The notes beneath the pieces are model-generated. The model was not told the DNA's origin. It saw only the letters and a program-made list of their open reading frames with translations, and searched no databases. From Candidatus Binatia bacterium (GTDB lineage: Bacteria; Desulfobacterota; Binatia; UBA9968): a stretch of DNA of 64,000 nucleotides. The first letter of the stretch is position 1. The number at the start of each line of letters is the position of its first letter. The stretch lies in contig DASXUF010000017.1 in assembly GCA_036504975.1 (NCBI GenBank), forward strand, positions 13,561 to 77,560. The letters are read 5' to 3'. The translations under genes and the position numbers were made by a program. Shown here in pieces: positions 1-64,000 of the stretch.

Positions 1-253
1 CAGATTGTCTCGCGCAAAGGCGCAAAGGCCGCCAAGAAAAAATTCTTTTCACTTTGCGTTCTTGGCGTCCCTTCGGCTTTGCTCAGGACAGGCTTGGCGC
101 GAGTAAGTCCCAGAGTTCCGGAGAACTGCACACTCGTCCTGGCTCCTTTTGCCTGAGGCTGAATCGAGTTGTCAAGGACCGGCGAATTTGCCATAAGACA
201 AACTGAACGGAAAAGTTTCAGTACGAACACCCGCCGTCGTCGAGCGAACGAGA

Positions 254-1765
254 ATGGAAGAATCGAAGAAGAACTTTGACGTGGTCGTCGTCGGCAGCGG
301 CAATGCCGCCCTGTGCGCGGCGCTCTCCGCCCGAGAGGCCGGAGCTTCCGTGCTGATCGTGGAGAAGGCCCCGGAGGAGTGGCGCGGCGGAAATTCCTTT
401 TTCACCGGCGGCATCTTGCGCTTCGCCTTTAAGGGCATCGACGACATCAAAGCCTTGATCCCCGACCTGTCCGAAGCGGAGCTTCGCTCGATCGAGGTCG
501 AGCCCTATACGGAAGATCTGTTCTACAACGACATGCTTCGAATCACGGAGTATCTCACGGATGCCGACCTCGCTCTGACTCTGATCCGCGAGTCCTTTCC
601 TACCATGCAGTGGCTGCGGGGCAAGGGGGTGCGTTGGACTCTCGCCTTTGGCCGCCAGGCCTTCCGGGTGAAGGAGAAATTTCGCTTCTGGGGCGGCCTC
701 GTGGTCGAAGCGATCGGAGGCGGTCCCGGCCTCGTCGGCGCTCTGTTCGAGCGCGCGGCCAAGGATGGCATCGAAATACGCTATGGCTCGAAGGCGACGC
801 GGCTGCTCATATCCAGGAACGGCAGAATCACCGGGATCGAGATTCGGGGCGCTCAGGGTTTTTATGAGATTAATACTCCGGCCGTCGTGCTGGCGGCGGG
901 AGGATTCGAGGCCAACGCCGAGTGGCGTTGCCGATATTTAGGCAAGGACTGGGAGCTCGCCAAAGTCCGCGGCACGCCCTACAACACCGGCGACGGCATC
1001 AAGATGGCCCTCGACATCGGGGCGCAACCATTCGGCCATTGGAGCTCGTGCCACGCGGTTGCGTGGGATCTCAACGCGCCTCCGTTCGGCGACCGGAGGG
1101 TTGGAGAGCTTTTTCAAAAGCACTCCTATCCCCTCGGGATCATCGTCAATATCGAGGGACAGCGCTTTCTCGACGAAGGGGCGGACTTTCGAAATTATAC
1201 TTACGCTGAGTACGGCCGGCGCATCCTCACCCAACCACAGCGAGCCGCCTTTCAAATCTTCGATTCGAAAACATTGCCTCTATTGCGCGATGAGTACCGG
1301 ATTCGCGAGGTCACCAAGGCAGAGGCTCCCACGATCGAAGAGCTCGCGAAGAAGCTCGAGATCGACGCGGAAGGCTTGGCTCGCACCGTGCGGGAGTTCA
1401 ACGCCGCGGTACAACCGGGTGAATTCAACCCGGCCATTCTGGATGGAAAGAGGACGGCGGGAATTTCTCCGCCGAAAACCAATTGGGCTCTGCCGATCGA
1501 CGCGCCTCCCTTCGTGGGATTTGCCGTGACGACGGGCATCACGTTTACATTCGGCGGGCTCAGGGTCTCTTCGAAGGGAGAAGTTCTCGACACGGAAAAC
1601 CGTCCGATTCCGGGTCTCTATGGCGCAGGCGAGCTGGTCGGAGGGATCTTCTATTTCAACTATCCCGGCGCCTCGGGACTCATGTCCGGGGCGGTCTTTG
1701 GCCGCCTCTCCGGTCGAGGGGCCGCCGGATATGCAACCGCACATCCGGAACATCTCGAGAAGTGA
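254..1765 (+). CDS. FAD-dependent oxidoreductase, tricarballylate dehydrogenase (TcuA)-like / fumarate-reductase flavoprotein family
   Basis: 503-aa ORF with an N-terminal Rossmann dinucleotide motif (VVVGSGNAALCAALSAREAGASVLIVEK) followed by RGGNSFFTGG, typical of TcuA-like flavoproteins. The C-terminus has an FAD/succinate-dehydrogenase-like flavoprotein signature (GLYGAGELVGG). Confidence 0.6.
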   Translation: MEESKKNFDVVVVGSGNAALCAALSAREAGASVLIVEKAPEEWRGGNSFFTGGILRFAFKGIDDIKALIPDLSEAELRSIEVEPYTEDLFYNDMLRITEYLTDADLALTLIRESFPTMQWLRGKGVRWTLAFGRQAFRVKEKFRFWGGLVVEAIGGGPGLVGALFERAAKDGIEIRYGSKATRLLISRNGRITGIEIRGAQGFYEINTPAVVLAAGGFEANAEWRCRYLGKDWELAKVRGTPYNTGDGIKMALDIGAQPFGHWSSCHAVAWDLNAPPFGDRRVGELFQKHSYPLGIIVNIEGQRFLDEGADFRNYTYAEYGRRILTQPQRAAFQIFDSKTLPLLRDEYRIREVTKAEAPTIEELAKKLEIDAEGLARTVREFNAAVQPGEFNPAILDGKRTAGISPPKTNWALPIDAPPFVGFAVTTGITFTFGGLRVSSKGEVLDTENRPIPGLYGAGELVGGIFYFNYPGASGLMSGAVFGRLSGRGAAGYATAHPEHLEK

Positions 1766-2160
1766 GATGGCGTAAGTTCCGGATCAGACCCGGTGACTCT
1801 TTTGAACTTCGCCGCAAATTCCCGATCCTTACTTCAGTTCCCCCTGAGCTTCTTCACGCGCGCGAGAACGTCCGGAGGCTGCTCCAGGACGCGTTGAGCC
1901 AATTTCTGCAACTTCGCCGCTTACGGGATCGACTTCCATTTTTCCCTTTTTCCGCTTCGGCAAGCAGCTCGGGGGCCTTGAGCCGGTATCGATTAATCGA
2001 TATGTCCTTGCCCGAGCTGATGTCACCGAGGCCCGGGCGCGGCCTCTCCCGGCACGCGACTGTTCCACCTGGGAAACGGAATGCAGAGCGAACCTTCCTG
2101 TTCCCTCCGCTCACTCGGCGCCCCGAGGTCTCGATCGGGTGCGAAATTAGCCTATAGGAC

Positions 2161-2946
2161 TTAGGCGGACTTCCCTTTCAACCGCTCCGCCTCTTCTAAC
2201 ACCGTGCGCTGCATGACGGCGTGGAGATCGACCGAGGTCATCGCGCAATATTCCATGCCATAAGTCGGCCGCTCTTCCGCGATGCCGTCCTGGAGAAGCC
2301 GCTGAAGAACCGTACGATTGAATTGCCCGTGGCCCATCACGCCTTCCTCGTGCTCTTCAAGGTCCGCTTCGTGGTGGGTGGAAAAATAGGTCGCCTGATC
2401 TTTCGAGAAGCCGTAGTGAGTCGTCAGCGCCTTGAACCAATCGCCCGCCCAGTGGCCGATGCGCTCCTCCGTTGTGACGGAGGAGTACCATTCGGCCGCG
2501 GTTCCTTCGTACATGACGCCGCGCATGAAATCGATCTTGGCGCGGAACTCCGAGAGCAGCGGCTGCGTGAACACTTCTTCTTCCGTAAGTCCCAGCGCCT
2601 TGGCGGTCTGCATCATGACGAGATAGTGGCCCGGCGGCTTGGGGTGGATGAACTCGTCCGCGATCTTTTCGCCGAGCGGCGCCATCAGATCCCGATGACT
2701 TTTGAAAAACGGCAGAAACCTTTGATAGGAGCAGGCGGTGAGAGTATTGATCTCGATCGTCCAGGCGCCCCAGTTTGTGAAAAAGAGCTGGATGGTCGAA
2801 AGCGGCAGCTTGCCGGTCATGAGCTGCTGCATGAACGGAGAGCGGGTCACCCGCGCTTCCCAGCGCTTCGCTACTTTGCCGTAAAGCTCGTCAACCAGCG
2901 CTTTGGCTTCCGCCGGCTTCACCTTCACGCCCGGTGTGATCTTCAT
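2161..2946 (-). CDS. TenA/PqqC-like (heme-oxygenase-fold) iron-containing redox enzyme family protein, copy 1
   Basis: 261 aa. Contains an acidic/His-rich helix (HHEADLEEHEEGVMGHG) as in the TenA_C/PqqC/CADD superfamily. Near-duplicate of ORF 11647..12426; shared blocks include LAPLGEKIADEFIHPKPPGH and EADLEEHEEGVMGHG. Confidence 0.55.
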   Translation of the reverse strand: MKITPGVKVKPAEAKALVDELYGKVAKRWEARVTRSPFMQQLMTGKLPLSTIQLFFTNWGAWTIEINTLTACSYQRFLPFFKSHRDLMAPLGEKIADEFIHPKPPGHYLVMMQTAKALGLTEEEVFTQPLLSEFRAKIDFMRGVMYEGTAAEWYSSVTTEERIGHWAGDWFKALTTHYGFSKDQATYFSTHHEADLEEHEEGVMGHGQFNRTVLQRLLQDGIAEERPTYGMEYCAMTSVDLHAVMQRTVLEEAERLKGKSA

Positions 2947-3038
2947 GCTTTCGTCTCCCGTCTCCAGCCGTCGGCTTCAACGCTAAGCGCATGGCACAAA
3001 GGCTTGGCGCTCTGCTCTTGGCTCCTTGCGCCGTCGCT

Positions 3039-3983
3039 CTATTGGCGAATTCCCAATTCCTTCTGCGCCTGGCGCAGCAGAGAAAAATCTCTTACGTCGG
3101 CCAAAGGCTTCTTCCCTTCCGTCAGCCGCTCCCATTCGAAGTCCGTGATCTCGCCGTTGCGCGCCAAGGAAACCAACAAAAGCTGATACGAGTGCGCGGC
3201 CATCTGCGGCGACTGGCTGAGCCAGCGCATCCTGATGTTGATGGTTTCCTGTTTGTTCTCGAAGATAAAATTCTGCGACTTGAGCAGGGCGCGGAGGAGC
3301 TGCTTCACCAACTGAGGCTTTTCTTGCAGCCAGCGATGGCCGACGGCGATGCCGGAAGTCGGCAGAGCGTACTTCACGTCTTCCGGACCGCCGAGAACGT
3401 TGAAGCCCTCGTCCTTGAGCAGCAGGTCGTGCGGCGAGGAAATCGAGCTGGCATCGACCATTCCCGTGCGCAGGGCCTGCGCCCGCAGCGGCGCGTCGCC
3501 CACGGCGAGGATTTGAAGCTGAGCCGGGTTGAATCCCTTGGAGCGGAGAATCTCCTCCGCCGCCGTCTGATCCGTGCCGAGCAGCGTGGAGACGGCGAGC
3601 TTTTTGCCTTTGAGCTCCTGGACGTCTTTGATGTCGCCCCGCGCGACCAAAAAGTGTTCCGACTTTTTGACCGATACCGCCACGAACTTGAGCGGCAACC
3701 CCTGGAGGACGCCGCGCAGCGTGCTGCCGAAGGTCGAGGTGAAATCCAGATCGCCGTTCATCACCGCCATCGCGCCGAGCCGCGGATTCACCTGGATCAT
3801 CTCCATGTCGAGGCCTTCCTCTTTGAAATATCCCCTCACCGCCGCGACCTGGAACGGCGTGACCGAGTTGCTGCGGCTGGAATAAGAGAGCCTGACCTTT
3901 TGCGCCTGAGCGCCCGGCGACGCGGCGGGAGTGCTCAGGGCGAAGATAAAGAGCCAAACGAGGCATAAAATTGCGGACCGCAC
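3039..3983 (-). CDS. ABC-transporter periplasmic substrate-binding protein, NMT1/THI5-like (SsuA/TauA/ThiY family), copy 1
   Basis: 314 aa with an N-terminal signal peptide (MRSAILCLVWLFIFALSTPAASPGAQA). Two-lobed SBP pattern with LKGKKLAV and LQIL..GD motifs typical of NMT1-like binders. Paralogous to 9519..10463 and 12436..13494. Confidence 0.6.
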   Translation of the reverse strand: MRSAILCLVWLFIFALSTPAASPGAQAQKVRLSYSSRSNSVTPFQVAAVRGYFKEEGLDMEMIQVNPRLGAMAVMNGDLDFTSTFGSTLRGVLQGLPLKFVAVSVKKSEHFLVARGDIKDVQELKGKKLAVSTLLGTDQTAAEEILRSKGFNPAQLQILAVGDAPLRAQALRTGMVDASSISSPHDLLLKDEGFNVLGGPEDVKYALPTSGIAVGHRWLQEKPQLVKQLLRALLKSQNFIFENKQETINIRMRWLSQSPQMAAHSYQLLLVSLARNGEITDFEWERLTEGKKPLADVRDFSLLRQAQKELGIRQ

Positions 3984-4017
3984 TGCTACTCCTATCCGAG
4001 ATGATTCCTACTTCGGT

Positions 4018-4725
4018 TTACTTGATCCTTTCCATCTCATCCGCCAGCGCGCCGCGAAACGCCCGGTCGATCTGCAGCGATTCCCGCGCGCCGTTAATCA
4101 CCGAGTCGTAACTGCCGTCGTCTACGACGTAGCGCTCGAACACGCTCCACATCATATCCGAGTGCTCGCGGTCCGCCGCCTTGTGCACATCGACCGAGGG
4201 CATGTCCTTCCAGTCGAGACCGAGCTCGGCACGCCACTTTTGGCCGATGCGATAGGAAAGCCCTCCGCCTTTGACGATCTGGTTGTTGTTTCTCCTCTCG
4301 AGGATCGACGAAGAAGCGAGCGCCGCGAGCCAATCCTGTCGCGTGGCGAGATAGACCCACGCATACTGGGCGGCGCGCGCCTGGGGAATAGGCTCGGCCC
4401 GCGCGACCTCCTCCGGGGCGATTCCCAGCAGCTCGCATTCCTTGATCTGGAGCGAATAATGATCCGTGTCGCACCGCGGGTCGCTCACGAGCTCGTCCTG
4501 CTCGTGCTGCCAGATGACCCGCTTGACGTCGAGCGGGCTCGCGCCCGACACGTAGCCCCAGCAGTCTCTCCGGTTGCTCGTGTAGAACGCCATGTGCAGC
4601 GCCAGAAAACGGGCCCGATTCAGATTATAGCGGATGGCGAGAAAGCGCATGAACTCAGGCGTCTCAAACTGCGCGTTGACCATTCGGTCCAGCTCCGCGC
4701 GTAATTGCTCCGAACGGGACATCAT
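4018..4725 (-). CDS. TenA/PqqC-like heme-oxygenase-fold protein, divergent paralog
   Basis: 235 aa, all-helical composition. Position and length match the other two HO-like genes in the cluster. Similarity to copies 1 and 2 is weak but the spacing of aromatic/acidic residues is shared. No signal peptide. Confidence 0.4.
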   Translation of the reverse strand: MMSRSEQLRAELDRMVNAQFETPEFMRFLAIRYNLNRARFLALHMAFYTSNRRDCWGYVSGASPLDVKRVIWQHEQDELVSDPRCDTDHYSLQIKECELLGIAPEEVARAEPIPQARAAQYAWVYLATRQDWLAALASSSILERRNNNQIVKGGGLSYRIGQKWRAELGLDWKDMPSVDVHKAADREHSDMMWSVFERYVVDDGSYDSVINGARESLQIDRAFRGALADEMERIK

Positions 4726-4774
4726 GCCTCCAGGCCTTGGATTTTCAAACCCGCCTCTGCCGTTGCTCCGACAT

Positions 4775-5778
4775 TCATCTCACGGCAAGAAACTCGTTGT
4801 AAAGCTTCATATACCGGCTGTAGTCCCCTTCCGGCTTAATCACGTGCAGATTATCGCTCTCGAGAAGCTGGTCGATATCCTTGGAGGGGCTCTTGACGCC
4901 GCGCCGCAATGGGATCTTCCCGGCTCTGGCCAGCGCCTGCTGCCCCTCCTGAGAGAGATAAAAATCGACCAGCAGGCGCGCGGCGGCCGGATGGAGCGGG
5001 TTTCTCACCGCCGCGACCGTGGAGATCGTTGCGAACGTGGGAGAGCTGGGAAGCCAATCGACGGGCGCCCCTTTTCGTTTCATCGCATCGACCTTGGATA
5101 CCTGCGCAAAAATGGTCAGAGGGTATTCGCCCGCGGCCAGGAGATTGACCATGTGAGTGTAGCCTTCCACCAGCCTCAACTCCTGTTGGCTCAACTTTTT
5201 GAGATAAGCCGCTCCCTGCTCCTCGCCGCGCAGAGAGATCATACCGGTAAAGGGATACGGGACTCCACGATTGACGGCCATCTGCCCTTTGAATTGCGGC
5301 TTGAGATATTCATCGTAATTTTTCGGCGCCGCCGCCTTCGAGATCATCTTAGGATTAAAGCCGGTGATGAGCAAATCGGTGGTCATGCCCGACCAGTAAC
5401 CGTCGGGATCCGAGCTTCCGCTGATGAGATTCTTGGTTTCCGCGGAGCGGTGGGCGGAGAGAACCCCTTGCTGCTTGAAGTAGAGCATCGTCTCCAGGCT
5501 GTTTCCCAAAACGTCCGCCTGCACCCTTCCCGCCCGATGCTCTTGCATGACCCGCGCCGCCTGTCGGGCCGAGCTCAGGTAAACGTGACGGATGTTGAGA
5601 AAGGGATATTTTTCCTTTGCCGCTTTGCTGAACGCTTCGAAGTCCACCACCGTCATGGTCGTGTAGAGAATGACCTCGCCTTCCTTCTTCGCCTGCTCGA
5701 CGTTGTCCGTCGCTTGCGCGAAACAGAAAGCGGGCCAGAGAAGGAGCGCCCAAAAAAGGAGATTATGTTTTGGCTTCA
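4775..5778 (-). CDS. extracellular solute-binding protein, family-1 (Fe3+/thiamine-type) ABC substrate-binding protein
   Basis: Start re-assigned to the internal ATG (MKPKHNLLFWALLLWPAFCFAQA), which gives a signal peptide and a GGAGGAGAAG Shine-Dalgarno sequence on the minus strand. Paralog of 21043..22125; shared blocks include AKKEGEV..YTT and HRAGRVQADV versus ARAGKYNVDV. Confidence 0.55.
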
Positions 5779-5810
5779 TGTCTTCTCCTCCAGGATAAAC
5801 CGGACGAACG

Positions 5811-7253
5811 TCAGACGCCGAACGCCAGGCTCTTGATGACGACCGGCACGTAATCCTCTCCCGGCACGATCGCTCCGACGTCGATGAAGTCCATCTCGCC
5901 GAGCGAGATTTCATCCACGCACGGCATGCTCAGTTCTTTTCCCAGCGCTTCTCCGATGACCCGGCCGATGTTCTGCTCGAAGACGAGCATCTGCGGCCGC
6001 TCGGATGCAGGCACCTCCGCCAAAGCGCGGCGTATTCCCGTCGCCAGCTCCTGTGCCGCGCCGTAGCCCAAGAAAGGCGGGGAGATAAAAACCAGCGCGA
6101 ACGGCGAGCCCTTGACCTCCGGATCCATGGCGGCGATCGTCTTTCGAATCGCCTTTGCGGCTTTATCCGCGATCGGCGCATCCCAACTCACCTGAACCGT
6201 CGAGACTCTTAAGTTGTGCAGCGGCAGTGTTTTCGGATTCGGAATGAAGATCGTCTCGCCGCTCATCTGCATCGAATACTGCGACGCGCCGATGACCGTG
6301 GCGCGGATGCCTTCGCTCGAATCGAGAACCGCGTAGCGCCGCTTCCGTGCCTGTTCCCGCACCTCTTTCCCGAACAATACGCCGAGATCCCCGAAGCTCC
6401 CGGCCTCGCGGCCGTAAATATATTCGGCAACGCCGCCGGAAAAAAGAACCCCGTCGATTTGAGGCGGCAGGGCAAGCGCAGGCATGATCATGATCTCGCT
6501 CCACGGCGGCTCGCCGCCGGCGATCAAATCGAAAAGGATTTGCGCCATCTTCGCGGCGACTCCCCTGAGCGTCGGCGCATCGATCGGGTCGCCCAGGGCC
6601 AGCTGATAACCGGCATGGCGCAAAAATTTCTTACCGGACTGCTCCAGGCGTCTGATCCGGCCGCTCTTGTCGAAGGCGATCAACCGCGCGCCGATGTTGA
6701 GCGCCGTGACGCCGACGACTCTTCCCTTGTCGATCAGGCTCACCTTCGTGGTGCCGCCGCCGACGTCGATGTTGAGAAGCGTCGTTGCCTCTTCGCGGCT
6801 GCGGCCGACGGCGCCGGAGCCGTGCGCCGCGAGCAGCGCCTCCAGTCTGGGACCGGCGGTCGCGCACACGAACTGACCCGCCTGGGCGGAAAAAAGCTCG
6901 GCGATTTTCTGCGCGTTCTCCCGCCGCGCGGCTTCGCCGGTGATGATGACCGCGCCGGTGTCGATTTGCTCGCGGTTAAGACCCGCGGCGCGGAAGCTGC
7001 CGTCGATCAATTCGGCCAGCGGCCCGGCTTCGATGTTCCAGTCCCCCGTGAACGGCGTCAGCAGAACGGGAGAGCGGGCGATCAGCTTTCGCTCTAAAAT
7101 TTCGGGACGGCGCCGGTGCGCCGACGGATAGCCGATCGCGAGCTGCGAGAACATCAGATGAGAAGTCGAAGAGCCGATATCGATCCCGACGCTGACGAGA
7201 TGCGTATGCGGCACCGCGCTGCTCTCGTGGTCGTGTCCATGGTGATTATCCAT
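5811..7253 (-). CDS. EutA/GlmL-like ASKHA-fold ATPase (putative enzyme reactivase/chaperone)
   Basis: 480 aa. Two actin-like ATPase phosphate loops (VGIDIGSSTSH near the N-terminus, VDVGGGTTK mid-protein). Size and organisation resemble ethanolamine-ammonia-lyase reactivase EutA and glutamate-mutase GlmL. Confidence 0.45.
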   Translation of the reverse strand: MDNHHGHDHESSAVPHTHLVSVGIDIGSSTSHLMFSQLAIGYPSAHRRRPEILERKLIARSPVLLTPFTGDWNIEAGPLAELIDGSFRAAGLNREQIDTGAVIITGEAARRENAQKIAELFSAQAGQFVCATAGPRLEALLAAHGSGAVGRSREEATTLLNIDVGGGTTKVSLIDKGRVVGVTALNIGARLIAFDKSGRIRRLEQSGKKFLRHAGYQLALGDPIDAPTLRGVAAKMAQILFDLIAGGEPPWSEIMIMPALALPPQIDGVLFSGGVAEYIYGREAGSFGDLGVLFGKEVREQARKRRYAVLDSSEGIRATVIGASQYSMQMSGETIFIPNPKTLPLHNLRVSTVQVSWDAPIADKAAKAIRKTIAAMDPEVKGSPFALVFISPPFLGYGAAQELATGIRRALAEVPASERPQMLVFEQNIGRVIGEALGKELSMPCVDEISLGEMDFIDVGAIVPGEDYVPVVIKSLAFGV

Positions 7254-7457
7254 AACAAAATTTTGAATCTTGCCCCTCGTCAGTGTTAAAAAAATCCGTT
7301 CTTCAAGGCGGTCAGAAAGGTTTCAGCTGCGCGGCGCGCGAAGGTCCGCGAGCGGAGGCGTACTTTTTTTCAGTACGTTGACGCCATAGCCCGCCACTGG
7401 CGGGCGTTCCGCTAACCGGCCGAGCGCGACCATCTTAACGCTATGGCAGATGAGCCT

Positions 7458-8555
7458 TTATGGCCGCCTTGCTAGTGTAGTGTAGTAATCCGCTGGTTCC
7501 CCCTGCTGCGTATGCACGTACCCCGTCGACTCCATGGCGACGCGGCCGGAGTGGACGAGAAATCGCGCCGTCTCCTTGCCGGTGTTGAAGTGCTGGTGCC
7601 AGGCGAAGACCGGAATCACCAAGGTGTCGCCTTTCTTCCAATCGTATCTCTGGTCCTCGATGATACTGTAGCCTTCGCCGGAGAGCACGTATTCCGTTTC
7701 TTCGTAAATGTGCCGGTGCGCGCCCGAGCGCTTGCCAGCGGGAATTTCCGCGAGCAGAGTGCCCAAGATCTTCACGTGAAAGCCGAGCTTCGGATCGACT
7801 GCGTACGCGACCCGTCCCATCGGCGTCAAGCCGAAGCGCAATGTGCTTCCCTTGACCAGCACTTTCCCCGCTCTCCTGCGTTTTTCTTCGTGCTCAGCGT
7901 AAGTCAGTTGCTCGTAATAAATCTCCGCGGGACTGGGCTCGCCGCCGTTGCTCGTCTCGGCCGGCTTCCACTTGGCCGAGTCGAACTTGACTCGCGCTTC
8001 CGCCGGGATCTCCGCGCCTCCCGGCACTAGCGTCTTCATCGCCTCCTCGCCTTTCTGCGCGAAGATCCAGTACTCGGGATATTTTTCTTCTTCGTAGATC
8101 GCGATGCCCATCGCCATCGACAGCGGGCCCGTCGTCGCCGCCAGATAGACCAGCTCGTCGCCGCTCTCGTTGTGGTGCCGATGCCAGGCAAAGACCGGAA
8201 CACAAATTAAATCGCCGGCTTGCCAAGGATACTTGATCCCATCAATGACGCTGTAGCCATGCCCTTTGAGAATATAGATGACGGCCTCGACGGTATGGCG
8301 GTGGCCCAATTGCCAGCCGCTGAATTCCATCTCCTCGCCGGCGGTGCGGAGATTGATCCAGAAGCGGAAGGTCCGCTGGTTGAAGCCGAGGCGCGGATCG
8401 ACGATGTAGACGTGGTTGTGGTCTTTGAGCTGCGCGTCGATCTCCTCGGCCCTGACGTGGACCGGCGATTTTTTTCTTCGCTCCAGCTCCTCTTTGCCGA
8501 AGCGGATATGCTCCATCCGCATCCGCAAGTGGTCTTCTTTTCGCGCCATCACCAT
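7458..8555 (-). CDS. bicupin (two cupin barrels), gentisate-1,2-dioxygenase-like ring-cleavage dioxygenase family, copy 1
   Basis: 365 aa. Two cupin cores with His-containing motifs (GHRHTVEAVIYILKGHGYSVIDGI in the N-terminal barrel, SGAHRH...YVLSGEGYSIIED in the C-terminal barrel). Strong paralogy to 10555..11637; shared blocks include ICVPVFAWHRH, YPEYWIFAQK and ARFLVH. Confidence 0.6.
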   Translation of the reverse strand: MVMARKEDHLRMRMEHIRFGKEELERRKKSPVHVRAEEIDAQLKDHNHVYIVDPRLGFNQRTFRFWINLRTAGEEMEFSGWQLGHRHTVEAVIYILKGHGYSVIDGIKYPWQAGDLICVPVFAWHRHHNESGDELVYLAATTGPLSMAMGIAIYEEEKYPEYWIFAQKGEEAMKTLVPGGAEIPAEARVKFDSAKWKPAETSNGGEPSPAEIYYEQLTYAEHEEKRRRAGKVLVKGSTLRFGLTPMGRVAYAVDPKLGFHVKILGTLLAEIPAGKRSGAHRHIYEETEYVLSGEGYSIIEDQRYDWKKGDTLVIPVFAWHQHFNTGKETARFLVHSGRVAMESTGYVHTQQGEPADYYTTLARRP

Positions 8556-8571
8556 GACGAAATCCCCCTTC

Positions 8572-9522
8572 TCAAGCGATGCGTAAAAATAGTGTCTCGG
8601 AATCGATTTTTGCGCTCGCGATCCCCTGCTCGACGCCGTAGCGAATCAGCGTCTTGATGACTTTTTCGTTCGCCGCCATGCCGTAGCGCCACGGATCGCC
8701 GCCGAACATCTCGCGCTCTTCTTCCCACAAATCCCTGATCCACACGAAATTGGAAAACGTCGGGTCTTCGTCGTCCGCCAGCGCCAGCCGTTTCGCTTCG
8801 TCCCAGATTTTATAAAGTCTGCGCGCCAGCAAAGGGTGGTCGCGCGCAACCTGCTCCCGGATGACGATCGCGTGGTTGATCGGGAAAATTCCCGTGCGCC
8901 GGAAATAATCCATTTCCAGTTCCTTGGTATAAGAGAAGAGCCGGCGAATTCCCCTGGCCGCGATCACGTCGGGAGTAATCAACGCGTCCACCTCTCCCTT
9001 GAGAAGGCGCGCGCGCAGGTCGCGCTTTCCGGAGAACGATTCGATGACGGCGCCGGGCGGCGGCGTGAAATCGACCGCTTCTTTTCTGATAACTTTCCAG
9101 GCCATGTCCCGGGTTTTGAGTCCGTATTCGTCTCCCAGCAAGCCGCGCGCCCAGAGACCGCAGGTGTTGAGATACGACGGCACGCCGACGGCTTTACCCC
9201 TGAGGTCGGCGGCCTCCCGGATGGGCGAATCCTCGCGCAGGTATATAAAGGAGTAGCGGAATCGGCGGTTGGGGAAAACCGGAATAGCCACGAGCGGAGC
9301 GCCGTTGCTCTTGAGCGCCAGGTAGAGGGCCAGAGAAAGCTCCGAGGCGTCGAAGTCGCCGGCGAGAAAACGCCGATGGCGCTCGCCGTCGCTCTCGAAC
9401 GGAACGACCTTGAGCTTGAGGTCGCCCGTATCCACCCTCCCGTCCCATAAAGGCCGGGCGCGGACGTGGTAGCCGGTGGCCAGGACGAGGGGGCGATTTT
9501 TTTTCTTTACCGGACGGCTCAT
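8572..9522 (-). CDS. cytoplasmic PhnD/SsuA/NMT1-fold protein (4,5-dihydroxyphthalate-decarboxylase-like family)
   Basis: 316 aa with no signal peptide, but SBP-like two-lobed pattern (LRGKAVGVPS, EVDALITPDV). Proteins of this fold lacking signal peptides are annotated as aromatic-acid decarboxylases. Confidence 0.4.
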   Translation of the reverse strand: MSRPVKKKNRPLVLATGYHVRARPLWDGRVDTGDLKLKVVPFESDGERHRRFLAGDFDASELSLALYLALKSNGAPLVAIPVFPNRRFRYSFIYLREDSPIREAADLRGKAVGVPSYLNTCGLWARGLLGDEYGLKTRDMAWKVIRKEAVDFTPPPGAVIESFSGKRDLRARLLKGEVDALITPDVIAARGIRRLFSYTKELEMDYFRRTGIFPINHAIVIREQVARDHPLLARRLYKIWDEAKRLALADDEDPTFSNFVWIRDLWEEEREMFGGDPWRYGMAANEKVIKTLIRYGVEQGIASAKIDSETLFLRIA

Positions 9523-10463
9523 TTCAAACCTCGCGCGAACGAATAATCGAAGATCTCGCTCATCGGCAGCGCCTTTTTTCCCAGCTCGCCGCGGCTCTGC
9601 GCCCGCTCCAAAAATATATTAACGCGCTCTTCCGGCATCACCAGATCGTCAACCATGACGCCGGCGATGTCATCATACGCTTGCGCAGCGACATCCGGGG
9701 CCACCTGCCAGCTCTGTTGAATGTAGGCGACCGTGCCCTGCCGATCCTGGCGCACGGTTTTCAGCGTCTCGCGCAAAGCGAGAAGGAAGCTCCGGATGCG
9801 ATCCGGCTGTTTCTGGATTTTCTGCCGGCTCGTCACGACGCCGAGCCACGGCGCCTCGATCAGATCGCGGCTGTTCATGAGGACCTTATAGCCCTGGCGC
9901 GCCATGAGTCCGGTGAACGGCGGGCTCAGGACCGCGGCCTCGACCGAACCCTGCTGGAGCGCCGTCAGACTCACCGTCGTGCTCCCGGTCTGGATAAAGG
10001 TGATTTTTTTCTCATCGACGCCGCTGTTCTCCAGCATCAACGCGCCGTAGCGGTGGCTCTCCGAGCCGATGCGCGAGACCGCGACTTTCTTTCCTTCCAG
10101 ATCTTTCGGCCGCACGACGTGCGCCGGAGCCAGGAGCGAGAGCAGCGGCGCGCGATAGAGAACCGCCACGGTTTTCAGCGGCATGCCGTTGCTGATCCCG
10201 AGGATCGCCGGTCCGATCGCCGGATTGAAATCCAATTCACCGGAGACCAGACCGATCGTCTGGAGATTGCTCTGCATCGAAATAATTTCCAGGTCGATGC
10301 CGTGCTTCTCGAAGATCTTTTTATCTTTGCCGTAGTAGAACGGCAGAAACACCACGCTCCGGACGGAGACGCCCAGGCGCATCTTCTCCAATGCAGCAGC
10401 GGGAGAGGCTAAGACAATCGCCCCTAAGAGGACAGCGACAGATAATCGGCTTCGCGTAAACAT
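9519..10463 (-). CDS. ABC-transporter substrate-binding protein, NMT1/THI5-like, copy 2
   Basis: Start moved to the ATG giving MFTRSRLSVAVLLGAIVLASPAAA, a signal peptide. The upstream in-frame extension in the ORF track is a translated REP-like repeat. NMT1-like pattern present (LEGKKVAVS, GSVEAAVL). Confidence 0.6.
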   Translation of the reverse strand: MFTRSRLSVAVLLGAIVLASPAAALEKMRLGVSVRSVVFLPFYYGKDKKIFEKHGIDLEIISMQSNLQTIGLVSGELDFNPAIGPAILGISNGMPLKTVAVLYRAPLLSLLAPAHVVRPKDLEGKKVAVSRIGSESHRYGALMLENSGVDEKKITFIQTGSTTVSLTALQQGSVEAAVLSPPFTGLMARQGYKVLMNSRDLIEAPWLGVVTSRQKIQKQPDRIRSFLLALRETLKTVRQDRQGTVAYIQQSWQVAPDVAAQAYDDIAGVMVDDLVMPEERVNIFLERAQSRGELGKKALPMSEIFDYSFARGLK

Positions 10464-10554
10464 AGGCGTTGATCCTATTTCAGATCCTTCACTTCGTTCA
10501 GGATGACGGAGTATGCTCCGAAATGTCATTCTGAGCGAAGCGAAGAATCTCTCC

Positions 10555-11637
10555 TTAAAAGGATGCAAGTTCACCCTGTTGCGTTATCATCAACCCGATA
10601 TTTTCCATTGCGGGTCTACCCGTATGCACTAAAAATCTCGCCGGCTCTTTGCCGGTGTTGAAGTGTTGGTGCCAGGAAAACAGCGGGATCGCCAGGGTGT
10701 CGCCCTGTTTCCATTCGTAGCGTTTGTCCTCGATGATGCTGTAGCCTTCCCCGGCAAGCACGTGATTCACTTCTTCGTAGAGATGGCGATGAGCGCCGGA
10801 GCGTTCCCCCGGCTCGATCTCCGCCACCAAGGTCGACATGACCTTTACATAAAAGCCGAGCTTTGGGTCAACCACTGGCGCGACGCGGCCCATCGGAGTC
10901 TTCTCGAACTTGAGATCGCCGCCCTTCACGAGGACCCGGCTCTTTCTGCGCTCGCGCTCTTCGTTCTCGCCGAAGTTCAACTGATCGAAATAAAGTTTTG
11001 CCGCGGTCGAATTTTCGAACTGCGCCGGATCCAGTCCCTCGGGCGCCCCCCTCCGGGCTTCGGGAATATCCACCACGCCGGGAAGCAAGGTTTTCTCCGC
11101 GCCGTTTTCTTTCTGGGCGAAGATCCAGTATTCGGGATAGCGCTCGTCTTCGTAAATCGCGAGACCGATGCCCATCGACAGCGGCCCGGTCGTCGCCGCG
11201 ACGTAAACCATGTCTTCGTTCGAAAGATTCACGTGCCGGTGCCAGGCGAAGACGGGAACGCAAATAAAGTCGCCCGCCTCCCAGTCGTATTGGATGCCGT
11301 CGATGATGCTGTAGCCGTGGCCTTTGAGCACGTGGATCACCGCCTCGACCGTGTGACGGTGGCCCATGGTCTTCCATTGATTGTTTTCTTCGCCGGGCGG
11401 AAAGCCGTTGATCCAGAAGCGCAGGATGCGGGCGTTGAAGCCGAGCCGAGGATCAACCAGCACCACCCAGTTGTGGCCCATGAACTCGCGGTCGATTTTT
11501 TCTCTCGGGACGTAAACTGGCGACGTTTCCCGGCGCTTCAGCTCCTCCTTCGCGAACTTCACCATCTCCATGTACATGCGGAGATAGTCGTCGTAACCGG
11601 GCGGTTTTCCGGTAGATTTGTCCTTCTCTTCACTCAT
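10555..11637 (-). CDS. bicupin dioxygenase-like protein, copy 2
   Basis: 360 aa, paralog of 7458..8555 with the same two cupin cores (GHRHTVEAVIHVLKGHGYSIIDGI; SGAHRHLYEEVNHVLAGEGYSIIEDKRYEW). Confidence 0.6.
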   Translation of the reverse strand: MSEEKDKSTGKPPGYDDYLRMYMEMVKFAKEELKRRETSPVYVPREKIDREFMGHNWVVLVDPRLGFNARILRFWINGFPPGEENNQWKTMGHRHTVEAVIHVLKGHGYSIIDGIQYDWEAGDFICVPVFAWHRHVNLSNEDMVYVAATTGPLSMGIGLAIYEDERYPEYWIFAQKENGAEKTLLPGVVDIPEARRGAPEGLDPAQFENSTAAKLYFDQLNFGENEERERRKSRVLVKGGDLKFEKTPMGRVAPVVDPKLGFYVKVMSTLVAEIEPGERSGAHRHLYEEVNHVLAGEGYSIIEDKRYEWKQGDTLAIPLFSWHQHFNTGKEPARFLVHTGRPAMENIGLMITQQGELASF

Positions 11638-11646
11638 GACCGCAGC

Positions 11647-12426
11647 TCAAGCCCCTGGTTCAGCCGCCTCCAAGCCGGCGCGCAGCATCAGGCCATGTAG
11701 CTCCACCGACGTCATCGCGCAGTATTCGACGCCGTAAGTCGGCCGCTCGGACGCCATGCCCGATTCCAACAAACGCTGCAGCGCCAGGCGATTGAAGCTG
11801 CCGTGGCCCATAACGCCTTCCTCGTGCTCTTCGAGGTCGGCCTCGTAGTGCGTGGCGAAATAAATCGCCTGATCGCGCGTAAAACCGTAATGCTTAGTCA
11901 GCGCCTTGTAGCATTCGGCCGACCAGTGGCCGATCTGCTCTTCCGTAGTGATCGAGCCGTACCATTCGGCGGCGGTTCCCTCCGAGAGAACGCCGCGCAT
12001 GAAATCGATCTTGCCGCGAAACCCGGAGAGCAGCGGCTGAGAGAAGATCTCTTCCTCAGTGAGGCCGAAAGCCTTCGCCGTCTGTAACATGACAAGGAAA
12101 TGGCCGGGCGGCTTGGGATGAATGAACTCGTCGGCGATCTTCTCGCCGAGCGGCGCCATTAGCTCGCGATGCGTCTTAAAGAACGGCAGGTGGCGCTGAT
12201 AAGAACAGGCGGCGAGCGTGTTGATCTCGATCGTGTAAGCGCCCCAGTTGCGAAAGAAGCTCCGCCACGCTTCGAGCGGCAGTTTCCCTTCCTTGAGAAG
12301 CGTCATGAACGGCGTGCGGTTGACCCGTTCTTCCCACCGGTCGGCAACTTTGCGGTACAGCTCATCGACGACCGCCTTCGCCTTCTCGGATGAAAGTTTC
12401 TCGCCGGGTTGAATTCTCAGGCTCAC
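11647..12426 (-). CDS. TenA/PqqC-like heme-oxygenase-fold protein, copy 2
   Basis: 259 aa, about 65-70% identical to 2161..2946 by eye across the whole length (NWGAYTIEINTLAACSYQR, HYEADLEEHEEGVMGHG). Confidence 0.55.
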   Translation of the reverse strand: MSLRIQPGEKLSSEKAKAVVDELYRKVADRWEERVNRTPFMTLLKEGKLPLEAWRSFFRNWGAYTIEINTLAACSYQRHLPFFKTHRELMAPLGEKIADEFIHPKPPGHFLVMLQTAKAFGLTEEEIFSQPLLSGFRGKIDFMRGVLSEGTAAEWYGSITTEEQIGHWSAECYKALTKHYGFTRDQAIYFATHYEADLEEHEEGVMGHGSFNRLALQRLLESGMASERPTYGVEYCAMTSVELHGLMLRAGLEAAEPGA

Positions 12427-12435
12427 GGAAGTCTC

Positions 12436-13494
12436 CTATCGTTTCTTTTGCAAGATCTCGTCCCGCGCTTTCTGCGCGAACGACCAGTCGCGTAGCTGGC
12501 TCATGGGAACGTCGCGCTCGGTTAGTCCGGAAAACCTTGCCGCGTCGACGGCGCTTTCGAGCACGCCGTCCTCAGCGATGCCGTAGTCCGCCAGCGACTC
12601 GCTGACGATCGGATACACCGCGTCGGCCACGCTCCGGTCCAAGCTCAGCCAACTCATCATGAACTTCACCGTCTCTTCGCGCTCGCTTTTCACCCACTGG
12701 ATGCCGCGGGCGATCGCCTTCATGACGCGGACGACCTCCTGCGGATTTTCTTGCAGCCGCTTCTCGTGCGCGCCCAGGCCGCCTTGCGGCAGATCCATTA
12801 CTTTGCCGAGCCAGAGCAGGGACCGATAGCCCATTTTTTCCGCCTGGAGGTTGAACGGCGCCACGAGCACCGTGGCTTGTATCGTCCCGCCCTGCAGCGC
12901 CGCGAGCCTGCCGGCGCTGCCGCCGACCTGGATGATCGTCACGTCCTTCTTGGGATCGAGGCCGCCCTTCCGCAGCGCGATGCGGATCGCGTAGTCGCTC
13001 GCCGCGCCGAAAGAGCTGGTGCCGATGACCTTGCCCTTTAGATCCTGGATGGTGCGGACCGACGGATGCGACACCATCACGTAAGAAGTTTTTTTGATCA
13101 TCACGCCGACGACCTTGATCGGCAGTCCTCTAACCGCCGCCGTGACCAGAGACGGCAGCGCGGTGGAGTAGTCCAACTGCCCCGTCAGCAGTGCCTTGAT
13201 GATGATGTCGGCGCTCCGGATCGTGATCATCTCCGGGTCGAGCCCTTCGTCTTTGAAATATCCGCGCTTGGCCGCGATCTCACTGGGGAGCGTCGTGATG
13301 CTTGGCGTCGTCGAGCCGATGCGGATGCGTTTGAGCGACTGCGCGTGCAGCGGAGAAGCGACAAGAAGCGCGAGCGCGAGAATTATCGGCAGGACGAAAA
13401 CAGCCCCCTCACCTTTATCCTCTCCCCCGATGGGGGAGAGGAAGGAATAGGGGAAGTTGAGAAATCGCCGCTGCATGCGTCCCATCCTTATCAT
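12436..13494 (-). CDS. ABC-transporter substrate-binding protein, NMT1/THI5-like, copy 3
   Basis: 352 aa. Hydrophobic signal-like segment (VFVLPIILALALLVASPLHAQS) preceded by an N-extension that overlaps a REP-like palindrome, so the true start is uncertain. Contains LKGKVIGTS and ALQGGTIQATVL motifs. Confidence 0.5.
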   Translation of the reverse strand: MIRMGRMQRRFLNFPYSFLSPIGGEDKGEGAVFVLPIILALALLVASPLHAQSLKRIRIGSTTPSITTLPSEIAAKRGYFKDEGLDPEMITIRSADIIIKALLTGQLDYSTALPSLVTAAVRGLPIKVVGVMIKKTSYVMVSHPSVRTIQDLKGKVIGTSSFGAASDYAIRIALRKGGLDPKKDVTIIQVGGSAGRLAALQGGTIQATVLVAPFNLQAEKMGYRSLLWLGKVMDLPQGGLGAHEKRLQENPQEVVRVMKAIARGIQWVKSEREETVKFMMSWLSLDRSVADAVYPIVSESLADYGIAEDGVLESAVDAARFSGLTERDVPMSQLRDWSFAQKARDEILQKKR

Positions 13495-13498
13495 ACTC

Positions 13499-13993
13499 TT
13501 AACCCTCTCCCTTCGAGGGAGAGGGAATGGGTGAGGGTTCCGCCGACTCGCCCTGCTGCGTCACCGCGTAGCCGAGGTTTTCCATGGCGATGCGATTGGT
13601 ATGGACGAGGAACCGCGCCGGCTCGTTCCCGGTATTAAAGTGCTGGTACCAGGCGAAGATCGGTATCGACAGCGCGTCGCCCGCCTTCCAATCGTAGCGC
13701 CGGTCTTCGATGATCGAGGTGCCGCGGCCCGCGACCACATAATTGATCTCTTCGTAAACGTGCCGGTGCGCGCCGGATTTTTCGCCGGGCAAAATCTCGG
13801 CGATCAAGCTGGAAACCGTCTTGACGTAACAGCCGCGCTTGGGCTCGACCGCCAGCGCCACTCTCCCCATCGGCGTTTTCTCGAAAACCAAATCTTTTCC
13901 TCGGTGTGATCGTCTCGGGTGATGTTCACCACGAGTATTTTCCGATCCTTTCGGGTTCAAGCAGTTTGTACCCTGGAAGTGGAAACGGGGCAA
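13499..13993 (-). pseudogene. truncated bicupin paralog retaining only the C-terminal cupin barrel (copy 3 remnant)
   Basis: Aligns with the C-terminal halves of both bicupins (FEKTPMGRVA, SGAHRHVYEE, ARFLVHT). No N-terminal barrel is present. Only about 60 nt separate it from the divergent coxM-like gene, so the 5' half appears to have been deleted. Confidence 0.4.
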
Positions 13994-14056
13994 GGCCTGT
14001 GTTATAGAAAATCAGAACTCCATTGATTCTTCCCAACACGAAATTTTTGCCGACAC

Positions 14057-14968
14057 ATGAGACGACCTGAACCGTTCGAGATCTTCCAGCCCGCTTCGCT
14101 TCGAGAAGCCAGCGCGCTCGTCAAAGACAAAGGCCAGGGCGGGCGTTTTCTCGCCGGCGGCACCGACCTCGTCATCGCCGTCAAAGAAAAAAGCTTCTCG
14201 CCGAATTACGTCGTGGATCTCAAGCGCATCCCCGGCCTTTCCGGCATCCGCGAAGAGAGCGACGGAAGCGTGGCGATCGGCGCGCTGACGACGATGCGCG
14301 AGGTCGAAACCTCGCCGGTGGTTCTCAAAAAATATCCTTTTCTCGCGCAGAGCGCGGCAGAAGTGGGCTCAATCCAAATTCGCAATCGCGCCACCATCGG
14401 CGGCAACATGGCGAACGCGACGCCGTCGGCCGACGTCGCTCCCGCCCTTCTTGTCCTCGACGCCACGGCAAAGATCGCCGGCCTGAACGGCGAGCGGACG
14501 ATCGAGCTGGAACAATTTTTCCGCGGCCCAGGCCAGACCGTAATGGCTGCCGAAGAAATTCTTACTTCCATAATCATTCCTCCGGTGAGCCCCTCGTTGG
14601 TCGGTGAGTACATCAAGTTCTCGCCGCGCGAAATGATGGACCTCGCCTACGTCGGTGTCGCGGTCGCGCTGGTCCTGAACGGCGGCCAAAAACGCTGCGC
14701 GAAAGCCCGCATCTCTCTCTGCGCGGTCTCGCCCACGCCGATGCGGGCGCGTCGCGCGGAGGCGCTGCTGGAAAATCAAATCATGACGGAAGAGCTGGCG
14801 GAGCGAGCGGGCGCGGAGGCGGCCGCGGAATCGAAACCGATCAGCGACGTGCGCTCGTCGGCCGACTACCGCAGAGAAATGGTCCGCGTGAACACCAAGC
14901 GCGCGCTGCTCAACGCCGTCGCCGGCAGAGCCGAGTCGTGGATGGGGCGAAGGGATAGAAGGTACTAA
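14057..14968 (+). CDS. xanthine-dehydrogenase-family Mo-hydroxylase, FAD-binding medium subunit (CoxM-like)
   Basis: 303 aa with the FAD-binding molybdopterin-dehydrogenase motif (FLAGGTDLVIAVKE...ATIGGNMANATPSAD). Confidence 0.8.
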   Translation: MRRPEPFEIFQPASLREASALVKDKGQGGRFLAGGTDLVIAVKEKSFSPNYVVDLKRIPGLSGIREESDGSVAIGALTTMREVETSPVVLKKYPFLAQSAAEVGSIQIRNRATIGGNMANATPSADVAPALLVLDATAKIAGLNGERTIELEQFFRGPGQTVMAAEEILTSIIIPPVSPSLVGEYIKFSPREMMDLAYVGVAVALVLNGGQKRCAKARISLCAVSPTPMRARRAEALLENQIMTEELAERAGAEAAAESKPISDVRSSADYRREMVRVNTKRALLNAVAGRAESWMGRRDRRY

Positions 14969-14973
14969 GGCGT

Positions 14974-15459
14974 ATGAAAAAAAAGATTCGGATCACGTTG
15001 AACGGCAGGAAAACCGACCTTGAAGTCCCGACGCACCGTCTTCTGCTTGATTTGCTCCGCGACGAGATCGGCCTCACGGGAACCAAAGAAGGCTGCGGCA
15101 CCGGCGACTGCGGCGCTTGCACGGTCTTGCTGAACGGGAAGCCGGTGAACTCCTGCCTCATCTTCTCAGGCGAGCTCGACGGCGAAGACATCGTCACGAT
15201 CGAGGGCTTGAAGATCGGCCCGGAGTTGCATCCGGTCCAGCAGGCGTTCATCCAGGACGGCGGCGTTCAGTGCGGCTACTGCACCTCGGGCATGCTCATG
15301 ATGTCCAAGGCGCTGCTCGACGAGAATCCCGATCCCAGCGAGGAAGACATCCGCTTCGCGATCTCCGGCAATCTCTGCCGCTGCACCGGCTACGCGAAGA
15401 TCGTCAAAGCGGTCCAGGATGCGGGACGGGAATTGCGCGCGAAGCGCGGGGGTGCGTAG
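14974..15459 (+). CDS. (2Fe-2S)-binding small subunit of Mo-hydroxylase (CoxS-like)
   Basis: 161 aa. Plant-type ferredoxin cluster (CGTGDCGACTV) plus second cluster (QCGYCTSGM, LCRCTGY). Starts 5 nt after the medium-subunit stop. Confidence 0.85.
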   Translation: MKKKIRITLNGRKTDLEVPTHRLLLDLLRDEIGLTGTKEGCGTGDCGACTVLLNGKPVNSCLIFSGELDGEDIVTIEGLKIGPELHPVQQAFIQDGGVQCGYCTSGMLMMSKALLDENPDPSEEDIRFAISGNLCRCTGYAKIVKAVQDAGRELRAKRGGA

Positions 15460-15477
15460 TCGAGTCGATATACTTTT

Positions 15478-15592
15478 TTACTTTGCGACCTTGGCGTCTT
15501 GGCGCGACCCTCACCCCTTCCCTCTCCCTCAGGGAGAGGGTTGGGTGAGGGAATCTCGCGCAAAGCCGCGAAGGGCGCCAACAAGAAGGATG
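15478..15592. repeat. composite REP-like element: outer inverted arms (ctttgcgaccttggcgtcttggcgcga / tcgcgcaaagccgcgaagggcgccaa) enclosing a nested GC hairpin (ccctcacccc-ttc-cctctccc-tca-gggagaggg-ttg-ggtgaggg)
   Basis: Perfect nested palindromes read directly from the sequence. The same outer-arm family occurs at 1..75 and 50578..50680. The inner CCCTCTCCC/GGGAGAGGG hairpin family also occurs at 13430..13460, 13500..13545 and 31430..31465. Confidence 0.6.
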
Positions 15593-15614
15593 ACTAATTA
15601 CGGAGTCGATTGAT

Positions 15615-17936
15615 ATGGAAGAGCTTACCGTCGTCGGAAAACCGGTCACGCGCGTGGACGCCGATGAAAAAGTCACCGGCGAAGCAGTCTACGGCTACGA
15701 TCTCGTTTTGCCGAACATGCTTTACGGCAAAGTACTTTTCAGCCCCAAGGCGCACGCCAGAATCAAGCGCATCGATACGGAGAAGGCAAAAAAATATCCC
15801 GGCGTCGTCGCCGTGATCACCGGAAAAGACGCGCCGTGGATTCACGGCGAATCGATCCGCGACAAACCGTTCCTCGCGCAGGACAAAGTCCGCTACATCG
15901 GCGAGCCGGTCGCAGCGGTCGCCGCCGTCGATGAAGACACGGCGCAAGCCGCCGCGCGGCTCATTGAAGTCGAGTACGAGGATCTCCCCGTCTACGTAAA
16001 TCCCGAAGACGCTTGTAAGGCCGGCGCCGTCGCGATTCACGAAAACTTCGCGAGCTATCGCAAGATGGAATCCATCACGCCCGGGACTCAGCCGAACGTC
16101 TGCGAGCACTTCAAGCTCAGGACCGGCGACGTCGAGAAAGGATTCCGCGAATCCGATCTCGTCCTCGAAGAGCGCTACACCGTGCCGATCATCCAGCACG
16201 CGGCGATGGAGCCGCACTCCGCTCACGCTGAGGTCGATCCCGCGAGCGGCCGAGTCACGATCTGGGTCGCCAACGACGCGCCGTTCCGTGCGCTGCACGA
16301 GATTTCCGAGGCGCTCGATCTTCCGAAAGAGAAAATTCGCTTCATCAATCCACTGCAGGGCGGCGGCTTCGGCTCCAAGGGCGGGCTCAAGGTCGAGCCG
16401 ATCGCCGTGGCGCTCGCCTTTCATACGAATGGCCGGCCGGTGCGCGTAAAGTTCAACCGCGAGGAAACTTTCATCTCCACGCTCACGCGCCACGGCGCGA
16501 TTGTCCGGGTGAAAAGCGGCGTAAAGAAAGACGGCTCGCTCCGCGCCCGCGAGATGACCCTCTACTGGGGCGGCGGCGCGTACGCCGAGAAGAGCCCGAC
16601 GGTCTGCATCCGCGGGAGCCTCCCCGCGCCGGGGCCTTATCGCATCCCGCACGTGAAGGTGGACGGCTACGCTGTCTATACCAACGCGCCGGTCGCCGGC
16701 TCGTACCGCGGCTACGGCATCCCGCAGGGAGCATGGGCGGTCGAGCAGCACACCGACGAGCTGGCGAAGCGATTGGGAATCGACCCGCTCGCGTTCCGCA
16801 TGAAAAATGTTTTCGTGGACGGCGACCTCTCGTATTGGGGAGAGCAACTCCACAGCGTCGGCCTCAAAGAGACTTTGACCAAAGCCGCCGAAGCGATCGA
16901 GTGGGGACAAAAGGGTTCAAGGGTTGAAGGATCGAAGGGTTTAAGGGTTGGGAAGGGAATCGCCTGCATCTCCAAGCCCACGCGCACGCCGACGACTTCC
17001 AGCGCCGGCGTGATCGTCAACGCCAGAGGCGAAGCGACCGTCCTCGCCGGAACGGTCGAGATCGGCCAGGGCTGCAATACGATCCTCTCTCAAGTCGCAG
17101 CGGAGGAGCTCAAGTTGCCGATCGAGAAAGTCCGCATGGCGCCGCTCGACACCGACGCGATCCCGTTCGATGCCTCGACGACTTCGAGCCGAAGCACGTA
17201 CCACATGGGCAACGCGGTGCGCGGCGCGGCGATCGACGCGCGCGACAAGCTGGCCGAGATGGCCGCGCCGATGCTTGAAGCGAAGAAGGAAGAAATCGCC
17301 TTCGCCGACGGCAAGGTCTTTTTAAAGAACCATCCTGAGATGGCGCTCACGGTCGGCGAAGTCGTGCGCAGAAAACTCGGCGCGGAGGGAACCGTTCGCG
17401 GCGACGCCTCGTACACGTATCAGATCGCGAAGGACCTCGATCTCGAGACCGGCCACAGCGATCACGCGTCGGCATTTTATATGTACGCGACGCAGGCAGC
17501 GGAAGTCGCCGTGGACGAGGAGACCGGGCGCGCGCGCCTCCTGCGCATGTCGGCTGCGCACGACGTCGGCAAGGCGATCAACCCGCTCAACTGCGTGGCG
17601 CAGATCGAAGGCGGCCTCGCGATGGGCATCGGCTCGGCATTGCATGAGCACCTGGTCGTCGATGAGAACGGAAAAGTGCGCAACCCTTCGTTCCTCGACT
17701 ACCATCTCGTCACCTCGCTCGATCTGCCGGAAATGATTTCGATCATCGTCGAATGCGCCGAGCCCGAAGGGCCTTACGGCGCGAAGGGCCTGGGCGAGCC
17801 GGGACTGGCACCGACGCCCGCGGCCATCGGCAACGCGGTCGCCGATGCGATCGACGTCCGAGTCTACGACCTGCCGCTGAGCCCGGAGCGGATTTACTGG
17901 GCGATGCAGCAGAAGAAGAAAAAAACAGCGGCGTGA
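15615..17936 (+). CDS. Mo-hydroxylase molybdopterin-binding large subunit (CoxL/XdhA family)
   Basis: 773 aa. Aldehyde-oxidase/xanthine-dehydrogenase hammerhead and MoCo-binding blocks (GGGFGSKG, AGSYRGYG, GLGEPG). Confidence 0.85.
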   Translation: MEELTVVGKPVTRVDADEKVTGEAVYGYDLVLPNMLYGKVLFSPKAHARIKRIDTEKAKKYPGVVAVITGKDAPWIHGESIRDKPFLAQDKVRYIGEPVAAVAAVDEDTAQAAARLIEVEYEDLPVYVNPEDACKAGAVAIHENFASYRKMESITPGTQPNVCEHFKLRTGDVEKGFRESDLVLEERYTVPIIQHAAMEPHSAHAEVDPASGRVTIWVANDAPFRALHEISEALDLPKEKIRFINPLQGGGFGSKGGLKVEPIAVALAFHTNGRPVRVKFNREETFISTLTRHGAIVRVKSGVKKDGSLRAREMTLYWGGGAYAEKSPTVCIRGSLPAPGPYRIPHVKVDGYAVYTNAPVAGSYRGYGIPQGAWAVEQHTDELAKRLGIDPLAFRMKNVFVDGDLSYWGEQLHSVGLKETLTKAAEAIEWGQKGSRVEGSKGLRVGKGIACISKPTRTPTTSSAGVIVNARGEATVLAGTVEIGQGCNTILSQVAAEELKLPIEKVRMAPLDTDAIPFDASTTSSRSTYHMGNAVRGAAIDARDKLAEMAAPMLEAKKEEIAFADGKVFLKNHPEMALTVGEVVRRKLGAEGTVRGDASYTYQIAKDLDLETGHSDHASAFYMYATQAAEVAVDEETGRARLLRMSAAHDVGKAINPLNCVAQIEGGLAMGIGSALHEHLVVDENGKVRNPSFLDYHLVTSLDLPEMISIIVECAEPEGPYGAKGLGEPGLAPTPAAIGNAVADAIDVRVYDLPLSPERIYWAMQQKKKKTAA

Positions 17937-17963
17937 AGGTCATTCCGCTCGGCGCGGCGGATG

Positions 17964-18286
17964 CTACGATTTCAAATACTTGTTGAAGTGGTCGATGGTG
18001 CGCTGCCAGGCGAGTTTGGCGGCGGCCTCGTCATAGCGGGGCGTCGTGTCATTGTGGAAGCCGTGATTCGTTTTGGGATACACATACGCCTCGTACTTGA
18101 CGCCGTTTGCTGCGCCAGCGCATAATTGGGGCGAAGCATGTCCCACAACGCGGTTGCCGTCAGGCCGCCGACGGCGAATTTGGCCGCCCCGTCCAAAAAC
18201 TCGCGGCGGCTGATGCCCTCATGCACATATCTGTGAAAAAGACTGAGCAGTTGCGGGTCGAAATCGCTCGCTTTTTTTCTCTCCAT
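17964..18286 (-). pseudogene. dienelactone-hydrolase-family remnant (Tat signal at N-terminus plus frameshifted C-terminus)
   Basis: ORF 17972..18286 begins with a twin-arginine signal ([22 protein letters not shown]). ORF 17964..18146 in another frame ends with a DLH-like C-terminus ([13 protein letters not shown]). The total span (~107 codons) is far too short for a roughly 290-aa DLH. Confidence 0.35.
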
Positions 18287-18438
18287 ACGATCGACTCCTC
18301 GACGTGAAGTGCGATGCGGCGAGGCTATCGCACCGGTCGTTTCAAATCAATTCTTGGCGGAAAAAAAACGCGCGAGAAAGGGTTAGGCGGTGTAACGCTC
18401 CTGTGGGTCAGACGTTGACACGTACACGCCGGTAACGG

Positions 18439-19059
18439 TCAGCAGATTCGCTCGATGTCTTCTCCTATACGACGCACCGCTGCGACCAGCGCGTCGTTCA
18501 AGAGGTTCGCGACTTCGACGTTTCCATTGACCCAGTTTTGCCGTATGGCGCTGGCTCGATAATCGCGCTCCGTGGTCGGGTCCTGGCGGCCGGAAAACTT
18601 CACTTTCAGTGCAACGACCCCTTCGAACTGAGTCAAGAAGGTCCGGGCGTAAACGCGCCGGATGCTGACTTCGGTTATCAGGTCGCTGCCCGAGGGAACG
18701 TCCTCTTGACCCGAGCTACGAATCGGGTAGCCGGCTTTGCCGAGTTCGCGGAAGCCGCGCGCAACCCACTCGACGACGCTATGGCCGATGATGGGTTGGC
18801 CGGAGGCGACTCCCAAAGTCTCGCGATTCGTACGGTCGTCGGTTACGGACACAATCACAATGCGGCATGACTGCTTGTTTGCATGCTCATCGGCCGAGCC
18901 GGACGCGGAAGGGTCGCGTATCAAATTGACAAAGATCGGCTCGGTGTTAGCGCAGGCGGAGAATAGCGCGAGGGATGCCGCAAAAATCCCGATCCGTGCG
19001 ACATTACCCAGGCGCTGAAGTGGGTACGGGCAGCGCTCCTGCTTGTGCACTGAAACCAT
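18439..19059 (-). CDS. hypothetical lipoprotein
   Basis: Lipobox LALFSAC precedes a predicted mature domain with no recognisable catalytic motifs. Start chosen at the internal Met (MVSVHK); the start is uncertain. Confidence 0.3.
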   Translation of the reverse strand: MVSVHKQERCPYPLQRLGNVARIGIFAASLALFSACANTEPIFVNLIRDPSASGSADEHANKQSCRIVIVSVTDDRTNRETLGVASGQPIIGHSVVEWVARGFRELGKAGYPIRSSGQEDVPSGSDLITEVSIRRVYARTFLTQFEGVVALKVKFSGRQDPTTERDYRASAIRQNWVNGNVEVANLLNDALVAAVRRIGEDIERIC

Positions 19060-19060
19060 C

Positions 19061-19951
19061 TCACGGACTCGAACTTTGAGCCGGCACGAAGACCTCTTCT
19101 GCCGACACGGAGTACAGGACGTCACCGTATCGGACGATGGAGCGCTGTTTTTCCTTCGCCAGGTAAGTCAGCGATGACGGCGCAGCCCCGGCGGGAATAG
19201 GACCCGGAGAGACCTTCGGCTCCTCGGTCAAAGCTCCGACAGGCTGCGGCGCGGCGCGCAGGTCGAGCCGGAACATCTTCATGGTCTCGGCGATCCCTTC
19301 GGTTAACGCCGCCCGCAAAGCTGCGCCGCGATTGGCCGCCCACGCCGCTGCCGCCGCTTCGCTGTCTTTCGCCGGTGCGATGGGCGGCGTGTAGTAATGA
19401 TATTTGGCGAGATAGACTGCGTCCTCTTCATCGCGCAACCACAACGATGCTTCGGTGATAACCCACAGAGCCTGAAAATCCGAGGTCAGCTCGTATCTCG
19501 TCGCCACGGATAGAAACGCCTGTTCGGGAATCTGCTTCCGCAGCGCGGCGCGGTCTTTGTCGCTCAGCGGCTTAACCGTGGGCTCGAACTTTGCGAGCTT
19601 GATGGTCGCGATGCCGCGAAGCGTTTTCTCCAATGCCGCGTAGAACTGCGCGCGAAAATCGAAGTCGCTCACGTCCCGGCGAATGGGCTCGATGAGCTTA
19701 TTGGCGGCTGAGGCGCGGTTCGACTCCACGGCCGCGTCGACCAGCGCTAACAACATACCGCCCCCTGCCATCATACCGACGTAGGACTTCTCCACGACGG
19801 CCGTGACCTCCTCTTGCGGAATCGAGGCGTGAACGCGGGTCGGACCGACCATGGCTGCGTGCTCGGCTGTGAGTGGAATATGCACCAGCGCACATCCGAC
19901 GCCGAGAGAAGCGAACAGGAGAAAAAGGCCATAGAGCACAACACGAACCAT
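19061..19951 (-). CDS. hypothetical lipoprotein
   Basis: 296 aa with signal peptide and lipobox (LLFASLGVGC). Ala-rich, no recognisable enzyme motifs. Confidence 0.4.
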   Translation of the reverse strand: MVRVVLYGLFLLFASLGVGCALVHIPLTAEHAAMVGPTRVHASIPQEEVTAVVEKSYVGMMAGGGMLLALVDAAVESNRASAANKLIEPIRRDVSDFDFRAQFYAALEKTLRGIATIKLAKFEPTVKPLSDKDRAALRKQIPEQAFLSVATRYELTSDFQALWVITEASLWLRDEEDAVYLAKYHYYTPPIAPAKDSEAAAAAWAANRGAALRAALTEGIAETMKMFRLDLRAAPQPVGALTEEPKVSPGPIPAGAAPSSLTYLAKEKQRSIVRYGDVLYSVSAEEVFVPAQSSSP

Positions 19952-20143
19952 CGAAGCCTCCCGAACAGCGTATTCTTGCGCTGCGTTCTCCGCCGGGCTG
20001 CCGCCTTGACGTGGGGCATTGATCGGCTAGCGAATGGTAGAAAAATCGTTAAAGGCGAAATTAGAAAACGAGAGACTCAATACTATACCCGTGAGGCTTC
20101 CAGTCAAGCGGGCGGGTCTCCCACGTGAAGTGTCCGAGTCGAG

Positions 20144-20812
20144 CTATACGAACCCCATCTTCCGTCCCCAGTTCTCCGGGTCCTTTAGAAAATCGAGGAT
20201 CTGCTTGCCGGCCTCTTCGCTGAAATATTTTTTGCCGAGGCCGGCGCTGAGAACGTGGTCCCAGTTGGCGAGCGTGTGAAGCTCGATGCCGTGCTCGGCG
20301 AGAGCTTTCTTTCCTTCGTGGAGATTGAGATTGTCGGAGCCGTACTCGAAGACACAGAGGCAGTGGGTGATCTTCGAGCCCGCGGCCCGGATGCCGATGT
20401 TGAAGCGGAGCTTGCTCATGCCGTCGGTGATGAGGTCTTCGACCAAAAGCACGCGCTGGTTCTCTTCGAGGATGCCTTCGATCTGCTTGGTGCCGCCGTA
20501 TCCTTTGGGCTGCTTGCGGATGTAGATCATCGGCTTCTTGAGCTTCTGCGAGACGAACGCGGCGTACGGGATGCCCGCCGTCTCGCCGCCCGCGACGACG
20601 TCGATCTTACTCAGGCCGATTTCCGTCTCGGCCTTTTTCGCCATCTCCGTGATGATCTCCTCACGCACATCGGGGAAAGAAAGGAGCCGCCTGCAGTCAA
20701 TGTAGACGGGCGAGATGCGGCCCGATACAAAGACGAATGGCCGCTCCTTGTAGAACGCGATCGCCTCGGTCTGAAGAAGCATTTCGCCGATTCGGTTGGC
20801 AACTTCGCTCAT
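20144..20812 (-). CDS. pyrE: orotate phosphoribosyltransferase
   Basis: 222 aa. PRPP-binding motif (VLLVEDLITDGMS) and typical PyrE N-terminus (FYKERPFVFVSGRISPVYID). Confidence 0.85.
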   Translation of the reverse strand: MSEVANRIGEMLLQTEAIAFYKERPFVFVSGRISPVYIDCRRLLSFPDVREEIITEMAKKAETEIGLSKIDVVAGGETAGIPYAAFVSQKLKKPMIYIRKQPKGYGGTKQIEGILEENQRVLLVEDLITDGMSKLRFNIGIRAAGSKITHCLCVFEYGSDNLNLHEGKKALAEHGIELHTLANWDHVLSAGLGKKYFSEEAGKQILDFLKDPENWGRKMGFV

Positions 20813-21042
20813 CGCATCTCACCTCCTGAGAACAGACCGGCTATAACACAGCCGCCCGCGGTTGCCAATATGATTTACTCGCATGCCGGGGCCTTGGAAG
20901 CGATCGAGCATCGAGATCGGGAGCCGTAACTCAGTCTCTTCCGCGACAACCGTTGACACCGTCGCCAAATATAACGTATAGAGTAGCCGCTGGGTCCTAT
21001 CGTCATCAAGGTTGCGGAAAAGAGGAGCAAGGAGGATTGGTC

Positions 21043-22125
21043 ATGAGGAACCGCCTTTCATTGCTGGTCTCGTTCCTTGCCTTGCCCATCTATTTTCTTT
21101 CTACCGGCATGGCCGCCGAGCCTGAGGAGGTCTGGAGGGATCTCGCCAAGTCATCCAGCCAGGAGCGGCAGAAGCTCATGCTGTCGAAGGCCAAAGCGGA
21201 GGGCGAGGTGGCTTGGTACACAACCCTCAACGCAGATCTCACCGAACCGTTAAAGGAGAATTTTGAACGGCACTATCCAGGCATCCAAGTTAAAATCTGG
21301 CGTGGGAGGGGCGAGGGGGTAGCGCAGCGCCTTTCAACCGAGGCGAGAGCCGGAAAATACAACGTGGACGTTGTCTCCGCGGCAAACGAATATCTAGCTG
21401 CTCTCATGAAAGCCGACCTGATCGGACGGTATAACTCACCGGAGAGAAATTTCTACTCAGGCGATCATAAAGATCGAGAAGGTTATTGGACCTCGGTCAC
21501 TGATGTTTTCGCAGTCATCGCCTACAACACGCGCCTCGTCTCGAAAGTCGGGTCTCCCAAGACATATGAGGATTTCCTCGACCCAAGATGGAAAGGGCAC
21601 TTCGCCATTGACTCGACGCCTGATCGTGCCGTCATGGGATGGATTAAGGCTTGGGGAACTGAAAAGACGGAGAAGTTTTTGCAGGCGTTAATCAAAAACG
21701 GCGCGGTAGTTCGCAGCGGCCATTTGCTTACAACTCAGCTCCTCTGTGCCGGTGAGTTTCACGCCGCAATTGAACTTTACGTCTTCCAGATCATCGGTTT
21801 GAAGCAAAAGGGATGTCCTATCGAAATGGTCTTTCCCAACCCAACACCCGGTGCTGTGGCGCCTCTGGGCGTCGCAAGGCGTGCTCCACATCCTTACGCG
21901 GCGGCCCTACTGGTTGACTATCTGCTTTCCGAAGGCAGCCAGAGAATATTGGTCGAGAAAAAGCTTCATTCCGGGCGAGTTGGGATGAAGATAGAGCATC
22001 CCGACTTCGACCTCGAAAATCTGCAGCAGAGAGGTGTTCGCGTTGTTCTCTTAAACCCACTTGACGTTGAACAGCTAGGAAAACCGTACCTCGATTTGCG
22101 AACCCGCCACTTGTTAAACCGCTGA
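21043..22125 (+). CDS. extracellular solute-binding protein, family-1 (Fe3+-type) ABC substrate-binding protein
   Basis: Start at ATG 21043 (MRNRLSLLVSFLALPIYFLSTGMAA signal peptide) with GGAGGA 6-8 nt upstream. Paralog of 4775..5778. Confidence 0.55.
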   Translation: MRNRLSLLVSFLALPIYFLSTGMAAEPEEVWRDLAKSSSQERQKLMLSKAKAEGEVAWYTTLNADLTEPLKENFERHYPGIQVKIWRGRGEGVAQRLSTEARAGKYNVDVVSAANEYLAALMKADLIGRYNSPERNFYSGDHKDREGYWTSVTDVFAVIAYNTRLVSKVGSPKTYEDFLDPRWKGHFAIDSTPDRAVMGWIKAWGTEKTEKFLQALIKNGAVVRSGHLLTTQLLCAGEFHAAIELYVFQIIGLKQKGCPIEMVFPNPTPGAVAPLGVARRAPHPYAAALLVDYLLSEGSQRILVEKKLHSGRVGMKIEHPDFDLENLQQRGVRVVLLNPLDVEQLGKPYLDLRTRHLLNR

Positions 22126-22202
22126 AGAGGCTTTCTCTCTACCGTCAAGCTCGTACTCTTCGGCGCTAAAAAAGTTCTCGGCGATTTGTTCCTTTCAACC
22201 TA

Positions 22203-23099
22203 TCAATCGCTTTTGTAACCTTTCAGGAAGTCAACAAATAGCCGAACCCAAGAGGAATCCCTTCGACGTTTGTGAAAGGTAATATACAGGGTACGTTTGA
22301 CCTTCCATTCTGGAACATTCAAGATCTTGAGGCGACCTGCTTTTACATCGCTGAGAATGTGGCACTTGGTGAGTATGCTGATGCCAAGTCCCCTTGATAC
22401 CGCATTCTTTATGGCATCTCTAGTCCCCATTGCCAGACTTATCTCTACGCGGGGTTTAAAAGCAATTCCTTTCGTTGCAAATTTTTCCTCGATCAGTTTT
22501 ATTACCGGGGCACTTTTCTCGTAGCTAATAAACGACTCCTTTGCTAAGACTGTTAGCGGTACTGAGCGCTTCATGGCTAGAGGATGTTTGGGCGGGCTAA
22601 TAAATACCATCTCCTCGTCACGATAAGGCTCGGCGACGGTCAATGGAGACTCGATGTGTCTGCCAAGCAGAGCGACGTCGAGTTCGCCGTTGAGAAGTTT
22701 TTGGTGCAACGTTTCACTTGCTTGAAACGTCAGATTGACATCGATCCCCGGATATTCTTCCTTAAACTTCTCCACAGCCTGCAAGATCAAGCTCGTGCCA
22801 AACCCTGAACTGCCGACGGAGATTTTCCCCTTTTTTAAGCCCCTGAGTTCTTCCATCTCGTCTTTGATTTCCTGGACAAGCGCCAGTATGGTTTGTGCTC
22901 TCTGGAGAAGCCTCTTTCCTGCCTCGGTAAGGTGACTCTTAATACCGAGTTTCTCGAAAAGCTTGATCCCAAGCTCTTTCTGTAGCTGGATGACCATGGC
23001 TGAAATGGACGGCTGACCTACACCCAGTTCTTTGGCAGCCTCTGTGAAGCTCTGTAGCTTTGCGACCAGGGCGAAGGCTTCGAGCTGATACAGGGTCAT
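22203..23099 (-). CDS. LysR-family transcriptional regulator
   Basis: 298 aa. N-terminal HTH (MTLYQLEAFALVAKLQSFTEAAKELGVGQPSIS) and C-terminal LysR substrate-binding domain. Divergent from the hydrolase/pyrR operon. Confidence 0.85.
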   Translation of the reverse strand: MTLYQLEAFALVAKLQSFTEAAKELGVGQPSISAMVIQLQKELGIKLFEKLGIKSHLTEAGKRLLQRAQTILALVQEIKDEMEELRGLKKGKISVGSSGFGTSLILQAVEKFKEEYPGIDVNLTFQASETLHQKLLNGELDVALLGRHIESPLTVAEPYRDEEMVFISPPKHPLAMKRSVPLTVLAKESFISYEKSAPVIKLIEEKFATKGIAFKPRVEISLAMGTRDAIKNAVSRGLGISILTKCHILSDVKAGRLKILNVPEWKVKRTLYITFHKRRRDSSWVRLFVDFLKGYKSD

Positions 23100-23301
23100 G
23101 CGCGGTATTCCCGGGACCTTCCTACCATAAGAAGTCAGAGATGAAAATAGCGAATCCCATGCATTTAAATTTATAGGTGCTAGAAGAAATTTTACTCGTC
23201 ATTGCAATTGCGGCAAAGCGCTCCGGCCGGCATGCTGGCTTCGGTTTCTGTGGCGCAGTTGCAGATAGATCGGTTTTCACGCCGCGCCCGAAACTGGTAC
23301 A

Positions 23302-24603
23302 ATGCGCCCGATGAAGTCGACTGCCGCCAAGCGCGAGATTCCGACGCGCGGCCTCGCTATCAACAAAGATCGTCTGCTCGGCGATCTCAACGCCATCTCC
23401 CGGATCGGTCTCGGCGATCATGGTTCGGTGACGCGCCTGGTTTTTTCGGTGCAAGAGTTGAGGAGCCGGCAGCTCCTGATCCATTTGATGACCCAGGCCG
23501 GGCTCAAAGTCCACGTCGATCGGATCGGAAATATTTTCGGCCGGCTCGCCGGCGGCAGCGGCAAGGCCGCGGTGCTGGCGGGCTCGCACCTCGACAGCGT
23601 CATGCACGGCGGCAAGTTCGACGGTCCGGTCGGCGTCGTCGGCGCCCTGGAGGCGGTCAGAACGCTGAAGGAAAATAGAGTCGCTCTACCCTGCCCGATG
23701 GAAGTCGTCTGCTTCGTCGGCGAAGAATCGTCCCGCTTCGGCTTCTCGACTCTAGGCAGCAGTCTCGTTGCCGGTCAGGTGCGCATGAAGGACCTCACTA
23801 ATGCGATAGACGCCCGCGGCACCAAACTGGAAGATGTTCTCGCGAGCATGGGCATTTATCGCGACAACCTCCCGGCGCTCAAGCGCGATCCCGGATCGGT
23901 GAAGGCCTATCTGGAGCTGCACATCGAACAAGGGCCGGTGCTCGAAGCGAAAAAGAAAAAGATCGGCCTGGTCACTGCGATCGCCGCGCCGACCCGCCTG
24001 CGCGCGGTTTTCACCGGACAGGCGGACCACTCCGGCACGACGCCGATGGAGATGAGAAAAGACGCGCTCGTCGCCGCGGCGCAGCTCATCACTTATATCG
24101 AACAGGTTGCGAGAAAGCATTCCGCGGTGGAAAAAGGACGCGTCGTCGGCACCGTCGGCGCGCTGAAGATCGAGCCCGGCGTCATCAACGCGATTCCCGG
24201 CAAGACGGAGCTGTCGATCGACATCCGCAGCATCTCCGCCAAGGCGAAGGAGCGCGTCGCCCGCCTGGTCGAAAAGCGCGCGCGGGAGATCGCGGCGAAA
24301 AGAAATATCGCCGTGGAGATCCTGCCGATCCGCTCCGAGGAGCCGGTGCCGCTGGATGAAAAGTTGCTTTCGCTGATACAAGAGATCTGCGAGGGGAAAA
24401 AGATTCCTTACGAGATCATGCCGTCGGGCGCGGGCCACGATGCGATGCAGATGGCCAAGATCGCCCCCGCGGGCATGATCTTCATACCGAGCAAGAAAGG
24501 CATCAGCCACAGCCCGCTGGAGTGGACCGACCCGGAGGATATCTGCCTGGGAGCGCAAATTCTCCTGGAGACGATGGTGGGCGTCGCCCATGAAGAAAGC
24601 TGA
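23302..24603 (+). CDS. M20-family Zn-dependent amidohydrolase (allantoate amidohydrolase / N-carbamoyl-amino-acid / beta-ureidopropionase type)
   Basis: 433 aa. Metal-binding blocks typical of the AllC/HyuC family (GSHLDSV, GQADHSGTTPM, GAGHDAM). An alternative start lies 9 nt downstream (MKST). Confidence 0.75.
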   Translation: MRPMKSTAAKREIPTRGLAINKDRLLGDLNAISRIGLGDHGSVTRLVFSVQELRSRQLLIHLMTQAGLKVHVDRIGNIFGRLAGGSGKAAVLAGSHLDSVMHGGKFDGPVGVVGALEAVRTLKENRVALPCPMEVVCFVGEESSRFGFSTLGSSLVAGQVRMKDLTNAIDARGTKLEDVLASMGIYRDNLPALKRDPGSVKAYLELHIEQGPVLEAKKKKIGLVTAIAAPTRLRAVFTGQADHSGTTPMEMRKDALVAAAQLITYIEQVARKHSAVEKGRVVGTVGALKIEPGVINAIPGKTELSIDIRSISAKAKERVARLVEKRAREIAAKRNIAVEILPIRSEEPVPLDEKLLSLIQEICEGKKIPYEIMPSGAGHDAMQMAKIAPAGMIFIPSKKGISHSPLEWTDPEDICLGAQILLETMVGVAHEES

Positions 24604-25132
24604 AAGAAAAAGCGCCCGCATTTTGAACGGGCGGGAAATCAAAAAGCATCTCGAGCGCTTCTGCCGCGAGCTTTCGAGGCGCGAGGATTCCGGTCAGCTC
24701 GCCTTCATCGGCATACGCACCCGCGGCATCCATCTCGCCAGGCGGCTCGGCGAGATGATGAAAAAAACCGGAGGAAAGGAAATTCCTCTCGGCGAAATGG
24801 ACATCACGCTCTATCGCGACGATCTCAACACGCTGCTTCCCGACGGGAAAGTGGACCACACGCGGATTCCGTTCGACATCAACAACAAAACGATCATTCT
24901 GGTGGACGACGTGCTGCACACCGGCAGGACTACCCGCGCCGCGATGGATCATTTGATCGATCTCGGCCGGCCGAAAGCCATTCACCTCGCGGTGCTGATC
25001 GACCGCGGCGGGCGCGAGCTGCCGATCACGGCCGACTACGTGGGCGAGAAGATCGCCGTTCCCGCTGGCGGGGATGTCAAGGTCCGGCTCAAGGAAGTGG
25101 ATAGGATAGACGAAGTGGTGATCAGCAGGTAA
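24590..25132 (+). CDS. pyrR: bifunctional pyrimidine operon regulator / uracil phosphoribosyltransferase PyrR
   Basis: 180 aa with the PRTase motif (IILVDDVLHTGRTTRAA). Overlaps the upstream hydrolase by 14 nt, suggesting translational coupling. Confidence 0.85.
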   Translation: MKKAERKSARILNGREIKKHLERFCRELSRREDSGQLAFIGIRTRGIHLARRLGEMMKKTGGKEIPLGEMDITLYRDDLNTLLPDGKVDHTRIPFDINNKTIILVDDVLHTGRTTRAAMDHLIDLGRPKAIHLAVLIDRGGRELPITADYVGEKIAVPAGGDVKVRLKEVDRIDEVVISR

Positions 25133-25142
25133 GACTACCCTG

Positions 25143-26186
25143 CTATTCCCCGAATTTGATGTATTTCGTCAAGTCCTGCGTTATGCCGGCGGGCTGATTG
25201 AGAACCTCGCGAACGATCTTCAAACATTCCTCCGCCGACACATAGTCGATCACCATCTTCGCCTTCTGGGCTTCATCCAAAAGTTCCTTGTCCCGCGCAA
25301 CTTTCGCGAATGCCTCGCGCAGGATCTTCATCGTCTCGGCCGGCGTCCCCGGAGGCGCTACGAACGGCCTTCCTATTCTTTCCGGCGCCGATCGGATCGC
25401 CATGATAGCCTTTCCCTTTGCGCTGGTGGCGAGATCTTCGTCCAGCGGCAATTTCACCACGTCGGGTTCCGGGCCCCGCGAGCGGACCACCGCCCGAATC
25501 AGGCCGCGGTCGATGTAGGGTTTAACCGTCGAATAGGATCCGGCCCAGGCGTCGATTTCTTTGCGCTCGATGGCGTGGGTCACGTCCGCGCTCGAGGAAT
25601 AGCCGGGGACGATCTTGAAATTAACGCCGGCAAACTCTTCCAGCAGCAACGGAAAATCGTGGTTATTGGCGCCGGGTCCGGTCGAGCCCACGGTGACCTG
25701 CTGCTTCGACTTGCGCACGTCCTCGAAGGTCTTGAACGGCAAGTCGCTGCGGACGGTCAGCACGGTGGTCTCGGACGCGGCGCTGCCGATCCAACTGTAT
25801 TTCGTCATGTCAAATCTTATTCCTTCGACGCGGATAAGCTGGGCGATCGGGAGGTTGCGGTTGAAGGCTCCGATGGTCAAACCGTCCGGCTTAGCCGCGC
25901 TGTAGATGTGGTTCGCTGCGATCATGCTGTTCGACCCGTCCATGTTCTGAACGACCACCGTGGGGCTTCCCGGGATATATTTGGGCAGATGCTTGGCGAG
26001 CAACCGTGCGGTTCGATCGTATCCTCCCCCGGATTTATAGCCCACCACGATCGTAACGGTCTTGCTTTCGTAATAAGAGGCGGCATGGGAAACCACGGGA
26101 CTCAGGAGCAAAGCGAGAACCAAGAGGAAATACCACCAGGCCGAAAATAAAAATCCCGTTCTTACTCTCAACTCGATCATGGTCAT
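25143..26186 (-). CDS. tctC: tripartite tricarboxylate transporter substrate-binding protein (TctC/Bug family)
   Basis: 347 aa with signal peptide and Bug-family pattern (IVVGYKSGGGYD, VGSTGPGANNHDFPLLL, FKIVPGYSSSAD). Confidence 0.8.
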   Translation of the reverse strand: MTMIELRVRTGFLFSAWWYFLLVLALLLSPVVSHAASYYESKTVTIVVGYKSGGGYDRTARLLAKHLPKYIPGSPTVVVQNMDGSNSMIAANHIYSAAKPDGLTIGAFNRNLPIAQLIRVEGIRFDMTKYSWIGSAASETTVLTVRSDLPFKTFEDVRKSKQQVTVGSTGPGANNHDFPLLLEEFAGVNFKIVPGYSSSADVTHAIERKEIDAWAGSYSTVKPYIDRGLIRAVVRSRGPEPDVVKLPLDEDLATSAKGKAIMAIRSAPERIGRPFVAPPGTPAETMKILREAFAKVARDKELLDEAQKAKMVIDYVSAEECLKIVREVLNQPAGITQDLTKYIKFGE

Positions 26187-26364
26187 AATCTCCTTTCTGG
26201 CGGCTTCATGGTAACGCCATAGATATCAAGTGTCAATTCCATGGATTGAGTCCTATCAGATTGGTTCAGAAAAACTTACTGACCGCCGGGTTTCATTTGA
26301 CGGGCCGACATCACAAGTATTAACGTATGAACAATGGCCGTTTGACGAATCTTTAGGGGGTCCT

Positions 26365-28404
26365 ATGAAAGCATTCCATTTCCTTTCCCGTGTGACAAGG
26401 GTCCTGCCCGGAACGCTTCGCGGCAAGCTGACCTTCTGGTTTCTCACCCTCTCGCTCATGCCGATCCTCGCAATCGGCATCTTCGCTTACATAAACAGCC
26501 GGGCGAGTCTTGAAAGCGAAATCATGCAAAAGCTCAGCGCGATCGCGGATAACAAGCTCTTCACGTTAAAAGGTTGGATATATATCCACCGCGTGGACAT
26601 CGTGAGCCTGGCCCAGAACAACGCGATTAAAGATTTCCTCGCGCCGCTTTCCACCGCCGGTAGCGGGGCGGCGACGGCAGCCAGAATGGAGCGGGCAAAA
26701 ATCCTCGTTGAATCGCTCCAGCAAACCAACCCCCTCTACCTCGACATTCTGGTGACCGACCCTGAAGGCAAGATCATTCTTGCGAGTTCGCCGACCCTGA
26801 ACCAGACGGGCAAGACCCTCTCGGAGATCGGACTGCCAAAGATGCAAACCGGCCGTACCTTTGTGAGCCCCGTGTTTGTCTCTACCGCCGGGCAGCAGCC
26901 TGTGTACTTGATTGTGTCCCCCGTCACCGCTGAAGAAAAACTGGCGGGCTTTGTCGCCCTTGAGACCGACTTGAGCCGCATGCAGGCCCTCACGGAGGAG
27001 CGATCCGGCCTCGGGGAAACCGGCGAGGTCATGATCGTGGACCGGGATTACAGGATGCTTACCCGGTCGCGCTTCGACGTAGAATCGCCGCAGCTCGCGA
27101 AAATACCCGAAGTCGAGCCGATCCAGCTCGCGCATCAGGGAAAAAGGGGAGAAGCGTTCTTCAAGGACCACCGGGGACTGCCCGTTCTGGGCGCCTTTCG
27201 GCCGTTTTCCGAGTTGGACTCGGTCCTTGTCGCCAAAATGGATACGTCGGAAAGTCTCGCTCCGATCGCCCGTCTCCGCAACACGGTGATCGCCATCGTC
27301 GGTTTCACGGTGCTGCTCCTCGGCGGCGCTTCGCTCTTTCTCGCGCGTTCGATTTCCCGCCCCATCATTGCCGGAGCGGGATTCGCCCAGCAAGTGGCTA
27401 ACGGCAACTTGACCGCCACGCTCCCGGGCCAAACGACATCGGAAATCAATCTCCTTGCCAAATCCCTGAATAAAATGGTCGAAGACCTGAATCAGATCGT
27501 CACGCGCATCACGGATGTGGTGCAGAACACCAGCGCCGCGGCGATGCAGATCTCCGCCGCCCTGACCGAACAGGACCAAACCATCGCTTCCCAGGCCGTT
27601 TCGATCAATGAGATCACGACGACCATCAACGAGCTCGCACAGTCATCGATGCAAGTCGGAAAAACCGCTGAGGAGATGGCCGCTCAGTGGAGAGAGGCGC
27701 TGCAGACGACCGAGCGCGGAAATCTCGCGATCCAGAAGGGGATCGAGGAAATGAACCTCCTCAAATCCAAGACCGAGGGAATCGCGCTCAATATTTTGCA
27801 ACTGAGCGAGCAGATCCAAAAGATTAGCACGATCGTGCACACGGTTTCCGACATCGCCGAGCAGACCAACATGCTCGCGCTCAACGCCGCGATCGAGGCT
27901 GCGCGCGCCGGAGAGCATGGAAAAGGATTTTCGGTCGTCGCCACCGAGGTACGCAAGCTAGCTGACCAGAGTCAGAAGGCCGCCGGGCAGATCGCGGCTA
28001 TCATCCAGGAGGTCCAAGCGGCCGCTCGCAGCTCGATCTTCGCGGTCGAGGAGGGAAAGAAAGGAGTGGAGAGCGGCGTCGAAGAGGTGCTGCACGCGGG
28101 CGAGACCCTGCAAACTGTGACCTCGACGATCAAGAAAACGGTTGAATCGACTCAGGAGATCACGCTGGCGACACGGCAACAGGCGCTCGGCGTCGAACAG
28201 GTCTCCGAAGGGATGCGGAGCATCGATCAGGCAATGAAGGAAACGGTTGCGGGATCGAAGCATGCGAACACGGCCGCCTCGCAGCTTGTTCATTATGGCC
28301 AATCGCTCCAGGACCTCATCCGGAAGTTCCAGGTTGCGGACGGAGACTTCGGGACCCCGATCCGGGAGCGCGCCGATGCGAGCGAGATGGCAAGTATCGC
28401 TTAA
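26365..28404 (+). CDS. methyl-accepting chemotaxis protein with periplasmic Cache-type sensor and HAMP domain
   Basis: Start at ATG 26365 (MKAFHF..., with an AGGGGG RBS upstream). TM1, a periplasmic region of about 270 aa, TM2, HAMP, and the MCP signalling domain with highly conserved hairpin ([31 protein letters not shown]). Confidence 0.85.
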
Positions 28405-28452
28405 GCCGGCCATTGAGGACCAAAAAGAAACAGGCTACAATCACACGCAGTC

Positions 28453-29580
28453 ATGAAAATTCCCTGCGCGATTTATCGCGGCGGCACGAGCAAGCCGATT
28501 TTTTTCCTGGAAAAAGACCTGCCGCGCGACCCTAAAGAAAGAGATCAAGTGGTGCTCGCCTCCTTCGGCAGCCCGGACATGCGACAGATCGACGGACTGG
28601 GCGGCGCCGATCCGCTGACGAGCAAGGTCGCCTATATCGGTCCACCCGCCGTGCCAGGGACCGATATCAACTATACCTTCGGTTACGTCGGCATCGCGTC
28701 TCCGGTGATCGACTACACCGGGAACTGCGGCAATACCTCCGCCGCCGTCGGGCCGTTCGCGCTGCTGCGCGGGTTGATCGACGCTAAAGAGCCGATCACC
28801 AAGGTCCGCATCTACAACACCAACACCAAAAAGATCATCGTGGCCGAATTTCCGGTGCGAGGCGGAGAATTCCAGAGCGAGGGCGATTTCCGCATCGACG
28901 GCGTTCCCGGCAGCGGGTCGAAGATCCTGCTCGGCTTTCTCGACTCCGGCGGTTCGGTGACCGGCAAGCTCCTGCCGACGGGAAAAGTCAAAGAGGAAAT
29001 TCAGTTTCCCACGGTCGGCAAGCTGACGGTATCTATGGTGGACGCGGCCAACCCGTTCGTGTTTGTTCGCGCGGCGGATTTAGGTCTCCCAGACGACGCC
29101 ACGCTTGACGAAGTCGCCGGCAACGATCCGCTGCTCAAAAAATGCGAGGAGATCCGCTCGGTCGTGGCCGAGATCATGGGCATCTCTAAAAAAGACGACG
29201 CGACGCAAAAAAGTCCCGGCGTGCCAAAGATCGCTGTCGTCTCCCCGCCCACGAGCTACCAAACGCCGAAGGGCAAAGTGGAAGCGCGCGAGGTCGACGT
29301 GATCGCGCGCATGACCGCGCTACAAAAGCTGCACAAGGCCTACGCCGTCACCGGCGCGGTCTGTCTCGGCGCGGCGGCCAAGATCGAAGGAACGATAGTT
29401 CACGAAATTTACCGCCGAGTCCAGCCCAATAATCCGCCCGCAGTGAGGATCGGACATCCCTCCGGCACGATTCAAGTCGAGATCGAGACCGCGAAGAATA
29501 ACGGCGGGCTCACGCTTTCCAAAGCCGCGCTGGCGCGCACCGCCCGCCTGCTCATGGACGGCCACGTCTACCTGCCGTAG
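28453..29580 (+). CDS. PrpF/AcnD-accessory family isomerase (2-methylaconitate isomerase / 4-oxalomesaconate tautomerase family)
   Basis: 375 aa. The N-terminus (IPCAIYRGGTSKPIFF) and overall diaminopimelate-epimerase-like pattern are hallmarks of the PrpF family. Confidence 0.7.
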   Translation: MKIPCAIYRGGTSKPIFFLEKDLPRDPKERDQVVLASFGSPDMRQIDGLGGADPLTSKVAYIGPPAVPGTDINYTFGYVGIASPVIDYTGNCGNTSAAVGPFALLRGLIDAKEPITKVRIYNTNTKKIIVAEFPVRGGEFQSEGDFRIDGVPGSGSKILLGFLDSGGSVTGKLLPTGKVKEEIQFPTVGKLTVSMVDAANPFVFVRAADLGLPDDATLDEVAGNDPLLKKCEEIRSVVAEIMGISKKDDATQKSPGVPKIAVVSPPTSYQTPKGKVEAREVDVIARMTALQKLHKAYAVTGAVCLGAAAKIEGTIVHEIYRRVQPNNPPAVRIGHPSGTIQVEIETAKNNGGLTLSKAALARTARLLMDGHVYLP

Positions 29581-29615
29581 TGCTGCGATAATATTTTCGG
29601 CGCGAGCGCTCAGCC

Positions 29616-30836
29616 CTACGCTGATTTTTTCTGATCAGAATTCTCGGGTGATTCCGTTCCTGTATCCGGTTTACTATGGTCTCCGGTACGCCGCAGGAGC
29701 GTCAACAGCCGGGAAGATTTTTTGCTAGGCTGTTTTTGCTGTTCCACGAATATCCTCGGTAAGACCACTTTAAACGAGGTGCCCTGTTGAAGCCGGCTTT
29801 CAACGGTGATCGCCCCATGGAGCTGCTCCACGTGTTTCTTTACGATCGCCAAACCCATCCCTATTCCACCCAAGCCATTCGGAGCTTGATATCCCGATTC
29901 CTTGTGCGCCCGAACGAACGGATCGAAAATCGTGTCCAACGCCGCCGGCGCAATCCCGATGCCGGTATCGGTAACTTCAAACGCAACTGAATCCGTGGCC
30001 AGAACATATTGGGCGCGAAAATAAATCGATCCCCGCTCGGTATATTTCAAAGCGTTCCCCAGCAGGTTGCTGAGCACCTCCTTCAAGGTTTCAGGATCGG
30101 TCTGTAATTCTGGAATCTCCGCGCCGAGCGGCCAAGTCATTTCGAGGCCCTTTTGGCGAGCAAGAAAACCGAACGTTTCCTTGAGTTCGCCGACCATCTT
30201 ACCGAGCGCGACAGTTTCAATCCTCGGTTGATGCCTCCCCGCCTCCAAGCGGGAGAAAAGCAAAATCTGATCGATCATATTCTTAAGGTCGCTCGATTGC
30301 TTGGAAATTCTTCCAAGAATGTCTTTGGGCTTGCCTTCGACATCGCCGTAAATGCCGTCTATCAAGCAGTCGACGTATCCTATAATGACGGCCAGCGGCG
30401 TGCGCAGCTCGTGCGATACTTGGGTCAGAAATTCAGCCTTTGTTTTCGCCGTTTGTTCGGCTTTTTCTTTTTCCTGAATCAGCGCCTTCAAGAGCGACGC
30501 CTCGATTTTGTCTTTCGGAGATTTCAAAAGAGAACGGGCTACCAAGCCGATCATGAGGACACCGAAGAACCCCAGCCCGCCGTAAACAATCAGCGTTTGG
30601 TTGTCCTCCAGAACGTTCCACAAAAGGGTCAAGCTGTCGGTTCGAAGCGCAAAAAAGTTTGTCAGCGGTACCCAGAGAATCGACTTCAAGAAATTTTTAA
30701 GCGCGAGCCCGGCGGAGTTGGAACCGTGATCCGTCAAGGAGATCACCAGGCCGCAAATTGTGGTGACCAGAAACAACGGGATCAGAATTGAATTGCGCTT
30801 ACGCACGGCAAATCCTCGATTTTCAGCAAAAAGCAT
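29616..30836 (-). CDS. sensor histidine kinase (membrane-bound, HisKA + HATPase_c)
   Basis: 406 aa. N-terminal TM segments, H-box (VSHELRTPLAVIIGY), N-box (NLLGNALKYT), and G1/G2 boxes (DTGIGI, GLGGIGMGLAIV). Confidence 0.8.
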   Translation of the reverse strand: MLFAENRGFAVRKRNSILIPLFLVTTICGLVISLTDHGSNSAGLALKNFLKSILWVPLTNFFALRTDSLTLLWNVLEDNQTLIVYGGLGFFGVLMIGLVARSLLKSPKDKIEASLLKALIQEKEKAEQTAKTKAEFLTQVSHELRTPLAVIIGYVDCLIDGIYGDVEGKPKDILGRISKQSSDLKNMIDQILLFSRLEAGRHQPRIETVALGKMVGELKETFGFLARQKGLEMTWPLGAEIPELQTDPETLKEVLSNLLGNALKYTERGSIYFRAQYVLATDSVAFEVTDTGIGIAPAALDTIFDPFVRAHKESGYQAPNGLGGIGMGLAIVKKHVEQLHGAITVESRLQQGTSFKVVLPRIFVEQQKQPSKKSSRLLTLLRRTGDHSKPDTGTESPENSDQKKSA

Positions 30837-31145
30837 CAGCGGGGCGCAGTTCTACCCCGGCAGTTTTGGGTAGGACGAGCAAAACACAGGCCAGCCGGAC
30901 AACCATTGATATCCAGAAAGATCGACAGAACACGCTGATTAATTAACTTATGATGCTAGCGGACAAATTCCCCTACCCGTGGCTCGTTCGACGTTCGCCT
31001 AGGGTCCGGAGCCACGGCCGGGCTTCACGAGTCGGCTCAGGGGTTTGTCATTTCTGACATACCTTCTGCCAGGAGTGGCAGAGATCTATGGCAAGGCGCC
31101 GGATCTATCGGATTTAAGCCCCTGCGAAAACAAGCATTTTGACGG

Positions 31146-31161
31146 TGGCATAAAAACTGCT
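31146..31161 (+). promoter_or_regulatory. candidate sigma-54 (-24/-12) promoter upstream of flp
   Basis: TGGCAT-N5-CTGCT matches the sigma-54 consensus TGGCAC-N5-TTGCW, with GG and GC at canonical spacing. It lies 72 nt upstream of the flp ATG. A sigma-54-dependent activator gene closes the locus. Confidence 0.4.
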
Positions 31162-31232
31162 CCCTCGATCGGCCAACGAGTGAAATCCGTATCGAACTAC
31201 ACATTATTCTTTTCGGAAGGAGGTGAAAATAA

Positions 31233-31409
31233 ATGGAGCTTCTAAAGAGGTTTTTTGTTGAAGAGAAAGCGCAGGGCATGACCGAGTACGCTTTGATCCT
31301 CGGCCTCATCGTTCTTGGCGTCTGGGTGGCCGTGTCCGGCTTGGGTCTCGGCGATGCGATCACCGGGATTTTCACCAACGTGACTACAACGGTAACCGGG
31401 TGTTGCTAA
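31233..31409 (+). CDS. flp: Flp-family type IVb pilin (prepilin)
   Basis: 58-codon ORF absent from the ORF track (below 60 aa). MELLKRFFVEEKAQG|MTEYALILGLIVLGVWVAV carries the Flp processing motif G/xxEY followed by a hydrophobic helix. GGAGG RBS 8 nt upstream. Lies immediately 5' of cpaA. Confidence 0.7.
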   Translation: MELLKRFFVEEKAQGMTEYALILGLIVLGVWVAVSGLGLGDAITGIFTNVTTTVTGCC

Positions 31410-31552
31410 TAAATTAGCGAAGCCTTCACACCGCGCCCCACCTCTCTCTCGCAGAGGGGTGGGGTGTGTCCCCCGGGACCATACTCGCCCTGGCGCATAC
31501 TCGGGGATGCAGTGAAAATCGGCATGACCTGCTCGCGGTCACGGATAACAAA

Positions 31553-32035
31553 ATGAATTTATTGCTGAACGAAAGCTTGATCTTTAATTTTTTCGTTCTG
31601 CTGTTTACCGGGTCTTCAATGAGCTTTGATGTGACACAGAGACGAATTCCCAACTGGCTGAACCTCGCCGGAATCGGGGGTGGAATGGTGCTCAATCTTT
31701 GGAAGGGAGCGCCGCAGTTTTTTGACAGCCTTTTGGGCTGCGGCGCGGGAGTGGGGATTCTCTTGATCCCCTTCGCGTTCGGCTGGCTCGGCGCCGGCGA
31801 CGTAAAATTCTTTGGAGCCGTAGGAGCCATCTTCGGGCTGAGCTGGATCCCACGGCTCTTCTTCTACTCTTCTGTCCTTGGCTTGGCATCGGCATTGATC
31901 TCATGCGCCGCGACCCGAGGAATCGTGAAGCAACTTTTTAAGGGGACGCTTACGATACCTTATGGCGTCTCCATCGGATTGGGAGCGTTGATCGCATTTT
32001 ATCTGGACTCGCAGGGAAAGTGGGCCGGCTTCTAA
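31553..32035 (+). CDS. cpaA: A24-family prepilin peptidase CpaA/TadV
   Basis: Start at internal ATG (MNLLLNE...). Polytopic membrane protein with conserved Asp motifs (DVTQRRIPN; GAGDVKFFGAVG). Confidence 0.75.
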   Translation: MNLLLNESLIFNFFVLLFTGSSMSFDVTQRRIPNWLNLAGIGGGMVLNLWKGAPQFFDSLLGCGAGVGILLIPFAFGWLGAGDVKFFGAVGAIFGLSWIPRLFFYSSVLGLASALISCAATRGIVKQLFKGTLTIPYGVSIGLGALIAFYLDSQGKWAGF

Positions 32036-32048
32036 AGGAGGGCGTCGT

Positions 32049-32870
32049 ATGAATCAGAGACTCAAAATCGCCGTCATTGCCGCCGTGGTCTTCGGCTTTA
32101 TCGCCGCTTACGGCACGTACAACTTTTTACGCCAACAGAAGGCGGCTACGGAAGCCATGAAAAAAGCGTCCCAGAACGTGGTGGTTGCCGCCAAGGACGT
32201 GCCCGCCGGGACGACCATCGACGAAAAGGCGATTAAAGGGGGGATGCTGAAGGAGGTCGCGTGGCCGAAGGCTTCCGTGCCCGCCGGTTCTTTCGTATCG
32301 ACGCAACAACTCGTCGGCAAGATCGTCAAGGTCAAGACCGTGGCCGGCGAGCCGATTCTCCAATCAAGAATCTCCGGCGAGGGCATGGGGCTCACGGTTC
32401 GCCTGAGCGCCGGCTATCGGGCGATGTCGGTCAAAGTCGATGAGATCATCGGCGTGAGCGGTTTCATCTCTCCGGACGATCGGGTGGACGTGATCGCCAC
32501 CGTCGCCGCGCCGGGGAAAAATTCTCATGAAGAGAAAATGTCCAAGATCGTTTTGCAAGATAAGCGGGTGCTTTCCGTGGCCCAAAACGTGGAACAAAAA
32601 GAAGGCAAGGCCCAGGTCGCCCGTTCCATTACATTGGAAGTGACTCCCGACGAGGCGGAGAGGCTTTCGTTGGTCCAGCTCGAAGGTCAAACCATTCTCG
32701 CGCTTCGCGCCGTCGGAGACGAAAAATTGGTCCAGACGCGGGGAAGCACGACGCGGGACCTTCTTGCCGTAAGCGCTGCTCCTAAGAATGGAAATGTATC
32801 GGCTGTCGCACCGGCAAAACATCGAGTCGAGCTGTATTTAGGAACTAAAAAATCGGTGGCGGAATTCTAG
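32049..32870 (+). CDS. cpaB: Flp pilus assembly protein CpaB/RcpC (SAF domain)
   Basis: 273 aa. N-terminal TM anchor followed by SAF-like and beta-rich domains. Canonical position between the prepilin peptidase and the secretin. Confidence 0.8.
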   Translation: MNQRLKIAVIAAVVFGFIAAYGTYNFLRQQKAATEAMKKASQNVVVAAKDVPAGTTIDEKAIKGGMLKEVAWPKASVPAGSFVSTQQLVGKIVKVKTVAGEPILQSRISGEGMGLTVRLSAGYRAMSVKVDEIIGVSGFISPDDRVDVIATVAAPGKNSHEEKMSKIVLQDKRVLSVAQNVEQKEGKAQVARSITLEVTPDEAERLSLVQLEGQTILALRAVGDEKLVQTRGSTTRDLLAVSAAPKNGNVSAVAPAKHRVELYLGTKKSVAEF

Positions 32871-32882
32871 GAGGGAAAAAAC

Positions 32883-34418
32883 GTGAGGTCTCATTTTTGT
32901 TTATCGACAGTCGCAGCCAAACGGTGGAGCGTCCGCCTGCTGATTTTTGCCGGCCTGTTGCTCGTTCAAGCAAGCGCCGCGGCCCAGGATGGCCCTCCCT
33001 CCATTACCGTGACCGTCAACAAGTCTTTGATCCACCGCCTGGACCAAAAGGCCACGAGGGTTTCCGTAACCCAGCCGGAGATCGCCGACGTATCCGTCGT
33101 GGCTCCGGATCAAATTCTCATCAACGGAAAATCGGTCGGCGCGACTTCACTGGTGGTTTGGAACCAGCAGGGAACCGCCACCAACTTCGACCTTCTGGTG
33201 GTGGCCGACGTCGGCGCGTTGCAGAGGCAGCTCAAGATTATTTTCCCCGATGAGAACATCCGGGCTTCGACCTCCGGACCTGCGATCGTGCTCCGGGGCG
33301 AAGTATCGAATGAAGTGATTTACGACAAGGTCTTGGAAATCGCCCAGACCTATCTCCCACCGGCGCCGGCCAAGGAAGTCGCTCCGATGCCAAGCCAGAC
33401 TGTCTCGGTCAGCACGCCGGCGATTCGCCTGCCGCAGACGGGTACGGCTTTTGCCGGCGGCGGACAACTCGCCTTTACCGAGGAATCGTCCCTGACCGAC
33501 GTCGGCCGATGGGGCAACAGAAGAGCCATACAAGGGATCGTCGATCTCCTAGTGATACGCGAGGTGCAGGAAATTCAGTTGGACGTCATCGTCGCCGAAG
33601 TTTCGCTGACCAAGCTTAGAGAGCTGGGTTTAGACTTCCAGGGCGTCTTCAACAACCAGACAGCGGTCCTCAGCAGGAGCGGAACCCAGACCGGTTTTCC
33701 GTCAGGCAGTCTCATCGGCGACACCGGCACTTTCCCGCCGACGACCACGATTGGCGGGGGCGCTTCCGCCGCAATGGCTTATTTTGGAAAGAGATACCAA
33801 GTCGCGAATGTTTTTCGCTTGTTTCAGAATCGCGATGTAACGCAAATTCTCGCGCAGCCCAGGCTGGTGATGAAAAATGGGCGCTCGGGAGGTTTTCTGG
33901 CCGGAGGAGAGTTTCCGATTCCCATCGCGACTCGCGATCAAGTCACCGTGGAATTCAAACCATTCGGAGTGCGACTGGACTTTGTCCCCACCATCACATG
34001 GTCCAAGACCATCGACCTCAGAGTTTTTCCGGAGGTCAGCGAAATCGATCAATCGGTGTCGGTCTCGGTATCAGGCATTGCCGTACCCGGATTGAAGGTC
34101 CGCAGGACCGTGAACCGCGTGGAGATGCATGAGGGTGAGTCCCTGGTGATCGGCGGCTTGTTCGACCGCAAGACCCTTAGAGACCTTACCAAGATCCCGT
34201 TCCTGGGCGACATCCCGATCCTGGGGACGCTCTTTCGCAGCACGCGCTTTAGAGATCAGGAAACCGAGCTGATTTTCGTGATTACACCGAAGATCGTGAA
34301 GCCGTTGAAAGCCGGGGAGAAGCCGGAAATTCCGTCGGTTGAAAAGTATGACGACCCGGATATGCGCCAGGTCCCGCTGTTCGGTGATCCGGCGCCTACG
34401 CCTCAGGAACAGCCATGA
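32883..34418 (+). CDS. cpaC: Tad secretin CpaC/RcpA (BON + secretin domains)
   Basis: 511 aa, GTG start with a GGAGGGA RBS. Signal peptide, N-terminal BON-like region, C-terminal secretin core (VNRVEMHEGESLVIGGL...IPFLGDIPILGTLFRS). Confidence 0.8.
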   Translation: MRSHFCLSTVAAKRWSVRLLIFAGLLLVQASAAAQDGPPSITVTVNKSLIHRLDQKATRVSVTQPEIADVSVVAPDQILINGKSVGATSLVVWNQQGTATNFDLLVVADVGALQRQLKIIFPDENIRASTSGPAIVLRGEVSNEVIYDKVLEIAQTYLPPAPAKEVAPMPSQTVSVSTPAIRLPQTGTAFAGGGQLAFTEESSLTDVGRWGNRRAIQGIVDLLVIREVQEIQLDVIVAEVSLTKLRELGLDFQGVFNNQTAVLSRSGTQTGFPSGSLIGDTGTFPPTTTIGGGASAAMAYFGKRYQVANVFRLFQNRDVTQILAQPRLVMKNGRSGGFLAGGEFPIPIATRDQVTVEFKPFGVRLDFVPTITWSKTIDLRVFPEVSEIDQSVSVSVSGIAVPGLKVRRTVNRVEMHEGESLVIGGLFDRKTLRDLTKIPFLGDIPILGTLFRSTRFRDQETELIFVITPKIVKPLKAGEKPEIPSVEKYDDPDMRQVPLFGDPAPTPQEQP

Positions 34419-34498
34419 TCAACTCATAAGGAGGAGGTCACACCCATAGCGGGGAGGGTCTGAAAGAGACCAAAAAGTTACGGGGCAAAAATCATATT

Positions 34499-35734
34499 AT
34501 GAAGATACCCGTCGTATTGATAGGACAAGATAATCTCTCACTGGCCTCCTTGCGCCAGCAGATTGAAAAGGAACGCGACTTTATCGTCAGCGATAAAATC
34601 CGCGGCTTTGACGATGCCTTCGAGAGCCTCAGAACGAAGACCGGTCCGGGCATAGCCATTTTTGATCTGAGCCGCGAACCGGCCAAGGCATTGACGCTGG
34701 CGCAGGAAGTCAAGCTCAAGCTCCCTCAAGTTCGTCTGGTGGTGACTGCCGGAAATAAAGATCCGGAAATCATCCTGGAAGCGATGCGCTCCGGAGCTGA
34801 AGAGTTTTTGTCTCAGCCGTTCCACTGGCCGACCGTGTTGCAGTCTATGGGGCGGATCCGAGCGAAGATCGATCTTCAAGCGCCGAAAGGCTCCCAGCAC
34901 GGCGAGATCATCACCGTGTTTTCCAATAAGGGGGGCGTCGGAACCACCACGATAGCGACCAATCTTGCCGTGGCTTTGGCGGCGAATCATCAAAAGTCGG
35001 TTTGCATCGTCGATCTTGTTTTGCAATTCGGCTCGGTGACGAGTTTTCTGAATCTCGAGGCCTACTACACCATTCTCGATCTGGTAAAAAACTTAAAGCA
35101 AATGGATCATATGTTGCTGGAAGGCTCTCTGGTCCAGCACGGCTCGGGCGTGAGGGTCCTCTCCGAGCCTTTCCGCGCCGAGGACGCCAATTCGATCAAG
35201 GCCGGCGACGTCGAGCATATACTCGCCGCTCTGGAGCAGTCCTTCGATTACGTGATCGTGGACACCCCGAAGGATTTCGACGACACGGTTTCGGTCGCCC
35301 TCGACCAATCGCACCAAATTCTCTTTGTCAGTGAAATGGATATCCCGTCCTTAAAAAGCAGCCGTAGAGCGTTGGAGCTCTTCGACCGGCTCGGCGGTTA
35401 TGATTCGAAGATCCGGTTGATCTTAAACCGATATATAAAAAGTAAAATCATGACCGTGGAGGCCGTTGAACAGGCTTTGGGGATAAAGGTCTGCTGGACG
35501 CTGCCCAACGATTACCCCACGGTCATCGGAGCGGTTAACCAGGGGATCTCGATTCTGGAGAACGATCCGAAGTCTGAGATCGCCAAAGCTTATCGGGCCT
35601 TGGCCGACCGCATCACCGACGGCCTCTGGCTTTCCCAGGGCGCGACGCAGGAAGAAGAAAAAAAAGGCGGAATACTGGGCCAATGGATTCCCGCTCTGGG
35701 ACGGAATCTCGCGAAGGTGAGGAAAGAGGCATAA
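34499..35734 (+). CDS. cpaE: CpaE/TadZ (receiver-like N-domain + MinD/ParA-type ATPase)
   Basis: 411 aa. Deviant Walker A (FSNKGGVGTTTIATNLAVALA). The N-terminal 120 aa are receiver-like. Confidence 0.8.
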   Translation: MKIPVVLIGQDNLSLASLRQQIEKERDFIVSDKIRGFDDAFESLRTKTGPGIAIFDLSREPAKALTLAQEVKLKLPQVRLVVTAGNKDPEIILEAMRSGAEEFLSQPFHWPTVLQSMGRIRAKIDLQAPKGSQHGEIITVFSNKGGVGTTTIATNLAVALAANHQKSVCIVDLVLQFGSVTSFLNLEAYYTILDLVKNLKQMDHMLLEGSLVQHGSGVRVLSEPFRAEDANSIKAGDVEHILAALEQSFDYVIVDTPKDFDDTVSVALDQSHQILFVSEMDIPSLKSSRRALELFDRLGGYDSKIRLILNRYIKSKIMTVEAVEQALGIKVCWTLPNDYPTVIGAVNQGISILENDPKSEIAKAYRALADRITDGLWLSQGATQEEEKKGGILGQWIPALGRNLAKVRKEA

Positions 35735-35740
35735 GAACCG

Positions 35741-37117
35741 ATGCGCCCTTCTGAAATCAATTTGAGCCGTAACGAAATTTCCCAGCTTGAGGGCAAACGT
35801 TTCTCTACGTCCGGGCACGGGGCGGTGAATGAGCAATTCTTTCAGGATTTAAAACTCCGCATCCACCGCAAGCTGATCGACACCCTCGACCTGTCGAAAC
35901 TCTCCAGCTTAGAGGTGGAGATGGTGAAGGTGGAGATCCGCCGCATCCTCGAGGAAATGGTGATGGCGGAGTCGCTGCCGCTCAGCCGCGCCGACCGCGA
36001 CCGGCTCGTGACCGAAGTTCAGCACGAGGCCTTCGGCCTGGGGCCGCTCGAATCTTTGATGAAAGATCCCGAGATCACCGACATCCTCGTCAACAATCAC
36101 CGGCTGGTTTACGTCGAACGACACGGCAAACTGGAAAAGGCCAACGTCAGCTTCCGCGACGACGCGCATTTGATGCAAATCATCGACCGGATCGTCTCGC
36201 GGGTGGGCCGCCGGATCGACGAGTCGTCTCCCATGGTCGATGCGCGCCTTCCCGACGGATCGCGAGTGAACGCGATCATTCCTCCGCTCGCGCTGGACGG
36301 CCCCATACTCTCCATCCGGCGCTTCGGCGCCGATCCGCTGACCATGAAAAATCTTATCGAGTCCGACTCGGTGCCCGAGCAGGTGGCCGAAGTCCTGGCG
36401 GCCTGCGTCAAATCGCGCCTCAACATTCTCGTCTCCGGCGGAACCGGCGCGGGCAAAACGACGCTCCTCAACTGCCTTTCCAACTTTATTCCCGAGACGG
36501 AGCGGATCGTCACCATCGAGGATTCCGCCGAGCTGAAACTCCAGCAGGAGCACGTGGTCCGTCTCGAAACCCGTCCGCCGAACATCGAAGACAAAGGAAT
36601 GGTGACGCAGAGAGATCTGGTCAGGAACGCGCTTCGTATGCGGCCGGACCGGATCGTTTTGGGCGAGGTGAGAGGCGGCGAGGCGCTCGACATGATTCAG
36701 GCGATGAATACGGGACACGACGGCTCCATCAGCACGGTCCATGCGAACACCGCCCGGGACGCGATCGCGCGGCTGGAAACGATGATGCTGATGTCGGGCG
36801 TCCGTCTTCCCGAAAGGGCCTTGCGGGAACAAATCGCCTCGGCCCTGGACGTGATCGTGCAATTGTCGCGCCTGAGCGACGGCAGCCGCAAGCTGATCGA
36901 GGTCTGCGAAGTCACGGGCATGGAAGGAGACATCATCACCACGCAGCAGATCTTTCAATATCGGCAGAAGGGCATTGAGGCCGGCAAAGTGATCGGGGAG
37001 TTTGCCGCAACCGGAGTCCTGCCAAGTTTCCTGGATCGCCTGGAGAGCCACGGACACAAGATTCCCAACAGCTATTTCCTTCCCGTCGTGCAATCCGCGA
37101 AGAAGAGGGCGATATGA
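35741..37117 (+). CDS. cpaF: CpaF/TadA secretion ATPase
   Basis: 458 aa. Walker A ([12 protein letters not shown]), Asp box, Walker B and His box ([12 protein letters not shown]) of the type II/IV secretion ATPase family. Confidence 0.9.
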
Positions 37118-38088
37118 GTTTGCTCATTATCGTCGTGTTCGCTTTCTTGGCCGCGGCGAGCCTGATCATCATGGCCCTTTTTCTGGCCACCGCCATCCAG
37201 ACTTCGCCGCAAGCCCGCATCCGGAAAAGACTCGATGCCATCCTGAGCCGTCCGAATGCCTCGCAGGCGGAAGTGCGCGCCCTGCTCAAGGAATCGTCCT
37301 TCAGCGAAATCCCATGGCTGAACAACGCCTTGGATCGACTGGACTTCGTCCGCAGCATCACTCTCCTCTTGGAGCGGGCGAATCTGGATGTCAGCCCGGC
37401 GCTGTTTTTACTGTTCTCGTCCTTCACAGGAGCGATCACCTTGGCTTTCCTGACGCTGTTCGACTGGAGCTTTAGTATCGCTCTGATCGCCGGTATCGGC
37501 GCTTCCGCTCTTCCTTACCTGTACGCCCGGCAGCTTGGCCGAAGAAGGCTCAGGCGCTTTTTGGAGCAGATGCCCGACGCTCTGGACCTGATCGGCCAAG
37601 GCTTGCAGGCCGGCTTGGGATTGACCCAGTCGATGGTGTTCGTCGCCAAGGAAATGCCCGACCCCATCGGGACGGAATTTTCGGTCTTCATGGAAGAAAT
37701 AAACCTGGGGCTTCCGCTCGCAGACGCCTTGAAGGGACTGCAGGAAAAGATACCGCTCCAGGAAGTGCGCCTTCTGACCATTGCCATGGGCGTGCAGAGA
37801 GAAATCGGCGGCAGCCTGGCGGAGATGCTCAAAAACCTGGCGGACGTCGTGCGCGATCGGTTCAGGATCGAAAGGCAGATCAAAAGCCTAACGGCCCAAA
37901 ACCGCATGAGCGCTTGGGTTGTTTCCTCGCTGCCGCCGGTCTTGGCCGCTTTTATGTTCTCCATGGACGCGAAATTGATGAACGAAACTTTTAACAATCC
38001 CATGGGGCGGACGATGTTGCTGCTCGCGTTGAGTTTCGAAGTCGTCGGAATTTTCGTCTTCCGCAAGATTATTCAGGTGCGCATCTAG
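37114..38088 (+). CDS. tadB: TadB (T2SS-F-like inner-membrane platform protein)
   Basis: 324 aa polytopic protein overlapping cpaF by 4 nt (ATGA). GspF-like region ([21 protein letters not shown]). Confidence 0.8.
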
Positions 38089-38102
38089 CGGGCGGCGGAT
38101 TT

Positions 38103-39038
38103 ATGGAATTGCTTTTGGCCATCGGCATATTCGGTCTCGTCGGAAGTTTTTTATATATATTCCTGGCGCCAAAGCCGGCGGCCCAACATGAAATCATCCA
38201 GCAGCGCATCGGCGCAATCGCAGCCGTTCAGACAAAAGCGCCCTCTTCGGTCCGGGTATCAGACACCCAGGAACAAACGATCTGGGAACGGATTGGGAAT
38301 TTCTTTCTTGGCGAGAAAGAGCTGCCGGCGAAGTATGACAAGTCGCGCCGGCTTCTCTATCGGGCCGGCTATCCGTGGGAGCGGGCCGTGCGCATCTTCT
38401 GGGGCGTGCGCATCTTCCTGGCCGCGTTTTTCGGGCTGATCTCGATCGGCTTGGCTTTCGTATCTCTCACCCCCTTGCCCAAGATGGTTTTGCTGGTCGC
38501 CGCATTCGCCGCGGCGGGATACTTCCTGCCTCAACTCGCTCTCCAACGCAAAGCCAAGGCGCGCACGTTGGCCATACGCGATTCCCTGCCCGACACTTTG
38601 GATCTCCTTGTCATCTGCGTCGAGGCCGGCCTGGCCATGGACGCCGCCTTGGTTCGTGTAGCGAAAGAACAGGCGGAGCAAGGATTGATCATCGGCGAGG
38701 AGTTCCAGTTGATGACCCGGGAGATCCATGCCGGCATGGCGCGACGGGAGGCCCTTTCCCGGCTGGCCGAGCGGACCGACCTCGATGAGCTGAGAGGCCT
38801 GCTGACTTTCCTGAACCAAACGGAAGAGCTGGGCGGAAGCGTCGGCCGCTCGCTCAGAGTCTACGCGAGCACGATGCGCGACAAGCGCAGCCACAAGGCG
38901 GAAGAGGCGGCCAGGAAGGCGGTCATCAAGCTCGTCTTTCCAATCGCTCTTTTTGTCCTGCCCGCGCTGTTCTTGGTTATCTTCTCGCCGATTGTCATCA
39001 GCATCGCCAAGCTGCTTGTCAGCACCGGGAGTCACTAA
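38103..39038 (+). CDS. tadC: TadC (T2SS-F-like inner-membrane platform protein)
   Basis: 311 aa, second GspF-like paralog (LPDTLDLLVICVEAGLAMDAAL). Confidence 0.8.
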   Translation: MELLLAIGIFGLVGSFLYIFLAPKPAAQHEIIQQRIGAIAAVQTKAPSSVRVSDTQEQTIWERIGNFFLGEKELPAKYDKSRRLLYRAGYPWERAVRIFWGVRIFLAAFFGLISIGLAFVSLTPLPKMVLLVAAFAAAGYFLPQLALQRKAKARTLAIRDSLPDTLDLLVICVEAGLAMDAALVRVAKEQAEQGLIIGEEFQLMTREIHAGMARREALSRLAERTDLDELRGLLTFLNQTEELGGSVGRSLRVYASTMRDKRSHKAEEAARKAVIKLVFPIALFVLPALFLVIFSPIVISIAKLLVSTGSH

Positions 39039-39039
39039 C

Positions 39040-39438
39040 ATGCCGATCATTAACCTCGACAAGAACACGTGGCTCGCGACCAAAGTCAGAAAAGCCGACA
39101 GCTTTTTAACCCGGCTGGTGGGACTGATCAAAAGAAATAAGCTTGGCCCCGAAGAGGCGCTCTGGCTGATCCCCAGCAAAGGGGTTCACACCGTCGGGAT
39201 GAAGTTCCCTATCGACGTCATCTTCCTGGATAAGAACTATAAAGTCGTGGACGTAGTTCCGGCCATGGTTCCCTATCGCGCCACCAAGATTCATCTGACG
39301 GCTTACAGTGCCTTGGAGTTGCCCAAAGGCGCGATCGGAAAATCTCGCACCGAACCGGGAGACCGGCTGGACATATCGCAGGCGGAATCCTCGGCGGTCG
39401 ATGATTTGAGAGAGACCCAACTGAACGAAGTCGGGTAA
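39040..39438 (+). CDS. DUF192-family protein embedded in the Tad locus
   Basis: Start at ATG 39040, 1 nt after the tadC stop (MPIINLDKN...). The central block (LWLIPSKGVHTVGMKFPIDVIFLDKNYKVVD...LELPKG) matches the DUF192/COG1430 signature. Confidence 0.5.
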   Translation: MPIINLDKNTWLATKVRKADSFLTRLVGLIKRNKLGPEEALWLIPSKGVHTVGMKFPIDVIFLDKNYKVVDVVPAMVPYRATKIHLTAYSALELPKGAIGKSRTEPGDRLDISQAESSAVDDLRETQLNEVG

Positions 39439-39446
39439 ACGAAATC

Positions 39447-40658
39447 ATGCAGAAGCCATTTCTTTACAGGTACGCAGAGTCCCAAGGCGGACAGGTCATC
39501 GTTCTGGCCGCTTTATTGCTGATTCCGGTTGTAGGCATCATCGGGGTAGCCATAGATGCAGGCTTCCTTTTCCAGCTCAAAAGGAACATGCAGACGGCCG
39601 CTGATAGCGCTGCCGTTGCGGGAGCCCTAGAGACACGGAAGGGCAGTAACATAACTGCGATCACCACGGCGGCCGAGGACGACGCGGCCTTAAACGGGTT
39701 TACAAAAGGGGTGGACAACGTAAACGTCACAGTCAACAGTCCGCCAGCGAGCGGGCAGTATAGCGCCAGCGACGACTATATCGAGGTGATCGTTAATCAG
39801 AGGAAATCGACCTTCTTTATCCGCGTCCTGTCTCTCATCTCATCCGACGACTTCAGCACCGCCACAGTTGCGGCCCGGGCTGTCGCCGGCCCTAAGCCTT
39901 TGCCCGAGTGCATCTGGGCACTGAATCCCTTGGCGGTCACGGGATTGACGGTCGCTGGCACCGCCAGTATTAACGCCGCAGAGTGCGGCGTCTATGTCAG
40001 ATCAAGCTCGAGCACTGCGATGATCCTCAATGGAGGCGCGTGTGTGCACGTCAAAGAAATCGACATCGTGGGAAACTACACAGGCGGTTGTGCCACCCCC
40101 ACCCCAAGAACCAACGCTCCGGCAAAGTCCGATCCGCTGAGAAGTCTACCGGCGCCCACCCCCAGTCTCCCCTGCATTCTACCGCTGCCGACACAGCGGA
40201 ATTTTAACCCGGGTACTTATTGTACGATTGCCGTCAGTGGCAACGAGGCGTGGACCTTCAATCCAGGCACCTATTATATCGTCGGCGGCTTCACGATAGG
40301 CGGTAACGCAACCGTCACGGGCAACGGGGTAACTTTTTATATCGCAGCAGGAGGAAGCGTCAGCTTCGCCGGAACCGGTGCAGTGAGGCTCTCGGCTCCG
40401 ACCAGTGGAACCTATAAAGGTGTTCTCCTGTTCCAGGGCCGCACTAACCCGATTCCGGCCGCGATGTCGGGAGGCTCTAACAAAATCTTCAATGGGACAA
40501 TCTACGTTCCCGGCGCCGTCCTTTCTTTTTCAGGAGGGAGTTGCTCCGAATCTCGCACTGTGCTCATTGCCGATATTATCACAATTTCGGGTTCAACCTG
40601 TTTTGCGCAGCCCACGAACGCTCCATCGGGCCCCGGAAATGTAGTGCTCGCGGAATGA
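39447..40658 (+). CDS. tadG: TadG-like Flp pilus assembly protein (TadE/G N-terminal pseudopilin-like segment + large C-terminal domain)
   Basis: 403 aa. The N-terminal hydrophobic helix followed by AIDAGFLFQLKRNMQTAADSAA matches the TadE/TadG N-terminal (Tad_N) motif. Gly/Thr-rich beta-like C-terminus. Confidence 0.6.
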   Translation: MQKPFLYRYAESQGGQVIVLAALLLIPVVGIIGVAIDAGFLFQLKRNMQTAADSAAVAGALETRKGSNITAITTAAEDDAALNGFTKGVDNVNVTVNSPPASGQYSASDDYIEVIVNQRKSTFFIRVLSLISSDDFSTATVAARAVAGPKPLPECIWALNPLAVTGLTVAGTASINAAECGVYVRSSSSTAMILNGGACVHVKEIDIVGNYTGGCATPTPRTNAPAKSDPLRSLPAPTPSLPCILPLPTQRNFNPGTYCTIAVSGNEAWTFNPGTYYIVGGFTIGGNATVTGNGVTFYIAAGGSVSFAGTGAVRLSAPTSGTYKGVLLFQGRTNPIPAAMSGGSNKIFNGTIYVPGAVLSFSGGSCSESRTVLIADIITISGSTCFAQPTNAPSGPGNVVLAE

Positions 40659-41113
40659 ATATGAAATCTATATCGAATAAGGGCCAAGCCCTGGTTGAAT
40701 TTGCTTTGCTCTTGCCGTTTCTCGTCCTGCTGCTCCTGCCGACGATCGATCTGGGACGAATCTTTTATTTTGCAATGGCGGTGACCCAGGCGGCGCGCGC
40801 GGGCGCGGAGTATGGATTTCACAATCAGACGGATTCTGCGGGCATGACGGCGGCGGCAGTGGCTACCGGCGCCGACGTAGGCTTGACCACAAGCGACGTG
40901 ACCACAGCCGACATGTACTGGCGCTGTCCGAGCGATGCAACGACGACGAAGCATACCAATTTTCCAATCCCACCGGCAAGCTGCGGGACCGGCATCGCGG
41001 CTGTCGTCTACGTCAGGATCGTAGTCACCAAGGACTTTAGCCTGCTTTACAGCTATCCCTGGGTCGCCGACACGCTTACAATAACAAGATCCGCAGAAAT
41101 GCGGGTGCAATAA
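40655..41113 (+). CDS. tadE: TadE-like minor pseudopilin
   Basis: Start at ATG 40655 (MNMKSISNKGQALVEFALLLPFLVLLLLPTIDLGRIFYF), overlapping the tadG stop (ATGA). TadE motif present (GQALVEFAL...DLGR). Confidence 0.65.
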   Translation: MNMKSISNKGQALVEFALLLPFLVLLLLPTIDLGRIFYFAMAVTQAARAGAEYGFHNQTDSAGMTAAAVATGADVGLTTSDVTTADMYWRCPSDATTTKHTNFPIPPASCGTGIAAVVYVRIVVTKDFSLLYSYPWVADTLTITRSAEMRVQ

Positions 41114-41115
41114 GG

Positions 41116-41523
41116 ATGAGAAAAGTGATTCGAGGCGAGGCGGGCCAGAGCACCGTAGAGTTTGCCCTGATCCTCCTCCTTTTCCTGATGGTAATCTTGG
41201 GCATCTTTGAAGGCAGTCGATTGATCTTTGACTACAACATTGTCTCGGAAGCCGCGAGAGAGGGAGTTCGCTATGCCACGGTTCGCGGGAGCGCCTGTGC
41301 TCTTCCCGACGGCTCCTCCTGTACCGCCTCCGCGACCCAGATCAGTGGCTACGTTCAGAGCAAAGCCGTAGGGCGGCCTGTGACCGTGAACGTGACCTGG
41401 CCCGCCCCCCCCGACCCAGGGAGCACCGTCGTGGTCCAAGTGACCTCTTCTTTCACGCCCGTGGTGTGGTTTATCCCGGCCGTCGACCTCTCAAGCGAAG
41501 CCCGAATGGTGATCGCCCGCTAG
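41116..41523 (+). CDS. TadE/TadF-like minor pseudopilin (second copy)
   Basis: 135 aa with the same TadE N-terminal signature (GQSTVEFALILLLFLMVILGIFEGSRLIF). Confidence 0.65.
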   Translation: MRKVIRGEAGQSTVEFALILLLFLMVILGIFEGSRLIFDYNIVSEAAREGVRYATVRGSACALPDGSSCTASATQISGYVQSKAVGRPVTVNVTWPAPPDPGSTVVVQVTSSFTPVVWFIPAVDLSSEARMVIAR

Positions 41524-41578
41524 GTCGCTTGCGCTCAAAATCTTCGAGTATTTTGGAAACCAATTCGTCGTTGGCTGT

Positions 41579-42892
41579 CTAGACAGCCATCTTGCTGAGT
41601 TCCGAATGGGAATAACTTTGCTCGGCTGCCGCGGCAAATTTTGCTAGCTTGCGATAGAGTGTTCGGGGAGATATGCCAAGCAACTCGGCGGCCTTCATCT
41701 TGTTGTTATCAGACTTTCGGATTGCCTCCTCCACCACTTCCCTTTCAGCCTGCTCGATGGTCCGAATCGCCTTGGCGCCGATCTCTACCCGGTGACCGGT
41801 CGCGTACTGCTGCAAATGCATCGGCAGGTCGGCGACGGTCACGTACTCCTCATCCGAAACCATCAGCGCGCTCTCGATCACATTCTTGAGTTCCCGGACA
41901 TTGCCCGGCCATGGATAATCCAAAAACAACGCCTTGACCGAGCTGCTTAACTTTTTTGCTGGTTTGGGATTCGGCCCACAAGCCCGGCGGATAAAGTGCT
42001 CGACCAAAGGCAGAACATCTTCCCTGCGCTCATACAGCGGCGGCAAGATGATGCGGGCGCTGTTCAATCGATAATAAAGGTCCTTGCGAAAGCTGTCGTT
42101 CGAGATGGCCTGCTCGAGATTTCGGTTGGTCGCGGCGACAATGCGCACGTCGGCGGTTTTAGCCGAAGAGTCTCCGATCCTGTAGTATTCGCGGCTTTCC
42201 AAAAAGCGCAAAAGCTTCAGTTGAATATTCGGAGAGAGATCTCCGATCTCATCGAAAAACAGCGTTCCCCCTTCGGCAGACTCGATCAGCCCCATTTTGT
42301 TCTTATCGGCTCCGGTGAACGCGCCTTTGACGTGTCCGAATAGCTCGCTCTCGACCAGGGTATCCGGAATCGCGCTGACGTTGCACGGAACGAACGGCCC
42401 GGTCTTTCTCGGACTCTCATCGCAAATGTAGCGAGCCACCACCTCTTTACCGGTGCCCGTCTCGCCGGTGATTAGGATGGTTACGTCGTGCTTGGCATAA
42501 CGAGTTGCCAAGTCCAGGACCTCGCGGAACTTTGTCCCTTCCGCGATTATTTGCTGCGAGAATGATTCTTCCGGCCGAGGACTGTCGGCCTCGATCTGGC
42601 AGCCAAGAAGGTATTGAAGGTTTTGGGGAAACTCGGCATGAAAGGTAACCAGCGTAGCGCTTGAGCCGCCGATCCTGGACCGATAAACGAACTTCTCCCA
42701 GCCCGGGCCCTGGCACATGGCGACATCAACGAAGATATATTTGACCTGATCTAAAAGGAAGGAGTAGGCACGTTCGGCTTCTTCCCAGCTACTGCTCAGA
42801 TGGATCGATAAGCCCCGCTCTTCGAGGGACTTTTGAACCGGAGCGACCGGAGCGCCCAGTCCGTAAATCACCAGTGTGTGGATATTGGACAT
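41579..42892 (-). CDS. sigma-54-dependent transcriptional activator (AAA+ sigma54-interaction domain + Fis-type HTH) with degenerate receiver-like N-domain
   Basis: 437 aa. Walker A (GETGTGKE), GAFTGA loop (HVKGAFTGA), Walker B, arginine finger and C-terminal HTH_8 ([16 protein letters not shown]). The N-terminal ~120 aa are receiver-like but I cannot find a canonical phospho-acceptor Asp context. Confidence 0.85.
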
Positions 42893-43189
42893 TATTTAGT
42901 CTGGTCGTCGCGATAATGTTTCAAATGGATGCTCGCAGCATGGATGGAACGTCCCAGTACACAAAAGTTCTCTCTAAGTCCATCTTGATCCTTGGAACTC
43001 CAATCCCTTCAATTCTGCTAATGGCCCTGCCATAGCGAGGGGGCTAACCGGGCAAAGAATGGCAGCACTCTTACCTCCTAGAGCTATCGGCAGATTCTGC
43101 CGTAACATTAAGTGGGCTAAAGGCCCCTCACCCGTTGGATTCAACAGCGCAACGATTCGAAGGACTTAGCTTCTTACGAGGATTTATGG

Positions 43190-43270
43190 GTCAGTACGAG
43201 TCGGTATTACAATCGGCTGCCGATCAGGCACGATTCAGGTCGAGATCGAGACCGCGAAGCGCCTGCCAAT
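43190..43270 (+). pseudogene. orphan 3' fragment of a PrpF-family gene
   Basis: A 33-nt segment (ggcacgattcaggtcgagatcgagaccgcgaag) matches the 3' end of the PrpF-family gene at 29466..29498 with one mismatch. In frame it encodes ...IGCRSGTIQVEIETAKR, versus ...IGHPSGTIQVEIETAKN in the intact gene. Confidence 0.35.
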
Positions 43271-43395
43271 GGCCGGCTGTGCCTACTACGCGATCGGGAA
43301 GCCCGTATATCGACACCTTAATTTTCTCTTGAACAGCCTTCCAACCGAGAGTAGACTTTTCACTCAACTAGTTTCGAAGTTATCGAAGAGAGATT

Positions 43396-43870
43396 TCACC
43401 GGTTCGCCTTTTCGGACAAGAACTCCAGGACTTCTTGCGGATGCTCCTCGGCGTTCTTCACCGTCTGCCAATGTTTTCTGACCTTGCCGTCCGCGCCGAT
43501 CACGACCGTCGAGCGGATCGTGCCTTCGACCGTTTTGCCGTACATTATCTTTTTGCCCCAAGCGCCGTAGGCGCGCATGACCTTGGCCTCGGGATCTGAA
43601 AGCAATACGAATGGCAGGCGATAGGCGGTTTTAAATTTATCGTGCGACGCGGGACTGTCTTTGCTGACGCCGAGAACCGCGGCGCCCGCTTTTTGCACGT
43701 CTTGGTTTAAGTCTCTGAAGCCGCAGGCTTCCTTCGTGCCATCCGGGCGTGTTGTCTCTGGGATAAAAGTAGAGAACGACCGTTTTCCCGTTGTAGTCTT
43801 TGAGCCGATGGCGCTTGGCGTCGCTTCCTTCGAGTTCGAAATCCGGCGCCTTCTTTCCCTCCAGGTTCAT
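43396..43870 (-). pseudogene. bcp: thiol peroxidase Bcp (peroxiredoxin Q family) interrupted by a +1 frameshift at the peroxidatic-Cys codon
   Basis: Two overlapping minus-strand ORFs in different frames encode the N-terminal (MNLEGKKAPDFELEGSD...VVLYFYPRDNTPG) and C-terminal (QKAGAAVLGVSKDSPASHDKFK...) halves of Bcp. Deleting one G in the run around 43735-43737 restores the conserved ...PGCTKEACGFRD... motif. GGAGGA RBS precedes the ATG. Confidence 0.55.
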
Positions 43871-43989
43871 CGCGTCCTCCGTTCCGTGCGCCCGGTTCCT
43901 AGAGATAACGGCTATATGACAAATACCAAGGCCGGTCAACGACCCGCGCCGGATTGTTAACCATCAGTGGCGGCGCTATAGTTTCGGTG

Positions 43990-45084
43990 ATGGCCAAGAC
44001 GACTCCTCTCGTAGATATTCACCGCGTGCACGGCGCAACGCTCGTCGAACAAGACGGCTGGGTCTTGCCGGCCCGTTTCGGCGCGCCGCTGGAGGAATAC
44101 CAGGCCGTCCGCTCGGCCGTAGGACTCTTTGACATGTGCGACTACGCCGCGGTCGAGCTCACCGGGCCGGACCGCGCCTCCTATCTTCAGGGCATGGTCA
44201 GCAACGACGTTAAAAAACTCACGCTGGGAAGCGGAGTCTATGCAGCCGTGCTCGACGTGAACGGCAAGATCCTCGCGGATTTGAGAGTTCTTTGTGCTGA
44301 AGAGTCTTTAATCATTTTACTGAAGGACTTCTTGAAAGAAAAAGTCATCGCCCAACTGAACCGCTATCTCGTGGCGGACGACGTCGAGATCAGCGACGCC
44401 GCCGGGCGTTATGGAATGATTTCCCTTCAGGGCCCGCACGCCTTCCTTTTATTGAATGCCGCCGCTCCCCATCAGGACCCGCCCGTGCATATGAACGAGC
44501 ATCGTGTGCTCCGCATCGTAGAGCGGGAGGTCCGAGCGATTCGCGCGACCCACACCGGCGAAGAAGGGTTCGATCTCTTGATGGAGGTCGAAAATCTCGC
44601 GCAGGTCGTCGGCGAAATCGAAAGGGCCGGAACGGCGCTCGCTCTCCGCTGGGCGGGGCTCCAGGCGCAGGAAATCCTTCGGGTCGAGGCCGGCCTGCCG
44701 CGCTACGGCATCGACATGGACGAAGATAATTTATTGCTGGAGACCGGCCTGGAGCACGCCGTGAGTTTCAACAAAGGCTGTTACATCGGCCAGGAAGTGA
44801 TCGAGCGCGTGCGCTCGCGCGGCCACGTCAACCGGAAACTCGCCGGCATCGCGCTCGACGGGGAAAGCCCGGCGCAGCGCTGCGACAAGATCCATGCCGA
44901 CGGAAAAGAAATCGGCCGAGTCACCAGCTCGGTTTTTTCGCCGAAGATCGGTCGGCCCATCGCTCTCGGCTACGTGCACCGCGATTACTGGGCGCCGGGC
45001 ACGACGGTCTCCGTCGAACGAAACGGCGAGCGGATCGGCGGCATGGTTACAGCCCTGCCTTTCGTGTATTCGACTTCCCCTTGA
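43990..45084 (+). CDS. aminomethyltransferase (GcvT/YgfZ) family folate-binding protein
   Basis: Start at ATG 43990 (MAKTTPLVDIHRVHGATLV...). GCV_T-fold blocks (AVGLFDMCDYAAVELTGPD, GEEGFDLL, GCYIGQE). Confidence 0.7.
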   Translation: MAKTTPLVDIHRVHGATLVEQDGWVLPARFGAPLEEYQAVRSAVGLFDMCDYAAVELTGPDRASYLQGMVSNDVKKLTLGSGVYAAVLDVNGKILADLRVLCAEESLIILLKDFLKEKVIAQLNRYLVADDVEISDAAGRYGMISLQGPHAFLLLNAAAPHQDPPVHMNEHRVLRIVEREVRAIRATHTGEEGFDLLMEVENLAQVVGEIERAGTALALRWAGLQAQEILRVEAGLPRYGIDMDEDNLLLETGLEHAVSFNKGCYIGQEVIERVRSRGHVNRKLAGIALDGESPAQRCDKIHADGKEIGRVTSSVFSPKIGRPIALGYVHRDYWAPGTTVSVERNGERIGGMVTALPFVYSTSP

Positions 45085-45141
45085 AAGCCGCTGGGAGCTG
45101 GGATAGATAATCGCACTCCAGGAAAGAAAGGAGATCCAAGG

Positions 45142-45447
45142 ATGGCAGCATTCGTTAAGGTGTGCAAAAAAACAGATATCCCGGCAGGATCTGGCAAGAC
45201 CGTTGACGTTAACGGCAAAGCGGTTGCTCTCTTCAACGTAGATGGAAACTTTCACGCCGTCGATAATACTTGCCTGCACCGCGGCGGACCTCTCGGCGAA
45301 GGCGAGCTGGACGGCAAAATCGTTACCTGTCCCTGGCACGGTTGGAGGTACGATGTAACGACCGGCACAAACGAACTCACCCCGTCGGTGACGGTGGCCA
45401 AATATGAAGTAAAGGTCGAGGGGGAGGACGTACTGGTCGCCGCGTAG
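45142..45447 (+). CDS. Rieske [2Fe-2S] ferredoxin (NirD/small-subunit type)
   Basis: 101 aa with Rieske ligand boxes (CLHRGGPL ... CPWHGWRY). Confidence 0.8.
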   Translation: MAAFVKVCKKTDIPAGSGKTVDVNGKAVALFNVDGNFHAVDNTCLHRGGPLGEGELDGKIVTCPWHGWRYDVTTGTNELTPSVTVAKYEVKVEGEDVLVAA

Positions 45448-45469
45448 ACTTTCAATCTCAGCGTTCGGC

Positions 45470-45550
45470 AAGTTGACCGTTCGTACTTCGACTAAGCTCA
45501 GCACGAACGGTAAAACTGGGACCGGTCATCCTGAGCCCGTCGAAGGATGA
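45470..45550. repeat. tandem REP-like hairpins (ccgttcgt-ACTTCGACTAAGCTCAGC-acgaacgg and gtcatcct-gagcccgtcgaa-ggatgac)
   Basis: The loop 15-mer ttcgactaagctcag recurs at 46712..46726 inside another hairpin. The second hairpin matches the gtcattctgagcgaagcgaagaatc-type element at 10524..10556. Confidence 0.5.
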
Positions 45551-45574
45551 CTCAGCGTTCCTTACAAAATCTTT

Positions 45575-46042
45575 CTAACTTCGATTGATTTTATCCAGCT
45601 CCTCCAGCAGCTCTTTGTTCTCGGGAATTCCCTTGTCGTATTCTTTGCGGTAGCGGATCATGCCCCGCTTGTCGATGATGACGACGGTCCGCTTGGGGTA
45701 TCCTTCCGGGCGCAGACAATTGTAGAGGGCGGTCACCGCTCCGTGCGGATAAAAATCCGACAGCATCGGGAAATTGATTCCGCCCATCTTCTCGGCGAAC
45801 GCCTTGTGTGAAAAAACCGAATCGACGCTTACGCTCAGAACCTGAGCGTCTCTGGCCTCGAACTCCTTGCGGTCGGCTTCGAGGTTGGTCAGCTCCTGCT
45901 GTCAGCCGCCGGTGAAATCCAGCGGATAAAACGCCAGCACGACGCTCTTCTTGCTGGCAAAGTCTTGCAAGCCGACTTTTTGTTCCCGCGATACGGGAAG
46001 AGTGAAATCGGGTGCCTTCTGGCCCACATCGACGGTCGCCAT
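45575..46042 (-). CDS. peroxiredoxin (AhpC/TSA family) with in-frame TGA at the peroxidatic-Cys position (candidate selenocysteine-containing Prx)
   Basis: ATG at 46042..46040 with a strong AAAGGAGGA RBS. The frame reads MATVDVGQKAPDFTLPVS...SVVLAFYPLDFTGG[TGA]QQELTNLEADRKEFEARDAQVLSVSVDSVFSHKAFAEK and joins, still in frame, the C-terminal ORF 45575..45787 (MGGINFPMLSD...). The TGA (45902..45904 on plus) is codon 47 and sits where Prx proteins carry T-x-x-C within FYPLDFTFVCPTE. A hairpin (CCUCGAA...UUCGAGG) lies 18 nt 3' of the UGA. Confidence 0.5.
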
Positions 46043-46080
46043 ACAAATCCTCCTTTAAAATCGAATCGTCCAGTAATCCA

Positions 46081-46626
46081 TTACTTCATTTTGGCGCCGA
46101 GGTAAACCCTGATGTAATCTCTCAACGCCTCGCGCGTACTGTCAAAGCCGAGGTCGTCCCAGGGAATTTCCCGAGAATCGAACGTGGCGGCCTCGACGGA
46201 CTCGTCGCCGGCTTCGAGCTGGCCGCCGATCACCTCCGCCGCGTAGACTACGATCACGTTGGGAGAACCCTTGTACGAATACACGCCGACGACCGGCCCG
46301 AGACGAACGTCGAGACAGGATTCTTCCCGCGTCTCGCGAATCGCCGCGTCCATAACGCTTTCGCCGCGATCGACGTAGCCGCCGGGAAAGACCCACTTGC
46401 CGAGCGCCGGCTCGACGCCGCGGCGCAGCAGGACCACGCGTTGGTCGATCGTGAACAACGTCCCGGCGACGACCTTTGGATCGAGATAAAAAATAAACGA
46501 GCATCCCGCGCACACGAGCCGCTTGGGCTCGCCGGCCTTCATCAGACGACGTTCCAAACCGCCGCCACACTGCGGGCAAAAACGATACTCGACGTGGCCG
46601 TGGCCGTGCTCTTTTAGGTGCGCCAT
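46081..46626 (-). CDS. NUDIX hydrolase with N-terminal zinc ribbon
   Basis: 181 aa. Cys4 ribbon (CPQCGG...CAGC) followed by a Nudix box (GGYVDRGESVMDAAIRETREESCLDV). Confidence 0.75.
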   Translation of the reverse strand: MAHLKEHGHGHVEYRFCPQCGGGLERRLMKAGEPKRLVCAGCSFIFYLDPKVVAGTLFTIDQRVVLLRRGVEPALGKWVFPGGYVDRGESVMDAAIRETREESCLDVRLGPVVGVYSYKGSPNVIVVYAAEVIGGQLEAGDESVEAATFDSREIPWDDLGFDSTREALRDYIRVYLGAKMK

Positions 46627-46878
46627 TTTTCTTATTTATCTTGGGACCTCAGGCTTCCGTGTGATGCAAGGCTCGGAAATCGCACCGCCGAGGCGCGGAG
46701 GGCACGTCCTTCGACTAAGCTCAGGATGCGCAGCTATGAAGGAATTCCGCTCGTGGTGAGCTTGTCGAACCATGCGAACTCCGTGTCTCGGTGGTGAATG
46801 ATTCTTCACAGGAAACCCTGAATAGCCTTTATCTTAGACTCGGTTGAAACAAAAGAGGGTATTCGGTAAGCCTTAGCC

Positions 46879-47574
46879 ATGCTGCGCGCCGTGATCTTCG
46901 ACTTCAATGGAATTTTGGTGAACGACGAGCCGATTCATTGGGAATTGTTCCGCAGAGTTCTGCTCGAAGAGGGCTTGGCGCTTAGCGACAAGGAATACTA
47001 CGAGCGCTATCTCGGCATGGATGACCGCGGCTGCTTCAGGGCGGTTTTCCAAGACCGGGGACGGTCGTTGAACGACGCCGCGCTCGCGAAGTTGATCAAG
47101 CGCAAGGCGGAATACTATCGCGCGTCGATCGCCGATCGCATGGTCGTTTTTCCCGGCGTGAAGGAGCTGGTGCCGGAGCTTGCCGCGCGCTTTCCGCTCG
47201 CCGTCGCCTCGGGCGCGCTGCGCGACGAAATCGAGCTAGTCTTGCAAAGCTTCGGCTTGAGAAATTTATTTCGTGCGATCGCGAGCGCGGAAGACGTCGC
47301 CGAAGGCAAGCCCGATCCCGGGATCTTTTTGAAAGCCCTTCAGACGCTCAACGATGAGTCCGGCGAGTCGGGGCCAGGCAAGGAATTGATTCGCCCTTCC
47401 GAGTGCCTCGTGATCGAGGACTCCAAGGAGGGAATCCTGGCCGCGCACCGCGCCGGCATGAAGTGCCTGGCGGTCGCCAACTCCTATCCCGCCCACGATC
47501 TCGCCTCGGCGAACGCCGTGGCCGACAGCCTGAAAGACGTGACCGTCGCGCTGCTCGAATCCCTGTTCAAGTAA
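46879..47574 (+). CDS. HAD-superfamily hydrolase, subfamily IA (phosphatase / beta-phosphoglucomutase-like)
   Basis: 231 aa. Motif I (VIFDFNGILVND), motif II (AVASGA), motif III/IV (LVIEDSKEGILAAHRAGM). Confidence 0.75.
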   Translation: MLRAVIFDFNGILVNDEPIHWELFRRVLLEEGLALSDKEYYERYLGMDDRGCFRAVFQDRGRSLNDAALAKLIKRKAEYYRASIADRMVVFPGVKELVPELAARFPLAVASGALRDEIELVLQSFGLRNLFRAIASAEDVAEGKPDPGIFLKALQTLNDESGESGPGKELIRPSECLVIEDSKEGILAAHRAGMKCLAVANSYPAHDLASANAVADSLKDVTVALLESLFK

Positions 47575-47635
47575 TTCTTGCAGACTTCTTCTGCGCCGGT
47601 TTTCTTGCTCATGCCTCACGCCTCTCGCCTCATGC

Positions 47636-48355
47636 CTATCGGTACGGTGTTTGCTGCGGCCGGATGGTGATTTCGACCGGGCACGAAGTTGTCGGCAAAG
47701 ACAGCACGAACAACACGGTCTCCGCGATATCGTCCGGCTGGATCATCTTGCTGCGGTCCAATCGTTTGTTGGGCGGAATCAACGGCGTATCCACGAATCC
47801 CGGAAGGATCACGGAAACTTTGATGCCGTATTCGCGCACCTCTTCGAAAAGCGACTGCGTGAATCCGATCACGCCGAATTTCGACGCCGAGTACGCGGCG
47901 GTGTTCGCCGAGCCCGCTTTGCCGGAGATCGAACCGATGTTGATGACCGCCCCGCTCTTTTTTTGCAGCAGCGTCGGAAGAACCAGGCGGGTCATGATCA
48001 TCGTCGCTCGCAGGTTGACCTGAAGCGTCCTGTCCACCTCTTCGATCTTGCTGTTCGCCACCGGCGCGGTTTTTCCCCATCCCGCGTTATTGACCAGAAT
48101 ATCGATCGACTCCCACTCTTTCAGCGTGCGCTCGACGAGACGCTCCATATCTTCGTCGCGCGTGACGTCCGTTGGCAAGACGAGCGCGTCGCCGTCACTG
48201 CTCCTGATCTCCTCGGCCACGGCGCGCAGCTCCGGCTCGCTCCGCGCCGCGAGCGCCACGCGCGCGCCGGCCCGGCTCAGCGCCAGGGCGATCGCCCGGC
48301 CGATGCCGCGGCCCGCGCCGGTGACGATCGCGACTTTATTCGTCAAAGACTTCAT
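47636..48355 (-). CDS. SDR-family oxidoreductase (3-oxoacyl-ACP-reductase-like)
   Basis: 239 aa. TGAGRGIG cofactor motif, NNAG, catalytic YxxxK (YSASKFG). Confidence 0.85.
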   Translation of the reverse strand: MKSLTNKVAIVTGAGRGIGRAIALALSRAGARVALAARSEPELRAVAEEIRSSDGDALVLPTDVTRDEDMERLVERTLKEWESIDILVNNAGWGKTAPVANSKIEEVDRTLQVNLRATMIMTRLVLPTLLQKKSGAVINIGSISGKAGSANTAAYSASKFGVIGFTQSLFEEVREYGIKVSVILPGFVDTPLIPPNKRLDRSKMIQPDDIAETVLFVLSLPTTSCPVEITIRPQQTPYR

Positions 48356-48375
48356 AAATTCGCCGGCGCATGAAC

Positions 48376-48798
48376 TCAGTGCACGGTCGAAGGCTCGATC
48401 GGCGCGGGCGGGTGCGCGACCGGCGAGCCATGATGATGGATCAACAGCCAGCCCTCCGGACGCTTTTCAAAGATGTTCGTCGTCAATACGACCGCGGCGA
48501 CCGACTCTTGGCCGACACGGTTGGTGAGGTTTTCGTACAGCGTTACCCATGCCAGAGAATCGCGCACCTCGACCCGCGCTTCGGTCAGCACAAAGCGGAT
48601 CTCGTCCGTATTCTCGAAAATTCTGCGCCAGCTCGTCATGACCGGCTCCCATCCCCGCAACATTTCCCAGCCGGGGTGAAAACATTGGATGGTGTCCGCC
48701 TTGAGCCAGACGCGCTCCATCCGCGCGATATCGAAGCTCTCGAAAGCCCGGTAAAAGTTTTCGTTCGCCGTATAAACGGCTCTTTGTTCGCTGGTCAT
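48376..48798 (-). CDS. SnoaL-like / NTF2-fold (DUF4440-type) protein
   Basis: 140 aa with composition and length typical of the ketosteroid-isomerase-like NTF2 fold. No catalytic assignment possible. Confidence 0.45.
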   Translation of the reverse strand: MTSEQRAVYTANENFYRAFESFDIARMERVWLKADTIQCFHPGWEMLRGWEPVMTSWRRIFENTDEIRFVLTEARVEVRDSLAWVTLYENLTNRVGQESVAAVVLTTNIFEKRPEGWLLIHHHGSPVAHPPAPIEPSTVH

Positions 48799-48810
48799 GA
48801 TTGCTGAGCC

Positions 48811-49137
48811 TCAGTGCAACGGCCTGGGCGCCATGAAGACGAGAAGGACGAGGCGATCCGGTCCGGGGTTCGTGACACCGTGCTTCTGTCCGGACGGGGC
48901 CATCACAATCTCTCCGTCGCCCAGCTCTCTTTCCTCGGTTCCAACCTGAAAGGCCCCTTTGCCCTTCACGACATAATAAATTTTGTCCGAGCCTTCGTGC
49001 GCGTGCGCCGCCTGGCTTTGGCCCGGCTCGAAGCAATAGAGATCGCAGAACAGCCGCTCGGTCTCGAAAAGACCGTTCTTCTTCATCTTGTCCGCCGCGA
49101 ACTGCATCGCCGCGGAAATTTTTTTAAAGTTGGCCAT
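48811..49137 (-). CDS. single-domain cupin protein
   Basis: Start placed at MANFKK with a GAAGGAGA RBS 5 nt upstream. Cupin motifs (GQSQAAHAHEGSDKIYYVVKG ... GEIVMAPSGQKHGVTN). Confidence 0.55.
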   Translation of the reverse strand: MANFKKISAAMQFAADKMKKNGLFETERLFCDLYCFEPGQSQAAHAHEGSDKIYYVVKGKGAFQVGTEERELGDGEIVMAPSGQKHGVTNPGPDRLVLLVFMAPRPLH

Positions 49138-49416
49138 CGCCGTCTCCTTCGAACTCATTGCTTTCATACAGCGCGCCAACCCTGCAAATCAAGAGGAAAT
49201 TGTTAGATTGCTTCATTGAGGAACCCGCCGGCCTGGGTGTGTCTCGTAGGGCCGATGCGTCGCCCGAGAAATATCCAAGCGTACTTTAGAATTCCACCCT
49301 AGAAAACTCGTGCCGCGTAACACCGCCGTATCGCATCGGCCCGGAGAGATACTCCCAGGCCAGCGGTTAGCGGTAAGTCGATGGGTCTTTTTCAACGGCT
49401 GTGTTATCTTGACCGC

Positions 49417-50580
49417 ATGAATTCCGTTCTGGTCCGCTATCACGAAATCGCCTTGAAGAAAGGCAACCGTCCTTACTTTATCGACCTGCTGAAGAGAAAC
49501 CTGGTTTCGGCGGTCGGCGGTCTGCCGCTCACCGAGGCGAAGACGCTGCAAGGGCGAATTCTTCTTTCCTTCGGCGCAGAAGCGCCTCGGGAAGAAATCG
49601 GCCGGCGACTCGAGCGCGTCTTCGGCGTCGCCAATTTCTCCTTTGTCGAGCGCATGCCTGCGGACATCGACGAGATCGAAAAACGGATCGTTCAAGCGCT
49701 GGACGGCAAACAGTTCGCTTCTTTCCGCATCGACGCGCGCAGAGCGGACAAAGATTTTCCGCTCACGTCTCCCGACATCAATCGCAAGCTCGGAGCCGCC
49801 GTCAAGGCGAAGAGCGGCGCCCGCGTAGACCTGGAAAACGCCGAGCTCACCGTATCGGTCGAAATCCTGCCGCGCACGGCGTTCTTCGGCTTCGATAAAA
49901 TTGCTGGCGCCGGCGGCCTGCCCGTCGGCGCCAGCGGCCGGGTCGTTTCGCTTATCTCCGGCGGCTTCGATTCTCCCGTGGCGGCTTACCGAATGATGCA
50001 GCGGGGCTGCCGGCTCATCTTCGTTCATTTTCACAGTGCGCCTTATTTGGACAAGACTTCACAGGAAAAATGCCGCGCGCTGGTGAAGCTCCTTACGCGA
50101 CACCAGTTCACCTCTCGCCTTTACCTGGTCGCGTTCGGCGAGATTCAGCGCCAGATCGTCGCCGGAGTTTTACGGCCTTTGCGCGTCGTGCTCTATCGCA
50201 GGATGATGCTGAGGATCGCTGAAGCGATCGCGAAGAAGGAAAAAGCGCAAGCCCTGGTGACCGGTGAGAGCCTGGCGCAGGTTGCGTCGCAAACGTTGGA
50301 AAACCTCGCCGTCATCGGCAAGGCCGCGACTCTTCCCTTGCTTCGTCCGCTGGTCGGCATGGACAAGCAGGAGATCATCGATCAAGCGCGCAGGATCGGC
50401 ACGTTCGAGACATCGGCGACGCCGGACCAGGACTGCTGCCAGCTTTTCGTGCCCAAGCATCCGGCGACCAAGGCAAAACTCGCCGACGTCGAAGTAGCGG
50501 AAGCGAAGATCGATTTTCTGGCGCTGGTTCAACTCGGAGTGGAAGGCGCACAGGTTGAAGAATTCAAATTTCCAGAGTGA
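49417..50580 (+). CDS. thiI: tRNA 4-thiouridine(8) synthase ThiI (THUMP + PP-loop ATPase)
   Basis: PP-loop (SGGFDSPVAAY) and ThiI-like N-terminus (VLVRYHEIALKKGNRPYF). An alternative upstream ATG lies at 49381. Confidence 0.75.
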   Translation: MNSVLVRYHEIALKKGNRPYFIDLLKRNLVSAVGGLPLTEAKTLQGRILLSFGAEAPREEIGRRLERVFGVANFSFVERMPADIDEIEKRIVQALDGKQFASFRIDARRADKDFPLTSPDINRKLGAAVKAKSGARVDLENAELTVSVEILPRTAFFGFDKIAGAGGLPVGASGRVVSLISGGFDSPVAAYRMMQRGCRLIFVHFHSAPYLDKTSQEKCRALVKLLTRHQFTSRLYLVAFGEIQRQIVAGVLRPLRVVLYRRMMLRIAEAIAKKEKAQALVTGESLAQVASQTLENLAVIGKAATLPLLRPLVGMDKQEIIDQARRIGTFETSATPDQDCCQLFVPKHPATKAKLADVEVAEAKIDFLALVQLGVEGAQVEEFKFPE

Positions 50581-50688
50581 CTTTGCGGCCTTGGCGTCTT
50601 GGCGCGATGAAGAATTCGGATCGGATAAAAACGATCTCGCGCAAAGACGCAAAGAGCGCCAAGGAAAACGGTGAACAACCGGTAGAAA

Positions 50689-51822
50689 ATGAAAGTCGGA
50701 ATTATCGGCGGCGGACCCGCAGGTCTCTACTTCGCACTGCTGATGAAGAAACACGACCCGCAGCACGAGATCGAGATCGTAGAGCAGAACCCGCCCGACA
50801 GCACTTACGGCTGGGGCGTCGTTTTTTCGGGCCGCGCCTTGTCATTCCTGGAAGAGAGCGACCGCGATTCCTACGCCGATATCGCCCGCAGGCTTGAACT
50901 TTGGGACCAACAAGGGATTGTCCACAAAAGTCAAAGGGTCGCGATTCGCGGCGGCACATTTTCCGGGCTCGCTCGAATCGACCTCTTGCGCATTTTACAA
51001 GAACACTGTCGGAAAGCCGGCGTAATATTCCACTTTCAAACCCGGGTCTCCGATCCGGAGCTTTTTTCCGACTGTGACCTCGTCGTCGGCGCGGACGGCG
51101 TCAACAGCATCGTGCGGCAGAAATATCGGGAACACTTTCAACCGACGCTGGACGTGCGGTCGAACAAATATGTCTGGTACGGAACGAATCAGCGGTTCGA
51201 CTCCCTGACCTTGATCTTTCGCCAAAACCAAGACGGTGTCTTCGTCGCCCATTCTTACAGCCACAGCAAAAGCGCCAGCACTTTCATCGTCGAGTGCGAT
51301 GCGCCCACCTGGGTTAAAGCAGGCTTTGAATCGATGACCGACGAAGAAAGCCGCAGTTACTGCGAGGAGGTCTTCAAAGACGATCTGGGCGGCCACACGC
51401 TGCTGTCGAACAAGTCCGTGTGGATTAATTTCGTCGTGGTGGGTAACCGGCGCTGGAGCTATAAAAACATCGTGCTGATCGGCGACGCGCTCCGCACGGT
51501 GCACTTTTCCATCGGCTCAGGCACGAGAACGGCGTTCGAAGACGCGATCGCGCTGTACCGGACCTGTGCGGCGAACGAAAACGTTGAAGCGGCGCTGGGT
51601 GAATTTGAGCGAAGCAGAAAGCCGACCGCCGATCGGCTGCTCGAGGTCGCGCATCATAGCCTGGTTTGGTACGAGCGCTTTGGGGACAAGATGGATCTCG
51701 ATCCCATCCCCTTTGCCTACGATTACATGACGAGAGGCGGAAGAATCGATCACGAAAAGCTGCGCGAGCGAGATCCCGAATTCATCGCCGCGTACGAAGC
51801 CTACAAGGCATCGCAGTCGTGA
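50689..51822 (+). CDS. FAD-dependent aromatic-ring monooxygenase (salicylate-hydroxylase / UbiH-like)
   Basis: 377 aa. GxGxxG (KVGIIGGGPAGL), DG motif (VVGADGVNS) and GD motif (VLIGDALRTVHFSIGSGT). Confidence 0.8.
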   Translation: MKVGIIGGGPAGLYFALLMKKHDPQHEIEIVEQNPPDSTYGWGVVFSGRALSFLEESDRDSYADIARRLELWDQQGIVHKSQRVAIRGGTFSGLARIDLLRILQEHCRKAGVIFHFQTRVSDPELFSDCDLVVGADGVNSIVRQKYREHFQPTLDVRSNKYVWYGTNQRFDSLTLIFRQNQDGVFVAHSYSHSKSASTFIVECDAPTWVKAGFESMTDEESRSYCEEVFKDDLGGHTLLSNKSVWINFVVVGNRRWSYKNIVLIGDALRTVHFSIGSGTRTAFEDAIALYRTCAANENVEAALGEFERSRKPTADRLLEVAHHSLVWYERFGDKMDLDPIPFAYDYMTRGGRIDHEKLRERDPEFIAAYEAYKASQS

Positions 51823-51867
51823 ATGCCGGCAAATGTTTCGCCACTCAAAGCGAAATGCGTGGGAGCC

Positions 51868-53886
51868 CTACTTTTTTTGGGACGCAGTACTCTCTTTTGG
51901 AACCGTCCGAAGTACCACACCTCGATCTCGTGCCCAACACTCCCTATCTGTCTCAGGGCACGCTGGACCTTCCTCACTGGTGATTGTAATGCGGTTGCTC
52001 TCAATACCTCCACGTGTTTGCAAGTAGTTGACAATACTTTCTGCCCTTTTAGACGGTAAATCCAAACTTTCCCCGGAAAGCGGATTTTGTCTCTTATACC
52101 AAACAACAAGTAAGCTATAATTTGGGTTTTGTTTAAAGAACATTGCGAGACGATCCAGAAGTTTTGCGGCATCCGGTTTCAAAGCAGTCTTGTCAAAATC
52201 AAACAACACAATGTTGTCAAGAATTACGGTACGTTCAATCTTAGGAGAGGGAGCGGCTTTTTTCGCCTGCTGCTCCACCTCTTCCAACCTCTTTGCCGCT
52301 TCTTCCGTTCTCCGCTGCACCTCGGCGACCTGTTTCTCAAATTGAGCAGCCCGCTGAACTTCGGGCTGTTGACCACCACCGGCAGCGGCTTTCCTTTGCA
52401 AGGCATTCAATTTTGCCAAGGTCATTGCAAGCTCTTCTTGAGCCACAACGAGATCTTTCGCCCGCATTGCGATACCCTGCTCTAACTTCGCTTGTTCAAC
52501 TGCCCTTAGTGCGGTTTGCCGCTGCAGATCAGCCTCCCTCTTTTGGAACAAGGATACACTAGTACCCAGAATAAGCATTATCGCAAAAATCGTCTTAAAA
52601 ACGGTTGGCACACGAAACCGCCGGCTCCTCCTTACTGCGCCCGCTACGCTGTCGTGACTAAGCTCATAATAAAATCCCTTCAGACCAGGGCGGGCCTCTT
52701 TTCGTATCAGCTTGGCATCGACAAGTGTTTTCAGCGCATTCTCCGAGATCCCGTATTGTTTACGAATCTGACCGTACTCCATGCTTATTCTGTGGCCGTC
52801 TGGACTCAGAAGTCCTAGTTCGCATAGACGTCGCGAGCGGCAACGCTGCCGAAAAGATGAGATCTCTCGCACAGCTTGACGGTAGAAATTTTCGAGGAGT
52901 TTTTCCATGTTCTTGGCGCCACCGAGCAATTGGTCATCAACCAGGATGTCTTTTGACCCTTCTTGCTGGCGGCGAAGAACCTGTTGCTCCGCGTGCTGGC
53001 AGATAATTTGAAGCTGAAACGGTTCCACTTCACCTTGTCGACTGGCCAGAAAAGCCATTATGCTGTCGAGCGTAGCTTTCTTATAACGAAAAGGCCGCGT
53101 CGCGAACACTTCAGGTAAGTCCAGAAGCGCCGGCTCAACCACGGCTCGTCGAGCCGCTTGCGTATCCAACGGTGTGAGACGAAATCGCTGCTCGAAGATT
53201 CCGGGAATATTCTGGACAAGTTGCTCCAGCGCTCCCACGTACTCTTCGCGGAAACTCAAGATAATCTTAATTTCTGGTGGCGAGTCCGCATAACGCCCGC
53301 GATCTGGCGAGGGCGGCTCCTTACGAATCCTTTCCGGTAAGCCTCGGCCGACAAGCTCCCCCAGTTGACGTGCGAGGGCGACGCGAACAGATTCCGACTG
53401 CAGATTGAATACCTCCTCGAATTGATCGAAGACCAGGACCGGTACCTGAAGCGTATCACCGCGCCATAAGTCCGTGGCCTTGAAAAATTCCCACAAACCT
53501 TCAGTTTTACGGTCGGTATAGTCAACCGCCTGTTCCTGACAGGTAGTTCGCAGCAACGCAAAAACAGCTTCAATGGGACCGATATCGGGTCGATCAAGCC
53601 GTATGCTTACGGGCAGTAGTCCGTACTCGCGGAGTCGTGGGAAAAGGCCTGCTCTTAGAAGAGATGTTTTTCCCAGACCCGATTTGCCGAAAATGACGAG
53701 CATGCGAGTCGCTCGAACCCGATGCACTAAATCGTAGATTTCCTGCTCGCGGCCAAAAAACAATCGTTGATCGAGTTCGTTGTCTTCGAAGTACCGTGGA
53801 CCGGGATATCGCTCGTGTGAGCCGGGCGTCAGAGACAAGACTGTTTCTTCTTCACGCTTCGCTATGGCGACCGCAGCTTTACTCAC
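51868..53886 (-). CDS. STAND-type P-loop NTPase with central TM helix, periplasmic coiled coil and C-terminal OmpA-like peptidoglycan-binding domain (island gene 4)
   Basis: 672 aa, GTG start 2 nt after the upstream stop. The N-terminal NTPase has Walker A (GKSGLGKTS) and Walker B (VLVFDQFEE) in an nSTAND/AAA_16-like context, preceded by the FGREQEI motif. A hydrophobic segment (VFKTIFAIMLILGTSVSLF) follows, then a Gln/Ala/Glu-rich coiled coil. The C-terminal ~100 aa (LFDFDKTALKPDAAKLLDRLAMFFKQNPNYSLLVV...SKRAESIVNYLQTRG) are OmpA_C-like. Low-GC segment. Confidence 0.55.
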   Translation of the reverse strand: MSKAAVAIAKREEETVLSLTPGSHERYPGPRYFEDNELDQRLFFGREQEIYDLVHRVRATRMLVIFGKSGLGKTSLLRAGLFPRLREYGLLPVSIRLDRPDIGPIEAVFALLRTTCQEQAVDYTDRKTEGLWEFFKATDLWRGDTLQVPVLVFDQFEEVFNLQSESVRVALARQLGELVGRGLPERIRKEPPSPDRGRYADSPPEIKIILSFREEYVGALEQLVQNIPGIFEQRFRLTPLDTQAARRAVVEPALLDLPEVFATRPFRYKKATLDSIMAFLASRQGEVEPFQLQIICQHAEQQVLRRQQEGSKDILVDDQLLGGAKNMEKLLENFYRQAVREISSFRQRCRSRRLCELGLLSPDGHRISMEYGQIRKQYGISENALKTLVDAKLIRKEARPGLKGFYYELSHDSVAGAVRRSRRFRVPTVFKTIFAIMLILGTSVSLFQKREADLQRQTALRAVEQAKLEQGIAMRAKDLVVAQEELAMTLAKLNALQRKAAAGGGQQPEVQRAAQFEKQVAEVQRRTEEAAKRLEEVEQQAKKAAPSPKIERTVILDNIVLFDFDKTALKPDAAKLLDRLAMFFKQNPNYSLLVVWYKRQNPLSGESLDLPSKRAESIVNYLQTRGGIESNRITITSEEGPACPETDRECWARDRGVVLRTVPKESTASQKK

Positions 53887-53888
53887 GA

Positions 53889-55211
53889 TCAGTCCCCTCT
53901 AATACGGTTCTGCCGCTTAACCCAGTTCGCCTGGATGTGACTCGCCAGGCGTTCCAGGCCATGTGGATCAGTCAGTTCAACACGCTGTAACTTATCCAGG
54001 CGTTCGAGTCCTAGGGACCCTTCCAAAATTGCAGGAATCAGAAAAGACTCGCCCTCATCGAATTCCTTTTGCCGCTCCAGTGCTTCCGCGATCTCTTTAT
54101 GGATATAACTCCGCGGTTTCGAAAGCATGTTCGGTGTTTGAAGTACAAGTACGTAGTCCACTTGCTTCCCCAGGACATGTACGATGCGTCTATTCCAATC
54201 ATCGCCACCGCGGAGATCCTGCTGGTCGCGCCATGTATCGACCCCGAGGCTATGTAATTTTTGCTCCACTTCCATCACCCGCTCTTGATCACGCCTATCG
54301 TAGCAAAGGAATACTTTGGGAGAGTTGGGCGGTATTTCCCGTACTACTGCCTGTGGAGCTTGTGCTTCGTAGAGCCGACGCAGCTCAGACGCAAAGTCGG
54401 ACCACGAATAATGCCGGAACTCGATCTTGTGCTCCTGGGTGAAAAACACTGCGCTTTGAGCGCTATCCGGGTGGTCGAAGAATGCAGCACCTTCTACCGC
54501 CAACGATCGATTACGATGGCGATACGTTTGCAAGACGTGAAGCAGCACACGCGCGTACCAGCGCTGAAAACCAAAACCAAGAAACAGAAACGACGTGCCA
54601 GGGTCGGCGAGCTGACCCGCGATATACGGCGGCAGAGGATGGGTACCTTTGATTATATTTACCAGGAATTCCAGCAAGTCGGTCTCTGTTAATACCAACG
54701 AATCTAGTTCCTTAAGATCGCCGTGGAGTTGATAGACGATTGGATGCTGAATAGTACCTTTGGAGAGACTCGTCGGCCGATGTTTCTGGTAATGGTAAAA
54801 GTCGTAAGTCGAAGATTTGTGGGCATCTTTCAAAGCGTTTACCATGAAGGGGACATAACTCATGCTCAAACAAAGTGTAAAAGGCAACGCAGCGAGATCT
54901 TCATGAAACCGCGAGGTACGCTTCGCAAACGGCGCATAGAAGTCCTTTACTTCCAGTTCCAGATCGTAGTGATCACCTCCGGGACTGTTGCAACGGAGCT
55001 GAGCCACCTGGGCTAAGTCCTTCCGAATGATATCTGGCGTATCTGCCGGCAGTTTTCGAGCCAGGTGTTGGGCGAGTTTGGTTGTGAGCGGGGTGTGATC
55101 AGGGTCGTCGGGATCAAAAACCATATCAGGTCCGCATACGAGGACACAGTTGCCCCGATTGATCGATTCAATTAAGCGGCGCCAGTCTTGTTCTGAAAGG
55201 CTATCTTTCAT
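53889..55211 (-). CDS. SIR2-like (SIR2_2/DHS-like) N-domain fused to a C-terminal TIR domain (island gene 3)
   Basis: 440 aa. The N-terminal ~250 aa match SIR2_2-type blocks (NCVLVCGPDMV ... HPIVYQLHGDLKELDSLVLTETDLLEFL ... SFLFLGFGFQ). The C-terminal ~140 aa form a TIR domain (KVFLCYDRRDQERVMEVEQKLHSLGVDTWRDQQDLRGGDDWNRRIVHVLGKQVDYVLVLQTPNMLSKPRSYIHKEIAEALER) with the conserved Glu context. Confidence 0.55.
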   Translation of the reverse strand: MKDSLSEQDWRRLIESINRGNCVLVCGPDMVFDPDDPDHTPLTTKLAQHLARKLPADTPDIIRKDLAQVAQLRCNSPGGDHYDLELEVKDFYAPFAKRTSRFHEDLAALPFTLCLSMSYVPFMVNALKDAHKSSTYDFYHYQKHRPTSLSKGTIQHPIVYQLHGDLKELDSLVLTETDLLEFLVNIIKGTHPLPPYIAGQLADPGTSFLFLGFGFQRWYARVLLHVLQTYRHRNRSLAVEGAAFFDHPDSAQSAVFFTQEHKIEFRHYSWSDFASELRRLYEAQAPQAVVREIPPNSPKVFLCYDRRDQERVMEVEQKLHSLGVDTWRDQQDLRGGDDWNRRIVHVLGKQVDYVLVLQTPNMLSKPRSYIHKEIAEALERQKEFDEGESFLIPAILEGSLGLERLDKLQRVELTDPHGLERLASHIQANWVKRQNRIRGD

Positions 55212-55271
55212 GTCAGAGTCTTTTTCTAGTCGGGTCGCAATTCCGTTTCAGGACAACTGCACCTAGAACAA

Positions 55272-56144
55272 CTAACTCAACGTTAGCTCGGCCTTTCCAA
55301 TTCCGCCGGCCGGAATTGTGACGGATATTTCAGATGCTTTGGGAGTACCGTTAATGATTCCTTCCGCCTTTACGACATGCACTCCAGGCGACAACTCTCG
55401 AAGAGCTGCGCTCTTACCGGTATAGTTGGCCGGACTTCCTCCGTCGATCGAGAGTTTCCAAACCGCCGCGCTCTGATCGCCATTCGTTACAGTTACGTTT
55501 AAACCTCCCAACTCGCTCACAGCCGCCTTTGCCCTCGCGGCCTCTTCTACTTGCTTCAAACTTTCCTGAAATTCGCGAATCCAAGTATTCGTCTCCTCTT
55601 GGACGACCGTTGTGACCTGATTAATAAAAGTCTTCGCCCGGCCCAGCATCGTTTGGACCTGGTCATCCGTCGGGTCTGATCCCTTCCAACCCGCTTTCAA
55701 GGTTTGCCATTCCAATTCGAACTCCCGTAGAAGCTGACGAATCCGCAGCTCCGCCGAAATGTAACGCATCCACCCGCTGGAAAAACCAAAGAAGCGGTCG
55801 ACTACGATCATCGCGGCGGCAATACCCAAAGACACGGAAGCCCATGCCGGCTGTATCAACGGCTTGCCGTCCTCAACAAAAATCTGAACTACCATCGGAA
55901 TAATTCCGGCCAGTGCTGTTAGAACGATTGCTCCCATTCGCGCCCGCATTGCCCATTGCTGTTTAGGTCGTTTTGCTTTCAAGTACCAATCTATAGCGCT
56001 TTTAGCCTCGGCCGTTAGGTGATCAAATAAAAGCTCAAGAGAATTCTGGCGCTTGCTAGGCTCCCATTCTAATTTAGGAAGTGGAGAATGTTGAATGTCC
56101 GTCCGCTTAGGCATTCCTGACTGTTTCCGCCTTATGGCAATCAA
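55272..56144 (-). CDS. SLATT-like 2-TM protein with C-terminal beta-rich (Ig/PEGA-like) domain (island gene 2)
   Basis: 290 aa. An amphipathic N-helix (AIDWYLKAKRPKQQW) is followed by two closely spaced TM helices (MGAIVLTALAGIIPMVV / VSLGIAAAMIVVDRFF). A helical segment follows (WMRYISAELRIRQLLREFELEW), as in SLATT pore-forming effector domains. The C-terminal ~90 aa are beta-rich. Confidence 0.4.
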   Translation of the reverse strand: MIAIRRKQSGMPKRTDIQHSPLPKLEWEPSKRQNSLELLFDHLTAEAKSAIDWYLKAKRPKQQWAMRARMGAIVLTALAGIIPMVVQIFVEDGKPLIQPAWASVSLGIAAAMIVVDRFFGFSSGWMRYISAELRIRQLLREFELEWQTLKAGWKGSDPTDDQVQTMLGRAKTFINQVTTVVQEETNTWIREFQESLKQVEEAARAKAAVSELGGLNVTVTNGDQSAAVWKLSIDGGSPANYTGKSAALRELSPGVHVVKAEGIINGTPKASEISVTIPAGGIGKAELTLS

Positions 56145-56324
56145 TCCTCAGCCTAGCTGGTTGGTTAGTAAAATAGGGCGAATTGTGGATTGGTGTCAAG
56201 ACGAAACAGGGATGATCCCGAATCAAATAATTTTTGCGTCGCTTTTGCTCCGTCTTTGAAGGACGACTCACTTTTCAAAACGGTAGCTTTGGAGGGCAGG
56301 TCAGTCAAAATAAGACGCTGCAAT

Positions 56325-57131
56325 CTACGCTTTTTGGAATCTGAGTTGCCCATCTCTAACCTCTGCCGAAAATTCTACAATTTGAAACGTAATATTCTCG
56401 CCGGTTACTTGGATTCCTAAATTATATAAACCATCCGGAAATTTATTAGGTCGCGATCTGTCGGCGTAAAAAATGACAAATTCTTTCTCATCTCCAGCCG
56501 CCTCAACCTTTCCAACGACGGTAATAAAGTTGCTCCCACCTGGATTTAAATCGAACGCTGTCCTGTAGGGAATGTCGTCATCTGATGGCCTGTCATGCAT
56601 CTGCCTGAGCGGAATAGGTAAGAATGGAACTCTATATTCTCTGACGTAAGCTAGCTCCACTTTGATGTTTTTTAGCACCACATCACTTAGATTTTTTATT
56701 TCAATTCGATGCATCCGTAGAAAAGCACCAGCCCAAACCTCATCTACTTGTTCATACGATCCTCCGACATCATGTAGAATTGCGACTTTAGCTGTTAACC
56801 GGTCCTCGAAATATTCGATGGTTTGGCGTTGCGAGATATCAATTAATACGGGAGTCGCAATGGTACGCACTAGAAAAAATCCCGCAGCAACTATCATGAA
56901 TGCCCCAAAAATCGATAGGGCAGGAATCACGACATCATCTGTTAGCTTAGGGATTTCCCATTCAAAGATATTTACCAAAAAATACCAGCCTATTACCGTG
57001 ACTAATGCCGTCTTGAGAACTGAGGCAAAGGATCCAAATATCCCTGTAACCGTATCCTTAAAAGCTTTCGCAAGAATCGTTCTCCAATATTGACCAAAGT
57101 GCTTGGCGAACTTCCAAGACAAAACCAGCAT
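56325..57131 (-). CDS. hypothetical integral membrane protein (island gene 1)
   Basis: Start placed at internal ATG (MLVLSWKF) with a GAAGGGGGG RBS. Three or four N-terminal TM helices then a ~170-aa soluble domain with no recognisable motifs. Lowest-GC gene of the island. Confidence 0.4.
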   Translation of the reverse strand: MLVLSWKFAKHFGQYWRTILAKAFKDTVTGIFGSFASVLKTALVTVIGWYFLVNIFEWEIPKLTDDVVIPALSIFGAFMIVAAGFFLVRTIATPVLIDISQRQTIEYFEDRLTAKVAILHDVGGSYEQVDEVWAGAFLRMHRIEIKNLSDVVLKNIKVELAYVREYRVPFLPIPLRQMHDRPSDDDIPYRTAFDLNPGGSNFITVVGKVEAAGDEKEFVIFYADRSRPNKFPDGLYNLGIQVTGENITFQIVEFSAEVRDGQLRFQKA

Positions 57132-57297
57132 ACCTGCCCCCCTTCCAATCGCGGGCAGTCTAGGACGTACCTCCGATTTAGGCAAACGATGGCGGAAACT
57201 ACTTTGGTCTCAAGTCCGACTTGATTACCAAAGCGTTGAGTCGGAGAGTGGCCTGAACTCTAGGTTTAAATTAGTTTTCTCCGGACTCGGATTGTCA

Positions 57298-58944
57298 TTA
57301 TCTGACGAGTTTTTTCCGCACCGCTTCCCGCAGATCCTTTTTGGAAATCTTTCCCACAGCAGTGGTCGGAAGCCGGTCTAGAATTTCCAGCCGCTCGGGT
57401 AGTTTAAATCTAGCGATGCGCTTCTCTTCCCGAAGGAAACTGCTGAGATCTTCTAGGGAAAGCGCCGCTCTCGGTCGAAGGACTACGCACGCGCAGGCCC
57501 GCTCGCCCAAGACCGCGTCAGGCATGGCGACAACGGCGGCGTTCAGCACGGCGGGATGGGAAAGAATCAAGCTTTCGACTTCTTCCGCGCTGATCTTTTC
57601 GCCGCCGCGGTTGATCGTGTCTTTCTTCCGGCCTTCCACGATCAAGTTGCCGCTCGGATGGCGCCGCACGAGATCGCCGGTGCGGTAGAAGCCGTCGGCG
57701 GTGAAGGCGGTCCGATTGTAGTCGTCGGCCTTATAGTATCCCCGGATGGTGTAAGGTCCGCGGCAAAGAAGCTCGCCGATTTCCCCGGGCGCGACTTCTT
57801 TTCCGTCATCATCGACGATTCTCGTCTCATCGTCCGCGCTGGCGGGCCTTCCCTGCGTTTCCAGAATGACCTCGATGGGATCGCTGCTGCGAGTCGCGCA
57901 GAGAAGCCCTTCCGCCATCCCATAGACTTGCGCCACGACTGGGCCGAAGGCTTTGCGCGCCAGCCGCGCCGGCTCGGCATGGAGGCGCGAGCCGCCGACG
58001 ATAAGAGTTTTGATCGAGGTCAAATCATAATGCGCTCGTCGAGAGTCGGCGAGCCAGGTGATCACCGAGGCCGGGACCGCCGGAATCCAGGTCACACGCT
58101 CGCTTTGCACCAGAGAGAAAACCGTCTCCGGCTCGGGCGACGGCGCAAGAACCACGCGCGCGCCCAGCAGCAGTGCTCCTTGTATTCCCGGGCAAGCGAG
58201 CGGGAAGTTGTGCGCGATCGGAACCGAAACGAGGATTACGGTTTCCCCGTCGAAGTCAGTGACGGCGGCGAACTGTTTCGAGTTGTACAGATAATCGTTG
58301 TGCGTCCGCGGAATGACCTTTGGAAGGCCCGTCGTCCCGCCGGAGAGTTGGAAGACGGCCGGGGCGTCGGGATCGGGCCGAAGCCGTTCCAGAGATTTTG
58401 CCGGGAGTCGATTTTCGATTGCATCGTCGAGGAGATCGGCGACCCGCGTCATGCCGCGTCCGGTGCGCTCTCCGACGACGAAAATCTCTCGGAGCGAGGG
58501 GAGCTTGTCGCGCAGCTCCTCGGCCATCGCCACGTAGTCGAAGTTTCTGAACTCCGACGGAATAAACCAGGCGGCCGCGCCCGTGAATCGCGCTAGATAC
58601 TCGATCTCCGCGTGCCTATGGGCGGGAAGACAAGCGAGCGGGATCGCGCCGACCTTTAGGCAGGCGAAGTAAGCGACAATAAACTCAAGGACGTTCGGAA
58701 GCTGGAAAACGACGCGTTTTCCGCCCGAGATCTCGCGCTCGGCGAGGTGAAGCGCGAACCTGTCAACCAGCACTCTTAACTCGCCGTACTTGACCCGGCG
58801 CTTTCCATCGACGACGGCGACTCGATCGGAATTCTTTTGGACCGACTGGTCAAAAGCCTCTCCGAGAGTCACGCCAGCCCAGTAACCGCGCTCACGGTAC
58901 AAGCGGGCAAAATCATCCGGCCATGGAACCGCTCCATTCAACAC
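57298..58944 (-). CDS. (2,3-dihydroxybenzoate)-AMP ligase-like aryl-acid adenylating enzyme (EntE/DhbE family, ANL superfamily)
   Basis: 548 aa. AMP-binding motif (LSGGTTGLPK), A8/A10 blocks (YRTGDLVRR ... GKISKK). The N-terminus resembles EntE (RLYRERGYW). Confidence 0.8.
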   Translation of the reverse strand: MLNGAVPWPDDFARLYRERGYWAGVTLGEAFDQSVQKNSDRVAVVDGKRRVKYGELRVLVDRFALHLAEREISGGKRVVFQLPNVLEFIVAYFACLKVGAIPLACLPAHRHAEIEYLARFTGAAAWFIPSEFRNFDYVAMAEELRDKLPSLREIFVVGERTGRGMTRVADLLDDAIENRLPAKSLERLRPDPDAPAVFQLSGGTTGLPKVIPRTHNDYLYNSKQFAAVTDFDGETVILVSVPIAHNFPLACPGIQGALLLGARVVLAPSPEPETVFSLVQSERVTWIPAVPASVITWLADSRRAHYDLTSIKTLIVGGSRLHAEPARLARKAFGPVVAQVYGMAEGLLCATRSSDPIEVILETQGRPASADDETRIVDDDGKEVAPGEIGELLCRGPYTIRGYYKADDYNRTAFTADGFYRTGDLVRRHPSGNLIVEGRKKDTINRGGEKISAEEVESLILSHPAVLNAAVVAMPDAVLGERACACVVLRPRAALSLEDLSSFLREEKRIARFKLPERLEILDRLPTTAVGKISKKDLREAVRKKLVR

Positions 58945-59051
58945 AACGACCTCCTGGTGATGAAGAATCTGCTTTCAAGCTATCCAACGGCGAGCTTGCC
59001 TGTCAACCTGATTGACAAAACTCACTGGACTAGACTAAGCTTAGTCCGATT

Positions 59052-59291
59052 GTGAACAAGATCAACATTCACCAGGCAAAGACCCAGTTTTCCCGGCTCG
59101 TCGAGCGCGCCGCCGGAGGCGAAGAGATCGTCATCGCCAAGTCGGGCAAACCAATCGCCCGCTTGGTTCCTTATACCGCGCGGAACGAGCCCCGCCGGCC
59201 CGGGTACCTGCGCGGGAAGATCCGCGTCAAGAAGACATTTGATCGAGCTCTCCCAAAAAAGCTGCTGGCATCCTTTGAAGGTAAATCCTGA
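59052..59291 (+). CDS. type II antitoxin, Phd/YefM family
   Basis: 79 aa with the N-terminal Phd-like motif (INIHQAKTQFSRLVERAAGGEEIVIAKSGKPIARLVP). Stop overlaps the toxin start. Confidence 0.7.
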   Translation: MNKINIHQAKTQFSRLVERAAGGEEIVIAKSGKPIARLVPYTARNEPRRPGYLRGKIRVKKTFDRALPKKLLASFEGKS

Positions 59292-59294
59292 GCC

Positions 59295-59690
59295 GTGGTG
59301 CTGCTCCTCGATACCCACGTCCTGATCTGGTGGTTGGCAGACGACCGCAGGCTAAGCAAGGACGCACGCAACTTAATCGCCGACGCCCATCACCGGGTGC
59401 TCGTTAGCGCCGCGTCCGTCTGGGAGATTGCCATCAAATCCGCTCTAAAAAGGATTGAAATCGAACTCGACGACCTGGAGGACGCGATTCTCAAAAGCGG
59501 ATTCGAGCCTTTGCCGATCGCCCTGCTACATGCCGTCCGAGTCGGTCGACTGCCAGATGTTCACCGTGATCCGTTCGACCGCATGCTGGTAGCTCAAGCC
59601 GGCGTCGAAGAACTGCGGCTAGTCACTCATGATCGAGTATTCGAGCGCTACGGTCTGACCGCCGAAGGCCTGCCACCCATTTTCGTTTGA
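59295..59690 (+). CDS. vapC: type II toxin VapC (PIN domain RNase)
   Basis: 131 aa, GTG start. PIN acidic residues (LLLDTHVLIWW ... SVWEIAIK ... LVTHD). Confidence 0.8.
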   Translation: MVLLLDTHVLIWWLADDRRLSKDARNLIADAHHRVLVSAASVWEIAIKSALKRIEIELDDLEDAILKSGFEPLPIALLHAVRVGRLPDVHRDPFDRMLVAQAGVEELRLVTHDRVFERYGLTAEGLPPIFV

Positions 59691-59726
59691 AACAAGGGCC
59701 GTGAAAGAGAGATAGCCCTGAGCAGA

Positions 59727-60953
59727 TTGATGAGATCGCTGATGCTGGTGTTGGCCCTGATCGTGCTCGGGGTCGTGTTGGCGCCACAAATGGTGCAGGC
59801 CCAGGCTCCGGCAAGGATCGGATTCATCTATCCCGACAGCGGGCCGTTCGCTCAGCTCGGCCTCGATATGCGCGACGGCTTCCTGCTTTACTGGAGCGAA
59901 GTCGGAAGCCGGGCCGGCGGCCGACCGGTGGAGTTGGTGCTCGAGACCAAGGGGACCAGCAAGCCCGACGAAGGGTTGACCAAGGCGCGGAAGCTGGTGG
60001 AGCGGGACCGGGTTCAGATCCTTGGCGGGATCATCTCGACTCCCGTTGCCTATGCGCTGCGGGGAGACGTGATCGAAAACAAAATTCCCATCGTAATTAT
60101 GCATGCAGGCGCCGATGGGCTCACACAGAGGCAGAAGAGCGACTACGTCTTTCGCTCGTCCTTCGTCAACAGCGACTCGTCGCACCCGCTGGGCGAATGG
60201 GCCTATAAGCAGGGCTATCGGAAAATGGCGCTCGCGGCTTCCGACTTCAGCGCCGGCTACGAGCACATCGGGGGCATCGCTCGCACCTTCACGGACGCGG
60301 GCGGGCAGGTCATCCAGGAGATCTACCCGCCGCTCGGGGCGCCGGACTTTGCGCCCTATCTGACTCAGATCAAACGCGAGGCCGACGTGGTGGCTGCGTT
60401 CTTCGGCGGCGCCGACGCGCTTCGCTTCGTCAGCCAGTACGCCGAATTTGGGCTGAAAGGCAAGATACCGCTGATCGGCAAAGGCCTGACCGACGAGAGC
60501 CTCCTTCTTAAGCAAGGGGACGCAGCCATCGATCTCATCACCGCATGGCACTGGAGCGCGGCGCTCGACACCCCGGCCAATAAGCGGTTCATCGACGCGT
60601 ATGCATCCAAATATAAGCGCCCGGCCACGACGTACGCCGAGCATGGGTACGTGGGAGCGCTGATGATGGCGAAAGCCCTGGAGACGGTGAAAGGTAACGT
60701 CGAAAATCAGACCGTGTTTCTCGACGCGCTCCGCCGCGTCGAGGCCGATGCCCCGCGCGGCAAGATGAAGCTCGACGCCTATCACGCGCCGATCCACACG
60801 GTCTACGTCCTGAAGGTCGAGAAGAAAGGCGGCGCGCTCCAGAACGTTCCCATCGCCAGCTATCCCAATACCAATCAGTTCTGGAAATGGAATCCGGATG
60901 CATTCACGAAACTGACGCCGTATGGTGAGCTAAAAGGAAAGTGGGCGAAGTAA
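59727..60953 (+). CDS. branched-chain-amino-acid-type ABC substrate-binding protein (LivK/Peripla_BP_6 family)
   Basis: 408 aa. Signal peptide (MMRSLMLVLALIVLGVVLAPQMVQAQA) and the type I periplasmic binding fold pattern (RIGFIYPDSGPFAQLG). Confidence 0.8.
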   Translation: MMRSLMLVLALIVLGVVLAPQMVQAQAPARIGFIYPDSGPFAQLGLDMRDGFLLYWSEVGSRAGGRPVELVLETKGTSKPDEGLTKARKLVERDRVQILGGIISTPVAYALRGDVIENKIPIVIMHAGADGLTQRQKSDYVFRSSFVNSDSSHPLGEWAYKQGYRKMALAASDFSAGYEHIGGIARTFTDAGGQVIQEIYPPLGAPDFAPYLTQIKREADVVAAFFGGADALRFVSQYAEFGLKGKIPLIGKGLTDESLLLKQGDAAIDLITAWHWSAALDTPANKRFIDAYASKYKRPATTYAEHGYVGALMMAKALETVKGNVENQTVFLDALRRVEADAPRGKMKLDAYHAPIHTVYVLKVEKKGGALQNVPIASYPNTNQFWKWNPDAFTKLTPYGELKGKWAK

Positions 60954-60957
60954 ACTA

Positions 60958-61405
60958 CAAGGATGAAGTATGAAGGATGAAGGCGGAAGGTTCAGGGCTT
61001 TGCGTTTTTCCCTCTCAATTTCGTTTTGTTTACAATACTCACGAAGATAGCCAGCAGTTCATTTGTTTCGTTCTTTATTGGGATCAATTCCTTCGCATCT
61101 ACAAGCTCGGATTCGCCTAGAAGCTCCAACAGTAGAAGCTTTCCTCTAACTCCTGTAATCCGCCCTCGATCTTACTTATAAAATCCGCATCGGATTTGGC
61201 TCTTTGAGCTTCGCGATAATGTGCCCCAACGGAAGTTCCAGATCGAAGCATTTGATGCCCCAAAATTTGCGCTTCGACTCTCTTGGGTAATGTTGCATAG
61301 AGCCGGATGATCGCTAATGCAAAATCTTTCGTCCTTGTTTTTAGACCCTATCCATTTTCATCCTTTTAGCTGCCGTTGTCCTTCATCCTTCCGCCTTCAT
61401 CCTTG
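60958..61405. repeat. imperfect terminal inverted repeats built from GGATGAAG-type heptamers, flanking a decayed four-helix-bundle gene
   Basis: Left end caaggatgaagtatgaaggatgaaggcggaagg (60958..60990) and right end ccttcatccttccgccttcatccttg (61380..61405) are reverse complements at their tips. The GC-poor interior of about 390 bp carries the pseudogene below. Confidence 0.5.
60992..61340 (-). pseudogene. decayed four-helix-bundle protein gene (TIGR02436-like, the family found in 23S rRNA intervening sequences)
   Basis: Minus-strand translation gives ...KDFALAIIRLYATLPKRVEAQILGHQMLRSGTSVGAHYREAQRAKSDADFISKIEGGLQELEESFY and then, after a -1 shift, WLELLGESELVDAKELIPIKNETNELLAIFVSIVN. This matches the ...IYxLTxxFPKxExYGLxSQxRRAAxSIxxNIAEG...FL.IA.GS..E... 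signature. No in-frame start codon after an upstream TAG. Confidence 0.4.
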
Positions 61406-61409
61406 TTCT

Positions 61410-62105
61410 TCACACCCCCAGGTACCGCGCCTTGATCTCTTCGTTTTCCCACAACTCCTTCGGCAGCGATTCGTGCACGATCTTGCCTTTGCTCATGAGG
61501 TAGACGCGGTCCGCTATCCGCAGAGCGAAGCCGAGGTTTTGTTCCACGATGAGGATGGAAACGCCGGTCTCTTTGAGCCGCTGGAGAATCCGGCCCAGCT
61601 CCCGGACCAGCAGAGGCGCGAGTCCTTCGGACGGCTCGTCCATCAAGAGGATCGCCGGCTGAGAAATCAGCGCGCGGCCGCAAGCGAGCATCTGCTGCTC
61701 GCCGCCCGAGAGGTGATTTCCCGGGTTGCGGAGCCGGTGCTTGAGAACGGGAAAAAGATCGAGAATCTGGCTGAGCCCCCAGCCGGAGTTCGGTCCCTTG
61801 CATTGGTTGATGACAAGGTTCTCGCGCACACTCAATGACGGAAAAATACGGCGGCCTTGGGGAACCAGGCCGAAACCCAGACGAGCAATTTGATGCGCGG
61901 CAAGGTCGGTGATGTCGCGTCCCTGAAACAGAATCCGGCCGCGACGCGGCGGCGTCAATCCTGTGATGGAGCGGATCAGCGTGGTTTTTCCCACTCCGTT
62001 GCGCCCGAGCACGGCCACCACTTCGCCTTCTCCGAGAGCCAGCGAGACTCCCTGAAGGACGTAGCTCTCGCCGTAGTAAGTGTGGATTTCCTTGACTTCA
62101 AGCAT
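61410..62105 (-). CDS. livF: branched-chain amino acid ABC transporter ATP-binding protein LivF-like
   Basis: 231 aa. Walker A (GRNGVGKTT), ABC signature (LSGGEQQML), Walker B (LLMDEPSEG). Confidence 0.85.
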   Translation of the reverse strand: MLEVKEIHTYYGESYVLQGVSLALGEGEVVAVLGRNGVGKTTLIRSITGLTPPRRGRILFQGRDITDLAAHQIARLGFGLVPQGRRIFPSLSVRENLVINQCKGPNSGWGLSQILDLFPVLKHRLRNPGNHLSGGEQQMLACGRALISQPAILLMDEPSEGLAPLLVRELGRILQRLKETGVSILIVEQNLGFALRIADRVYLMSKGKIVHESLPKELWENEEIKARYLGV

Positions 62106-62865
62106 CAGCGGTTCCCAGGTATATCTCGGTGACTTCCGCGTTTTGTCGGACCTCCGCCGTTGTTCCCTGAGCCAAAATGCGCCCCTGGAAAAGCACCGCC
62201 GTCCGCTCGCACAGATCGAAAGCTACGTCCATGTCGTGTTCGATGAGGAGAATGGTCATCTCGGCGGGGAAGCGCCGGATCATGGCCGCCACCGACGCAG
62301 TCTCGGCCGGCGACAGGCCGGCGGTCGGCTCATCGAGCAGGAGAACCTTAGGCTTCCCCGCGATCGCCAACACCAGCTCCAACTGCCGCTGCTCTCCGTA
62401 AGAGAGCTGCTTGGCCGTCGCCGCGCTCCGATCGAGAAGACTCCATTCTTCGAGAAGGCCGCGCGCACGCTCGAAGAGATGCCGGTACGCGGTAAGAGGC
62501 CGGTGCAGTGTGAAGCGAATCGCCTCCGACGCCTGCACCGCCAGCAGAACGTTGTCGAAAACGGTGAGTTGGGAAAAGAGCCGCGTAGTTTGAAACGTCC
62601 GGCCCAGACCGAGCCGCGCCCTGCTATGGACGGGCAAACCGGTCGCGTCATGGCCGAACAACATGACCCGCCCCGCCGAGGGAGACGCGAGGCCGGTGAC
62701 GATGTCGAAGAACGTGGTCTTCCCGGCGCCGTTCGGCCCGATGATGGCAAGACGTTCCCCTGCCGCGACCGCGATGGAAACGTGGTCGAGGGCGCGGAGA
62801 CCGCCGAAATCTTTCGTGAGACCTTCAACCGAAAGCGCGATCATGAGCGCCGGCTCCTTGACCAT
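62098..62865 (-). CDS. livG: branched-chain amino acid ABC transporter ATP-binding protein LivG-like
   Basis: Start assigned to ATG 62865 (MVKEPALMIALSVEGLTKDFGG). The 480-aa ORF in the track is an in-frame read-through into the upstream gene. Walker A (GPNGAGKTT), signature (LSYGEQRQL), Walker B (LLLDEPTAG). Confidence 0.85.
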   Translation of the reverse strand: MVKEPALMIALSVEGLTKDFGGLRALDHVSIAVAAGERLAIIGPNGAGKTTFFDIVTGLASPSAGRVMLFGHDATGLPVHSRARLGLGRTFQTTRLFSQLTVFDNVLLAVQASEAIRFTLHRPLTAYRHLFERARGLLEEWSLLDRSAATAKQLSYGEQRQLELVLAIAGKPKVLLLDEPTAGLSPAETASVAAMIRRFPAEMTILLIEHDMDVAFDLCERTAVLFQGRILAQGTTAEVRQNAEVTEIYLGTADA

Positions 62866-63776
62866 CGTTGCAGAAGCCCGACGACTCCGTCCGGAGCGCA
62901 GAGAGTCACGATCACGTAGATGACGCCCAAAACGAGGAGCCACCGCTGCGTATAGGCGCTGATCTCGTTCTCCAGATAGACGATGATCGCGGCTCCCAGG
63001 GCGGGCCCGAAGAGCGTGCCGGCGCCGCCGAGTATCACCATGAGGAGCGCAGTCGCGGAAAAGATAACGCTCAAGTAGGTCGGACTCACGAAGCCATTGT
63101 AGTAGGCGAAGAGGTTGCCGGCCAGCCCCGCGAAGAAGCCGGAAAGGATGAAAGCGCAATACTTGTACAGCCAGACGTTGTAGCCCAGAACTTCCATGCG
63201 CGCTTCGCTCTGTCGAATACCGACGAGGGCGTTGCCGAACGGCGAGCGCACGATGATCCAGAGAACGGCGGCGGCAAGGACGAAAAAGATGAATACGAAG
63301 TAGTAGAATGCCACGCCGCCGGACAGCGACCACGGCAGGCCGAGATCGGGCCGCGGAACTCCCGGGAGTCCGTCGTCGCCGCCGGTGAGCGAGCGCCAGC
63401 CGAAAGCGACGCCCCAAAGGACTTGACCCAGTGCGAGGGTAATCATCAGAAAATAGGCCTCGTGCGTGCGCAAGGCGAGAAGACCGAAGAGCGCGCTGAC
63501 CGCCGCGGCCATAACGAGGCCCGCAGGGAAGTCGAGCCAAAAATTATTCGCGACGCGAAGGGCGAGAAGGGAGACCGTGTACGCCCCTGCGCCGAAGAAA
63601 GCCGCATGGCCGAGGGAAGGGAGCCCCGTGTAGCCGACGAGCAGATCGAGACTCATGGCGAAAAGACCGAAGATCAACATCTTGGTGAGCAAGCCGAGTT
63701 GATACGACGAGAGGAGCAGTGGAAGCGCCAGCAGGACCGACGCCGAAACGCCGATGAAGAAAACGCGCGTTTTCAT
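62841..63776 (-). CDS. livM: branched-chain amino acid ABC transporter permease LivM-like
   Basis: 311 aa polytopic permease (Gly/Ala/Leu-rich, 8-10 predicted TM helices). Confidence 0.8.
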   Translation of the reverse strand: MKTRVFFIGVSASVLLALPLLLSSYQLGLLTKMLIFGLFAMSLDLLVGYTGLPSLGHAAFFGAGAYTVSLLALRVANNFWLDFPAGLVMAAAVSALFGLLALRTHEAYFLMITLALGQVLWGVAFGWRSLTGGDDGLPGVPRPDLGLPWSLSGGVAFYYFVFIFFVLAAAVLWIIVRSPFGNALVGIRQSEARMEVLGYNVWLYKYCAFILSGFFAGLAGNLFAYYNGFVSPTYLSVIFSATALLMVILGGAGTLFGPALGAAIIVYLENEISAYTQRWLLVLGVIYVIVTLCAPDGVVGLLQRWSRSRRS

Positions 63777-64000
63777 CGGCGGCCGAAAAGTCCCGTGGGC
63801 CTGATCGCCAGGATGATCGCCATCGGCGCAAAGATGGTGAAGAGCGCAAACTCCGGGAACAGCGACTTGCCGAAATTGTCGAGCAATCCGATCAGGAGTC
63901 CGCCGACGAACGCTCCCTTGAGGCTTCCGAGGCCGCCCACGATGGTCACGACGAACGCCAGGAGAAGAACTTCGAAGTCGGCGCCCGGATAAACCCCGAC
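63773..64000 (-). CDS. livH: branched-chain amino acid ABC transporter permease LivH-like, C-terminal 75 codons (gene runs off the window end)
   Basis: Minus-strand frame ending in TGA at 63773..63775 (overlapping the livM ATG, ATGA) reads ...VGVYPGADFEVLLLAFVVTIVGGLGSLKGAFVGGLLIGLLDNFGKSLFPEFALFTIFAPMAIILAIRPTGLFGRR, a typical LivH C-terminus. Confidence 0.7.
   Translation of the reverse strand, partial: VGVYPGADFEVLLLAFVVTIVGGLGSLKGAFVGGLLIGLLDNFGKSLFPEFALFTIFAPMAIILAIRPTGLFGRR

Follow-up and report, generated by a model that had tools for sequence, protein, structure and literature searches.

To our knowledge, the experimentally characterised bacterial STAND/NLR-like immune sensors all detect phage proteins in the cytoplasm, and a gene of a Candidatus Binatia bacterium raises the question of whether a switch of this type can also take its signal from beyond the inner membrane. 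Here, we describe this gene and its surroundings in a 64,000-nucleotide stretch of DNA (the window, analysed in full). An earlier note, made from the letters alone, had read a P-loop STAND NTPase, a single transmembrane (TM) segment, a helical stalk and an OmpA-like domain in the encoded protein; Pfam, hydropathy and AF2 bear out this order, and the motifs then cited (DFDKTALKPDAAKLL, NPNYSLLVV and SKRAESIVNYL) are all found in the 672-aa protein. The same DNA occurs in an independent JGI contig (L001), and the same protein is P0001. The genes concerned, and one promoter-like site, are as follows.

51868..53886, minus strand: nSTAND1-TM-stalk-OmpA-like gene, 672 aa, stop codon included (ORF list)
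53889..55211, minus strand: partner gene, 440 aa, SIR2-like (aa ~45-234, SIR2_2 41 bits) and TIR_2 (aa ~298-422, 60 bits) (Pfam)
55272..56144, minus strand: SLATT_2 protein with two TM segments, 290 aa, separated by 60 nt from the partner gene on its upstream side
56170..56199, minus strand: promoter-like site TTGACA-18-TATTTT, just 5' of the SLATT start (consensus scan, 10/12; weak evidence, with a site count across the region no higher than in shuffles)
56325..57185, minus strand: 286-aa two-TM ORF without a match in Pfam, PADLOC or NCBIfam, at the island end with the lowest GC (0.42-0.45)

The STAND gene starts with a GTG placed 2 nt past the stop codon of the upstream partner gene and preceded by an SD-like AGAGGGGA, and the two genes are translationally coupled. 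Its neighbours are the SIR2-like-TIR gene, the SLATT_2 gene, the two-TM ORF without a family match and an FAD monooxygenase gene. GC content is 0.42-0.55 in the four-gene island versus 0.55-0.65 in its flanks, and drops further toward the 3' end of the STAND gene. The TIR and SLATT neighbours reported earlier were confirmed by profile, TIR_2 at 60 bits in Pfam and SLATT_2 at 139.7 bits in NCBIfam (NF033633, cut-off 40) and 74 bits in Pfam (PF18183, cut-off 25), with the two TM segments of SLATT_2 spanning aa 68-92 and 96-122. The genes flanking the island are metabolic. The host is diderm, with secretin and Tad pilus genes in the window.

52645..53808, minus strand: predicted cytoplasmic nSTAND1 NTPase module, aa 27-414 (Pfam PF20703)
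53665..53688, minus strand: Walker A GKSGLGKT, aa 67-74 (motif scan)
53413..53439, minus strand: Walker B region VLVFDQFEE, aa 150-158 (motif scan)

The nSTAND assignment proposed earlier holds at the profile level, with PF20703 matching aa 27-414 at 103.1 bits (gathering 27.1). Relatives number 1043 at E<=1e-5, with PF20703 in all matches listed. Across 118 relatives, G70, G72, K73 and S75 of the Walker A region and D154 of Walker B are unchanged, while Q155, F156, E157 and E158 each reach a conservation of 90% or more; the query has kept every invariant NTPase residue. The AF2 model of the module (pLDDT >90) comprises a P-loop alpha/beta domain, helical bundles and a winged-helix-like end bearing a beta-hairpin, and its Foldseek search places Orc1/Cdc6 AAA+ at the top (E 1e-8), closely followed by the STANDs ZAR1, NOD2 and SAMD9, a ranking that alone cannot tell STAND from Orc/Cdc6.

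Relatives of the NTPase module differ in what follows it. FGE-sulfatase-ended relatives are 57-65% identical to the query in this module, and this end is carried by 51 of the 120 closest relatives, with others ending in TPR or WD40; identity to the query stops at aa ~440-474. Within this clade, what follows the TM helix is swappable (FGE-sulfatase, TPR, WD40 and, rarely, stalk plus OmpA). The STAND-OmpA layout is rare, though not confined to the query: at least 16 Bacteroidota clusters (P0271-P0287; L043, L089-L091) form an nSTAND1-TM-stalk-OmpA subfamily, for which the only annotation is the automatic 'OmpA family protein'. Because their NTPase shares only ~30% identity with that of the query, the two kinds of fusion arose independently.

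52546..52611, minus strand: single predicted TM helix, aa 426-447, VPTVFKTIFAIMLILGTSVSLF (Kyte-Doolittle and AF2)

This helix is the only hydrophobic segment of the 672-aa protein (Kyte-Doolittle mean 2.0 over 19 residues); it has RRSRRFR on its N-terminal side, contains no Asp or Glu and is part of a continuous AF2 helix (428-501). A TM-like segment occupies the equivalent position in 104-111 of the 120 closest relatives and recurs in at least 76 of 87 related loci. At this one conserved position hydropathy is 2.0-3.2 over at least 19 residues in ~90% of relatives, and no such segment was found within their NTPase modules (~48,000 residues scanned). Mean K+R across loci is 4.9 ahead of the helix versus 3.0 behind it, a positive-inside bias. 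The earlier note had started from the premise that STAND NTPases of defence are cytosolic, which fails for this clade, where a TM helix behind the NTPase is clade-wide. Judged by hydropathy, charge bias and the AF2 helix, the STAND-OmpA protein is most likely a single-pass inner-membrane protein, N-in/C-out, with its NTPase in the cytoplasm and its OmpA-like domain in the periplasm, the topology that the note had implied. The periplasmic placing is deduced from the one predicted TM helix, its basic N-flank, the diderm host and a Cys pair (Cys643/Cys650) retained in the OmpA-like domain in an alignment with 125 relatives; conserved Cys pairs are typical of oxidising compartments.

A wholly cytosolic protein, whose helix does not span the membrane or attaches it peripherally and whose OmpA-like domain binds a cytosolic muropeptide- or peptidoglycan-precursor-like ligand, would agree with published accounts in which the nSTAND1-FGS sensor is called intracellular (PMC8195603) and Thiohalocapsa DGR-target nSTAND1 proteins are predicted to be cytoplasmic (bioRxiv 10.1101/2023.09.22.558884), and it would spare the relatives the export of large TPR/WD40 arrays behind the helix. 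We regard it as improbable in view of the conserved hydropathy peak that is absent from the NTPase modules, the positive-inside bias, the Cys pair, and the occurrence of the most similar OmpA-like domains in lipoproteins or secreted proteins.

52255..52545, minus strand: A/Q/E/K-rich helical stalk, aa 448-544 (composition and AF2 secondary structure)
51898..52221, minus strand: OmpA-like (Pal/YiaD-type) domain, aa 556-663 (Pfam, NCBIfam, PDB search, Foldseek)
52066..52101, minus strand: replaced ligand loop W596-Y-K-R599-Q-N-P-L-S-G-E-S607 (alignment with 125 OmpA-domain relatives)

In the AF2 model the stalk is helical up to residue 501, broken at GGGQQP and helical again over 508-544. A long coiled coil had been proposed here and stands for the second part, where aa 508-544 have a strong 3.5-residue periodicity matched by 0 of 2000 shuffles; aa 448-501 are helical, yet their heptad signal is insignificant (p=0.32, shuffle test). 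The linker measures 96 aa in the query, 68-122 aa across the Bacteroidota STAND-OmpA subfamily and ~31 aa in the FGE-ended P0003.

The OmpA assignment made earlier was upheld by PF00691, which matches aa 561-638 at 40.2 bits (gathering 27.2). A PDB sequence search retrieves Pal (2hqs and 1oap, E 1e-9, aa 557-659), NCBIfam gives partial matches to Pal, PorE and YiaD, and Foldseek aligns the C-terminal AF2 model, of which pLDDT is only 36-79, to Pal 2hqs with a TM-score to target of 0.66 and an rmsd of 4.3 A. The domain derives from a Pal/YiaD-type lipoprotein lineage. Its closest OmpA-like relatives (P0126, P0130 and P0143) share the entry 'APK(V/I)ERT(I/V)ILD..FDFDKTA(I/L)KPD', and by eye in the alignment its first half resembles P0126/P0130 far more than its second half does. 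A search of 1.84 billion representatives yields no relative of the domain with more than 45% identity, and it is a singleton at 50% identity; full-length relatives with this C-terminal end were not found besides the identical copy.

Peptidoglycan binding, which the earlier note attributed to this domain, is doubtful in its canonical form. In PorE, the side chains of Asp576, Asn584 and Arg591 bind meso-DAP of the stem peptide (PMC7192894). The corresponding columns in the 125 relatives hold D (94%), N (95%) and R (97%), within the loop consensus G-H-x-D-x-R-G-T-x-x-Y-N; the query reads R599, S607 and R614, so that Asp is changed to Arg with reversed charge, Asn to Ser, and Arg alone is kept. 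The family's G596, H597, G602 and Y606 are also replaced. Alternative frames of the loop restore no ligand motif, and no frameshift was found. With Asp, Asn and nearly the whole loop lost, the domain probably does not grip the stem peptide canonically. The fold scaffold is kept (the Cys pair, Arg614-Ala615, Tyr-Leu, Gly627, Arg632, Pro641 and Arg655), and we see the domain as either a repurposed ligand-binding/sensor domain or a weak or non-binding remnant.

These residues bear on two further explanations. The first, put forward by the earlier note, is a peptidoglycan-anchored, MotB/ZorB-like protein in which a tethered NTPase mechanically senses envelope perturbation or phage DNA entry and triggers TIR and SLATT. 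As geometry this stands, with a predicted N-in, one-TM topology and periplasmic OmpA-like domain; stalks of ~100 aa in both independent STAND-OmpA lineages, set against ~31 aa in an FGE-ended relative, fit a reach to the wall, and the peptidoglycan-contact triad is kept in the Bacteroidota subfamily. As mechanism it falls, since the TM helix has no Asp and no MotA/ZorA/ExbB/TolQ-type gene adjoins the STAND gene; PADLOC profiles give no Zorya match at the locus, and the NCBIfam MotD, MotS and MotB-family models reach 14-20 bits where their cut-offs are 253-312. With two of three contact side chains and most of the loop replaced as well, we consider such anchoring unlikely for the query. The second is a dead end, a recent swap of the FGE-sulfatase sensor for a captured, decaying lipoprotein OmpA-like domain that leaves the protein inactive or constitutively silent. 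The singleton domain, the end shared only with an identical copy, the scrambled loop, the unequal likeness of the two halves to P0126/P0130 and the further GC drop at the 3' end all point this way, but the 672-codon frame is intact and free of frameshifts, the scaffold residues including the Cys pair are kept, the invariant NTPase residues are complete and the coupled start retains its SD, and on balance we think it quite unlikely.

The genes upstream indicate what the receptor might act on. In 78 of 87 loci the gene directly upstream of the NTPase gene is a SIR2-like or TIR one, which often overlaps it by 4 nt, and in relative P0050 the partner is fused to nSTAND1. When the query's partner is aligned to ThsA, in which Asn112 and His152 are the catalytic residues, the Asn position is Ser118 and the His is kept (H163); all of 74 partners have T/S in place of the Asn, and the His column is mostly F/L/Y, the catalytic His being missing in 72. 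This makes the effector chemistry of the partner uncertain, and the apparent family-wide loss suggests that the SIR2-like domain is a candidate pseudo-enzyme with an adaptor role. The TIR domain has the catalytic-type Glu373. Thoeris was considered as an identity for the partner and rejected, given the replaced ThsA catalytic Asn, the fusion of TIR to the SIR2-like domain and the lack of a separate ThsB. SLATT was found at none of the 87 related loci, so that it is no conserved part of the cassette but specific to the query locus; its link to the STAND cassette is putative, drawn from adjacency at this one locus.

The metabolic genes beside the island might suit a non-immune ATPase of envelope-stress or cell-wall signalling, a housekeeping use of a STAND protein. 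We find this very improbable, because the conserved partner bears TIR or EAD11, EAD11-CHAT protease genes adjoin in Bacteroidota, SLATT adjoins in the query, the island GC is atypical, and the relatives' neighbourhoods contain DGR, BREX-type BrxC, toxin-antitoxin, integrase and AbiEi genes.

We prefer, with a probability of about 0.5, to read the STAND-OmpA protein as the receptor/switch subunit, with an extracytoplasmic domain for its input, of a cassette that was acquired horizontally and probably acts by abortive infection. The cassette core would be a SIR2-like protein with an effector or adaptor domain, followed by an nSTAND1-TM protein with a variable extracytoplasmic domain, and the domain behind the TM (FGE-sulfatase, sometimes beside a DGR; TPR; WD40; rarely stalk plus OmpA) would be its exchangeable input module. 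An extracytoplasmic signal would be relayed through the stalk and TM helix and license nucleotide-dependent oligomerisation of the NTPase; this would cluster the TIR domains of the co-translated partner, leading to NAD+ cleavage or production of a nucleotide signal, and the two-TM SLATT protein of this locus could plausibly act downstream as an executioner that disrupts the membrane.

A more ambitious reading, which we advance tentatively and only as a whole, is that the entire clade consists of single-pass transmembrane NLR-like receptors with the variable sensor outside and inward signalling to the NTPase and its TIR/EAD partner, combining Toll-like-receptor and NLR logic in bacteria, that OmpA-ended members guard the cell wall, and that the triad-less domain of the query binds a non-peptidoglycan periplasmic ligand, such as a component of the phage tail or ejection apparatus or a product of wall degradation. 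If the clade is truly membrane-spanning with an outer variable domain, NLR-type switches would survey the periplasm or cell wall, before or during genome entry, and many DGR-diversified FGE-sulfatase 'antigen sensors' would have to be reread as extracytoplasmic.

Among known systems, the nSTAND1-FGS (FGE-sulfatase/C-type-lectin-fold) conflict systems, which come from computational work (Kaur, Iyer, Burroughs & Aravind, eLife 2021, PMC8195603), and the DGR-diversified nSTAND1-CLec 'antigen sensors' (Dore et al., bioRxiv 10.1101/2023.09.22.558884) have an NTPase of the same family and are alike in combining this constant part with a C-terminal domain that varies and with partner domains that target NAD+, and the query's closest relatives are nSTAND1-FGE-sulfatase proteins, some beside reverse transcriptase and bAvd (L005 and L008). 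The query differs in ending in a stalk and OmpA-like domain, in carrying its effector on a separate SIR2-like-TIR protein rather than as an N-terminal fusion and, together with its clade, in the TM helix between NTPase and C-terminal domain, which these nSTAND1-FGS/CLec descriptions do not mention. PADLOC holds no model for the SIR2-like-TIR plus nSTAND1-TM cassette.

ZorB and MotB have the N-in, single-pass form with a periplasmic OmpA-like domain that is predicted for the query, and for Zorya it has been proposed that such a geometry links events at the envelope to defence (PMC11890865). The query has a 425-aa cytoplasmic NTPase where they have a short N-terminal tail, and neither their ion-conducting TM Asp, a ZorA/MotA partner nor the peptidoglycan-contact triad. 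Pal/YiaD-type lipoproteins, which the C-terminal domain matches best in both sequence and fold, are small and have an intact GHTD..YN..RRA, whereas the query reads WYKR..ES..KRA and has its domain joined to an NTPase anchored by a TM helix. The iSTAND MoxR-vWA ternary systems, with OmpA, PEGA, PASTA or Sel1 effector domains preceded by a TM (Kaur et al., eLife 2020, PMC7159879), are a conflict-system precedent for a peptidoglycan-associating domain behind a TM and suggest action beside the membrane and wall; there, OmpA is on the vWA component of a three-gene system, whereas here it is fused to an active-type STAND NTPase, and the ORF list and Pfam place no MoxR or vWA gene at the locus.

Avs/AVAST and bNACHT proteins also join a P-loop STAND switch to TIR/SIR2-type effector domains, and their oligomerisation-driven effector activation is expected for the query too. 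Characterised Avs proteins are soluble, with effectors fused at the N-terminus and TPR-like sensors that recognise phage proteins in the cytosol (PMC13581612). Avs/AVAST identity was rejected, as no Avs profile matches in PADLOC or NCBIfam, a separate protein carries the effector and a predicted TM helix precedes the C-terminus.

The closest parallel in layout is the Bacteroidota subfamily, which has the same domain order, a single TM, a stalk of comparable length and a SIR2-like gene directly upstream. The earlier note had called for other genomes with STAND-OmpA proteins beside TIR or SLATT genes, and these loci answer in part, with the SIR2-like partner present but ending in EAD11 (SIR2_2-EAD11, with an EAD11-CHAT protease adjacent) where that of the query ends in TIR, and with no SLATT. 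Their TM lies ~60 residues farther from the NTPase, behind a cytoplasmic charged helix, and their OmpA-like domain retains HTD..N..R..NRR, that is, the intact Asp/Asn/Arg triad that the query does not have. One idea is that envelope-perturbation sensing suits this triad-intact subfamily better than the query copy; together with the independent, triad-less query, it provides a natural experiment that separates wall anchoring from ligand sensing.

The STAND protein joins an nSTAND1 NTPase module, a single transmembrane (TM)-like segment, a helical stalk and an OmpA-like domain, the order that the earlier note had proposed and that is borne out by Pfam, hydropathy, AF2 modelling and Foldseek. The GTG start of its gene lies 2 nt past the stop of the upstream gene and is preceded by a Shine-Dalgarno-like AGAGGGGA. 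Features of the gene and its product are:

51868-53886 (-): STAND gene, intact ORF, 672 aa, GTG start
aa 27-414: nSTAND1 (PF20703), Pfam, 103 bits, above the gathering cut-off
aa 67-74: Walker A, GKSGLGKT, by motif scan
aa 150-158: Walker B, VLVFDQFEE, by motif scan
aa 426-447: TM-like segment, Kyte-Doolittle 2.0, preceded by RRSRRFR; the sole strongly hydrophobic segment
aa 448-544: stalk, rich in A, Q, E and K
aa 561-638: OmpA (PF00691), Pfam, 40 bits, above the gathering cut-off

Profile searches confirm both the nSTAND and the OmpA assignment; the NCBIfam models Pal, PorE, YiaD and CHU_0125 match in their OmpA-like portions only, far below full-length cut-offs. An independent JGI contig carries identical DNA for the gene and is, over its whole length (13.7 kb), an exact match to window 43738-57458.

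AF2 modelling with 118 relatives gave a structure (mean pLDDT 84.7; above 90 in the NTPase module) that has one continuous helix at aa 428-501, a GGGQQP break, a second helix at aa 508-544 and, after aa 544, an alpha/beta domain of lower confidence (pLDDT 36-79). By Foldseek, the NTPase module matches Orc1/Cdc6-type AAA+ proteins and the NLR-type STANDs ZAR1, NOD2 and SAMD9, and the C-terminal domain matches Pal (TM-score to target 0.66). A helical stalk over aa 448-544 is well supported; the coiled coil claimed for it is supported only in part, since heptad periodicity is highly significant in aa 508-544 but not significant in aa 448-501.

Identity to the closest relatives is 57-65% across aa ~22-450, and the likeness ends just past the hydrophobic helix, beyond which C-terminal domains are exchangeable: among the 120 best homologues, an OmpA domain occurs only in the identical copy of the STAND protein, 51 carry an FGE-sulfatase domain (PF03781), and the rest have TPR, WD40 or no recognisable domain. 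Of these 120 relatives, 104 (by a strict positional criterion) to 111 have a TM-like segment (Kyte-Doolittle 1.7-3.2) in the corresponding place; their NTPase modules contain none. The segment is also present in at least 76 of 87 fetched loci, across which K+R averages 4.9 in the 15 residues before the segment versus 3.0 after it. The predicted TM helix is a property of the clade, not a peculiarity of this protein, and the premise that STANDs of this kind are cytosolic would fail for this clade. A cytosolic protein, one of the rival readings, agrees with published usage: the paper defining nSTAND1 and the STAND-FGS architecture (PMC8195603), the description of DGR-diversified nSTAND1-CLec "antigen sensors" (bioRxiv 10.1101/2023.09.22.558884) and a survey of STAND sensors (PMC13581612) all call the sensors intracellular or cytoplasmic, and leave the helix unmentioned. 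Neither STAND-TM-OmpA proteins nor the clade TM helix were found described in the searched literature, an absence that is no proof. The clade-wide helix would imply extracytoplasmic sensor domains, which is of wider interest than a single gene.

Relatives from genomes all come from diderm phyla (Bacteroidota, Acidobacteriota, Verrucomicrobiota, Proteobacteria), and the secretin, the Tad pilus genes and their neighbours mark the host of the window as diderm. The Tad/Flp-type pilus cluster spans window 32883-40658, and the genes concerned are:

26230-28404: dCache-HAMP-MCP chemoreceptor
32883-34418: secretin
35741-37117: TadA-like ATPase
39447-40658: TadE/G-like protein
41579-42892 (-): sigma-54 activator

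When the OmpA-like domain was searched exhaustively with HMMER against 1.84 billion representatives, only the STAND protein itself scored E < 1e-30, and the next matches were at most 45% identical. No related NTPase was found among the 149 best OmpA-domain relatives, nor a credible Walker A among the 38 of these with 400 aa or more. Nearest to the domain are small lipoproteins that keep GHTD..YN..RRA and have a Pro-rich linker ending "APKVERTIILD...", as the STAND protein likewise has "APSPKIERTVILD...". The closest match to the N-terminal half of the domain is a 135-aa protein (P0241), 63% identical to its first 45 residues (PKVERTIILDDVLFDFDKSTIKPEAAQILDRL...) and then diverging; it could be a relative with a truncation or a frameshift.

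A MAFFT alignment with 125 OmpA-domain relatives shows that the scaffold is kept (FDFDK, L577, A581, N587-P588, L610, R614-A615, Y621-L622, G627, R632, P641, C643, C650-W651 and R655) and that the ligand loop is replaced:

Ligand-site residues of the OmpA-domain relatives (percentage conserved) and the corresponding residues of the STAND protein
G (93%), W596
H (80%), Y597
D (94%), R599
G (95%), P602
Y (88%), E606
N (95%), S607
N (94%), D654
R (90%), G656

In the PorE-peptidoglycan crystal structure, the side chains of Asp576, Asn584 and Arg591 hydrogen-bond the stem peptide (PMC7192894). The spacing of this triad (8 and 7 residues) maps it to R599, S607 and R614, so that Arg alone is kept. 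Other reading frames of the loop encode no GHxD..YN motif; this frame check and the identical DNA in the independent contig rule out a compensated frameshift or sequencing error. With the triad lost and no alternative frame, canonical DAP-type peptidoglycan binding is doubtful. The OmpA-like, peptidoglycan-binding domain of the earlier note is upheld as a fold, by the Pfam and Pal matches, but not in its ligand site. Less likely rival readings are a canonical peptidoglycan tether sensing envelope damage, and a decaying chimera, against which the kept scaffold and the intact ORF speak.

A second family joins the same domains. A protein from a Bacteroidota MAG (locus L043) matches nSTAND1 (118 bits) and OmpA (37 bits), and a homologue search with it returned at least 16 full-length clusters (39-51% identical, 706-748 aa) that share both Pfam domains and that NCBI in some cases calls "OmpA family protein". 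Every full-length member has a single TM segment (aa ~469-519) and a 68-122-aa linker to the OmpA-like domain, and all keep HTD..N..R..NRR; on an equal measure the linker is 96 aa in the STAND protein and about 31 aa in an FGE-ended relative (P0003). Between the two lineages the NTPase modules share only about 30% identity, which argues that the STAND-OmpA fusion arose twice, and a long stalk both times would fit a need to reach the wall layer. As judged from these sequences, STAND-OmpA is a rare but recurrent architecture, and its conserved Bacteroidota subfamily is a second point of more interest than the single gene.

The STAND gene is coupled to its upstream partner. In 78 of 87 loci the gene immediately upstream of nSTAND1 is SIR2-like, often with SIR2_2 plus TIR_2, and the two genes commonly overlap by 4 nt. 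One homologue (P0050, a 924-aa ORF at 139-2913 of locus L002) is fused as SIR2_2-TIR_2-nSTAND1-TM and followed in other frames by two FGE-sulfatase fragments (2900-3543); the fusion may be real or may stem from indel errors, the contig being short and metagenomic, but in both cases the gene order is unchanged and the coupling close. When the window partner (53889-55211, -) is aligned with ThsA, the catalytic Asn becomes Ser118 and the catalytic His is kept as His163, and Val120 replaces an Asp that is 93% conserved in the family. In none of 74 partners is N found at the Asn position, which holds T or S; the His position holds F, L or Y, with two exceptions. The SIR2-like domain is unlikely to be the enzyme and may instead be a pseudo-enzyme or adaptor. 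The TIR segment YIHKEI presumably fits the WCxxEL motif, with Glu373 at a catalytic-type position. In the Bacteroidota loci, EAD11 takes the place of TIR at the end of the SIR2-like module, pointing to a constant adaptor with a variable C-terminal effector or recruiter. There an EAD11-CHAT (caspase-like protease) gene adjoins (L043 3773-4873, -; L089 2722-3675, -), divergent and beside SIR2_2-EAD11 and nSTAND1-TM-OmpA; EAD11 pairing would recruit the protease to the STAND-OmpA system.

Non-immune signalling by such a cassette is an unlikely alternative. PADLOC has no model for the STAND protein. Toxin-antitoxin, integrase, BrxC and AbiEi genes lie near nSTAND1 in several loci. DGR genes (RVT_1 reverse transcriptase and bAvd) adjoin FGE-ended relatives (L005 3971-5448; L008 9155-10666); close to them in L005 are a second DUF4062-nSTAND1-FGE gene, BrxC/BrxD-type genes and an IS1595 transposase. 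In the window, a 131-aa ORF at 59295-59690 (+) starting MVLLLDTHVLIWWL resembles a PIN-domain (VapC-type) toxin.

Four co-directional genes (ORF286, SLATT_2, SIR2-like-TIR and STAND) form a low-GC island (0.42-0.55 versus 0.55-0.65 in the flanks), the upstream members of which are:

55272-56144 (-): SLATT_2 gene
56325-57185 (-): ORF286, 286 aa, two TM segments, upstream of SLATT, lowest-GC part of the island (0.42-0.45)

ORF286 has no match in Pfam, NCBIfam or PADLOC, and JGI gene calls split it as 268 + 62 aa. One promoter-like site may lie just upstream of SLATT; promoter and terminator scans gave no more sites than shuffles. Of the TIR and SLATT neighbours highlighted earlier, TIR belongs to a conserved SIR2-like partner, but SLATT is confined to the window locus among the loci compared. 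With no SLATT homologue or recurrent two-TM ORF found upstream in 75-87 related loci, SLATT is rejected as a conserved third component. A metagenome scan found no close SLATT relatives; it also missed the JGI contig bearing SLATT, so absence is not implied.

In the reading we favour, the protein would sit N-in/C-out with its extracytoplasmic domain as input, NTP-dependent oligomerisation would cluster the partner's TIR domains and thereby activate cleavage of NAD+ or signalling, while SLATT may be a locus-specific membrane executioner. The MotB/ZorB-like geometry proposed earlier survives as topology, to which the likeness is limited, but membership of MotB/Zorya is rejected: the TM helix has no Asp, there is no MotA/ZorA partner, profile support is lacking and the cytoplasmic domain is 425 aa long. 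By its sequence features, the STAND protein belongs with the computationally defined nSTAND1 conflict systems, and is new in its variant form.

Follow-up and report, generated by a model that had tools for sequence, protein, structure and literature searches.

A bacterial polypeptide that joins a SIR2-like domain to a TIR domain raises the question of which of its two NAD+-processing folds does the work, and whether it can do so by itself. Such a protein is encoded in the window, by which we mean the whole 64,000-nt stretch of Candidatus Binatia bacterium DNA that was analysed, and a first-pass annotation had tentatively read it as a self-contained producer-plus-receptor, the TIR domain making a nucleotide signal and a SIR2-like part with a replaced catalytic block receiving it. 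The SIR2-TIR architecture, the degenerate SIR2 part and the TIR glutamate of this reading have held up, and its self-containment has not. We consider it reasonably probable that the pseudo-SIR2-TIR protein serves as effector to a STAND NTPase encoded by the neighbouring gene, the two forming an NLR-like module of conflict or defence in which the dead SIR2 domain is a scaffold.

Domain architecture of the pseudo-SIR2-TIR protein

Every peptide block quoted in the first-pass annotation is found in the open reading frame, and the combination of a SIR2-fold N-domain and a TIR C-domain in one chain is borne out by domain models, profiles and predicted structure (Table 1). Pfam recognizes SIR2_2 at aa 121-233 (E 2e-10, 41.4 bits against a gathering cut-off of 24.5) and TIR_2 at aa 300-422 (E 4.8e-16, 59.8 bits against a cut-off of 28), and the family profile matches ThsA SIR2 structures at E 1.5e-12 and TIR structures (Cat1, SARM1, AbTIR, SPARTA) at E ~1e-9. 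Foldseek with the AF2 model retrieves ThsA at 2.8e-12. The predicted structure and the fold search thus give the N-domain a dinucleotide-binding Rossmann fold of the SIR2 type, a point that had been singled out for checking, and recover a TIR fold behind it.

Table 1. Features of the locus, with positions in the window (amino acid numbers where so marked) and the basis of each assignment.
Feature	Position	Strand	Basis
Pseudo-SIR2-TIR gene (440 aa)	53889..55211	-	ORF (ATG start, TGA stop), Pfam SIR2_2 + TIR_2, AF2 model of mean pLDDT 90 (43-sequence alignment), fold matches
Pseudo-SIR2 domain, aa 1-288	54348..55211	-	SIR2 fold, catalytic motifs degenerate
TIR domain, aa 298-425	53937..54320	-	Glu373 invariant, motif SYIHKEIAEAL
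nSTAND1 partner gene (672 aa)	51868..53886	-	Pfam, NCBIfam, hydropathy, junction sequence
nSTAND1 NTPase domain	aa 27-414	-	Pfam nSTAND1 3.5e-29, 103 bits
Walker A GKSGLGKT (aa 67-74)	53665-53688	-	Intact
Walker B VLVFDQFEE	53413-53439	-	Intact
Single predicted TM helix, aa 426-447	52546-52611	-	Hydropathy
OmpA-like peptidoglycan-binding domain, aa 561-638	51973-52206	-	Pfam OmpA 4.6e-10, NCBIfam Pal/OmpA matches
SLATT_2 two-TM protein, 290 aa (longest ORF; annotated 280 aa)	55272..56144	-	NCBIfam 7.4e-41, Pfam 1.8e-20
Sigma-70-like promoter match TTGACA-18-TATTTT, 10/12	56170..56199	-	Consensus match only

Pairing with an nSTAND1 NTPase

The family was followed across 80 genome loci (L001-L080) and the three closest relatives of the window protein (L081-L083). 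An nSTAND1 ORF lies directly downstream, usually overlapping, in 77 of the former and in all three of the latter (80/83), and the loci without it are explained by contig ends or a frameshift. The 65 scorable junctions include 18 overlaps of 4 nt, three overlaps of 1 nt, 17 gaps of 0-20 nt and a single gap of more than 20 nt; in the window, the GTG start of the partner lies 2 nt beyond the TGA of the TIR gene, with a GAGGGG motif upstream. As judged from gene order and junctions, the pairing is shown to be obligate and translationally coupled. Moreover, protein P0261 is a one-frame fusion SIR2L(1-284)-TIR(297-425)-nSTAND1(453-895), and P0357 is a one-chain fusion SIR2L-TIR-nSTAND1-TIR. It is on this pairing and these fusions, together with the lack of a SLOG or Macro domain in any of the four window genes as searched with Pfam, that the idea of a self-contained chain foundered. 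Such single-chain fusions are rare: in the window, as in nearly all loci, effector and NTPase have a gene each.

All-vs-all clustering of the flanking ORFs yielded no other conserved neighbour, each family being confined to 7 or fewer of 81 loci. The pseudo-SIR2-TIR family comprises 926 clusters (50% identity) at E ≤ 1e-30, spread over at least ten phyla, and several MAGs carry 2-4 copies of the module. Our literature search found no published description of a pseudo-SIR2-TIR and nSTAND1 module, the matches for SIR2 with TIR being pAgo systems only, and neither PADLOC (2023) nor NCBIfam (2026) holds a family-level model for either protein; the family is apparently large and uncharacterized. 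Two TIR-less close homologues, P0068 and P0085, were considered as examples of a stand-alone dead SIR2 with nSTAND1, and these look like split or decayed copies: at L089 the TIR domain is encoded by an overlapping ORF of its own, at L088 there is a gap of 630 bp, and transposases adjoin both.

The TIR domain

The catalytic glutamate of the TIR domain, to which the first-pass annotation had drawn attention, is kept: Glu373 (codon 54093-54095) is invariant in 186 of 186 homologues. In a profile comparison the family motif ykEiklAl is aligned with HKEIVTAL of SARM1, which places Glu373 on a SARM1 residue that we take to be the catalytic E642. NADase activity of the TIR domain is predicted from this glutamate. 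The best PDB sequence match of the TIR profile is 8p2l_A, a SARM1/TIR-1 chimera, with SARM1 entries at ~1e-8, and the nearest PADLOC and PDB sequence matches are mostly effector-type TIRs (TIR-SAVED, SPARTA TIR-APAZ, Cat1 and SARM1). Given the fact that SeThsB and AbTIR, which produce cADPR isomers, match about as well as these effectors, sequence cannot tell a NAD+-depleting TIR from a signal-producing one.

The adjacent SLATT gene

A SLATT_2 gene, of the group reportedly defined by Burroughs et al. in NAR in 2015, ends 60 nt upstream of the pseudo-SIR2-TIR gene on the same strand. Its GC content (0.513) equals that of the pseudo-SIR2-TIR and nSTAND1 genes (0.51), against 0.57-0.61 in the housekeeping flanks, and the promoter-like site just upstream of it could drive one transcript of all three genes, in a region where promoter and terminator matches are no more numerous than in shuffles. 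A 286-aa protein encoded upstream was rejected as a further member, having no homologue beside any family member and no match in Pfam, PADLOC or NCBIfam; at 0.43 its gene is lower in GC content than the three system genes (0.51), and it is missing from the syntenic locus L084, where a 287-aa product taken up as its possible counterpart proved to be an AMP-ligase fragment.

The position of the SLATT gene favours an alternative reading, in which the TIR domain, activated by nSTAND1, would make a cADPR- or ADPR-type signal that opens a two-TM SLATT pore, and the pore would be the killer. Such a STAND-controlled cascade would resemble type VII Thoeris, whose operons of a TIR protein (ThsB) and a SLATT protein (ThsH), working with canonical cADPR, have been validated by experiment (Yirmiya et al., bioRxiv 10.64898/2025.12.03.692087). 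Indeed, the SLATT subfamily of the window recurs beside other cassettes of TIR or SIR2 with an NTPase, namely at L084 (TIR-AAA_35 and AAA_35-WD40), L087 (TIR-WD40), L085, L091 and L113 (SIR2 and nSTAND1) and L112, L147 and L153 (nSTAND1). At L084, SLATT is retained at 83% nucleotide and 88% amino acid identity while the TIR and NTPase cassette downstream of it is a different one. However, the association is found at only about 10 of 84 SLATT loci (a raw count, 51 of the loci having usable flanks), several of the SLATT-linked modules have an intact SIR2 and not a TIR, and we know of no SIR2 that makes cyclic signals. A shared defence-island hotspot could also account for the adjacency. Furthermore, SLATT is absent from all 83 other family loci, as searched in L001-L080 by phmmer with the window SLATT and by a 33-sequence SLATT profile and in L081-L083 by their gene tables, which rules it out as a conserved partner and implies that the pair of pseudo-SIR2-TIR and nSTAND1 works without it.

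We regard this cascade as unlikely. It is possible that SLATT is an accessory membrane effector outside the conserved core, and its adjacency is a hint that the window locus may have an output other than plain NAD+ depletion. An extended, three-tier form, in which an envelope-sensing membrane NTPase would act on a pseudo-SIR2-scaffolded TIR whose NAD+-derived product gates the SLATT pore, seems to us rather more doubtful; the exchange seen between the window and L084 suggests that SLATT would then be the fixed effector and the cassettes of TIR or SIR2 with an NTPase would be exchangeable sensors.

Loss of the SIR2 catalytic site

The replacement of the TTNYD block that the first-pass annotation had noticed is real and extends further than was supposed. 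TTNYD of ThsA aligns to S-M-S-Y-V, Ser118 (codon 54858-54860) standing at the position of the catalytic N112, and residue counts by position over 186 homologues of the protein gave Thr in 99, Ser in 38, Ala in 18, Cys in 15 and Asn in none. At the position of the catalytic His (ThsA H152; window His163, codon 54723-54725), Tyr (101) and Phe (75) together account for 176 of the 186; His occurs in only two homologues, one of them the window copy, so that window His163 is probably not under selection. The GAG loop, which contacts the NAD phosphate, reads G27-P28-D29 in the window and is mostly GPD across the homologues, catalytically intact relatives keeping GAG. Pro is found at its middle position in 149/186, and the second Gly is held by Asp in 92, Gly in 39, Arg in 16, Glu in 16 and Gln in 9, so that 133 have one of these four non-Gly residues and 108 an acidic residue in place of the phosphate-contacting Gly. 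On this residue pattern, the SIR2 part is a conserved pseudoenzyme that is predicted to be non-catalytic. Its conservation is evident in dN/dS values of 0.06-0.13, against 0.10-0.38 for the TIR domain, the mean pairwise identity of the two domains being equal (0.42 and 0.43); purifying selection on the pseudo-SIR2 domain is shown to be at least as strong as that on the TIR domain.

A dN/dS of about 0.1 in a dead domain means that the domain does something, and ligand binding within the chain is one candidate: the TIR domain would make a cADPR isomer, and the SIR2 part would bind the isomer or sense NAD+ as the ARM domain of SARM1 does. The dinucleotide-binding Rossmann fold and the intact TIR glutamate agree with this, and with window His163 and a second Gly kept in 39/186 some residual ligand binding by the N-domain may remain. 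On the contrary, all three NAD-site motifs are degenerate, and a phosphate-binding loop in this state, acidic in most homologues, would argue against the binding of an NAD-type ligand. Most of the conserved residues of the pseudo-SIR2 domain (GFGF..W..R, SLVLTE.D) are also found in relatives with an intact active site, and so speak for a structural core and not for a new pocket. The chain has an obligate nSTAND1 partner, to which it is naturally fused in places, and no output domain other than TIR; the Thoeris signal is received by SLOG or Macro, and the other known receptors are likewise not SIR2 (Yirmiya et al.). A producer and receptor in one chain is thus very unlikely.

It is scarcely probable, too, that the inactive SIR2 is a decoy or guard, which would mimic defence sirtuins and trap phage inhibitors of SIR2 (DSAD1-like), the binding of an inhibitor triggering the TIR domain. 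For STAND/ternary conflict systems, Kaur et al. (2020, PMC7159879) have put forward inactive enzyme domains as decoys, and a SIR2 surface conserved after the loss of catalysis would suit one; but a decoy in an arms race should evolve fast, which the low dN/dS contradicts, and the hypervariable NTPase C-termini associated with diversity-generating retroelements (DGRs) look like the actual sensors.

We return to the scaffold reading, for which the sister operons L085, L091 and L113 are informative. In these a SIR2-only gene, with TTNYD/VTNYD and HG kept, occupies the same place upstream of nSTAND1, and the existence of such operons with an intact SIR2 and without TIR makes it probable that the dead SIR2 is an inherited scaffold for docking or oligomerization. 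A SIR2 NADase seems to have become a conserved pseudoenzyme scaffold once a TIR domain was appended. Other effector-type domains found on the same pseudo-SIR2 core are CHAT, an extra TIR and a ParA-like domain.

The variable C-termini of the NTPase

The Walker motifs SGxGKTS and hhhhDQFEE are kept in 64 of 65 partner NTPases, and the C-termini are hypervariable, ending in FGE-sulfatase, TPR, WD40+Ank+Sel1, RHS+PDZ or OmpA domains, or in none. The paralogues L018, L040 and L078, which come from different MAGs, have TPR, TPR and no Pfam-detected C-terminal domain, respectively. Avd and RT genes of a DGR flank four loci, namely L003, L019, L066 and L081, some of them beside FGE-sulfatase tails. 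No curated Avs or TIR-NLR model recognizes the window NTPase, its PADLOC v2.0 matches being at the P-loop level only (E 0.0065 or weaker) and NCBIfam giving none. A region of the 672-aa partner looks coiled-coil-like by eye.

That the module is not anti-phage at all, but an envelope-stress or kin-conflict/programmed-death switch whose OmpA-like domain would report peptidoglycan integrity, is highly improbable, for although a TM helix and a periplasmic OmpA-like domain are present in the window NTPase, and Kaur et al. connect STAND systems of this type with multicellular or social bacteria, the OmpA tail is confined to the window protein among the 120 best NTPase homologues, and the variable repeats, DGRs, islands, cross-phylum horizontal spread and multi-copy repertoires are a signature of invader recognition.

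Proposed mechanism and implications

In the scheme that we favour, the nSTAND1 NTPase would be both sensor and switch, its variable C-terminal domain detecting the trigger; the sensor in the window would be the periplasmic OmpA-like domain, tethered by one TM helix. NTP-dependent oligomerization of the NTPase would cluster the associated effector, and the clustered TIR domains, with their SARM1-type catalytic glutamate, would become an active NAD+-cleaving enzyme, so that the infected cell stops growing or dies. The dead SIR2 domain, kept by selection and probably derived from the catalytically intact SIR2 effectors of sister nSTAND1 operons, would couple the effector domains to nSTAND1 as a docking or oligomerization scaffold. 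Physical docking onto nSTAND1 through the pseudo-SIR2 domain is what we infer from co-occurrence, and activation of the effector by oligomerization is likewise an extrapolation. The module is probably an anti-phage defence system, a role that is assigned by analogy and genomic context, there being no family-level PADLOC or NCBIfam model.

If so, the bacterial NLR-like systems would gain a branch that is based on nSTAND1 and split over two genes, and the module, as a case of effector replacement, makes the role of dead enzyme domains in immune complexes directly testable. DGR-adjacent sensor tails and the unique periplasmic OmpA tail may inform how bacterial NLRs recognize their triggers. That SLATT keeps recurring beside cassettes of TIR or SIR2 with an NTPase, and that one cassette stands in place of another at a single chromosomal site, points to membrane effectors as a possible target of TIR or SIR2 enzymes under STAND control, which would link Avs-type and Thoeris-type immunity; the three-tier cascade, if true, would be the bacterial equivalent of the plant pathway in which a TIR-NLR acts, by way of a small molecule, on a pore-forming helper.

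Comparison with known systems

The closest parallel in logic is with the Avs/AVAST-type STAND proteins such as EfAvs5 (SIR2-STAND), which share the tripartite order of effector, STAND NTPase and variable C-terminal sensor, and which the rare fusions of the present family resemble in being single-chain. The SIR2 of Avs5 is reported to be activated by filament or oligomer formation. Here, in contrast, two overlapping genes normally encode effector and NTPase separately; the NTPase is a member of the nSTAND1 clade with no PADLOC system model beyond weak P-loop-level matches, and the SIR2 is dead, the appended TIR being the presumed active module.

Type I Thoeris (ThsA SIR2-SLOG and ThsB TIR) employs the same two NAD+-processing folds, and the ThsA SIR2 is the best solved-structure match of the window N-domain. 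However, the window has both folds in one chain, with a STAND NTPase, absent from Thoeris, as obligate partner, and its SIR2 has lost the GAG loop, the Asn and, at family level, the His. With type VII Thoeris the window shares a TIR gene adjoining a SLATT gene on the same strand, a likeness of gene arrangement; here SLATT adjoins none of the 83 other loci, the conserved partner is nSTAND1, and the TIR protein has a pseudo-SIR2 domain attached and relies on an NTPase.

The NTPase itself falls in the same clade (the Pfam nSTAND1 match of 103 bits) as the nSTAND1 conflict systems (Kaur, Burroughs, Iyer & Aravind, eLife 2021, PMC8195603), and the FGE-sulfatase/C-type-lectin tails beside Avd and RT in some loci recall the DGR-diversified STAND "antigen sensors" (Dore et al., PNAS 2024, PMC10907252). 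These two papers list TIR among the effector domains and describe inactive enzyme domains as recurrent; there the effectors are linked via EAD/Death-like adaptor domains, which are absent here, and the searched text of both does not describe a pseudo-SIR2-TIR protein as a dedicated upstream partner of nSTAND1. The SARM1/TIR-1 NADases, finally, have the local motif (Y/W)xHKEI with its catalytic glutamate in common with the window protein, a homology confined to the TIR domain, whereas the control of SARM1 lies with its ARM and SAM domains, within an octamer, and not with a STAND NTPase.

Domain Architecture and Catalytic Residues

SIR2L-TIR, the pseudo-SIR2 and TIR protein of the window, was located exactly by the first-pass annotation, and its reading as a SIR2-like N-domain and a TIR C-domain in a single polypeptide is upheld by Pfam matches to both and by similarity to ThsA, whose SIR2 domain is by sequence the closest solved relative of the N-half (E 1.5e-12 with the family profile, which also matched KomC). 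An AlphaFold2 model with a 43-sequence alignment as input is confident (mean pLDDT 90). An N-domain departing from the SIR2-type fold, which would speak against that reading, was found neither in Pfam, nor in the ThsA match, nor in the model, and a TIR lacking its catalytic glutamate did not arise either, Glu373 being invariant.

Residues were counted in an alignment of 186 sequences, of which 120 are homologues from the database and the others are the full-length copies found in 80 genome loci, together with the protein of the window. ThsA 'TTNYD' lies opposite 'SMSYV', which places Ser118 at the catalytic Asn position, as expected from the claim that the TTNYD-type block is replaced. The family TIR profile '(Y)xHKEI' aligns with SARM1 'WVHKEI', the segment that contains the catalytic Glu642. 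From these counts and this alignment, the SIR2 domain is a predicted pseudoenzyme across the whole family, whereas the TIR seems able to catalyse. The SIR2-like domain has a mean pairwise identity of 0.42 and the TIR one of 0.43, and dN/dS in eight close pairs is 0.06-0.13 for the former against 0.10-0.38 for the latter; judged from its sequence, the pseudo-SIR2 domain is not a decaying relic. The earlier observation is confirmed and its interpretation partly supported.

Features of the window and of related loci (aa, residues of the protein named; n = 186 for residue counts)
Feature	Location	Strand	Details
SIR2L-TIR ORF	53889-55211	-	440 aa
SIR2_2 in SIR2L-TIR	aa 121-233		Pfam E 2e-10, above gathering score
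TIR_2 in SIR2L-TIR	aa 300-422		Pfam E 4.8e-16, above gathering score
GAG loop	aa 27-29		GPD in window; second Gly kept in only 39
ThsA N112 equivalent	aa 118		Thr 99, Ser 38, Ala 18, Cys 15, never Asn
ThsA H152 equivalent	aa 163		Tyr 101, Phe 75, His 2 (one the window's)
SARM1 E642 equivalent	aa 373		Glu 186/186
nSTAND1 NTPase gene	51868-53886	-	672 aa; Pfam 3.5e-29
NTPase tail, aa 426-672	51868-52611	-	TM helix, coiled-coil-looking stretch (by eye), OmpA/Pal-like peptidoglycan-binding domain
SLATT_2 two-TM protein gene	55272-56144	-	NCBIfam 7.4e-41
SLATT C-terminal region, aa ~205-290	55272-55530	-	Conserved; no Pfam match
286-aa protein gene	56325-57185	-	Two predicted TM segments
Phd/YefM antitoxin and PIN toxin	59052-59690	+	Pfam 5e-10 and 5e-19
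Avd and reverse-transcriptase genes	L081 4182-5618; L003 ~5085-7749; L019 ~11515-12956; L066 ~9994-11597
Tandem SIR2_2 genes, nSTAND1-TPR, SLATT_2	L085 788-5849
Genes upstream of close relative's pair	L082 3-3267		CHAT, standalone TIR_2, 352-aa gene without Pfam match

Pairing with an nSTAND1 NTPase

The SIR2-like plus TIR architecture is common, with more than 300 word-indexed matches; an exhaustive profile search gave 926 representatives of 50%-identity clusters with E ≤ 1e-30. Eighty loci were sampled from species-representative genomes of Nitrospirota, Acidobacteriota, several Pseudomonadota classes, Verrucomicrobiota, Desulfobacterota, Myxococcota, Actinomycetota, Bacteroidota and others. 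The suggestion of a self-contained producer-plus-receptor was not borne out: a homologue of the window's NTPase gene lies directly downstream on the same strand in 77 of the 80 loci, two of the other three stopping at a contig end and the third having a frameshift, the three closest relatives (61-66% identity) keep the same order, and two natural single-chain fusions exist, P0357 and P0261 (SIR2L 1-284, TIR 297-425, nSTAND1 453-895). No other flanking gene family is common to more than 7 loci. Among 65 scorable junctions, 18 overlap by 4 nt, 3 by 1 nt, 17 have gaps of 0-20 nt and only one a gap above 20 nt; in the window the TGA is followed two bases on by GTG, with GAGGGG upstream. Such overlaps and short gaps indicate translational coupling.

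Of 65 partner NTPases, 64 keep both Walker A and Walker B, and the C-termini are highly variable, carrying FGE-sulfatase/C-type-lectin, TPR arrays, WD40+ankyrin+Sel1, RHS+PDZ or nothing. Among the best 120 nSTAND1 homologues the OmpA-like domain occurs only in the window's NTPase, where a single predicted TM helix (aa 426-447) precedes it, so that this tail should be periplasmic. In L053, the C-terminal part of the window NTPase is weakly matched (E 5e-5) by a separate ORF that lies some 360 bp downstream of the nSTAND1-TPR gene. Avd and reverse-transcriptase genes of a diversity-generating retroelement adjoin the pair in four loci (see table), and the tail scan, which covered L081 among them, found an FGE-sulfatase; an earlier paper (PMC10907252) reports such genes next to nSTAND1-lectin 'antigen sensors'. 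Some MAGs hold 2-4 paralogous pairs whose NTPases differ in length (L022/L034/L052; L040/L041/L049/L055; L016/L027; L007/L064; L031/L042), resembling an NLR repertoire.

The SLATT Neighbour

A SLATT gene lies 60 nt upstream of SIR2L-TIR on the same strand, with a promoter-like site ahead of it and a GC content (0.513) that SIR2L-TIR and the NTPase gene match, against 0.57-0.61 in the flanks. Type VII Thoeris consists of TIR+SLATT operons, recently validated, with a canonical cADPR signal (bioRxiv 10.64898/2025.12.03.692087). SLATT is not a core component of the family, because none was found beside any other member in the 80 loci or in the gene tables of the three closest relatives. Its homologues adjoin TIR-AAA_35 + AAA_35-WD40 (L084), TIR-WD40 (L087) and SIR2+SIR2+nSTAND1 (L085), and other TIR/SIR2+NTPase cassettes in metagenome loci (L091, L113, L112, L147, L153 and others), in all about 10 of 84 loci (51 with usable flanks) as a raw count. 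A functional link is possible; SLATT as the main output route is improbable.

The related metagenome contig L084 is syntenic with the window (79-90% nucleotide identity across periplasmic-binding-protein, AMP-ligase and SLATT genes) up to the SLATT 3' end (55279) and again from the FAD-monooxygenase gene (51822); between them, SIR2L-TIR and nSTAND1-OmpA (51822-55279) stand against TIR-AAA_35 and AAA_35-WD40 (L084 4806-10384). Either SLATT is a shared effector whose sensor-enzyme cassettes can be exchanged, or a defence-island hotspot lies immediately downstream of it.

The C-terminal region, conserved in this SLATT subfamily (consensus ..TVTNGDQ..GW.LSID.G....LTL), looks beta-rich by eye, would lie on the same membrane side as the N-terminus given the 2-TM hairpin, and might serve to bind a ligand or a partner. 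The 286-aa gene (GC 0.43 versus 0.51 in its neighbours) gave no Pfam, PADLOC or NCBIfam match, is absent from L084 and from beside every family member, and looks like a separate recent insertion; the Phd/YefM and PIN pair lies within a segment of about 860 bp without counterpart in L084.

Possible Origin and Mechanism

In operons reached through SLATT (L085, L091, L113), a SIR2-only gene occupies the place of SIR2L-TIR upstream of nSTAND1 and retains TTNYD/VTNYD and HG, with GAG where the N-terminus is present; the conserved residues of the dead domain (GFGF..W..R, SLVLTE.D) are mostly common to such intact relatives. Most simply, the effector first docked to nSTAND1 would have been SIR2, to which a TIR was fused later, whereupon SIR2 catalysis would have become dispensable and its fold been kept as a docking or oligomerisation platform. 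One of the tandem genes of L085 has intact TTNYD/HG/GAG and the other TTDYD, which may represent an intermediate stage from active-SIR2 to pseudo-SIR2 partners. Longer family members are CHAT-SIR2L-TIR, TIR-SIR2L-TIR and ParA-like-SIR2L-TIR, the extra N-terminal domain of effector type, a CHAT (caspase-like), a second TIR or a ParA/MinD-like P-loop domain, preceding the core in P0421, P0428, P0386, P0028 and P0385. The genes directly upstream of the pair in L082 may form a second conflict module or provide additional accessory effectors.

With moderate confidence, we propose a two-gene NLR-like module, in which nSTAND1 would sense a trigger via its variable tail and oligomerise with NTP, the pseudo-SIR2 would link the effector to this oligomer, and the clustered TIR domains would cleave NAD+.

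Comparison with Known Systems

The module matches no curated defence-system model in PADLOC or NCBIfam, and a literature search whose reach stopped short of Burroughs et al. (2015) found no published description of a pseudo-SIR2-TIR partner of nSTAND1. Type I Thoeris has folds in common with SIR2L-TIR, whose module however contains neither SLOG/Macro nor an active SIR2. The TIR-SLATT adjacency of the window is like that of type VII Thoeris, but other family members do not share it, and an NTPase is absent from type VII. Avs-type STAND systems, although they are single polypeptides and this module is not, would work alike in the proposed model.

Follow-up and report, generated by a model that had tools for sequence, protein, structure and literature searches.

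The SLATT superfamily is said to go back to Burroughs et al. in 2015, and we know of no experimentally tested member of its SLATT_2 subfamily. The original definition of SLATT domains rested on a link to SMODS and SLOG, and such domains occur in CBASS (PMC7159879); they are predicted to be pore-forming effectors that respond to nucleotides or ADPr derivatives (PMC7159879, PMC9503650). The adjacency of a TIR gene and a SLATT gene defines type VII Thoeris, which kills in response to cADPR; its SLATT protein, ThsH, is toxic with cADPR, and the prediction is that an NAD+-derived product of TIR causes it to form oligomers in the membrane (bioRxiv 10.64898/2025.12.03.692087). The usual reading of TIR domains in STAND proteins is that they deplete NAD+ as effectors and do not make a signal (bioRxiv 10.64898/2025.12.03.692087). 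In DRT10/UG17 the SLATT protein is needed for both toxicity and defence; this SLATT-5 protein is the toxic output, and SLATT and its partner evolve independently, in a modular manner (bioRxiv 10.64898/2026.04.29.721553). Experimental support for a membrane-permeabilising (pore-forming) effector comes from these other subfamilies (ThsH and the SLATT-5 of DRT10), and for SLATT_2 this activity is a prediction. The protein described here probably resembles these systems in its mode of action, with a nucleotide-type signal upstream of a membrane effector, and is a member of none of them.

In the window, i.e., the whole stretch of 64,000 nt that was analysed, three genes lie on the same strand in the order SLATT, SIR2-TIR and nSTAND1-OmpA (Table 1). 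The longest open reading frame of the SLATT gene begins with TTG and encodes 290 aa (55272..56144, minus strand). The public gene call (NCBI/JGI, P0001) is the identical protein of 280 aa from the ATG at 56114, and the N-termini of homologs (alignment A1) line up at M11, which is the same ATG. Thus ATG 56114 is the likely true start, and Table 1 gives the likely extent of the gene; residue numbers are those of the 290-aa frame throughout. The SLATT stop codon is separated by 60 bp from the SIR2-TIR gene, and nSTAND1-OmpA starts 2 nt past the SIR2-TIR stop codon. All three genes have a GC content of 0.512-0.513 and a GC3 of 0.50-0.54; the flanks of the operon have a GC of ~0.57-0.61 and a GC3 of 0.65-0.80. 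The three-gene operon is thus of uniform composition, and it was probably acquired horizontally. A search for a tRNA marking an integration site found none. A 286-aa gene upstream was set aside as a fourth component: it has a GC of 0.43, matches no family and is absent from a syntenic locus (L046, see below).

Table 1. Coordinates of features in the window, and neighbours of beta-sandwich-bearing (beta-type) SLATT_2 genes at other loci
Feature	Coordinates	Strand	Remarks
SLATT_2 + beta-sandwich gene	55272..56114	minus	280 aa from ATG 56114
SLATT_2 domain	55545..56099	minus	residues 16-200; PF18183 and NF033633
TM helix 1	55872..55937	minus	residues ~70-91; hydropathy windows >1.5; part of AF2 H32-88
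TM helix 2	55785..55856	minus	residues ~97-120; hydropathy; AF2 H100-119
Family signature DRFFGFSSGWMR	55764..55799	minus	residues 116-127, cytoplasmic end of TM2
Seven-strand transthyretin-like/Ig-like beta-sandwich	55284..55508	minus	residues 213-287; predicted cytoplasmic
Promoter-like site TTGACA-18-TATTTT	56170..56199	minus	5' of SLATT gene; weak evidence
Partner gene 1: degenerate SIR2-like + TIR_2	53889..55211	minus	440 aa; Pfam SIR2_2, TIR_2
Partner gene 2: nSTAND1 NTPase + TM + coiled coil + OmpA-like	51868..53886	minus	Pfam, NCBIfam
Locus L048			two SIR2_2 genes and nSTAND1-TPR
Locus L054			TIR_2-NACHT
Locus L001			three TIR_2 genes
Locus L014			standalone 142-aa TIR_2, 303 bp upstream, weak ThsB_TIR match
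Locus L039			1491-aa nSTAND1-WD40, N-terminal part matching a home-made SIR2 model
Locus L004			SIR2_2 and nSTAND1, ~6 kb distant
Locus L005			calcineurin-like phosphoesterase-TPR giant

The SLATT protein had been called SLATT-like from its layout, and a profile search against SLATT gave a clear match that places it in subfamily SLATT_2, above both curated cutoffs: 74 bits against a cutoff of 25 for the Pfam model PF18183 (E = 1.8e-20, profile positions 1-182 of 192), and 139.7 bits against a cutoff of 40 for the NCBIfam model NF033633 (E = 7.4e-41, positions 4-181 of 182). NCBIfam SLATT_1 also passes, with 54.6 bits. The HMM E-values are far beyond what chance can explain, and judged from these profiles membership in SLATT_2 is close to certain. 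It should be noted that NCBI already lists this very protein under the name 'SLATT domain-containing protein [Candidatus Binatia bacterium]'. The call is thus correct, but mostly known already through public annotation. With the family the protein shares a full-length domain-profile match, two TM helices joined by a short loop, and the DRFFGFS..W.R motif. It differs in having a C-terminal beta-sandwich of ~80 aa that lies outside both family models, unlike the short SLATT_2 relatives (~205-230 aa), which are without it. Neither the SLATT protein nor the upstream 286-aa protein matches a PADLOC model or has a match in PHROGs. A tblastn search of phage records found nothing, and one of plasmid records gave distant matches only (22-26% identity), on megaplasmids or chromids.

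The full AF2 model of the SLATT protein (mean pLDDT 87.6) shows residues 1-31 as coil of lower confidence, followed by helices H32-88 and H100-119 and then two long helices, H121-151 and H160-209, on the predicted cytoplasmic side. Two hydropathy peaks coincide with the first two AF2 helices (Table 1), and the loop between the TM segments is short (EDGKPLIQPA by hydropathy; a hairpin between H32-88 and H100-119 in the model). The layout given in the original prediction is borne out in these respects. The two TM helices are closely spaced, and the amphipathic helix equals the cytoplasmic N-terminal part of H32-88. The segment quoted as a conserved W/Y-rich helix, WMRYISAELRIRQLLREFELEW, starts within the most conserved block of the family. 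Across 34 homologs D116, G120, W125 and R127 are invariant, and R117, F118, F119, S122, F142 and W146 are nearly so. The helical SLATT part gave only weak matches to coiled-coil, BAR or STAT-like folds, which are uninformative.

Counts of K/R to D/E are 5:1 in the N-terminal flank of TM1, 1:2 in the inter-TM loop and 3:2 in the C-terminal flank. By the positive-inside rule both termini and the beta-sandwich are thus predicted to be cytoplasmic. Another protein (P0204), in which TIR_2, approximately four TM helices and then the same beta module follow each other in one chain, supports this placement, since after an even count of membrane crossings the module ends up on the same side as the TIR domain. 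Conserved basic and aromatic residues are located in the juxtamembrane SLATT core. Of these, Y54, K61, R69, R117, W125 and R127, beside the membrane, make up the more likely candidate for a signal-binding site, and they may be comparable with the positively charged inter-protomer pockets proposed for ThsH.

The C-terminal tail is by modelled fold an Ig-like/transthyretin-like beta-sandwich, with a pLDDT of ~96 in the full AF2 model and of 90.9 when modelled alone with 25 homologs. This structural class also holds PEGA. The earlier description of the tail as Ig/PEGA-like thus holds at the level of fold class and fails by sequence. A scan of the isolated 85-aa tail at E<=1 found neither PEGA nor any other Pfam family, and the full protein has no match to PEGA (PF08308) at E<=10; PEGA membership by sequence was rejected on these profile searches. 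The sole trace of PEGA is a sub-threshold partial match in a repeat protein (P0105, 19 bits vs 20.8). Within the transthyretin-like/carboxypeptidase-regulatory/CnaB/PEGA class, the window tail is set apart by having no sequence match to CarboxypepD_reg either, and its predicted cytoplasmic location is unlike that of most transthyretin-like/CnaB/PEGA members.

The tail had also been taken for an unusual extra, which it is not. Most of 91 homologs carry the module and cover >90% of the SLATT query, the module aligns throughout the subfamily, and a search of 1.84 billion representatives with a profile built from it gives 1303 proteins at E<=0.001. One group consists of SLATT-sized proteins (~280 aa) that carry the module C-terminally, the other of large proteins with 4-29 tandem copies and weak partial matches to assorted Ig-like Pfam families. 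One protein (P0099) consists of SLATT_2 plus two beta modules. As for the suggestion of an envelope-binding module, both the positive-inside rule and the layout of P0204 place the module in the cytoplasm, and envelope binding is unlikely by this predicted topology. Conservation within the module falls mostly on Gly, Asn and Asp at turns, with no conserved basic pocket. Because the conservation is mostly of glycines and turn residues, a role in oligomerisation, autoinhibition or partner docking appears more likely.

In the partner protein SIR2-TIR, the ThsA motif 'TTNYD' reads 'SMSYV'. E373 of the TIR domain is invariant in 25 family members, and the SIR2 Asn and His are both unconserved there. 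On this residue conservation the active NADase is likely the TIR domain, and catalysis by the SIR2-like domain is improbable. The nSTAND1 domain of the second partner scores 103 bits vs 27.1, and the OmpA domain has 40 bits in Pfam and Pal/OmpA-type matches in NCBIfam. Its protein has a Walker A motif at G67-K73 (GKSGLGKT, residues 67-74), a TM helix at ~428-449, a coiled coil and an OmpA-like domain at 561-638, a predicted layout in which the tail would lie in the periplasm and bind peptidoglycan.

With a Walker A motif, a variable C-terminal sensor and a coupled effector-domain gene, the partners have the marks of an nSTAND1-centred conflict system. The class for comparison, which we take to be the Avs/bNACHT-like STAND systems and the nSTAND1 systems of the Aravind group, likewise combines an nSTAND1 NTPase with a variable C-terminal sensor (OmpA, FGE-sulfatase, TPR, WD40) and TIR/SIR2 modules. 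Unlike in STAND-TIR/SIR2 proteins, the NADase module and the NTPase of the window are separate, translationally coupled genes; unlike in the usual STAND systems, the SIR2-like domain is degenerate and a SLATT_2 membrane protein is added upstream. SIR2-TIR has 296 homologs at E<=1e-5, and in all four sampled loci (L059-L062) the gene is followed by nSTAND1, with a C-terminal FGE-sulfatase domain in three and TPR in one. A SLATT gene is absent from all four of these loci. Thus the pair does not depend on SLATT, and SIR2-TIR with nSTAND1 is a self-standing sensor and enzyme module.

A locus in a related genome (L046) is syntenic with the window, with flanks 85-86% identical, and encodes a SLATT protein 88% identical to that of the window (83.5% nt identity between the genes). 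There the stretch corresponding to window positions 51823-55278, which holds SIR2-TIR and nSTAND1-OmpA, is swapped for an unrelated pair, TIR-AAA_35 and AAA_35-WD40. This cassette swap fits equally a SLATT gene that stays in place next to a variable hotspot, a point against coupling of the SLATT gene to its neighbours.

Other beta-type SLATT_2 genes have a range of neighbours (Table 1). A TIR, SIR2 or STAND gene lies within ~6 kb at approximately 10 of 27 beta-type loci vs 3 of 22 short-type loci, and at least 15 of the 27 beta-type loci have no detectable neighbour of these kinds; the survey relied on six-frame ORFs and on small HMMs built for the purpose, so that the counts of neighbours are lower bounds and carry no proper enrichment statistic. 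At three loci (L049-L051) the SLATT_2 gene looks solitary, and several other beta-type genes adjoin unrelated genes. When the partner proteins of the window were compared by tblastn with 45 genomic loci, they were found only in L004, L039 and L040. Thus the partners are unconserved at the sequence level.

With moderate confidence we favour the view that the SLATT_2-beta protein is an optional membrane effector coupled to the TIR/STAND operon. The protein would sit in the inner membrane with its N-terminal helix, two-helix stalk and beta-sandwich all cytoplasmic. The STAND NTPase would sense infection or an envelope cue and oligomerise, and would then turn on the TIR NADase. The NAD+-derived TIR product, or the activated complex itself, would drive the assembly of SLATT protomers, and the oligomer would permeabilise the membrane and abort the infection. 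In TIR/SIR2-STAND systems SLATT would then be an output module that is optional and can be exchanged, not part of an obligate core.

Support for coupling comes from the recurrence of beta-type SLATT_2 beside TIR/SIR2/STAND genes that are mutually unrelated. Because these partner sets share TIR/SIR2 chemistry alone, a shared NAD+-derived small-molecule trigger is favoured over a specific protein interface, and the diversity of the sets together with the cassette swap suggests such a common small-molecule currency. An NAD+-derived messenger matches both the earlier predictions of permeability effectors responding to ADPr derivatives (PMC9503650, PMC7159879) and the experimental precedent of type VII Thoeris, in which cADPR is produced by a TIR and killing is done by the SLATT protein. 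The original prediction went further and named the protein the membrane-disrupting executioner of the island. This we infer at most, given that the adjacent TIR domain, with its invariant catalytic-type Glu E373, might be lethal on its own by depleting NAD+, and the claim is weakened by the four sampled pairs that do without SLATT.

It is a more speculative proposal that beta-type SLATT_2 proteins in general are plug-in membrane effectors that read an NAD+-derived messenger from a STAND-activated TIR (or SIR2), with the beta-sandwich as receptor or oligomerisation latch. If true, some Avs/NLR-like TIR-STAND systems signal in the style of Thoeris to a separate membrane killer, beyond depleting NAD+. 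If confirmed, STAND/NLR-like sensing would be linked to Thoeris-like TIR signalling and membrane killing. For SLATT_2, an operon as compact as this one, with three genes, offers a sensible place to test the idea. Modestly new are a conserved, unnamed beta-sandwich, predicted cytoplasmic, in a large SLATT_2 subfamily, which is also present in a protein with TIR and several TM helices and, repeated in tandem, in giant proteins, and the modular pairing with STAND-TIR/SIR2 cassettes, including an in-situ cassette swap between two related genomes.

The main rival, a real possibility though not a likely one, is that the SLATT_2-beta gene is an autonomous single-gene module, such as an abortive-infection toxin or a stress-gated membrane protein, at a defence hotspot beside an independent SIR2-TIR and nSTAND1 system. 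The pairs that are complete without SLATT would be expected on this reading, as would the many beta-type genes without detectable TIR/SIR2/STAND neighbours, the solitary ones among them. In the syntenic locus SLATT is retained while its neighbours change, at a nucleotide identity near that of the flanking core genes, and a promoter-like site lies directly 5' of the window gene. It is harder to reconcile with the position of the TIR/SIR2/STAND genes found near beta-type loci, which are rare in their genomes and lie on the same strand, often adjacent. Moreover, both alternative cassettes at the one site encode TIR and STAND, GC and GC3 are identical across the three window genes, and P0204 unites TIR, TM helices and the beta module.

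It is unlikely that SLATT is a membrane scaffold or regulator instead of a killer, whose stalk and beta-sandwich recruit or restrain TIR/STAND at the inner membrane. The nSTAND1 partner is itself anchored in the membrane by its TM helix and OmpA domain, the beta-sandwich, which has no conserved basic pocket, is of a fold that typically mediates protein-protein interaction, and the true effector could be TIR. However, a single specific docking interface is made less likely by the great diversity of the partners, most of which are soluble (TIR-AAA_35, TIR-NACHT, nSTAND1-TPR), and the tested SLATT proteins of other subfamilies are toxic effectors.

That the protein is a type VII Thoeris effector (ThsH) responding to canonical cADPR is very improbable. 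A SLATT-superfamily membrane protein encoded beside a TIR gene is what the definition of that type describes, and at L014 a beta-type SLATT_2 gene even adjoins a small standalone TIR_2 gene. However, ThsH itself is a tandem of SLATT_3 and SLATT_1 with four TM helices and no beta module. In a ThsH locus (L056), where the gene adjoins a ThsB 90% identical to the validated Pseudohongiella ThsB, these domains score 146 and 112.7 bits, and BLASTP of this ThsH against the window protein shows no pairwise similarity (E = 3.9). ThsB is a standalone PF08937 TIR protein of 143 aa, whereas in the window the TIR_2 domain forms one protein with a SIR2-like domain, and its gene is coupled to that of a STAND NTPase; type VII Thoeris involves neither a SIR2-like domain nor a STAND NTPase. 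Membership was rejected, as the window effector is not SLATT_3 plus SLATT_1 and its TIR is not a small standalone ThsB.

A role as the 2TM effector of a CBASS, gated by cyclic oligonucleotides, can be dismissed: it draws on the definition of SLATT via SMODS/SLOG and its presence in CBASS (PMC7159879), the context invoked at first, but precomputed Pfam annotations give no CD-NTase/SMODS or SLOG gene from ~1-1.3 kb upstream to 10 kb downstream, no CD-NTase/SMODS was found among the four window genes scanned nor a SMODS/CD-NTase or SLOG gene in related loci, no PADLOC CBASS effector model matches, and CBASS membership was rejected for a locus without a cyclase.

DRT10 differs from the operon in having a SLATT-5 protein with a reverse transcriptase and an ncRNA as partner. 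No reverse transcriptase or ncRNA was found at the window locus, and identity with DRT10 was rejected on these grounds. When the SLATT leader was searched for a DRT10-like ncRNA, Rfam gave nothing at E<=1; the sequence folds no better than its shuffled versions (z = -1.08), i.e., it is not a structured leader. The promoter-like site upstream of the SLATT gene matches the consensus at 10 of 12 positions in a consensus scan, with sites in the region no more numerous than by chance, and it falls within a stretch conserved between the window and the syntenic locus.

A single chromosomal site, flanked by genes for an AMP-ligase and an FAD-monooxygenase, is common to the window and the related genome with the syntenic locus L046. 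The SLATT gene is present at this site in both genomes, with 83.5% nt identity, and the cassettes that accompany it are unrelated: SIR2-TIR with nSTAND1-OmpA in the window, and TIR-AAA_35 with AAA_35-WD40 in L046. Homology between the two loci ends precisely at the stop codon of the SLATT gene and restarts at the end of the monooxygenase gene.

Coordinates of the exchanged segment and of genes in the window and at L014
Locus	Feature	Coordinates	Strand	Basis
Window vs L046	Exchanged segment	51823-55278 vs 4807-10383		Pairwise comparison of two loci
Window	nSTAND1 STAND NTPase gene	51868-53886	-	
Window	SIR2-TIR gene	53889-55211	-	
Window	286-aa ORF	56325-57185	-	
Window	Two overlapping small ORFs (79 and 131 aa)	59052-59690	+	
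L014	TIR_2 gene and beta-type SLATT_2 gene	9195-10876	+	

The SIR2-TIR protein belongs to a large family (296 matches at E<=1e-5), and its SIR2-like domain looks catalytically dead. Where ThsA has its TTNYD motif, the window protein has SMSYV and the family consensus has TTPD; the histidine of the HG motif is not conserved among 25 homologs. In the TIR domain, the glutamate E373 is invariant in these homologs.

The nSTAND1 NTPase encoded in the window is membrane-anchored and displays a coiled coil and an OmpA-like peptidoglycan-binding domain, both predicted to be periplasmic. In the homologous gene pairs of four sampled loci (L059-L062), FGE-sulfatase or TPR domains occupy the position of the OmpA-like domain. 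Thus the cue sensed by the window protein may be of cell-envelope origin. At one of these loci, L061 (3278-8443), a DGR-like pair (bAvd and an RVT_1 reverse transcriptase) is found directly upstream of the SIR2-TIR and nSTAND1-FGE-sulfatase genes, an adjacency suggesting that the sensor domain is a target of hypervariation. Another nSTAND1-FGE-sulfatase gene is close by.

The 286-aa ORF upstream of the SLATT gene has two N-terminal TM helices, predicted by reading the sequence, and a C-terminal domain. No match to it was found in Pfam, NCBIfam, PADLOC or PHROG. It is missing from L046, and its GC content of 0.43 is far below that of the island (0.51) and of the genome flanks. It is probably a separate, later insertion.

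At L014, another locus with a beta-type SLATT_2 gene, a standalone 142-aa TIR_2 gene lies 303 bp upstream on the same strand, and its product shows a weak ThsB_TIR match. This two-gene TIR and SLATT layout is Thoeris-like; its beta-type SLATT_2 differs from the SLATT class of type VII Thoeris.

Giant proteins 700-5100 aa long (P0092, P0093 and similar) also contain the tail module of the SLATT protein, in 4-29 tandem repeats. Many Ig-like Pfam families match these proteins, all only weakly and partially, and thus the tandem module looks like an uncurated repeat family. In the 489-aa protein P0204, TIR_2 (residues 4-114) is followed by about four TM helices and the beta module (374-454). P0204, in which no SLATT domain can be recognised, is a second case of a TIR-linked membrane protein with this module.

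Elsewhere in the window, the two small ORFs, judged from their translations only, read like a putative antitoxin and PIN-domain toxin pair.
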